The notes beneath the pieces were generated by a model. It was not told where the DNA came from. It did not search any database and worked only from the letters and a program-made list of their open reading frames with translations. The position numbers and the translations under genes are program-made. From Candidatus Vampirococcus lugosii (lineage in GTDB: Bacteria; Patescibacteriota; Gracilibacteria; Absconditabacterales; Absconditicoccaceae), in NCBI RefSeq assembly GCF_018420025.1, contig NZ_JAEDAM010000010.1, positions 1 to 21,222 on the forward strand: DNA of 21,222 nt. Reading direction: 5' to 3'. Positions 1 through 21,222 of this stretch are shown one piece after another; positions within the stretch are counted from its first letter, which is position 1; each line of letters opens with the position of its first letter.

Positions 1-72
1 GATCTTAAATATTAAAGCTGTAATTGCAGTTAATATTATAAGAATAGGTGTAAAAGTTAATAAATGATACAT
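1..72 (-). CDS. Possible 5' end of a membrane-protein gene running off the left edge (partial)
   Basis: The reverse complement of 72..1 starts with ATG (70-72 on plus) and reads MYHLLTFTPILIILTAITALIFKI. That is 24 codons without a stop, hydrophobic like a TM helix or signal anchor. It is too short to exclude chance in AT-rich DNA. Confidence 0.2.
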   Translation of the reverse strand, partial: MYHLLTFTPILIILTAITALIFKI

Positions 73-194
73 AAAAGAATTTTATATCAATAGATGCAAC
101 AAAATCTCCAATTGATATAAAAAATTATATAAATACTCTTATATAAAAAATTATTATAATATTTTTAAGATTTGTTTTTAAGTATAAATAATAT

Positions 195-214
195 AATTTT
201 TCTAATCTTCTGCA
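195..214. repeat. Left terminal inverted repeat of the IS remnant
   Basis: aatttttctaatcttctgca is the reverse complement of 980-999 (tgcagaagattagaacaatt) with one mismatch (199 vs 995). The 15-bp perfect core is ttctaatcttctgca. Confidence 0.65.
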
Positions 215-306
215 GTAAAAAGATAAAAAAAGTTTGAAAAGTTAATTAAGAACTAATAAAAACAATAAATCAAAAAGGTGGAATTATTGGAAATTTATGA
301 AAAAAT

Positions 307-978
307 ATGTATAAAGGAAGCATTAAACTTAAGTTTAAATGCTTTATAGTATGTATGAGAAAAAATAGATATGTAAAAATTAAGTGAAAAACAGTATGGA
401 TAGAGAACTCAATTAGTTATTTGAGAAGCTTGAAAAAGGAGGTAGAGATAAGTCTGAAAGGAGGCAAGAAAATGAGAGGAAAACTTTACTATTGAATGGT
501 AAAGATATTTGACTCAAACACTAAGAGAAAATATTATTTGGTGGTGATAAAAAATAATAAATGACAAAGAATGTTTCTTACAAACAAAAAAGTATGAAAT
601 GCAAAAGAAGCTATGGAAGTAATAAAAGTATATAGTTATAGATGGTTAATAGAAGAAACATATAAATATTTAAAACAAGAATATAATTTAGAGAAAATAC
701 ATTTAAGAAGTGAAGTTGAAAGACTAAATAATTATTATAATATATTACTATCATCAATATGATTAGCTATGGTATGATTGGAAATAGTATGAGCTCAGGT
801 TAAAGAAATGATATTAGAATTAAGGAAAGAAGATTGTATGTGATATAAACTAAAAAATATAATGTATGCCTGGTTAGAAGTAGTTGAATATATATTACAT
901 AATTGAAAATTTTTCCGAAATAGAAATCAAAGAAATTACCTACAGAATCAACAAAATTCACTCTTTTCTTTAATTTAG
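307..978 (+). pseudogene. DDE transposase fragment, C-terminal part only, IS4-like Y-x2-R-x3-E-x6-K signature
   Basis: Frame 1 is open from 250 to TAG 976-978 when TGA is sense; the first ATG is at 307. The translation contains ...KYYLVVIKNNKGQRMFLTNKKVGNAKEAMEVIKVYSYRWLIEETYKYLKQEYNLEKIHLRS... The segment YSYRWLIEETYKYLK fits the IS4-family YREK motif exactly, preceded by the typical LTN segment. The two N-terminal catalytic Asp regions are absent, so the gene is truncated. Confidence 0.6.
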
Positions 979-979
979 G

Positions 980-999
980 TGCAGAAGATTAGAACAATT
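980..999. repeat. Right terminal inverted repeat of the IS remnant
   Basis: Reverse complement of 195-214 (19/20), lying immediately after the transposase stop codon. Confidence 0.65.
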
Positions 1000-1153
1000 T
1001 TAAATTGATTTTTAAGTTTATTTGGATTTTTTTTTTAAATTCTAATTCTTTTATTTTTTGTCATATAATATATATTTTTTTATAAAAAATGATTATAACT
1101 TTACAAGTCCTGATTAAATTCTAGGTTACACAAGACTTTTTAAAAAAAATTAA

Positions 1154-1204
1154 TTTATTTGATTTTTTTATACATATTAAATATAATTTTATTTGATTTT
1201 TTTA
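1154..1204. repeat. Two copies of a 17-bp direct repeat, tttatttgattttttta, spaced 34 bp
   Basis: Exact copies at 1154-1170 and 1188-1204. A degenerate third copy (tttatttggatttttttttt) lies at about 1017-1036. All sit in the region between the IS remnant and the giant gene. Confidence 0.6.
1159..1187 (+). promoter_or_regulatory. Candidate sigma70-type promoter (TTGATT-17 nt-TATAAT)
   Basis: TTGATT at 1159-1164, a 17-nt spacer, then TATAAT at 1182-1187, about 80 nt upstream of the giant-gene start. The -35 lies inside copy 1 of the 17-bp repeat. AT-rich background makes chance hits likely. Confidence 0.3.
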
Positions 1205-1221
1205 CTAATAATTCTTATAAT
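1193..1221 (+). promoter_or_regulatory. Second candidate sigma70-type promoter (TTGATT-17 nt-TATAAT)
   Basis: TTGATT at 1193-1198, a 17-nt spacer, then TATAAT at 1216-1221. The -35 lies inside copy 2 of the 17-bp repeat, about 45 nt upstream of ATG 1266. Confidence 0.3.
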
Positions 1222-1265
1222 TAAAATTGATTAATATTTATTTTGTATTTTTAAGAAAAATTTTG

Positions 1266-1775
1266 ATGTTTAAACATATGGAAAAAAATAATAATGAAAT
1301 TAAAAAAAGAATATTTGTATTTTTATTTTTAATTATATATTTGTCATCTTTTTTGTTAAATAATTTTATATTTTTTTTGTGGTGAAATGTTTCTGCTTAT
1401 ACTCCCAAAGATACTAATAATAATTTAGTTGCTGTTTTGGTCGATTCAGATATTTATAATTGATGAGTGTGAAACGATATTAAACGGTATGCTCAAAATT
1501 ATATTCAATGATCTATTTCGGATAGTAAAGCTATAATAATTCCTGTTAATATTGATAATTTTACTGCTCCTGATATTGTAAAAATATTGCAAAATTTGTA
1601 TTTTGAATGACAAAAAGATGCACCTTCATCTTTGATATGAACAATTTTAATATGAGATATACCTTTACCTGTAGTTAATAATAATAAATTTATTTATCCT
1701 AATATTTTCCCTTATGTGAATTTTGAAAAAAATAAATATGTATATGATAATAATACTTGATTTTTTTGTAAATAA
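1266..1775 (+). CDS. N-terminal segment of the giant surface protein (signal anchor plus start of an alpha/beta domain), ending in a frameshift-induced stop
   Basis: The frame with position mod 3 = 0 runs ATG 1266 (alternative ATG 1278) to TAA 1773-1775 with TGA as Gly. It reads MFKHMEKNNNEIKKRIFVFLFLIIYLSSFLLNNFIFFLWGNVSAYTPKDTNNNLVAVLVDSDIY...LIGTILIGDIPLPVV...YVYDNNTGFFCK*. The basic N-terminus followed by a hydrophobic stretch of about 22 residues indicates a signal anchor. Confidence 0.7.
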
Positions 1776-4700
1776 TTGAAATAAAAGTTCTACTCCTGAT
1801 ATTTGGCATTGATTAATAAGATTTGATTCAAATAGTGAATATTCAGATTTCTTTAATAAATTAAAAAATTATTCATCTGATCCAGAATCTTATGTAGATA
1901 AGAAATTTTGGTTTGAAGATTTTGTAATGTTGCAAGATTATTTTAATGATCATAATCTTTCATATTATCTTAATAATTTTATTTTTATGGAAGATTTGAT
2001 ATATAACAGATATACAAATTTATTATTAGAGGTCTTACAATGAGGTTATATAAATAATCTTACTAAAAAAATAAATGATTTTGATTCTTGAATTGATGAT
2101 TTGAGACAGAGAGCAAATCAAAATATGGAATGAAAATGAGAAACTTTTAAAAATTTATCTGATGAATATTTTGATCAAGCTGAACATATATCTTCTTTTT
2201 TTGAAGAGGAAGAAGTAGCAAATGCAACAAAAGATTCATGATGAGTACCTACTTTGATGGTAAGAGAAAATGTAGAATCATTATTTAAGTCTTATAATGA
2301 AGTTTTTGGTCAAACATATTTTTCACAAATGAGAGATAATGTTTTAGCATCTTGAAGATGGGATACTGAAGATTTATGAAGTCATGTAGATAAAATATTT
2401 GTTCAAGATCAAACTTCTCAAGAATTCTTATATAGTATTAATGAATCATTGGAATCTGCTGTTGATGAACAAGTGGCAGAAGAAGAATATTATATGACTA
2501 TTCCTGTCCCTAGTTTTTATATAGAAGATGAATTTGAAGAAGATAAAAAAGAATTTGAAAATTTTTATTTTGGTAAAGCACTTACTGAAATAATTTCTGC
2601 TCAAGATTTTTCAATATTTAATTGAAAATTTGGTAATTATTCTATTGAAGATTTAGATTCTTATTCTTTACAAGATCGTGAAGAATACGAACATACTCAA
2701 TCTATTGGTTCTACAACTTGAATTTTGGATGCTCAAGTTATAGCAAGTAGATGATATAATTTGTCTATTGCACAAGAAGAATATGACCTTTATGAAAATA
2801 CAAAAAGATGATGAGAAAATGAACAAGAACGGGCAGAAAGACGATGGTGATGAGCATCTCCTCTAAATCTTGATTATGATCAATTTCCTGATTATATTCT
2901 AAAATCTTTTGATAGATATAATACTTGGAATCCATATTGGAATAGAAATATATGATGAACTATATATGATGTAGCTTGATCTATACAAATTGATGAAGAA
3001 GAGGAAGAAGCTTATTCATACTTATGATATCCTAAATATTCTACAAATGTAAGAGTTAAAGAAGATGATGAAGAAATAGAATATATAAAAAAATGAAATA
3101 CTAAAGTAAATAAAATAAAAGAATATTCTGAATTAGATTTTTTTAATGTTTATACAAAAAAACCTCAAGATTTTAATACAGAACATTTTCCTTTGCCTAA
3201 TATGATTCCTCCTAAAGAAATGATAATCGGTCTTCATAATGCTGAACAAGAATTTTTTGATTTTGAAAAATGATGAACAGAAATTGATTATATTGATCCT
3301 AGTACCGTAGTATGATCTTGAACTTATAGTGAATGATATTCAATTTGAACTTTTGAATGATTAAAAGATGCACATTGATGAAGTTCTAATTGTGTTGATA
3401 ATTCTTCTTGTCCTTATGTTTGAGATCATAGAGCTGATGAATTTAATGATTGATTTAATGATTGATACAATAAATGATTTGATTATATGAATTGATATTT
3501 GGATTGAGTTTCAGATTGAGAATCTGATATTTGATGAACAAAATATGATTCAAAAAATATTCCTGATTGAGCTTCTTCTGATTATGTTCTATGATATGAA
3601 GAATGATATGAAGATTGATATCATGATTGACTTTTGAAAAAATTTAATTCTGAATGGGATGATGTAAAAAATGAACATGATTGAGTGTTTGATCCATTTA
3701 TGTTTGGTATGTCAGATGAATTTGATATTAATGTTTTGGGTTTGCCAGATCCTGATATGATGGATATTTATAATTATTTTTATGATACTATAGAAACTAG
3801 AGTTTATAATAAATCTGTAACTAAAGAAAATCTTTTGTTAAAAACTCTTACTACAGTAAATAGAGCAATTGATAGTTTTAGAAATATGACATTTAAATGA
3901 GTTTGATGAGATGTAGTAGAATTTTTCTATCCAAATGTTTTTGAAACAGAATTATATAATGATTTATGAGATACTTTGGAACTTAAAGATTATGATTCTA
4001 TAAAACCTGCTGTTGAATGATATTTAAAATGAAAAGTAGATGAGTATAATGATATATTAAATGAAAATTGGGATAATAGATTATTTGAATATTCTTCAAA
4101 TATGATGGCTTATGATTTGCTTCATCAATATGATCCTATGGCTATGCCACTTTATCATGATTATGAATGAATGTGAACAACTCCACAAGCATGTCATTTT
4201 TTTGATGATGATTATGAATATGTAATTTGGCAAATTTCTGAATATGATGAATCTTATATAAGAAATGATATGTTAGATCTATTAGCATGAGATGTTAATT
4301 ATTTTAATACTTACCCTAATAGAAGTTGAGATTGAACGACTCATCCTGATGATATTGATGAGCGACCTATAGAAGATGTTGTTGAATATATACTTGATAA
4401 TTTTAGTTTTAAAATTGATTATTTAAAATATCATTATGCATCTACTTATCCATGAAGAGTTGCTTGACAACTATCAAGTGATTTAAATTATTATAATCAA
4501 TCTGGTTGTTATACAGAACATAAATATGAATTATTTGAAGAAGATCATTTTATAGATACATTATGAGATGAAAATATACAAAGAATAGTTGATAATTTAT
4601 ATTATATTAATATGTGATGGTCAACTAGAACTAAACAAGATAATGTACTTGATAATTTTGATCAAATAAAAAAAGATTTTAATATTGATGAAAAAATAGA

Positions 4701-7700
4701 ATATATATTAGATATGCATTTGGAAAATGATGCAAATGATGATATTGTCTCAAATCCTAATTATTGACAAAATGGTTATGAAGTATGATTTATATCTTCA
4801 AATTGAGCTGATAGTGTTTATTTATGAGCAGATGATGAATGATATTGAACTTCATTACCAGATGATCTTAAAGATTTACAAAATGCTATTTCTTCATGAA
4901 AATCTTGATCTTCAGGTGAAGATTGATTTGATGATTTTAATATAGAAAGTAATTTATCTACTATGCTTTGATATTCAGAACTTGAAGAACAGTGTTGAGT
5001 TCCACCTGGTTGAGCAGTAGATCTTTGGGAATGGCCATCTGCTTTTACATGTTGGTTAAATGAAACATTATCCAAACCTGTTTCAATAGAGTTTTCAAAT
5101 TCTTGTACTATGGGACCTAGTTTTGAAGATTTATGAGAAACTTATGATACTGATTTTTATTCTTCATCTTGATCTGATTGAGATTTTAGTAGTGATGAAG
5201 ATGATTGAGATGATAAAAGTTTTGCTGATAATAGTATTTATTGAAATTCTTGATGAAAACTTTCAAATATAGAAATTGAAACTCCAACTGATACTTTAAT
5301 TAAATGATGACAATTACCTATACAATTAAATGCTTTTGATGAAGATACTAGACCAATGTGAATGACAGTTCCAACTTATACTTTGTCAATTCAAGATGAT
5401 GAATGAAATGTGCTATGAAATTTTTTGGCTTGATGAAATTCTTTTGAAAAAATAAATGTAAGTAATTTTAATTCTTATTATTTATTTGATAGTTCAGATA
5501 TTCCTGATAATTTAGATTCTGTAAATATAGTTTTGGAAATTGATCCTTTTTATGAAAATTTTGATTATCCTCAAAAGATTGAAAAAACTATAAGTCTTCA
5601 ATGAGTTTCTTGACCTAGTTTGGAAGATATAGAATATACTTTACCTAACTCTTTAGATGAAATTTATAATCAAAATGATTCTTGAAAACCTATTCCTATA
5701 GAATCAAAACTTATTCCATATTCAATAAATATATGATCTAGTATTTCTTCTCCAGTTACTGTTTATTCAAAAGATAAAACACTTTTGGCTTGAGAAATAA
5801 AATCTAATTGAGAATTTGAATTTAAAGAAAATTTTGTTATGGAAAATTGACAATTAGATTTTTATCTTCATCCAAGTTTTAAAGCTTGAGAAGATATTTT
5901 GATAGTAGATATTCCTTGAATTTGAGAATTAAATGCTAATATTTTGATAAATCCAGCTTCTATATATTCTTTGAATTTAAGTGTTGAAAATCCTTCTGTA
6001 GATGCATGAGATATTAATATTTGAAAAGTTGTATGAAAAGACTATTGGTGAAATGATGTAAAAAATTGAGGTAATATATTAGTTGAAGTAAGTTGAAATG
6101 CTACAATTCAATGAAATAAATCTACTACCGTTAATTCATGACAAAATTTTCAAATTAATACTGATAAACCTGGTGGTAAAGTTTATCTTACTGCCAAAAT
6201 AGATTGAAAAGATTTGGAAACTTATATTCCTGATTATATATCTTTTTTGGTTAAAGATACTACTTGGTGGGAAGAATGAAAAGATATTAATGTTATGTAT
6301 TTAAGTCTTTTTGGTTGAGATTGGGGAAATCAATGGGGATATTTTTCTGATAATAATAAATTTATGCAAAAAATGTTTTCTAGTTCTTCAAAAATGTTGG
6401 CTTCTACAACTATGCTTGTTGATCCTGAAAATATTAAGAAATTTAAATATATAGTATATCCAGATCTTAGTATAAATAATGTTTGAAATTATAAAAATAA
6501 TATTTCTATAGATAATTGAAATATTTATGCTAATTTATATCATAGAAATTGAAATATTTGAAAAATAAAATTATTATCTAATTCTGCTAATATACAAGTT
6601 TCAAGTGATTGATTTACTACATTTAGTTCAGATTGAATTTATTATGTTCCTGATAGTTTAGATTATAGAATTAATTTAAATGAATTTAATGATTGAACTC
6701 TTTTTATAAATAATGAAGAAGTTTTAAATTTACAAAATTGATTTATTCATAATGATTTGTCAATTTCTCTATCTGATAATTTTGAAAAATGAAAATCTTA
6801 TTGGGAAGTTAAATACAAAAATATAAATGTTTGAAAATTATTTTTTCATAAAAATTCTAATACTTATTCTTATTCTGATATAGAAAATTATGAATGACAA
6901 TTAATTACCGATATGTTTGTTTCTTGAAGTACTAATAGAAAATGATGAGTTTGAGTTTATGATCCAGATTCTAAGTTTTCTGAAACTAAATCTTATGATA
7001 GTATTGAACATTCAGATGATGAAAATAAAGATATTGGTACTAGAAATAATTTTGCTAATATTACAAGTTTTGCTAATTGAAATAATGTATGAGATGCAAG
7101 TAAACATTTTGCTTCTGAATTTGTAATTAATTTTGGTGATCCAGTATTATCAAGAATTGATAAAAATGATATTATTGATAATACAAATTACGATTCTTGA
7201 ATTTGAAAAAAAGTTTTTTCTGAAAGTAATGAAAGTATATTTAAAGTGTCAGATATAAATTATGATAGAAGTTGAAGAAAATGATTGGCAATTGCATATA
7301 GAAATTGAACAGTTAGATTATTAAAAAATTATGGTTGAGATGAACCTTTTGTTGATATGTGAGATCTTATAGTTCTTAGTGATTGAATAAAAGATTTTTA
7401 TGTATGAGATACTAATTGAAATTGATATGATGATATTATTGCCGTTACTAATAAAGATAGAATAAGAGTATTTGAAAATAATGATTGAATTATTCAAGCA
7501 AATTGAACTCCTGTTTGTTTAGATGTTCCTGGTTGACCAGAAGATTTTAGTATGGTAAATCAAATGTTTATTGAAGATATGAATTGAGATTGAACTGCTG
7601 ATATTGTTACAGTTGATAAAAATTGAGATATTAAAGCTTTTTATGATGGTTATCTTTCTGATTGAAAACTTTCTTGTCAAGATTGATGGCAAGATAATTT

Positions 7701-10700
7701 GGAACAAGAATTAATTGAAAGTTATGGTTTAAAAATTACTGATGAAAAATTTTATGATGATAGTTTGATGCATTGGAATACATTGGTAAATGAAAATGTT
7801 ATGGAAATTGATTTGGATGATGATTTATGTAAAAGGGATATTAATGCATTACAAAAATATATGAATCTAATTGATTCAGATAGTTATTGAACTAGAAATC
7901 AAATACAAAATATGATTAATTCTGAAAAAGATCTTACTAGTAATTTGAGTTATTATGATTTTGGTGTTTTTGATAATTTTAGGAAACAATTTGATATTCA
8001 AAATCAAATGTCTAAACTTTATATGATTGCTCAAGATGAATGAGAAACAGAATTTTTGAGAAATATTGAATATTGTCTTCCAATATCAAATAGCTTTAAT
8101 CATACTATTTGTGAAAAAAGTGAATCTGAATTAGAATCTTTATTTGAACAATATATTGATGATTGACAGTTTAATTTGGCATTAGAAGTAGCTTTTTGTG
8201 AATATGATGAAGATATTTGTGATGAAAATAAATCTTTTGAAGAATTGATGCAAGATTTTGATGAATATGTAGAAAATGAAGAAAATGAAGATGCTATTGA
8301 AGTTGTATCTTGTACTTATGATGAAGATTTTTGTGATGAATATACTGATGAAGAAATTGAAGAAAATATGAAAAATCTTGCAAGTCAAGATGATGAAAGA
8401 CTTTATTCAAAATTTTTGGCATGTAAAACTTATTTTGACCACTATGATATATCTGGTATGTTTGGTGATAATTTTTTGGATGAAATAAAATATGAAATGT
8501 TGTCAAATGAATTTTTACCGATGTATTATAATCAATGGGATGATGATTTTGTGTATTATATTAAATCAAAAAGAGCTTGATTAGATGATGTAGATGAAAT
8601 TGAATTTTATAAAAATTTTGAAGCTGAAAATGAAGATATACAAGCTTGAGATGAAATAACTGTAAATATAAATATAGTAAATAAATCAAATAAAACAATT
8701 AAAGCCACATATTTGGAAAATTTGATGTGACCTTGGTCTATACTTAGACAAGAAGATGATAGTATATATTGATTTGATTTATGAGCTTTAAATGATGATG
8801 TTGTTATAAAACGGAATAATATACAACCATATCAATTTCAAATTGATAATATAAGTTTAAATCCTTGAGAAACTAAAACTTTTTCATTTCCAGTTATTTA
8901 TCAATGATTTGATTCTTTAAATGTAGAATTAGATACTATATGAAGTAATTGATGAAATTGATGATGATGAAATTGATGATGATGAAATTGATGATGATGA
9001 AATTGATGATGATGAAATTGATGATGATGAAATTGATGATGATGAAATTGATGATGATGAAATTGATGATGATGAAATTGATGATGATGAAATTGATGAT
9101 GATGAAATTGAGGAAATTCAAATCCTAGTCTTAAAGTTTATTCAGATGATCAGTGTATGCAATGATATGATTTACATACTAATTCATGATGATGATTTTC
9201 TTCTGAATTTGTAAATACTGGTCAAGAATACGAAGATTGGTTAACTGAACAAGAAGAGCTTGCACAAGAAGTTTATGATGAAATGGAAGAAAAAATGCAA
9301 GAAATTAAAGATTCTGGTGATCTTGATAATTTTGATTATATAGAGTCAATGAACTCTCGGTCAACTAAAAATGTTTTAAATTCTGATAATCAAATTAATA
9401 TTGATATTTTTGAATGAAGTTTATCCGATAAGTGGAGTGATTATGAAACTATAGTTGATGGTTTATGTGGTTGATATGATTTTTCAGATTCTAGTTGTGG
9501 TTTAAATATTCCTATAAATAGGGCATTTTTTGCACCTTGATTTTATCAATCTTTTGTTTGTGTGCCATTGCTTGATAGATGACTACCAGTTTTTTGGCGG
9601 CCAGGTACAGCACGGAAGAGTTGAACTCCAGTTCCAGTTCCTAATGGAGCACAAAGTTTAGATGATCCTATACCAACTTGATGAGTTTATCCGTCTGCTG
9701 TTAGATTTTATGTTTCACCAACTTTGACAGGTAGTTTATGATTTGCTATTTGTGTATGATCATATACAGCTTGAATGACTATTCCGCCTCCTATGTGAGT
9801 TGTTTCTTGAAATTGTGTTGTTACAGCAATTAGTTTACCTTTATCTTGTGATAATGATGAATGAAATTGATGATGACAAGATCCAGATTGAAATCCATCA
9901 GATGCAGTTGTTGCAGATTGGCAATTTGATATGTACAAAAATGGTCAATGTAATGAAGATTTTTGACATTGAGATAGAAAAACATCACCAGCAAGTATAT
10001 GATCTACAAAAAACAATATTCCATGAGATTTATCATGAGAATATCTTTGATGACTTATTAATTTTGAGACAAAACCTAATAATGTTAATTTATCAAGTAT
10101 GGCGGATAATATTGGTTTGGACACTACTGAAATTAAATGAAAATGATGATTTACTTTAAAAATAGAATGATGATCCGTTAGAGGAATTATTCAATGTATT
10201 ATTGAAAAATGGATAGATAAACAAATAAGATATATTATAAATAATCTTACACAGATGACTATCTATATTTATTTACCTGATCTTAGTCAAGTAAGTGAAT
10301 GATTTGAAAAAGTTAATATTGAAAATTTTACAAATATTATTAGTGATGTTAATAATAGAATTGATTGATTATTAAATTCTATGTCTAATCCAGAATCTCC
10401 TATTGATTATTTACCATCTCAAGAAGTATATAGAAATTTATCTCAAACTGCTAGCAATCCTTTTGATGCTATATCTACTTTATTTAATGATATACCACTT
10501 ATTAATTTTGAAACAAGGAATATTTCTATACAAGTTCCTATGATATCATCTGAAGAAATTGAAAGATATCTTACTTATCTTAATTGACGGTTGGATAGAA
10601 ATAAATGAATAGTAGAAGAATGGACTAATATAACTGATAATGTTTCTATATGAGTCGATGCTAATGAACTTATAAATTCAGTAGAGAAAAATATAAAAAC

Positions 10701-13700
10701 TTTACAAGAATATAAAGATTTCCCAGCAAAATTATATGATTATATTCATATAATAGATAGATATCTTGCAGAATTAAGTTGTATAATAGAGACTTTTATA
10801 AATTGAATTGTTAATCGGCTTGAACAAAATGCAGCAAGATTTGAATCTTGGGTAGATTTTATTATTTTAATGATTGCTGTGATAGAAACTTGGCAAGTTT
10901 TGATTGATTTTTCTGTAAATTGGAGACAAAAATGTGCAGAATGTAGAGTAGATACTTATGACTTTTATTCTTGTGCATTAGGTTTGTTATGTATAGATTT
11001 ACCAATATTGCCTATACCTCCATTTAGACTTCCAGACATTATAATTGATTTATCTCATATTGATTTATCTGTAGATGTTTTATTACCAAGATTTAGATTT
11101 GAACCTATATCTGTTCCTTTACCAGAAATTCCAGATATTCCAAGACCTCCATCTGCTAATTTAGATGTAATTTTACCTAGTATACCAGAATTACCAGAAC
11201 TTCCTGAATTACCAGAAATACCTTCTTTTTTACCTACTATAGAAATAGAATTACCTTTATTGCCTCCAGCTCCTAAAATTCCTGAAATTCTTCCTCAGAT
11301 TGAAGTTATTGTTGATATTGCAGAATTTATATGAGAATTGTTATGTATTATTAAAGCATGAATTGGTATGGTTGCTGAATGGAATGTTAAAACTAGAATT
11401 GAGCAACTTACACAGAGAACAACTAGGGTTGATCCTTTTGATTCTTTAAAAACTACATTTCCAGATCCTCCATTGAAAGGTTTTGATATAAGAATTGATA
11501 GTTTTGTTCAATTACAATTTGAATTTGAAGAAATATATAATTTTGCAAAAGATTTAGCTGATCAAATAAATGAGCAAACTAATAAGCTTTGAGAATCTGT
11601 TCAAAAAAATAAAATTGAATTTGAATGATTTGAATGACTTGATGATTATGATAAAACTATTGATTTGAATTCTTATAATATAAATAAACCTGATATAAGA
11701 GAACAAGATAATTTATTTGCATTTGATGAAAGCTCATATGATTGAAGTATTCCTTATAAAAAAGCTTTTTCTTCGTTGAGAAGTTGACTTATGTATTTTT
11801 ATGAACAATGATATAACCTTGAAGCAACTCAAAAATCTAAAGATATAATTGATATGCTTGATACTGATACTTGAGTTAAACCAAATTATAAATGATTTGA
11901 TAAATTACAAAGTTCTTTTGATGAAGTGATTGAAAATGAATATGATTATTATGAAGATATTCTTTCACAAGTTTCTGATTGGGATTCATTTATTCAATCT
12001 TTAGATTCAAATCTTTTGATAAATAATTCTTATGAAAAAAATTATTCATTATGAGTAAATTTGTTTGATTGAAATCAAGATATAGTTGATAAAATATCTT
12101 CTCAAAAAAATCCTAAAGCTGAATATTTGGATATGAATATGCAAATAGTAGATGGTATGCAAAATGCTTTGGCAAATAATACTCCAGAAAGTTTAAATAT
12201 GGACTCCAAAACATATAAAAAAACTAATATGTATCTATCATCACTTAGTGAAAATATAAAACAAGTGAGACCACATTTTGAAGATGATATTCCTTTATCA
12301 AATTGAAATTCTGCTCCACAAAATAATGAATCAAATTCTAGATTAAATCTATGAGATTCATGAGTGGAAAGTGTAGATCCTAGTCAATATATGAAATGAT
12401 TTTTTGTTCAATGAAATGATTGAAAATATCATAATGTTGTAAAATGGAAAGAAAAAGGTGATGAAATATTTAAAAATTGAAATTATAAATTTGTTGATAT
12501 AAATGCTGATTGATGAAAAGATATTATTTTATGGGATGATAGTAATGTTTATATTAAATATTATGATCAAGAAGATTTTCATAATGAATGAAATCCTAAT
12601 TATAATACTGATCTTTATGAAACATTTTCAAATTTTAATACAGTTGATATTCTTAAAGCAAGAACTAATGACGATTGATATCGTGAAATAAACTGAAAAC
12701 TTTATAAAATTTGGTCAGATGAATATTGAATAAATAATTTTAAGAGAAGTTGACAGACATTACATAATGTTAGTTTTGAATGGGATTCATATGATAATGC
12801 AGATTGATATCTATTAAAATTTACTCAAAGAGTAGATTTGTTCCATGAAAAATATGACTTTTCTTCTGATAGTTTTGAAGAAAAATATGTTCTTTTGCAT
12901 CCTGATTCAGATTTGAATGAACTTAATATAAATGATAAATGAAATTTAAATTGAAATATTAATGAAATTATTGAAAATAATGAAATAGTTATGAATAGAA
13001 CTTTTAAATCAGATTCAAAAAAATTGAGTATTACTTTGGATAATAATGCAGTTGATGATAGATGGAATTATATAAAGATTATACCTTTAAATTTGGATTG
13101 AAATCAATTAAGTAAATCTTGACCTCGGGTAAATCAAGAAGTTTGATGAGTTCAAATACGGTCAGATATAACTTCTCCTTCATTATCTCCTAATATGTAT
13201 AAATCTGAAGAATCAATTTCATCATTAGATGATATGCAAGATCAAGAATTAATATCTAATTGAAATTTTATGGTTTGATATATAAATACTAATTATGATT
13301 TAGTATTTGATTGGGAAGATGATTGAAATATAAATTCTATGTCTATATCTAGTGAATGAAAATCTTATTCAAGTTCTTGAGCTTGAGATAATTGAATATT
13401 TTGAAAAAATGTAATATTTGATGAAGAAAATAATGCTATAATTATATCAGATTTATTTATAGATCAAGAAAAAACTATAAATTATAATATTTGATCTGTA
13501 GATTCTGCTTGAAATATTTCAAATAGAAATTTACAAGTTAAAATAAAAGTTCCAAGTATTAAAATTGATTCTGTAGAATCAGATTGAACTGCTATTGAAG
13601 TAATGGGTAGTTTATCAAATAGTATTGATGAATGAAAAGTTGGAATACAAGTAAATAGAAATTGAGTATGGCAAGATATTGAATCTAGTCCAGATTGAAA

Positions 13701-14205
13701 TTATTTATTTGATTTGGATGAAAATTGAAAAACATATAATGCTTGAAATTTTGTTCAATCAGAACTTATATGAATGTATCATAATGAAGAAAAAATATGA
13801 AATATTGATATAGAAAATGCTAATATTAAAATATTTGATGAGTTTGAAGATGATTATGAAACTTGAATTCATTTTAGAAATTCTGTCCCTACTATTTTTA
13901 TAAAAAATGATAATTCAGAAATATTTAATATTGTATTACCTATATCCGATTTGATTGATGTAGAAACAACTAGTTGAGATTATGAAATTAATCAATTGTC
14001 AGCTCTATATTCATGTGTTTATAGTAAACAAAATAATGATTGTGTTATTTATTATGATATTAATTGAAGAGTTGTATCAAATTCAGATTATTATATTACT
14101 TGAGAATATAATTTAAAATCTAATGGACAAATTGAATATTATATATATAATAATGAATGAACTAAAATAGTTAACTTTTTATTAGAATTATGAGATTTTA
14201 AATAA
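1714..14205 (+). CDS. Giant acidic exported/cell-surface protein (main body, about 4,160 codons) with FG-GAP/VCBS repeats, a poly(NGGGG) linker and a Pro-rich module; function unknown
   Basis: Line-by-line hand translation shows frame 1 (position mod 3 = 1) has no TAA or TAG from 1675 to TAA 14203-14205. By extrapolation from hand-counted lines it contains a few hundred TGA codons. The six frame-1 pieces in the supplied ORF track (3685, 7699, 8176, 10381, 10870, 11368) are collinear fragments of it. The first in-frame ATG is 1714 (others at 1738 and 1744), but the real N-terminus is probably 1266 in the upstream frame. Joined length is about 4,312 aa. Confidence 0.85.
1761..1767 (+). other. 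T7 homopolymer at the frame change between the two pieces of the giant gene
   Basis: Removing one T turns tga ttt ttt tgt aaa taa into tga ttt ttt gta aat aat tga, which joins frame 0 to the 12.5-kb frame-1 ORF without a stop. Confidence 0.6.
8947..9111 (+). repeat. Perfect 15-bp tandem repeat (aattgatgatgatga)x10 with partial units at both ends, encoding (NGGGG)n
   Basis: There are 10 exact units at 8956-9105, with partial units at 8947-8955 and 9106-9111. In frame the tract reads G S N G G (N G G G G)x10 N G G N S. Confidence 0.95.
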
Positions 14206-14235
14206 AAATATTTTAAATATTAATATAAATTATTT

Positions 14236-15036
14236 ATGAAAAAATATATATTATTTTGATTAGTATTTATTTTTGGAACTAATTTAACTTGGTGAGCTCT
14301 TTCTATTCCTTATGATTGTTGAGTTGTAAATCAAGAAAAAGATAGATATATGGAAATGTTTGAATCATTAGATAATGATATTTTATCAGAAGCTGAATTG
14401 GAACTTGCTTATGATAATCTTAAAGATTTTTGTTGTTCCAAATCTTATCTTGAAGATGATTGCGATTCTTGAGAGAGTAAAAAGTATCCTGAATCTCCTT
14501 ATTTATATGATCATATTGTAGATATATGATTTAGAAAACTTGATTGAGAAGAAGAACTTTTGTATGATTGAGTTGAACTTGATGAAAAATGACAAGAACG
14601 AAGAGAAGAAATAAGAGAATTGGCAAATAGTGAAGATATTGTCTCTCCACAAGTTATTAATAATACATTTGATCAATATTGGGATGTATGATGAAGTGAT
14701 TGAATGTATAGAAAATATCAATTACTTTGTAAAGAATCTTGACTTGTTCAAACTAAAGTATTTAGTATTTTTTCAGATGATACATCAGTTTCTGAACTTA
14801 CTAATGCATGTAATTGAATGTTGCAAGATCGTGTAGATAGAGAACTTACTTATGTTAAGTCTTTGATGAATGTTAGATGAGATCATTTTATGACTACTAA
14901 TTTGATAAATTACACAGATAAATATTTTGCAAGAAATAGATGAATAAGTTTATTGGAAAAGCTTGTACATTTTGAAGCACTATTATTACAAGTTACAAAA
15001 AAAGTTAATGAATGAACTCCTCAATGTTCTGGTTAA
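14236..15036 (+). CDS. Secreted Cys-containing protein of unknown function (266 aa)
   Basis: Frame 1 runs ATG 14236 to TAA 15034-15036 with TGA as Gly, checked codon by codon. The N-terminus MKKYILFGLVFIFGTNLTWG/ALS looks like a Sec signal peptide. The gene starts 30 nt after the giant-gene stop. I recognise no family. Confidence 0.75.
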
Positions 15037-15064
15037 ATTATTTATTTTGATTATATTTTAGTAT

Positions 15065-16471
15065 ATGAAAAAATTTATATTATTATTAATAATACTATAT
15101 AATATTACTATAAATAATATTTATGCATCTGATGAAGCATGTTTCAATACTCATCCAGAAATTAATGAATATATTGATTCTATGAGAGAAGTTATAAATA
15201 GTATTGAATGAAAAGATTTTTCTTCAGAAGAATTGTGATGAGATAGTATATCACAGTTTGGGCAAGGATTTTCAGATGTTAGTAGACAACTTTTAAGATG
15301 AACATATATGTCAGCTATTGTTATGAAAAACATAACTTTGGATGCTGTTTGATGACAATCATTTACAAATTTAAAAATGATTTTTAATTCGGGAGTTGCT
15401 ATTAGAGATTGGAAATTACTTTTGTATTTGGAAAGAGATCTTTCAGATAAAGCACCAAAAATTTGATATGCATGAATTCTTGGAGAAAAAATTAAAAAAG
15501 ATGAATATGAACAATATCAAGAAATTTTGGAAGAGATATATATTATTGATAAAATATCGTGATGGGACCAGAATATTACTTATTCTGATCTTTTACAATT
15601 TATTTGGAAATTTAATACTTTTTATAAAGAAATATATTTGGATGCAGTAGGACATAATAAACCAGATTTTAGCTTGGAAGAAATGGCAAATAAATTATTT
15701 AGAACTACAAAACTTAAAGTAGCAGAAATAAATAATGATGAATATCAAGAATTTAAAGAATATTATAGATTAGCAGTAGGATCAGATAATATTTGTGAAG
15801 ATAATTATTCAGAAAAGTTTTTGGAAAATATACAAAAAATTACTTGAAATTCTGCATTTGATTGATGATCAGCTTTGGATAAATTTTCAGAATCTTGGCT
15901 TTTACTTCAAGAAGTATTGAATGATGTTAGAAGTTCTTGAGAATTAAGTAGAGAATATGAAGAAAGAAAAGAAAAATTACTTAAAAGACATTATGGAACA
16001 ACTTTGGCAAATGATTTAATGTCTTATGAATGAACTTGGTGAGTTGGTATGACTAGAGATACTATTAAAAATGAAGTTTTGGATCCATTAGTTTCTTTTG
16101 TAGATAAATTGGAATATGTATCAAAAACTACCGAAGCAACGGATGAAGTTACTAAAGAACAAGTTGAGGAAAGTTTACAAAATAAACAATCTCGTGCAGT
16201 TGCAAAAGAAGCTTTTAGTGCTGAAATGACAAATACTTTTGATACAATATTAAGTATGCAACAAGAACAATTTGTTGAATCTACATTACAAGATCCTAGA
16301 CCAATTACTCATGAAATTCCGTTTTTAAGTAAAAGAGTTTATGAATGAGTAAAAGTTTTATGAGATAGATGAAATGCTGATACTATCATTTATAATCTAG
16401 GTAATGCATGTCAATATCAATGTGTAAATCATTGAAATCCTTATTCTGATTGTTGGTATGATAATAAATAA
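15065..16471 (+). CDS. Secreted protein of unknown function (468 aa)
   Basis: The mod 3 = 2 frame runs ATG 15065 to TAA 16469-16471, checked codon by codon. It contains the track ORFs 15638 and 16049. The signal peptide is MKKFILLLIILYNITINNIYA/SDEAC and the C-terminus is Cys-rich (NACQYQCVNHGNPYSDCWYDNK). The gap to the previous gene is 28 nt. Confidence 0.78.
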
Positions 16472-16499
16472 GTTATTTATTTTAAAAATAAAAATAAAA

Positions 16500-17741
16500 A
16501 TGATAAATAATTTCTTTAAAAAATTTTATGAAAAATATTTTAGTTATGTATTTTGGTGATTATTATTAGTTTTTGTAGTAATATTTTTTGTATTATTTTT
16601 TAATAAAGAAAATATTACAAATGATGAAAAAGTTGTTGCTCAATGAGATGACTCTAATATAAAATCTCATGATTTTGTAAATATTTTAAATAAAAATTTA
16701 GCGGATAAACAAATTACTAATAAGAAATGACTTATAGAAAATTACTGTAATACTATATTTAGTGATGAGCTTGAACTTATTGATTGATTTCAAAATATGA
16801 CTTTTTATTATACTCCTAAAAAATCTATTTTTTTACATGCATTATGTTCTCATTTGGAAGATTTTGATGAATCAAAATTTGATGAAACTTTTTTGAATTA
16901 TATTAATGATTGATATTTGGATGATATTTTGGACGAACCAGCTTGTGAATATGATGAAGAAAATGATATGAGTTGATGTAGATTTTCTTATTTTTTGCCA
17001 AAAATATTTTGAAATATTATAAATGAAGTATCAAATGTAAAATTAGCTAGTATATTAGGTATTTCTGATGAAGATATAGATGATTCAATTGAAGAATTTT
17101 CAAATATTTATTTTTGAGAATCTGAAGATATAGGCTGTGATGGTAAATATTATTTATATAATCAAGATATTGATGATTTGGAAACTATGCATTGTCAACA
17201 TCCAGATACTTATGAATATTTTTCCAAATATTTACAAGAGATATTGGAACTATTAACTTCTTCAAAAATATTAAATCCTTTTGAAATAATTGAAGCAGAA
17301 GTTGAAAATGAAGAATGTCAATTAAATTTTGATTCTGATTTAATTGTTTGTTCTTTACTTACTAATGATTATCAACGGGAAAATTTAAAAAATTTATTAT
17401 TGAATGAATTAATGTTTTATAATTTATTTATTACATATTTTCTTCAAAATTGAGATAATTCTTCTGTTACAGAATTTAAAGTTTGAGCAAATATAAGTGA
17501 TAATATTAAAGATTTATGAGCAGAAATAAAAGCTCTTGAAAATGAAATCTCAGTTTCTCAAGAATCTATAAATAGAACATGGGATATGTTGCAAAATATT
17601 TATTTTACTTTCCCAACTCATATTTGATTTATGGCTTATAGAGAAGATTTAATAAGATTTAGAAATGAATTTGCAAAAGTTTATACTCCTATTCATCAAA
17701 TGTATTCTAGATTTAGGAATGTTCAAGATACTAGAAGATAA
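16500..17741 (+). CDS. Signal-anchored (type II-like) acidic Cys-containing protein of unknown function (413 aa)
   Basis: The mod 3 = 0 frame runs ATG 16500 to TAA 17739-17741, checked codon by codon. It contains track ORF 17178. The N-terminus MINNFFKKFYEKYFSYVFWGLLLVFVVIFFVLFFNKEN provides one TM helix. The gap to the previous gene is 28 nt. Confidence 0.78.
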
Positions 17742-17767
17742 GTTTTTTATTATATAAATTAATAATT

Positions 17768-19681
17768 ATGAAAATAAAAATAAAATTTATTTTATCATTG
17801 ATATTAATTTCTCCTATGTTTTCCAATTCTTTTTCTTTAAAAGAATATTACGAAGATGAAACAAAAGATTATGATCAAGATTCTTTGCTTGAAGATCATA
17901 ATGAAAGTTCTTTTTTATGAAATATTTATACAAATTCACATAATTTGGTGAGAGAAACAAAATTAAAATCTGAAAAAGATAGTTTTTCATATGTTGTTGA
18001 TTATCTTTCTGATATGTATTCTTGTAGTGTATCTGAAGATGATATTTATAATATTTATTCTGTGTCTAATCCTTCTTTTGTTTATATTCAATCTTGAATG
18101 GATCCAGATTCTCAAATAAGTACTGATAAAGATGATTTTATAGAATCTTGTAAAAATGTAGTTAGGTGTTTCGGTGACAATAATGTGGATGCTATTGAAT
18201 GATATACTCAATCCACTAGAAATTTATGTACTAGTAAAGTAAATAGTATAGTTAATTCTTCACAAGATAATATAAGTAAAAATGAATCTATAAAATATGA
18301 TAATTCTTGATCCGATATGTTTATGAATTGAAGTTTGGAAAATAGTCCTTTTGATTTATTAGTTGATATAAAAAATATATGAGACACTCTTTTTGAAGAT
18401 AATGAAGAACCAGAAGAAATTAATTTTTATGAAACTGATTCTTGATGAAATTCAGATTGATCATCTTGATGAGATCAAACTTTATTAAATAAAACTTTAT
18501 TAACTCAAAATTTATGAAATAAAACTTGATTAAATTCTGGTTTATTGACTACTAATTTGTTAAATTCAAATTTATTAGCTTTAAATTCATTAAATTGAGA
18601 TTGAGAAAATCAAATTCCTAATGATTCTGTTTCAAATGGTTTAATAAATAATTTTGTTTGTAATGAAAATATTGATATAGTTAACCCAGAACAAATTTAT
18701 GAACAAACTAATAAAGATATAAATCAAAATTTAGAAGATATATCAAATGCACATGATGATCTCGTATCACAACTAACACAAAATGTACCAAGTAATGATA
18801 TAGATTTTGCATCAGACTGATCAGCTCAAGCTCTTGATAATTTTTTATGAAATCAATTTGAAGAACAATGATATGCAATTACTAATCCTGGTTGATGAAA
18901 TTGAACTTGAGATTTAACTTGAACATCTCCATCTCCTATTGATGGAATTGATCATAATAGTTTTGTTTCAAAGATAGGTTGAATGTGATTAACTGATTGT
19001 ATTAATGCATGAGATAAAGATAGTATATTTTGGATAAGAGTTTGTATGGTATATACAGAAACTACTTGAATAGTTGATCAAAAAACTATTATGGCAAGTG
19101 AAGAAGCAGTAGATGAAATTAATAATGTTTTATTAAATTTGAAAAGGACCTGATCTATTATGAAACATAAAAAAACTGATGAAATGCGGGAAATTGGTCT
19201 ACAAGATATAGAATTTAGTAAAATATTTGCTTTTGATTTAGTGTTAAAAACTAAACCAACATTTCCTTGAGATGGAAAATATAAAGAAGAAGCAAGAATA
19301 GCAGTTATTGAAGAAAAAAATAAAGAGTTTGAAAAAAAAATATTGAAATTATCAGAAAGTCCTGATCTTAAATCAGAAAAAAATAAATATTTAGTAAGAG
19401 CAAATCCAGCAAGGATGGAATGAGAAACTAGAGCTTGATGAGATACTTCAAATAGACAATGAAATATTGATTATTTGTCTTCTTCTCAAGAAGATATGAA
19501 ATTAGATCATGAAAAAGTATCATCAAATGAAAATGAATCTTCTATGTATGAGTATATGGATATTTTCCATTGATTTATAGAATTTAATCATGATTACTGG
19601 GAACAAAAAAATACAACTTTACATTCAATTGAAGATATATCTAGATGATTTAAAGAAAGAGTTGTTAGTTGAGGTTGATAA
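17768..19681 (+). CDS. Secreted protein of unknown function with a Leu/Asn pentad array (637 aa)
   Basis: The mod 3 = 2 frame runs ATG 17768 to TAA 19679-19681, checked codon by codon. The signal peptide is MKIKIKFILSLILISPMFSNSFS/LKEYY. The gap to the previous gene is 26 nt. Confidence 0.78.
18479..18598 (+). repeat. Eight imperfect 15-bp (pentapeptide) units
   Basis: In-frame reading of 18479-18598 gives TLLNK TLLTQ NLGNK TGLNS GLLTT NLLNS NLLAL NSLNG. The period is 15 nt and Leu sits at fixed positions. Confidence 0.5.
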
Positions 19682-19763
19682 AATAATTATAGAAAAATTT
19701 GTATTATTTAGTATATATGATATACTATATATAAATTTTATTTATTATATGTTTATTATAAAA

Positions 19764-20069
19764 ATGAAAAAAGAAGATAAATTTAAAATAGAAAAATCTT
19801 TATTCTTAAAACAAGAAACTAAAGATAAATTGATTAATAATTGGGAAAAATTAGACTCTTTTACAAAATATAAAATATTAAAAAAAGTAAAAGAATCTTC
19901 AGATTTGGAACATAAGTTATTTAATGATTTTTTTGAAAAAAATAAAGAGCCAGAAATTTTAATAAAACAGAAATTAAATAAAATAAAACAAAATCAAGTA
20001 AGAAAAATAGAAGAAATAAGTAGTTTAAATGCAGATTTAGAAATAGAAGATAAATTAAATAATATTTAA
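19764..20069 (+). CDS. Small Lys/Glu-rich protein with no signal peptide (101 aa)
   Basis: The mod 3 = 0 frame runs ATG 19764 (alternative 19749) to TAA 20067-20069. It reads MKKEDKFKIEKSLFLKQETKDKLINNWEKLDSF...ADLEIEDKLNNI. This is the 3' part of track ORF 19590..20069; the track's 5' extension overlaps the previous gene and looks spurious. It contains no TGA and no Gly codon. Confidence 0.6.
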   Translation: MKKEDKFKIEKSLFLKQETKDKLINNWEKLDSFTKYKILKKVKESSDLEHKLFNDFFEKNKEPEILIKQKLNKIKQNQVRKIEEISSLNADLEIEDKLNNI

Positions 20070-20089
20070 TATTTAAATTTAATATAAAT

Positions 20090-21016
20090 ATGTGATTTTG
20101 ATGATTGAGAGAAGAAATTAGAAGTAGCTTTGGTCTTGATGAACAAGAAGAAATTAAAAACAATGAAGAAAAAGAAAATTGACAAGAAAAAAATGAAGAA
20201 ATTGATTATTTTGACTTGCCAGAAGAGGTAAGAGAAGAACTTGCTAATGATTTTTTTGAAAATGTAAAAGATAAAATACAAGCATCTCAAGATGATATTA
20301 AAAAATTTGCAGAAGAGGAAGCATGATTGTTTTGATTATGAGAACAAAAAATAATAAATGAAATGAATCAAGAGATAATGGATTTTGTAGTACAAACTAT
20401 TTCTTGAGAATGATTTGATTCATATCAACTTAAAAATTCTTTATCTATAGATGATTATTTAAATAATTTAGATCAAGGTATACAAGAATTAATAGAAACT
20501 GGTTCCAAAAGTGATTTTGAAATATCAGATAATCTTAAAAATGAAATTAGAAATTATTTATGATGAGATAGTATTGATATTTCAATAAATGAAGCATTAA
20601 ATTCATGAAATGTGGAATGATTAGATGAATTACAATTTTCTAAATCTAATATAGAAGAGTCTTCTAATTTAATTTTTGAAAATATAAAAGATAAAATACA
20701 AGCATCTCAAGATGATATTAAAAAATTTGCAGAAGAAAATGCATGAATGTTTTGAGCATGAAAAGAAAAAATAGCAGATGAAATGAATCAAGAGATAATG
20801 GATTTTGTAATGCAAACTATTTCTTGAGAATGATTTGATTCATATCAACTTAAAAATTTTAAAAATATAGATGATTATTTAAATAATTTGGATAAAGGTA
20901 TACAAGAATTAATAGTATATGGGAATATAAATGATTTTAAAAATTGAGAATCTAAAAAAGAAGATGAAAAATGGGAAGAAGAATATTACTCATGAATTTT
21001 TAATCGTAATGAATAA
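20090..21016 (+). CDS. Acidic protein with an internal 140-aa tandem duplication and no signal peptide (308 aa)
   Basis: The mod 3 = 2 frame runs ATG 20090 to TAA 21014-21016 with TGA as Gly, checked codon by codon. It reads MGFGGLREEIRSSFGLDEQEE... and starts 20 nt after the previous stop. Confidence 0.7.
20253..20495 (+). repeat. Copy A of the intragenic duplication (period exactly 420 bp)
   Basis: 243 bp align without gaps to 20673-20915, with about 21 mismatches by hand count (about 91 percent identity). It encodes FENVKDKIQASQDDIKKFAEEEAGLFGLGEQKIINEMNQEIMDFVVQTISGEGFDSYQLKNSLSIDDYLNNLDQGIQELI. Confidence 0.9.
20673..20915 (+). repeat. Copy B of the intragenic duplication
   Basis: It encodes FENIKDKIQASQDDIKKFAEENAGMFGAGKEKIADEMNQEIMDFVMQTISGEGFDSYQLKNFKNIDDYLNNLDKGIQELI. 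The offset from copy A is exactly 420 nt, so the reading frame is preserved. Confidence 0.9.
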
Positions 21017-21059
21017 ATTTTAATATACATTAAACTCATCTTTGTAGAACAAAATTTCT

Positions 21060-21084
21060 AAATCCTTGATTTAGACAAGGATTT
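21060..21084 (+). terminator. First hairpin after the cluster (9-bp stem)
   Basis: aaatccttg (21060-21068) pairs with caaggattt (21076-21084) around a 7-nt loop. There is no clean U-tract, so this may be only an accessory structure. Confidence 0.35.
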
Positions 21085-21094
21085 GCAAGAAAAT

Positions 21095-21134
21095 AAAAAT
21101 AGATTTGTGTACTACACAAATCTATTTTTATTTT
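21095..21134 (+). terminator. Rho-independent terminator, possibly bidirectional
   Basis: A perfect stem of about 16 bp pairs aaaaatagatttgtgt (21095-21110) with acacaaatctattttt (21114-21129) around a 3-nt loop, followed by atttt. It has an A-run on the 5' side and a T-run on the 3' side. It is the only strong hairpin found downstream of the whole gene cluster. Confidence 0.7.
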
Positions 21135-21222
21135 AAATAATTTTTCTTGAAGCTCATTTATTTGTTATACTTTATTTATTCTCAACAAGTAAGTAATATC
21201 AAATTATTTATTTAATTTTATT

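Follow-up and report, generated by a model that had tools for sequence, protein, structure and literature searches.

A giant gene of Candidatus Vampirococcus lugosii interrupted by one extra T, and its family of putatively exported, envelope-associated proteins in Patescibacteria

The contig of Candidatus Vampirococcus lugosii analyzed here (NZ_JAEDAM010000010.1; 21,222 nt, referred to below as the window) raises the question of whether one giant gene really occupies positions 1266-14205, as had been predicted from the sequence, and what its product could do. The gene has been published as VAMP_16_20 under the name "hypothetical protein", on this 21,222-bp contig. In the genome paper it is described as the longest protein and placed among giant membrane proteins proposed for host recognition; it is given there as 'hypothetical', without family, partner-gene or domain analysis (PMC8080830).

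The answer depends on the genetic code. With table 11 the longest ORF in the window is at most 176 aa, and with TGA read as a sense codon 4,177 codons are open on the + strand (1675-14205). After the repair described below the gene contains 303 in-frame TGA codons. In homologues not rendered with W, 47% of the alignment cells opposite these positions hold Gly, the corresponding value for GGN positions being 47.5%; TGG positions align to W, Y, R or F. The codons of an NGGGG linker in the protein are AAT(TGA)4. Judged from these alignments, the reading of TGA as Gly (code 25) holds for the giant gene, and only under that reading is the giant ORF visible. The original prediction had proposed both code 25 and a predatory candidate-phyla-radiation bacterium; the source is indeed such an organism, a member of Absconditabacteria.

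The predicted interval is 12,940 nt long, which is not a multiple of 3. Frame 2, in which position 1266 lies, is closed by TAA at 1773-1775, and the remainder is read in frame 0. The gene is laid out as follows.

1266-1766, + strand: 5′ segment of the giant gene, frame 2; putative signal peptide and first half of the gingipain-like N-terminal domain
1761-1767, + strand: T7 homopolymer with one extra T, the break from frame 2 to frame 0
1768-14205, + strand: body of the giant gene, frame 0; stop codon TAA at 14203-14205

The giant gene is real, but because of the frameshift that splits it, it is not literally a single ORF at 1266-14205. In public annotation the 5′ segment, which is fused to the body in homologues, is a 165-aa hypothetical protein (MBS8121698.1 / WP_213348473.1, ATG 1278 to TAA 1773-1775). 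The body is represented by MBS8121701.1, which is VAMP_16_20 (4163 aa, ATG 1714), and by WP_213348475.1 (4153 aa, ATG 1744). Since both models of the body start past the frameshift, they are missing the signal peptide along with the initial ~160 residues of the N-terminal domain, both of which the repaired protein has; VAMP_16_20 is a truncated gene model. Removal of one T gave a 4,312-aa product, collinear with homologues from end to end, of 487 kDa and pI 4.2, with 739 D+E against 320 K+R residues. An acidic, exported, modular giant protein had been predicted, and this description was upheld.

The extra T could be explained by an error or by a genuine mutation. At this site the relative L001 carries T6, in frame, and the junction was uninterrupted in 40/40 related loci covering it, most of them without a long T run there; the break is therefore private to the V. 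lugosii contig. There are 18 A7/T7 runs in the gene, so the tract at 1761-1767 is not special. About 10 cells supplied the DNA, which was amplified by MDA/MALBAC before sequencing in 125-nt reads (PMC8080830). We conclude that the extra T is most probably a whole-genome amplification or assembly error.

A genuine mutation, inactivating or phase-off, is the less probable alternative: the V. lugosii population would then carry a pseudogene, or the T run would switch the gene off through slipped-strand variation. In favour of this, the deposited sequence reads T7 and the split is accepted in both public annotations; genes for surface proteins are also a classic place for homopolymer switches. However, 4,145 codons past the break are still open in a genome of 25% GC, with family-level conservation throughout, and any inactivation must therefore be very recent. 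The amplified template, the 18 runs of this kind in the gene and the intact site in every relative also speak against a real mutation. If it is real, the body would be left without a signal peptide and would not be exported in that strain. Programmed +1 ribosomal frameshifting or transcriptional slippage would suit the slippery UUU UUU U and the stop codon two codons on, but the site is not conserved, all 40 loci carrying the junction in one frame; this reading is disfavoured and highly improbable.

It was also considered that the 12.9-kb gene might be an assembly chimera, as the assembly was made from amplified DNA and a 162-nt perfect repeat exceeds the read length. Against this, the protein is end-to-end collinear with the independent homologues P0002, P0003, P0004, P0008, P0022 and P0065, and a near-identical fragment is present in an independent Logan assembly. 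Collinearity extends to more than 80 homologues and the gene is therefore not chimeric; we disfavour chimerism, which the original prediction had allowed for, as most improbable.

Homologues, whose absence would likewise have spoken against the gene, were abundant. We found 84 giant homologues, and an exhaustive profile search with the core region (see below) returned 738 representatives at E ≤ 1e-3, of which 376 reached E ≤ 1e-30. Core-bearing clusters at 50% identity number at least 738, nearly all of 4,000-6,000 aa. Giant-gene loci were collected from 59 species-level genomes of Absconditabacterales/SR1, Gracilibacteria and 'Peribacteria', with one copy per genome in 59/59. The family is defined by a collinear C25-like N-terminal domain, FG-GAP block and Cys/Pro-rich helical core in a protein of about 4,000-6,000 aa, and the V. 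lugosii protein fits this definition only once the frameshift is repaired. The N-terminal domain and the core are the most conserved parts. The family is a large, uncharacterised group of giant proteins in candidate-phyla-radiation bacteria.

The N-terminal part of the repaired protein contains three features.

1266-1397, + strand: probable Sec signal peptide, aa 1-44; basic N-region, hydrophobic aa 16-34, then VSA/Y
1407-2076, + strand: gingipain-like (peptidase C25-like) alpha/beta domain, aa ~48-270; spans the frameshift, no catalytic cysteine
2077-3126, + strand: conserved N-terminal extension, aa ~270-620; helix-rich and acidic, delimited by conservation profile and alignment A1

A signal anchor had been predicted at the N-terminus. 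Hydropathy reaches a Kyte-Doolittle peak of 2.15 at aa 16-34, the stretch is followed by the putative cleavage site VSA/Y, and homologues have Ala-rich (AxA-like) ends at this position. The N-terminus thus resembles a cleavable Sec signal peptide more than an anchor. The motifs quoted for the segment that follows were present, as were all others in a motif check at their given coordinates, but the segment is not unbroken: its motifs flank the +1 T frameshift on both sides. With the repaired N-terminus, and only with it, aa 100-240 matched Pfam PF01364 at 26.6 bits (cutoff 23; E 4.6e-6), over positions 45-173 of the 374 in the profile. The PDIWHG motif contains a histidine, His181, that is invariant across the family. 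The AF2 model of this domain from the intact homologue P0014 had pLDDT 82.6, and the highest-probability Foldseek matches were to RgpB (gingipain R; 0.99 and 0.98), at weak E values (0.065-0.074) and TM 0.39. A likeness to the non-catalytic part of peptidase C25, which the original prediction had suggested, was thereby supported. The extension at aa ~270-620 had no match in Pfam or PDB.

Could this domain be an active gingipain-type cysteine protease directed against the prey envelope? The Pfam score above the gathering cutoff and the gingipain R fold match would be in line with such an enzyme. However, the match is confined to about a third of the profile, residues 1-600 of the V. lugosii protein contain no cysteine, and no Cys column is conserved in the N-domain alignments A1 (27 sequences) and A3 (44 sequences). 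As the domain has no cysteine, it is no C25 protease; activity of this kind is extremely unlikely, and the domain resembles a non-catalytic C25 scaffold rather than an enzyme. The reading as a Cys/His protease was rejected on the same grounds. A motif search of the giant protein found neither Walker A nor HExxH, in agreement with the predicted lack of an enzyme signature.

The middle of the protein alternates between variable and conserved segments.

3214-3816, + strand: Asp/Gly/Tyr-rich low-complexity region, aa ~650-850; lineage-specific
5764-7866, + strand: conserved beta-rich block, aa ~1500-2200, with FG-GAP/VCBS repeats at its end
7408-7608, + strand: FG-GAP_3 / VCBS-type repeats with Ca-loop-like motifs DTNGNGYDD and DMNGDGTAD
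8656-8901, + strand: 'CARDB-like' strand segment, conserved in about 15 closer homologues only
8950-9111, + strand: perfect 15-nt tandem repeat (AAT TGA TGA TGA TGA) x 10.8, encoding the (NGGGG)n linker

Residues ~650-850 are essentially without an aligned homologue, and the beta-rich block aligned to 50-80 of 83 homologues. The predicted FG-GAP/VCBS repeats were supported by PF13517 (29.1 bits, cutoff 26.9; three matched stretches); PF01839, at 19.6 bits, was under its cutoff of 22.1. Three Ca-loop motifs are present in the giant protein, one of them 1,600 residues from the other two. The NCBI name of the protein rests on these repeats and so describes less than 2% of it. For the CARDB-like strands the sequence was present at 8656-8901, but the CARDB identity was not supported: with the Pfam search relaxed to E ≤ 10, the segment containing aa 2464-2545 still gave no match. 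The NGGGG linker was located at 8947-9123, as predicted. TRF gave its repeat 100% matches and a score of 324, with a copy number that is unreliable because the 162-nt perfect repeat is longer than the 125-nt reads. The linker was found in 1/84 family members, the V. lugosii protein alone, and no internal repeats were detected in the giant protein at E ≤ 1e-3.

The core and the C-terminal region follow.

9430-11526, + strand: family-defining core, aa 2722-3420, delimited by conservation and profile search
9430-9852, + strand: Cys/Pro/Gly-rich subdomain of the core
10549-10947, + strand: long helices of the core, with a hydrophobic segment at 10849-10911 and a conserved CxxC
10996-11286, + strand: proline-rich LPxxP region of the core, with invariant prolines
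11614-14202, + strand: C-terminal region, aa 3450-4312, with an FG-GAP-like Ca loop at 12490-12534 and VDSAGN at 13498-13515

After the LPxxP region the core continues with an amphipathic helix and an IEQxTQRT motif. The core is richer in GC than the gene as a whole (0.355 and 0.248), as had been noted at the outset, and had no match in Pfam, NCBIfam or PDB. AF2 modelled it poorly (pLDDT 47), with values of 64-84 confined to the helices at aa ~3082-3211; the 'hydrophobic helix' of the original prediction appears in this low-confidence model as the end of a helix of ~100 residues. The C-terminal region had no family match. VDSAGN is present, but its description as Ig-like was not borne out, since no Ig-like Pfam family matched the giant protein at E ≤ 10. 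Ig-like Pfam domains (Big_1, Invasin_D3, Glyco_hydro2_C5) do occur in the distant homologue P0077, just upstream of its FG-GAP repeats. SLH domains occur in standard-code family members, in P0077 in the C-terminal part (residues 4467-4509); no SLH domain (PF00395) was found in the V. lugosii giant protein or detected in its code-25 relatives.

Four genes lie downstream of the giant gene.

14236-15036, + strand: accessory gene A, 266 aa, Cys-rich, signal peptide
15065-16471, + strand: accessory gene B, 468 aa, signal peptide
16458-17741, + strand: accessory gene C, 427 aa, N-terminal hydrophobic anchor
17768-19681, + strand: accessory gene D, 637 aa, signal peptide

Gene A is the most tightly linked, a homologue being directly 3′ of the giant gene in 46/59 species-level loci. 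Gene B is 51% identical to the syntenic gene of L001 and lies within 10 kb of the giant gene in 11/59 loci; neither A nor B had a Pfam or NCBIfam match. Genes C and D are both syntenic in L001 and present in 27/59 and 28/59 loci, respectively. Profile-profile comparison linked gene C to the second downstream gene of standard-code loci (probability 81.8%, E 1.1e-5) and gene D to the third (93.5%, E 2.3e-7). Genes A-D are co-conserved downstream of the giant gene and encode four predicted exported partners.

A further possibility is that the protein works with a type IV filament machine, as a giant PilY1-like pilus-associated adhesin or as a mounted substrate or partner. In 3/4 standard-code relatives (L004, L066 and L067) the giant gene is directly 3′ of a filament operon with weakly PilN/PilO-like genes, a T2SSE ATPase and a T2SSF platform, and in two of these three there are also 1-3 N_methyl pilins. 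Minor pilins followed by PilY1 are a known arrangement, which this gene order mirrors. The rich type IV pilus repertoire of Vampirococcus (PMC8080830) was also counted for this proposal. However, the link is absent from the window, where no pilin genes were found and a transposase remnant lies upstream of the giant gene, and also from the code-25 loci L001, L005 and L006 and standard-code L068. The N-terminus of the giant protein has no prepilin motif, and no PilY1/PilC Pfam match was obtained. We regard a filament partnership as unlikely.

What, then, could the protein do? On balance we favour its assignment to a family of giant, Sec-exported, envelope-associated Patescibacteria proteins, with the gene interrupted here by an extra T and the intact product probably acting as a prey-contact fibre; of the functions considered, an envelope-anchored fibre for contact with prey cells is the most likely. 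The signal peptide would route the protein through Sec, and the conserved core may hold it in or at the envelope by its disulfide-capable Cys pairs, very long helical hairpin with hydrophobic segments, and LPxxP region. This anchoring role is a guess, as the fold prediction of the core is poor. In standard-code relatives SLH wall-binding domains would add to core anchoring. The Ca-binding FG-GAP repeats, beta-rich modules and lineage-specific acidic and NGGGG spacers could project outward as a long fibre touching the prey, and the four exported partners may assemble with the giant protein or help to mount it. The gingipain-like domain, having lost its catalytic cysteine or never had one, would serve as a binding or scaffold module and not as a protease. 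SLH and Ig-like domains in relatives were counted as signs of a surface location there, and the FG-GAP repeats with the three Ca-loop motifs as adhesion-type features. According to the genome paper the cell surface is fibrous, and giant membrane proteins are proposed there to serve in host recognition (PMC8080830), a proposal that agrees with the host attachment suggested in the original prediction; the gap between Vampirococcus and its prey is about 100 nm (PMC13059738).

Counted against prey contact were the retention of the family across lineages with very different hosts and the lack of an SLH domain in the V. lugosii protein itself. Given the breadth of hosts, and conservation of the N-terminal domain and core rather than of the putative binding modules, structural housekeeping fits at least as well as host-specific adhesion. 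The protein could thus be a structural scaffold of the envelope, an S-layer-like or wall-associated fibre or a glue for cell stacking, which builds the surface and does not recognise prey. A single copy in every species-level locus, broad conservation with the N-terminal domain and core as the invariant parts, SLH domains in relatives and a fixed partner-gene set all agree with this, as do the fibrous surface of Vampirococcus cells (PMC8080830) and their piling into stacks (PMC12428579). On the other side, the protein has FG-GAP repeats and variable, lineage-specific regions, as binding proteins typically do, and no domain forming two-dimensional lattices was recognised. We consider a purely structural role possible but clearly the less probable; it is compatible with a prey-contact fibre. 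More speculatively, and with considerable doubt, the giant protein and its four exported partners, joined in standard-code genomes by the type IV filament operon, may form one undescribed Patescibacteria-wide cell-contact apparatus. If so, episymbiotic or predatory attachment, and possibly feeding, would have its structural basis in this apparatus, with the Cys/Pro-rich helical core as a new module that spans the envelope or engages the membrane.

Several known systems share parts of this architecture. The N-terminal alpha/beta module scores above the Pfam cutoff for gingipain R and other C25 peptidases (PF01364; PDB 1cvr, 4ief), but it covers about a third of the model, without the catalytic Cys and with weak fold scores. 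With integrin-alpha-like FG-GAP/VCBS surface proteins the giant protein shares the PF13517 match and Ca-loop-like DxNxDGxxD motifs; unlike in those proteins, the repeats make up about 70 of 4,312 residues, in three matched stretches. The SLH domains of S-layer and cell-wall proteins recur in standard-code family members and are absent from the V. lugosii protein. As with PilY1/PilC, the giant gene comes after pilin genes in two standard-code loci and the protein has propeller-type Ca-binding repeats; however, it is four times larger, without a PilY1 family match, and the pilin link is absent from the window and the code-25 loci examined. The type I-secreted adhesins LapA, SiiE and MpIBP are huge, acidic, repetitive and Ca-binding, and are thought to bridge the cell to a surface or to another cell. 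The giant protein is likewise a huge, acidic, putative surface protein with Ca-binding motifs, but it is without internal repeats at the threshold used and carries an N-terminal signal of Sec type instead of a C-terminal T1SS signal. In place of repeats it is a mosaic of unique modules arranged around a conserved core.

No open reading frame longer than 176 aa was found anywhere in the window under the standard bacterial code (table 11). Once TGA was read as a sense codon, long open reading frames emerged on the + strand, the largest of which comprises 4,177 codons (1675-14205, frame 0). The original prediction of a single giant gene at 1266-14205 is partly confirmed: such a gene exists, although in this sequence it does not form a single open reading frame. 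The span of 12,940 nt is indivisible by three, and position 1266 lies in frame 2, a frame whose open stretch begins at 1221 and ends with a TAA at 1773-1775. The overlap of frames 2 and 0 falls on seven consecutive T residues (1761-1767), the site of the frameshift, so that the N-terminal motifs previously taken as a single segment in fact flank it on both sides. Removal of one T fuses ...YDNNTGFF to VNNGNKSSTPDIWHGL... and gives a product of 4,312 aa.

The repaired gene contains 303 TGA, 48 GGN and 42 TGG codons. In comparison with homologues free of Trp rendering at these sites, TGA positions were opposite Gly in 47% of cells and GGN positions in 47.5%, whereas TGG positions were opposite W, Y, R and F. 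The use of code 25 (TGA = Gly) by this gene is confirmed by this alignment of TGA with Gly, like GGN and unlike TGG, and by the codons of the NGGGG linker, a perfect tandem AAT TGA TGA TGA TGA. Many public homologues (P0002-P0010 and others) are deposited with TGA rendered as Trp (code 4), not Gly. Such entries contain ~8% W and <1% G, LIGTILIGD for example being shown as LVWTVLIWD; conserved glycines are thereby hidden, and homology and structure searches are weakened across the whole family.

The gene itself is already catalogued and the corrected gene model is new. NCBI annotates WP_213348475.1, an 'FG-GAP repeat domain-containing protein' of 4,153 aa starting at 1744; the authors' model, VAMP_16n20 (MBS8121701.1), has 4,163 aa and starts at 1714, and the orphaned 5′ piece was deposited separately as a 165-aa hypothetical protein (MBS8121698.1, start 1278). 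Owing to the one-base frameshift, what is public for the largest V. lugosii protein is a truncated model without its export signal. The 165-aa fragment also appears as UniRef100_A0ABS5QKJ2 (window 1278-1775), labelled 'CHASE2 domain-containing protein'; this label looks spurious, since Pfam matched the region to Peptidase_C25 and gave no CHASE2 hit. In the genome paper VAMP_16_20 is entered as 'hypothetical protein, 4163' and exceeds in length the other members of a group of ten giant proteins, which were inferred to be membrane-located, to cause the fibrous cell surface and to act in host recognition (PMC8080830). No analysis of VAMP_16_20 specifically, or of its family or neighbours, was found in the literature.

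In all close homologues the signal sequence and both halves of the N-terminal domain lie within one open reading frame. At the junction the code-25 relative L001 reads AAC TTTTTT ATA, and the window TGA TTTTTTT GTA. Both halves were in one unbroken frame in 40 out of 40 fetched loci covering the junction, and the long T run was absent in most. The break is therefore private to the window contig, and a conserved programmed frameshift was rejected. As the origin of the extra T, an amplification or assembly error is more likely than a real mutation: the V. lugosii DNA came from about ten cells, was amplified by MDA or MALBAC and was read in 125-nt reads (PMC8080830); there are 18 A7/T7 runs in the giant gene, and the 4,145 codons 3′ of the break are still open and conserved. 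If the extra T were real, the body of the protein would have no export signal and the gene would be off in this strain. Metagenomes were searched for a second, independent occurrence of the frameshift site, with T6 or T7 accepted, and gave no matches. A Logan contig of 1,947 bp encodes a 536-aa fragment (P0225) nearly identical, with few substitutions, to residues ~2664-3205. It comes from an independent public sequencing run, so a second V. lugosii-like population has been sampled, which could help to resolve the frameshift; the fragment itself covers the core and not the 5′ end of the gene. Chimeric joins within the giant gene had been raised as a concern, and the repaired protein proved collinear end to end with six homologues (P0002, P0003, P0004, P0008, P0022 and P0065); a chimeric assembly was rejected on this basis, and P0225 supplies a near-identical piece from a separate assembly. 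The sole caveat about the assembly concerns the copy number of the repeat that encodes the NGGGG linker.

The expectation of homologues was amply borne out. A word-indexed search yielded 84 giant homologues of 3,900-5,900 aa, and an exhaustive search with the core profile gave 738 cluster representatives at E <= 1e-3, of which 376 reached E <= 1e-30; fragments apart, almost all have 4,000-6,000 aa. A short core alignment of five sequences, used in a pattern-limited scan of genomes representing species, detected 59 loci, one per genome, in Absconditabacterales/SR1 (to which the human oral taxon HOT-345 belongs), Gracilibacteria and Peribacteria-labelled MAGs. Remoter members in standard-code Patescibacteria carry SLH and Ig-like domains, which is independent evidence for a location of the family at the wall or surface of the cell. 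Both the family's size and its spread are new findings.

The repaired protein has a mass of 487 kDa and a pI of 4.2. No internal repeats were detected in it at E <= 1e-3, and a repetitive adhesin was rejected for this reason. The whole protein as a query gave no Pfam hits; the C25 and FG-GAP matches were revealed only when it was scanned by segments.

Segments of the repaired giant protein
Residues 1-44: putative signal, a hydrophobic stretch then VSA|Y
Residues ~48-270: alpha/beta domain, from the Pfam Peptidase_C25 match and the AF2 model of P0014
Residues 270-620: helix-rich conserved segment, no family match
Residues 650-850: lineage-specific low complexity
Residues ~1500-2200: conserved block ending in FG-GAP_3 repeats, with Ca-loop-like motifs
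Residues 2200-2650: variable region (acidic stretch containing Cys, 'CARDB-like' segment, NGGGG linker)
Residues 2722-3420: signature core
Residues 3450-4312: C-terminal region, moderately conserved, no family match

Residues 1-44 had been described as a signal anchor; judging from the VSA|Y site and from Ala-rich (AxA-like) ends at the same place in homologues, they are better read as a probable cleavable Sec signal. The alpha/beta domain matched Peptidase_C25 across the frameshift junction (score 26.6 bits, cutoff 23; positions 45-173 of the 374 in the profile). Its fold was modelled on P0014, an intact homologue, rather than on the window protein (pLDDT 82.6). Foldseek returned nothing at E <= 0.001 with this model, and gingipain R stood well ahead of all other hits in probability (0.99 and 0.98, TM 0.39). 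Together with the Pfam match this bears out the likeness, noted originally, to the non-catalytic part of C25 proteins. His181 is invariant in the domain; no conserved cysteine was found in the family alignments, and the window protein has no Cys in residues 1-600. An active cysteine protease was therefore rejected: residues ~48-270 are gingipain-like and cannot be a Cys/His protease. This cysteine-less gingipain-like domain is a new finding. PDB sequence searches with the N-terminal sequence, the N-terminal profile and the core profile gave nothing meaningful.

The FG-GAP/VCBS repeats were recovered as FG-GAP_3 (score 29.1 bits, cutoff 26.9), and motifs resembling Ca loops accompany them. The CARDB-like segment had no Pfam support at E <= 10 and is kept in only ~15 close homologues. 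The linker is encoded by a single feature:

8950-9111: perfect tandem repeat, 15 nt x 10.8 (162 nt), encoding (NGGGG)n

Of the 84 family members only the window protein has such a linker. The repeat may be of the variable-number kind, and its copy number is unreliable because 162 nt exceeds the 125-nt reads. The core begins with a Cys/Pro/Gly-rich part (invariant R, PT.T, two Cys), followed by long helices, CxxC, a proline-rich stretch (...LPxLPPAPKIP...), in which more than 10 prolines are invariant, and an amphipathic helix that bears IEQxTQRT; it has no match in Pfam, NCBIfam or PDB. Its AF2 model, from an alignment of 18 sequences, was poor (pLDDT 47), only helices ~3082-3211 being moderately confident; the 'hydrophobic helix' noted earlier is modelled there as part of a ~100-residue helix. 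The VDSAGN motif of the putative Ig-like fold is present in the C-terminal region, where no family matched. In NCBIfam, too, the core was unmatched, as were the N-terminal domain, the C-terminal region and all four partner proteins encoded 3′ of the giant gene.

Partner genes and their occurrence near the giant gene
14236-15036, + strand: partner A, directly 3′ of the giant gene in 46/59 loci
15065-16471, + strand: partner B, within ~10 kb in 11/59 loci
16458-17741, + strand: partner C, within ~10 kb in 27/59 loci
17768-19681, + strand: partner D, within ~10 kb in 28/59 loci

All four proteins have signal peptides or anchors, belong to no known family (Pfam, NCBIfam) and are encoded syntenically in L001 with 45-51% identity; homologues of B-D are sometimes inverted. 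The ATG of partner C (16458) overlaps the stop of partner B (16469-16471) by 14 nt (site 16428-16471). This overlap and the short gaps of 18-29 nt in the cluster suggest that the giant gene and its partners may form one operon.

A type IV filament operon precedes the giant gene in three of four standard-code relatives, the fourth locus being without such an arrangement. It contains weakly PilN/PilO-like genes, a T2SSE ATPase and a T2SSF platform; two of the loci have 1-3 N_methyl pilins as well. The conserved locus of ~25 kb (L004 3887-29323, L066 3658-28346, L067 3762-28983) has the order PilN-like, PilO-like, T2SSE ATPase, T2SSF platform, up to three pilins, giant gene and four small genes; the giant protein is SLH-bearing (4,700-5,100 aa), and the four small exported proteins are of similar sizes in all three loci. 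Profile-profile comparison matched partner D with the third small gene of the standard-code loci (93.5% probability, E 2.3e-7) and partner C with the second (81.8%, E 1.1e-5). Hence the giant gene belongs, with some or all of its partners, to a module that is old and conserved. New findings here are the four-gene partner set, which is conserved, and the pilus-operon link, which was seen only in the standard-code lineages sampled. A functional tie of the giant protein to type IV filaments is possible, the one line of evidence for it being gene adjacency in distant relatives.

Other features of the window
307-978, + strand: truncated transposase remnant (223 aa) upstream of the giant gene
1147-1232: 34-nt tandem duplication, 2.0-2.2 copies, 78-85% matches, directly 5′ of the giant gene's start codon
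20090-21016, + strand: last gene, a very acidic 308-aa protein with an internal duplication of ~100 aa

Only the C-terminal part of DDE_Tnp_1 was matched in the remnant (score 23.7 bits, cutoff 23; positions 120-185 of the 200 in the profile), and relatives have other genes at its position. The tandem duplication is likely to lie in the giant gene's promoter region. In the 308-aa protein the block ...NVKDKIQASQDDIKKFAEE.AG.FG.G..KI..EMNQEIMDFV.QTISGEGFDSYQLKN... occurs twice, and no family scored above cutoff. Each 1-kb bin of 1-21222 has a positive GC skew (0.02-0.46) and the substantial genes are all on the + strand, as would fit a contig situated entirely on the leading strand of one replichore.

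How CPR bacteria hold their hosts and feed on them is, to our knowledge, an open question, for which almost no molecular parts are known. We propose that the giant protein is exported and then retained at the envelope through its core, or in relatives through SLH domains, from where it would project a long fibre in contact with prey, the partner proteins probably helping in its assembly. This proposal agrees with the fibrous surface and the published host-recognition role (PMC8080830) and with the ~100 nm gap between Vampirococcus and its prey (PMC13059738). The original interpretation is partly supported, attachment being the presumed function. The main rival reading is a structural envelope or cell-stacking scaffold, which the breadth of the family and the invariance of the N-terminal and core modules support about as well as they do adhesion. 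The giant gene, ~1% of a ~1-Mb genome, offers a concrete candidate for testing: its family spans at least 738 clusters, at least 59 species (human oral SR1 among them) have it in a single copy per genome, its partner genes are fixed and, in some lineages, it lies within a type IV pilus operon.

Follow-up and report, generated by a model that had tools for sequence, protein, structure and literature searches.

The window, a complete 21,222-bp contig of Candidatus Vampirococcus lugosii, carries seven tightly spaced genes on its plus strand when UGA is read as sense: a giant gene (1266–14205), g2 (14236–15036, 266 aa), g3 (15065–16471, 468 aa), g4 (16500–17741, 413 aa), g5 (17768–19681, 637 aa), g6 (19764–20069, 101 aa), and g7 (20090–21016, 308 aa). 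The intergenic gaps are exactly 30, 28, 28, 26, 82, and 20 nt, and a consensus scan finds no terminator-like site in positions 1–20000 but one at 21090–21134 (+), a 20-bp stem followed by a T run (the fold z-score of the surrounding region, 21040–21150, is −8.4, although this region also holds a second hairpin). Upstream of the giant gene lies a 34-nt tandem duplication (1147–1232, +) bearing two promoter-like TTGATT-17-TATAAT boxes (1159–1187 and 1193–1221); both are real matches, but such matches are no commoner than chance in this AT-rich DNA (185 found, versus 195 expected from shuffled sequence), such that a promoter function remains putative. The contig uses genetic code 25, in which UGA is read as Gly: UGA makes up 7% of the codons of the giant gene and aligns with Gly in 43% of homolog cells and essentially never with Trp, which excludes code 4 (UGA = Trp).

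The products of the first five genes begin with hydrophobic export signals and carry 5 to 8 Cys each (34 in the 4,163-aa main open reading frame [ORF] of the giant gene), whereas g6 is Lys/Glu-rich, g7 is acidic, and both lack export signals. Pfam, NCBIfam, and PHROGs searches recognize nothing in any of the seven products, and profile searches of the PDB with the giant core (see below), g5, and the giant N-terminal domain return nothing meaningful. The observation made in the first-pass annotation, i.e., a tightly packed run of seven genes, five of them with exported products, that ends at a strong terminator, is confirmed.

The giant gene is a single gene of 4,312 codons that is split (1227/1266–1775 plus 1714–14205) only by an extra T in a T7 run at 1761–1767; three-frame translation against P0018 and P0019 shows that a T6 run restores ...NNTGFFVNNGNKSS..., matching the ortholog P0018, and the N-terminal ORF (1266–1775) aligns with the N termini of full-length homologs. 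If the frameshift is real, however, the gene could be inactive in this strain. Following the signal peptide or anchor is a conserved N-terminal domain (1413–2616, aa ~50–450) with a predicted alpha/beta fold, a nearly invariant W-H-G motif, and the motifs LxGxxxIGDxPLP, PYxDF, and EIWHG. A phmmer search with the N terminus of the window protein hits 52 giant proteins, and the N-terminal ORF hits the giants of loci L008–L011. The AlphaFold2 model of this domain, which was built on a homolog (P0072) and not on the window protein itself, has a pLDDT above 85 for the first ~170 residues, and a Foldseek search of the PDB gave only weak matches, to gingipain and flavodoxin-like folds, with no E value ≤0.001.

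Farther along, positions 7261–7713 encode FG-GAP-like Ca-binding repeats (DxNGDGxxD): the motifs can be read directly in the translation, and the corresponding region of homologs hits Pfam FG-GAP_3, although the window protein itself has no FG-GAP hit at E ≤ 0.1. A perfect 15-nt tandem repeat of 10.8 copies, TGATGAAATTGATGA, at 8950–9111 encodes a (GGNGG)n linker in which every Gly codon is UGA. The most conserved part of the protein is a core (10111–11613, residues ~2800–3300 of the 4,163-aa ORF) consisting of a helical segment, an invariant CxxC, a PKWPDI-like block, a proline-rich LPxLP run, and a final Cys, with 60 to 80% three-way identity among orthologs and 42% identity to a further homolog (P0004). 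A transmembrane role for the hydrophobic helix in this core was rejected because the equivalent segment is charged in standard-code homologs. The C terminus, ...IVNFLLELGDFK, does not show an LPXTG motif followed by a hydrophobic tail, and no sortase is encoded in the window.

Together, the N-terminal domain and the CxxC/proline-rich core, the hallmark of the group, define a family with 426 cluster representatives that occurs in at least 301 species genomes. The 80 loci that we inspected are labelled Peregrinibacteria/Peribacteria, Gracilibacteria, Altimarinota, or Patescibacteria group, apart from two unassigned "bacterium" records and one "Nitrospirota" MAG. Homologs within this family carry surface-type domains, including SLH (cell-wall-binding), FG-GAP_3, Invasin_D3, and TSP3.

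Conservation of gene order, which had been set beforehand as a test of the module, differs among the neighbors. The order giant–g2–g3–g4–g5 is kept in three other code-25 lineages (loci L001–L006 and L009), at 45 to 58% identity and at much lower identity in L009. Homologs of g2 (7 Cys) and g3 are found only in code-25 relatives, and profile-profile comparison found no relation between them and the two other small families, here termed A and B, that accompany the giant gene in standard-code genomes. In contrast, homologs of g4 and g5 directly follow the giant gene in 68 of 72 informative loci (those with at least 3 kb downstream) of Peregrinibacteria/Gracilibacteria-type genomes, with roughly zero intergenic gaps (medians of −10 to +9 nt); three of the 72 loci (L008, L010, and L065) lack both downstream, as does L093, which derives from a separate look-up. 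In g4, which has an N-terminal hydrophobic anchor or signal and 8 Cys, the C-terminal ~190 aa are conserved clade-wide, and g5, also conserved clade-wide, contains the motif EIFxNGDxxDSxFDLLxDLxxIExxLF and a Cys-rich second block. The homology is reciprocal, in that profiles built only from Peregrinibacteria-type sequences recover g4 (E = 3e-8) and g5 (E = 2.5e-11) and no other window protein. No fold or PDB relative was found for g5 or the giant core, and an AlphaFold2 model of g5 from 16 sequences failed (pLDDT of 36). All partner proteins in all lineages carry Sec-type signal peptides, and neither g2 to g5 nor the A, g4-like, and B proteins display the G|FTLIE class III signal of prepilins; the idea that they are pilins was rejected. 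Finally, g6 and g7 (the latter with an internal 297-nt duplication) have no homolog in the locus of any other species: only a near-identical Vampirococcus contig (L092) keeps them, and different genes follow g5 elsewhere, such that the two are adjacent to the module but probably do not belong to it.

A link to type IV pili appears in standard-code relatives, whose recurrent order is [~500 aa]–[~200 aa]–PilB–PilC–prepilin (one to four copies)–giant–A–g4–g5–B. A prepilin gene lies within 1.5 kb upstream of the giant gene, on the same strand, in 26 of 41 standard-code loci (median gap, 181 nt), and PilB (T2SSE) and PilC (T2SSF) lie upstream in 12 of these 26. No pilus genes are detected in the window by tblastn, nor next to the giant gene in any of 29 code-25 loci.

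We consider it most likely (with a probability of roughly 0.55) that genes 1 to 5 (1266–19681) encode a lineage-conserved, Sec-exported cell-surface complex. In this view, the giant protein, with its signal peptide or anchor, N-terminal domain, beta-sandwich and FG-GAP-like modules, Gly linker, core, and C-terminal beta-rich tail, would act as the scaffold or fiber; g4 and g5 would be fixed partner subunits or assembly factors made from the same transcript, with g2 and g3 playing the same role within the Vampirococcus lineage; and the complex would mediate contact with the host or prey cell, having worked next to a type IV pilus machine in the ancestral arrangement. What the analysis establishes is the presence of export signals, the conservation and synteny of the genes, and their absence from known families, whereas co-transcription, physical association, surface location, and a role in host contact are inferred and without direct evidence. 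Published context is consistent with this reading: Moreira et al. 2021 (PMC8080830) inferred a membrane location for the ten longest V. lugosii proteins, this one included, and linked them to the fibrous cell surface. However, near-universal conservation of the core could equally point to a housekeeping role in the envelope.

The interpretation offered in the first-pass annotation, that of a dedicated extracellular assembly built around an integrin-like giant protein, is partly supported. The giant gene and its exported neighbors are a conserved unit rather than a chance neighborhood, but the suggestion that the two cytoplasmic proteins are chaperones or regulators has no basis, and the label "integrin-like" is weak. 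Its statement that no pilin or ATPase is present holds for the window but misses the upstream prepilin, PilC, and PilB genes of standard-code relatives.

Among alternatives, it is possible, albeit less likely, that the module is a type IV pilus accessory, with the giant protein as a pilus-associated adhesin, or a cargo deployed through the wall by a pilus-like piston, linked to the filament by the four small exported proteins in the manner of PilY1/PilC with the minor pilins. The gene order in standard-code relatives and the rich type IV pilus repertoire of V. lugosii (PMC8080830) favor this view, whereas the absence of adjacent pilus genes from the window and from code-25 loci, the ordinary Sec signals of the partners, and the lack of detectable similarity to PilY1/PilC speak against it. 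It is unlikely that the module is a housekeeping structure maintaining cell shape or wall organization, such as an S-layer-like or wall-spanning scaffold: the core, N-terminal domain, and gene order are conserved across at least 301 species despite a change in genetic code, homologs carry SLH domains, and the core contains a proline-rich segment that is, by analogy, of the kind that spans cell walls in Gram-positive surface proteins, but the long regions between conserved blocks diverge fast (0 to 20% three-way identity in several stretches), as would be expected of exposed, host-facing parts, the window protein has no SLH domain, and FG-GAP, invasin-like, and TSP3 modules are typical of adhesins. 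That the neighbors are unrelated genes merely packed behind a long gene, as the short gaps that are the rule in reduced CPR genomes and the example of g6 and g7 might suggest, is in effect refuted for g4 and g5 by their order in 68 of 72 loci across lineages that differ in genetic code and whose giant cores are only about 25 to 30% identical to a code-25 core, and remains possible for g6 and g7.

A bolder reading, which we regard as doubtful but not excluded, is that the giant protein and its four exported partners form a previously undescribed surface machine that defines this clade, shared by Absconditabacteria, Gracilibacteria, and Peregrinibacteria and ancestrally coupled to a dedicated type IV pilus, by which these episymbiotic or predatory CPR bacteria attach to their prey and open it. 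How CPR bacteria recognize, hold, and exploit their hosts is largely unknown and, apart from type IV pili in Saccharibacteria, few molecular players are known. This gene block would be a concrete candidate, holding the largest protein of the cell plus fixed exported partners and being conserved through a change of genetic code; the species that carry it include V. lugosii, which has been grown with its host (the other cultivated predator of this group is Absconditicoccus praedator). The core and N-terminal motifs and the g4 and g5 profiles also supply markers that could be used to annotate five protein families currently labelled "hypothetical," and the link to pilus genes in relatives provides a testable hypothesis.

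The giant protein itself has been listed before, as VAMP_16_20, a 4,163-aa hypothetical protein that is the longest of V. lugosii and is inferred to be membrane-located. Earlier work on V. lugosii and on Peregrinibacteria (PMC8080830, PMC9793634, PMC11573180, and PMC4736985) noted BLAST homologs of a long V. lugosii hypothetical protein (MBS8121701.1, probably this one) in other Gracilibacteria orders and flagged Peregrinibacteria as enriched in proteins above 5,000 aa that lack COG assignments. None of these papers describes the conserved N-terminal domain, the core, the frameshift, the conserved exported partner genes, or the link to pilus genes, and we found no description of the operon.

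Compared with the PilY1/PilC tip adhesins and minor pilins of type IV pili, the giant protein is likewise a large exported adhesin-like protein with Ca-binding propeller-type repeats, encoded beside pilin genes (in relatives) and accompanied by several small exported partners; however, no sequence similarity was detected, the protein is three to four times larger, the partners lack prepilin signals, and the pilus linkage is absent from the window and from code-25 lineages. The sprCDBF operon of Flavobacterium johnsoniae (the giant adhesin SprB with dedicated accessory proteins) and the Mycoplasma P1/MgPa adhesin operons follow the same logic, in which a very large surface adhesin is co-encoded with small exported proteins needed for its display or stability, but the protein families are not known to be related, the secretion routes differ (T9SS or a wall-less cell), and no homology is known. 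With respect to giant adhesins of the T1SS-secreted RTX/Bap type, no RTX or Bap repeats and no adjacent ABC, MFP, and OMP export genes were found, and the protein has an N-terminal Sec signal instead. The gingipain (Peptidase C25) catalytic domain provides the most specific, though weak, structural matches to the modelled N-terminal domain (RgpB and Kgp; E values of only 0.03 to 0.1 and TM-scores of about 0.24), and the family shares a nearly invariant His-Gly, but no conserved Cys nucleophile follows it, there is no Pfam hit, and flavodoxin-like folds score equally well. Finally, SLH-anchored surface and S-layer proteins resemble the Peregrinibacteria-type homologs in carrying SLH domains, whereas the window protein has no detectable SLH domain and the rest of its architecture is unlike that of known S-layer proteins.

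Translation with table 11 yields only short ORFs, whereas reading UGA as sense gives long genes on the plus strand. UGA makes up 7% of the codons of the giant gene, and in alignments with standard-code homologs it falls on Gly in 43% of cells and almost never on Trp, which confirms code 25. (Public protein collections hold code-25 relatives translated with code 4, including P0002, P0003 and P0018, which are homologs from related genomes, and many other giants recovered in our searches; in these, Trp stands at every UGA, giving 5 to 8% W and about 1% G, which degrades homology searches and structure prediction for these lineages.) V. lugosii is an epibiotic predator of the Absconditabacteria (PMC8080830).

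The plus strand carries the giant gene (1266-14205) followed by g2 (14236-15036), g3 (15065-16471), g4 (16500-17741), g5 (17768-19681), g6 (19764-20069), and g7 (20090-21016), with gaps of 30, 28, 28, 26, 82, and 20 nt, respectively. No terminator-like site occurs before position 20000, and a 20-bp hairpin followed by a T run lies at 21090-21134; the fold z-score of 21040-21150 is -8.4, although this interval also contains a second, 10-bp hairpin (AAATCCTTGA...TCAAGGATTT) at 21059-21085, just upstream of the terminator hairpin. The first five products begin with hydrophobic export signals and contain several Cys, whereas g6 and g7 are charged and lack signals. Within g7, a 297-nt direct duplication (20233-20529 and 20653-20949, 86% identical) produces two copies of an acidic module of ~100 aa; UniRef names this protein "DUF5610 domain-containing," but our Pfam scan did not report that family. 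Promoter-like boxes exist upstream of the giant gene, where a 34-nt tandem duplication (1147-1232) duplicates a TTGATT-17-TATAAT promoter-like element, but such boxes are not above chance in this AT-rich DNA. The observation made in the first-pass annotation, that seven closely spaced genes form one apparent operon ending at a strong terminator, therefore holds.

The giant gene is split by one extra T in a T7 homopolymer at 1761-1767. With T6, the reading ...NNTGFFVNNGNKSS... matches the ortholog P0018, and the restored protein has 4,312 residues; the N-terminal ORF aligns with the N termini of full-length giants from other lineages. The extra base could be an assembly error, a recent pseudogenization, or slippage, and it explains why the database entry starts at an internal Met (4,163 aa instead of 4,312 aa). 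Farther downstream, a perfect 15-nt tandem repeat at 8950-9111 (TGATGAAATTGATGA x 10.8, 100% matches) encodes a (GGNGG)n linker in which every glycine is a UGA codon, giving about 43 codons in 162 nt that would be stops under the standard code.

Searches of Pfam, NCBIfam, and PHROGs recognize none of the seven products, and exact-sequence look-ups show that g2 to g7 are all deposited as hypothetical proteins. The upstream ORF at 307-978 (plus strand, 223 aa, with 9 in-frame UGA codons) matches the C-terminal part of the DDE_Tnp_1 transposase model (E = 4.6e-5) and is an IS remnant lying between the contig start and the giant gene. Moreira et al. list the giant protein as VAMP_16_20, a "hypothetical protein" of 4,163 aa, and infer that the ten longest proteins are membrane-located and responsible for the fibrous cell surface (PMC8080830). 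Another study reported BLAST homologs of a long V. lugosii hypothetical protein (MBS8121701.1, probably this one) in other Gracilibacteria orders, and a census of huge proteins noted that Peregrinibacteria are enriched in proteins above 5,000 aa that lack COG assignments. We found no description of the operon in the literature that could be searched.

In close relatives, the g3 homologs P0002 and P0003 (47 to 48% identity) lie in blocks composed of a giant gene and genes for proteins of 268/283, 466, 397/407, and 638/648 aa, which code-25 translation and BLASTP show to be orthologs of the giant protein, g2, g3, g4, and g5 at 45 to 58% identity. In one such locus (L001, 12651-14778), the g5 ortholog is intact (648 aa), but it is split into two overlapping ORFs by a frameshift or an indel variant in another assembly that carries the identical g3 protein (L002, 12651-14597). 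A more distant code-25 lineage (locus L009) keeps the same order, with phmmer E-values of 7e-20, 5e-7, 6.5e-33, and 1e-14. After g5, the neighbors differ: peptidase M17 and GrpE follow in locus L004, and other unknown proteins follow in L001 and L009. g6 and g7 have no homolog in any other species' locus, and only a near-identical Vampirococcus contig keeps them.

The most conserved stretch of the giant protein, its core, comprises residues ~2800 to 3300 of the 4,163-aa ORF (nt ~10111-11613), with 60 to 80% three-way identity. An exhaustive HMMER search with P0004, a table-11 fragment of a related core, found 426 cluster representatives, 313 of them at E <= 1e-10, most of which are proteins of 3.5 to 6 kaa with the core at about residue 2,400 to 4,200. 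The core has an invariant CxxC, a block resembling PKWPDIxIDxSxI, a run of LPxLP prolines, and a final Cys; a second conserved domain lies at the N terminus (aa ~50 to 450). A scan of one genome per GTDB species found 301 genomes encoding the core, and the 80 loci listed, all of which use the standard code, are nearly all labeled Peregrinibacteria/Peribacteria, Gracilibacteria, Altimarinota, or "Patescibacteria group." Among these loci, a MAG labeled Nitrospirota (L059, JAUVQE010000014.1) carries a typical Peregrinibacteria-type giant gene, and this contig is probably mis-binned. Homologs carry SLH, FG-GAP_3, Invasin_D3, and TSP3 domains, none of which is detected in the window protein at E <= 0.1.

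Iterated profiles of g4 and g5 found homologs in 73 and 71, respectively, of the 91 loci then in hand. These homologs always lie directly after the giant gene, in the order giant, A (~205 aa), g4-like (~210 to 340 aa), g5-like (~510 to 710 aa), and B (~340 to 460 aa), where A and B are protein families of standard-code genomes that flank the g4-like and g5-like proteins. Of the 72 loci with at least 3 kb of sequence after the giant gene, 68 have both, with median gaps of -10 to +9 nt. A few genomes (L008, L010, and L065 among these 72 loci, and L093 from a separate look-up) have the giant gene but no g4 or g5 homologs downstream, and in these the partners may be encoded elsewhere or may have been lost. 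Profiles built only from standard-code sequences recover the window's g4 (E = 3e-8) and g5 (E = 2.5e-11) and nothing else in the window; as such, the homology is not an artifact of iteration. A, g4-like, g5-like, and B proteins all start with ordinary Sec signal peptides. In contrast, g2 and g3 were found only in code-25 loci and show no profile-profile similarity to A or B. Thus, four exported partners follow the giant gene in both branches, but only two are demonstrably the same families.

In standard-code relatives, the giant gene is linked to type IV pilus genes. Four contexts with upstream sequence showed a prepilin (N_methyl) gene directly upstream of the giant gene, preceded in three of them by T2SSE (PilB), T2SSF (PilC), and two unknown proteins. 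A subsequent scan of metagenome contigs with the N-terminal domain gave 80 more loci. Among standard-code loci, 26 of 41 have a GFTLIE-type prepilin gene on the same strand within 1.5 kb upstream (median gap of 181 nt), and 12 of 26 loci with at least 4 kb of upstream sequence also have PilB and PilC; among code-25 loci, the corresponding figures are 0 of 29 for prepilin and 1 of 22 for PilB. The recurrent upstream cluster, seen at L011 (1782-8408), L093 (3409-9672), L132, L140, L158 to L161, and L168, consists of an unknown protein of ~400 to 535 aa, an unknown protein of ~190 to 230 aa, PilB, PilC, and one to four prepilins; the two unknown proteins have no Pfam hits and might be pilus alignment components. 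Two of the loci without downstream partners, L010 and L093, keep the upstream pilin. The window has no pil gene, its upstream side being an IS remnant and the end of the contig, and in one code-25 sublineage (L097, L098, L112, L113, and L121), a conserved same-strand trio of about 675 to 700, 250, and 140 aa precedes the giant gene in the position where standard-code relatives have pil genes.

An AF2 model of the N-terminal domain, built on a correctly translated homolog (P0072), is confident for the first ~170 residues, which are predicted to form an alpha/beta fold. Foldseek searches against the PDB give only weak matches, including gingipain R and K (E = 0.03 to 0.1) and flavodoxin-like folds. 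A W-H-G motif is nearly invariant in this domain, but no Cys is conserved after it, and we do not regard the domain as a C25 peptidase. The AF2 model of g5 was of very low confidence (pLDDT 36), and PDB sequence-profile searches for the core, g5, and the N-terminal domain were empty.

Taken together, these analyses establish a real and very widely conserved operon (as a gene arrangement) of a giant exported protein with exported partners, the absence of every component from the curated family libraries, and genomic linkage to a pilus assembly cluster in one branch; that the proteins assemble into one surface complex, and that this complex mediates host contact, possibly in concert with type IV pili, is inferred. 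The interpretation offered in the first-pass annotation, a dedicated extracellular assembly with a plausible role in host interaction, encoded in a module with two cytoplasmic proteins that could be chaperones or regulators, is only partly supported, and g6 and g7 should be removed from the proposed module. The main alternative is a housekeeping envelope role. A more far-reaching possibility, that of a clade-defining, pilus-coupled prey-attachment machine, is not excluded by the evidence, but we consider it unlikely on present evidence. In its overall plan, the module resembles systems already known, in which a giant surface protein is served by dedicated accessory proteins; its components are entirely uncharacterized.

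Follow-up and report, generated by a model that had tools for sequence, protein, structure and literature searches.

Recoding of UGA to glycine (NCBI table 25) is described for Absconditabacteria (SR1) and Gracilibacteria (BD1-5) by Campbell 2013 and Rinke 2013, as these are cited in PMC8629427, and its proteomic validation is attributed to Hanke 2014 (PMC4032931) in PMC6851277. CGA and CGG are predicted to encode tryptophan in Absconditabacteria and some Gracilibacteria (PMC8629427). Sieber et al. 2019 (PMC6851277) reported a hypervariable PTD tripeptide repeat from a surface protein of Gracilibacteria; the repeat is in frame, falls within a coil region of a protein predicted to be extracellular in a CPR bacterium that uses code 25, and is longer than the sequencing reads, and slipped-strand mispairing is discussed as its cause (PMC6851277). 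Giant membrane and surface proteins with DUF11, integrin and other adhesion domains have been described in Vampirococcus lugosii (Moreira et al. 2021, PMC8080830).

Here we analyse a tandem array of TGA codons in a giant gene, within a stretch of DNA of 21,222 nucleotides and about 24% GC that is referred to as a whole as the window. There is no difference in kind from the table 25 recoding: TGA is found in-frame at the frequency of glycine and aligned with glycine, GC content is low, and the closest loci belong to Gracilibacteria-type MAGs, although here TGA is the dominant glycine codon and 44 are packed into a single tract. The array resembles the PTD repeat in being an in-frame tandem repeat in a surface protein of a code-25 CPR bacterium, whereas the PTD locus has 9-bp units in several synonymous variants with no TGA, and the copies here are 15 bp long, identical, and about 77% TGA. 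When compared by domain content, the gene product is similar to the V. lugosii giant proteins in its length of ∼4300 aa, its signal-peptide-like N-terminus, its FG-GAP repeats and its DUF11-like domain, and probably in its origin within the same broad clade, but its core domain matches no curated family.

The tract and its giant gene

The tract is real, and of modest interest. A likely explanation is that it is a genuine in-frame 15-bp minisatellite with TGA read as glycine, a young insertion produced by slippage that would form a disordered Gly/Asn spacer between domains of a giant exported protein. The features of the locus are as follows.

1278–1775, + strand: true 5′ end of the giant gene, in a different frame, with a signal-peptide-like N-terminus
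1675–14205, + strand: giant ORF carrying the tract; 4177 codons, 295 TGA, first TAA/TAG at 14203–14205
7249–7674, + strand: FG-GAP (integrin-type) repeats; TGA encodes the conserved Gly of the DxNGDGxxD motifs
8626–8940, + strand: DUF11-like Ig-type beta-sandwich domain, adjoining the tract upstream
8941–9111, + strand: (NGGGG)x10 tract; 57 in-frame codons (44 TGA, 12 AAT, 1 AGT)
8956–9105, + strand: 15-bp unit AATTGATGATGATGA, repeated exactly ten times in tandem, with starts at 8956, 8971 ... 9091
9112–9120, + strand: GGA AAT TCA (G-N-S), non-repeated end of the Gly/Asn-rich segment
9181–9195, + strand: degenerate unit copy AATTCATGATGATGA (N-S-G-G-G), 70 bp downstream of the tract
9427–11154, + strand: core region, the most conserved part of the family's proteins, downstream of the tract; no curated-family match

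Counting between 8941 and 9111 reproduced the composition given in the original prediction, with 44 TGA among the 57 codons of 171 nt and ten perfect 15-bp copies. With TGA as Gly the translation is G-S-N-G-G-(N-G-G-G-G)x10-N-G, corresponding to residues 2423–2479 of the ORF beginning at 1675 and composed exclusively of G, N and S, so that it is of low complexity and without hydrophobics. As Lys and Arg are absent from it, the tryptic peptide across the tract, between the Lys of 'GETK' and that of 'SLK', would have about 90 residues and escape routine shotgun proteomics. The string as originally written is correct, except that its closing GGA, AAT and TCA are at 9112–9120, just outside an end at 9111; the sole GGA glycine codon of the Gly/Asn-rich segment sits there. 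Tandem Repeats Finder reports a repeat at 8950–9111 with period 15, 10.8 copies, 100% matches and a score of 324. Allowing at most one mismatch, AATTGATGATGATGA is observed 11 times in the window, with 0.11 expected per shuffle (0 of 100 shuffles reached 11). TGA density per 57 codons does not exceed 12 elsewhere in the gene, and the orthologue maxima are 8–14. RNA structure was also considered for the tract and set aside, as folding gave a weak repetitive two-base-pair ladder alone (z = −2.4).

The exact period-15 run spans 162 bp (8950–9111), exceeding both the 150 bp of a typical short read and the usual assembly k-mers, so that a de Bruijn assembler is unable to determine how many units there are. 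This raises the question of whether the array, or its unit count, is an assembly artefact from a collapsed, expanded or mis-joined repeat, and a homopolymer frameshift within the same gene (see below) hints at consensus errors. However, the 171 nt keep the frame, both flanks align in-frame with the orthologues up to the tract, and the units at the array junctions are partial, like natural slippage products. Elsewhere in the window the unit motif recurs as one degenerate copy only, making a chimeric join unlikely. Any error would at most affect the unit number and leave the existence of the tract untouched, and we give an artefact a small chance.

The giant protein is conserved over its whole length, with 50–53% identity to two orthologues (L001 and L002). 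A T7 run at 1761–1767 parts the 5′ piece from the main frame, and with one T less the two are fused; the consensus may thus hold errors, or the gene may be off or decaying. If the gene were inactive, as a pseudogene or phase-OFF through this frameshift, the repeat would be a neutral or mildly harmful expansion without selection. The frame mismatch between the signal-peptide 5′ part and the remaining 4177 codons is in keeping with this, as is the lack of a comparable insertion in any orthologue or relative examined. We nonetheless consider it improbable, because past the shift 4177 codons run without TAA or TAG at 24% GC and the identity to the two orthologues persists throughout, and any inactivation must then be very recent. 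Reversible slippage in the homopolymer, or an error in sequencing, is at least equally likely to lie behind the frameshift.

Residues 1859–2000 match Pfam FG-GAP_3 (37.9 bits, cut-off 26.9) and FG-GAP (22.7 bits, cut-off 22.1), and FG-GAP is also matched by the homologues P0063 and P0065 and by a fragment from L009. A Pfam search with the whole giant protein, an NCBIfam search with two homologues and a PDB sequence-profile search returned no match. The product is predicted to be an exported protein of ∼4300 aa with FG-GAP and DUF11-like adhesion-type domains, and is probably a surface protein involved in host contact.

The tract had been proposed to be a spacer between a CARDB-like module and the downstream core. 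Its placement after a beta-sandwich holds, but neither the window domain nor its four orthologues match CARDB (PF07705), and a DUF11-like domain is indicated instead. These five domains gave sub-threshold matches only, to BsuPI, Transglut_C and Arrestin_C, and the window's own domain has no significant match to DUF11 (PF01345). Among homologous domains taken from family members of standard composition, 26 of 43 do match DUF11 (best E 1.6e-8), and hhalign joins the window group to the 43-domain set with 98.7% probability. An AlphaFold model of the P0008 domain built from the 43-sequence alignment is all-beta with a pLDDT of 85, and replaces an earlier model from a two-sequence alignment (pLDDT 55); Foldseek of the domain model against the PDB gave generic Ig-like matches only (E 3.6e-3 or worse). 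The window domain is probably a homologue of domains matching DUF11, an Ig-like beta-sandwich, and we use the term DUF11-like in this sense; the CARDB-like label is partly supported.

TGA as a glycine codon

TGA encodes glycine here and is the major glycine codon, and the proof comes from codon usage, alignments and Pfam matching independently of the tract. In the nine ORFs of the window TGA makes up 6.05% of codons, GGN 1.23% and TGG 0.85%; TGA provides 418 of the 503 Gly codons (83%) and is present in eight of the nine. When TGA was masked as X in alignments to four orthologues, the window's TGA codons were paired with Gly 120 times and with Trp three times, and TGG was paired with Trp 115 times. 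Masked alignment to 52 standard-composition homologues gave Gly in 695 and Trp in 11 of 2524 cells (background Gly 5.5%), and at 34 well-covered TGA sites these homologues have a Gly majority in 11 and a Trp majority in none. The FG-GAP_3 match is obtained only with TGA as Gly, and with TGA as Trp there is no Pfam match at all.

Many relatives are translated with code 4 by public gene callers, and members of the protein family are either W-rich and G-poor, as code 4 translations, or normal in composition. Were TGA to encode Trp, the tract would read NWWWW x10, and were it a stop, the tract would be non-coding; either has next to no probability. A Trp reading would yield 6.9% Trp and 1.2% Gly, and is ruled out by this composition, by the masked alignments, which pair TGA with Gly instead, and by loss of the FG-GAP match; with a stop reading, a conserved frame of 12.5 kb would be broken 295 times. 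CGA and CGG also seem to mean Trp. ARAGORN found no tRNA, and hence no tRNA-Gly(UCA), in the 21-kb window or at loci L001–L004 and L009. The window probably comes from a member of the Gracilibacteria/Absconditabacteria group; it has no marker gene for placement, and the nearest loci are in MAGs labelled Candidatus Gracilibacteria (L003) or 'Candidatus Peribacteria', likewise with sense TGA.

The original prediction took the tract itself as direct support for TGA as glycine. The assignment is right, albeit on other evidence, and the tract is not direct evidence for it because DNA with the identical repeat is translated as (DDDEI)n elsewhere: a metagenome scan with two units of the DNA gave only such readings, in six of six contigs and within long standard-code ORFs, with no related loci. 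It is thus the reading frame, and not the motif, that sets the meaning. A +1 reading of the array as acidic (IDDDE)n, as in these other AT-rich organisms, is very improbable at this locus, since that frame is shut by a TAG a few codons before the first unit (AAT TAG ATA CTA ...), the orthologue-conserved sequence on both flanks is in the TGA frame, and two compensating frameshifts would be required.

Insertion at a domain boundary

In the alignment the insertion sits precisely at the junction of the DUF11-like domain with the next conserved block, and the BLAST alignment to the nearest relative restarts directly after the tract. Five orthologous loci (L001–L004 and L009) all lack the tract, and the ORF is continuous through each. 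Eleven further family members also lack it and have short spacing at the boundary, with 0–16 residues at this point in homologues, about 27 in L009 and 43 in one relative whose alignment is incomplete. Related genes do carry Gly-rich, TGA-encoded low-complexity segments elsewhere. The copies lie head-to-tail inside the gene with a frame-preserving unit length, and the recent expansion originally proposed is supported, since unit identity is 100% and none of the orthologues and relatives examined has the tract. The insertion appears to be young and lineage-specific.

Genome, metagenome and protein collections yielded no sequence from the same species, and a metagenome scan with the flank protein found no relative. 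Word-indexed protein searches with the Gly translation gave nothing but low-complexity noise when the tract was included and nothing when it was left out, presumably because relatives have been deposited with W at TGA or as code-11 fragments; one relative, the JGI fragment P0004, was recovered by a profile search.

The homologous point in L003 reads GTA AAT TGA TGA GCT, and an AAT TGA TGA of this type is a plausible seed for slippage. The array would have begun as such a short N-G-G motif in an inter-domain loop, its TGA run lengthening first and the 15-bp unit duplicating afterwards, probably by slipped-strand mispairing that is recent in this lineage. The product would be a disordered Gly/Asn spacer of ∼57 residues between the DUF11-like beta-sandwich and the conserved core; its composition suggests flexibility, it may be tolerated or serve as a spacer, and its copy number is likely to be unstable. 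(Gly4-Ser)n sequences are engineered flexible linkers, and natural Gly/Asn-rich NGGGGNGG repeats occur in P0001, a standard-code cyanobacterial haemagglutinin-like protein. The tract shares with both the G4X periodicity, the composition and the place between folded modules, and it differs from (Gly4-Ser)n in having Asn for Ser and a recoded stop codon, and in being natural and apparently very young. It is visually striking, yet follows from two known things, the slippage of repeats and the recoding of TGA.

In adhesin genes of bacteria, contingency loci and VNTRs arise by slipped-strand mispairing, and their defining property is variation between cells or strains. The array, a candidate for this class, is similar to these in being perfect and short, in having a unit that is a multiple of three, in lying in a surface-protein gene, and in the homopolymer frameshift of the same gene. 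A contingency-locus reading of the giant adhesin-like gene, in which an episymbiotic CPR bacterium would vary spacer length through the array and toggle export through the T7 run, is a doubtful proposal. If it were true, a clonal population would vary both the reach and the expression of a host-attachment protein. Asn-Gly is the sequence most prone to spontaneous deamidation, and the 12 Asn-Gly dipeptides would, on this same proposal, make the spacer chemically labile.

Implications

Two effects attributed to the tract were overstated. Extreme demand on a suppressor-derived tRNA is not indicated where TGA is already the major Gly codon, and the tract adds nothing to a barrier against transfer, since the gene has 251 other TGA codons and nearly all of the window's ORFs contain TGA. 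Knowledge of the code is unchanged by it, and the genome-wide expression barrier is not increased either. For annotation, a standard-code gene caller meets 44 stops in 171 nt, code 4 gives a run of tryptophans, and a sensible Gly-rich linker emerges with code 25 alone; this bears on database quality, as many public entries of the protein family carry Trp at TGA. For the organism, the tract marks a very young change in length where domains of a giant surface protein meet and, if variable, could be used as a strain marker.

The repeat tract and its reading frame

When only TAA and TAG are taken as stops, the window (GC ∼24%) contains an open frame of 4177 codons with 295 TGA codons, and the tract lies in that frame. 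Of the nine forward-strand ORFs examined, all but one contain TGA; 19581-20069 has none.

Parts of the giant gene (forward strand)
1221-1775: ORF forming the 5' end of the giant gene, ATG at 1266 or 1278, in another frame than the main ORF
1675-14205: main open frame (giant ORF)
8626-8940: module before the tract, 105 residues, conserved in all orthologues
8941-9111: repeat tract
9112-9120: GGA AAT TCA, encoding the end of the originally predicted peptide, just beyond the predicted tract end at 9111

Recounting of its composition and ten exact units confirmed the repeat tract of the original prediction. Read in phase with the ORF around it, it is TGA AGT AAT TGA TGA AAT (TGA TGA TGA TGA AAT)x10 TGA, which is 57 codons (44 TGA, 12 AAT and one AGT), and ten head-to-tail copies of AATTGATGATGATGA occupy 8956-9105. 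Tandem Repeats Finder reports 10.8 copies of period 15 with 100% matches at 8950-9111, an exact run of 162 bp. Eleven unit matches were observed compared to a mean of 0.11 in dinucleotide-preserving shuffles, and no 57-codon stretch elsewhere in the giant gene has more than 12 TGA codons, the maxima in the orthologues being 8-14.

A scan of JGI metagenome contigs with two units (30 nt) of tract DNA recovered six unrelated, AT-rich contigs (L010-L015). A TAA or TAG beside the repeat stops the AAT/TGA frame in every one, and the +1 frame, read one base later, is a long ORF encoding an acidic (DDDEI)n. The motif is thus ambiguous alone, and the frame decides. The tract had been offered as direct support for TGA = Gly; that meaning stands on the five independent tests described below, but the tract is no proof of it, as the same DNA encodes (DDDEI)n in these contigs. 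In the window, the +1 frame is blocked by a TAG lying a few codons before the first unit, and sequence conserved in the orthologues borders the tract at both ends in the TGA frame; the (DDDEI)n reading is rejected here, and the predicted peptide is (N-G-G-G-G)n.

If short reads underlie the assembly, the number of units may be incorrect; in a Gracilibacteria surface protein, assembly of a similar repeat locus proved difficult owing to slippage-prone repeats (PMC6851277). However, the tract leaves the reading frame intact, conserved in-frame sequence flanks it on either side, and the array ends in partial units; the tract is a real, eye-catching feature.

The meaning of TGA

Five tests, all independent of the tract, bear on TGA: codon usage, orthologues, homologues, calcium-binding motifs and Pfam. 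Across nine ORFs (6914 codons), TGA accounts for 6.05% of codons, GGN summed for 1.23% and TGG for 0.85%. Reading TGA as Gly predicts 7.3% Gly and 0.85% Trp, whereas reading it as Trp predicts 1.2% Gly and 6.9% Trp. A TGA-free 175-aa query against species-representative genomes found four orthologous giant ORFs in Gracilibacteria-type MAGs (L001-L004), with TGA:GGN ratios ranging widely from 286:32 to 158:105. In alignments with TGA masked as X, to keep it from steering them, the orthologue residue opposite window TGA is Gly in 120 cases (Ser, Asp and Asn being next commonest) and Trp in three, and opposite window TGG it is Trp in 115.

P0004, the single database fragment recovered, served as query for a full HMMER search that returned 426 clusters, many with proteins of 3500-6000 aa. 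Family members are split between those with 4-8% Trp and <4% Gly and those with normal Trp and 5-10% Gly; judging by composition, the former mark code-25 genomes (TGA as Gly) translated by code 4 (TGA as Trp). Against 52 normal-composition homologues, masked window TGA pairs with Gly in 695 and Trp in 11 of 2524 cells (background Gly 5.5%), and among 34 well-covered TGA sites Gly is the majority at 11 and Trp at none. The glycines of three DxNGDGxxD-type calcium-binding motifs are written as TGA. Translated with TGA = Gly, residues 1859-2000 have two Pfam matches, FG-GAP_3 (37.9 bits, cut-off 26.9) and FG-GAP (22.7 bits, cut-off 22.1), whereas with TGA = Trp they have none. Composition, masked alignments and the lost FG-GAP matches rule out the Trp reading. 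The recoding is the same as that known in Absconditabacteria and Gracilibacteria (PMC8629427, PMC8080830); its proteomic validation by Hanke et al. (PMC4032931) is recounted in PMC6851277.

Many public family entries (P0007, P0009-P0017 and others) are stored as code-4 translations with 4-8% Trp, little Gly and strings like WWWAWWTWWTWWTGWTGW, which is probably why word-indexed searches with the correct Gly translation failed. Among the giant ORFs of the window and L001-L004, CGA pairs with Trp 24 times and never with Arg, CGG with Trp 46 times and Arg three times, and AGA with Arg 485 times. These pairings fit a reassignment of CGA/CGG to Trp, which has been predicted for Absconditabacteria and for part of the Gracilibacteria (PMC8629427). 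The giant ORF holds nine CGG and two CGA, and its table-25 translation probably has about 11 wrong residues.

TGA makes up 418 of the 503 Gly codons of the window ORFs; the tract uses the preferred codon, and the postulated extreme local demand on a suppressor-derived tRNA is overstated. A barrier to expression or transfer holds for the genome as a whole but not for the tract, whose 44 codons add nothing to the gene's 251 other TGA codons.

The giant protein and its gene neighborhood

The product of ORF 1221-1775 begins with a basic and then a hydrophobic segment ending VSA-Y and, judged by eye, resembles a Sec signal peptide. Its alignment to orthologue N-termini extends as far as '...NNTGFF', and beyond that point the orthologue sequence is continued by the main frame. 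The two frames meet at a T7 run, 1761-1767 (window 1755-1779), and T6 would fuse them into one ORF of ∼4300 codons; a one-base shift in this homopolymer separates the signal-peptide-bearing 5' part from the remaining 4177 codons. Candidate explanations of the shift are an error in sequencing, phase variation that is reversible, a +1 translational slip and very recent inactivation.

Alone, the 8626-8940 module gave only sub-threshold matches to Ig-like families and none to CARDB. An iterated profile search found its equivalent in 43 standard-composition homologues, 26 of which match Pfam DUF11 (best E 1.6e-8). The hhalign probability between the window group and this set is 98.7%, although two fairly close relatives in the set make the link less than fully independent. 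An AlphaFold model of the domain from P0008, a family protein, built from the 43-sequence alignment, is all-beta (pLDDT 85), and Foldseek against the PDB gave generic Ig-like matches only (E 3.6e-3 or worse; TM 0.45-0.59 among the better ones), to integrin leg domains, an adhesin CLIPPER domain, macroglobulin and pilin domains. The earlier label 'CARDB-like' was right as to fold class but not family, and the domain is better called DUF11-like.

The family is most conserved downstream of the tract, in a part with 64% identity to L001/L002 over 576 residues and no matches in Pfam, NCBIfam or PDB sequences. A proline-rich PELPELPELPEIP segment at 11200-11290 (residues about 3175-3205) is preceded by an invariant, Cys-rich, hydrophobic block (WVDFIILM...CRVDTYDFYSC...LPILPIPPF), the family's best-conserved signature. 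With FG-GAP and DUF11-like domains, giant size and a putative exported N-terminus, the protein is like the Vampirococcus giant membrane proteins proposed to mediate host attachment (PMC8080830).

Of several downstream ORFs (14224-19681), at least three have hydrophobic N-termini (14224-15036, 15062-16471 and 17735-19681). In L001 (14280-20306) and L002 (10031-14974) the giant gene is likewise followed by ORFs of similar sizes (about 470, 415-440 and 640-680 aa), and this comparison by size suggests a conserved gene cluster. Upstream, ORF 250-978 has a putative transposase-like C-terminal motif (YSYRWLIEETYKYLKQ...), and the last ORF, 20063-21016, has an internal duplication of ∼100 residues, with NIKDKIQASQDDIKKFAEE...QTISGEGFDSYQLKN...IDDYLNNLD.GIQELI present twice.

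Origin and consequences of the array

In a five-way alignment, the orthologues lack the tract and pass from the end of the upstream domain (e.g. '...VEIEVEDVDNNSLY') directly to 'DIKAFPTNGC...', with no stop or gap in their ORFs there. A further relative, L009 (44% GC, 22 TGA, 130 GGN), carries an unrelated insert there, about 27 residues long. In 11 further family members the projected spacing is about 0-16 residues (a few are slightly negative and one is 43, owing to incomplete flank alignments), with no Gly- or Trp-rich segment at the site. The closest relative found anywhere is ∼50% identical, and its BLAST alignment restarts at residue 2481, straight after the tract. By these comparisons the tract is a young, lineage-specific insertion. 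The recent expansion originally predicted is borne out by this absence from the orthologues and the 11 further relatives, and units without a single difference agree with a recent origin. At the homologous point L003 has GTA AAT TGA TGA GCT (V-N-G-G-A). Likely, a TGA run lengthened at the site and the 15-bp unit was then multiplied by slippage. VNTR behavior is plausible because perfect arrays are slippage-prone.

Composition and position are consistent with a flexible spacer. The tract (8941-9120) makes 12 Asn-Gly dipeptides. No other sequence deamidates spontaneously and forms isoaspartate as readily, and once outside the cell the spacer may have a short chemical lifetime. Code 25 and the expansion of a minisatellite within a gene for a surface protein, both known phenomena, explain the tract. 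A more unusual possibility is that the tract and the T7 frameshift together constitute a contingency locus.
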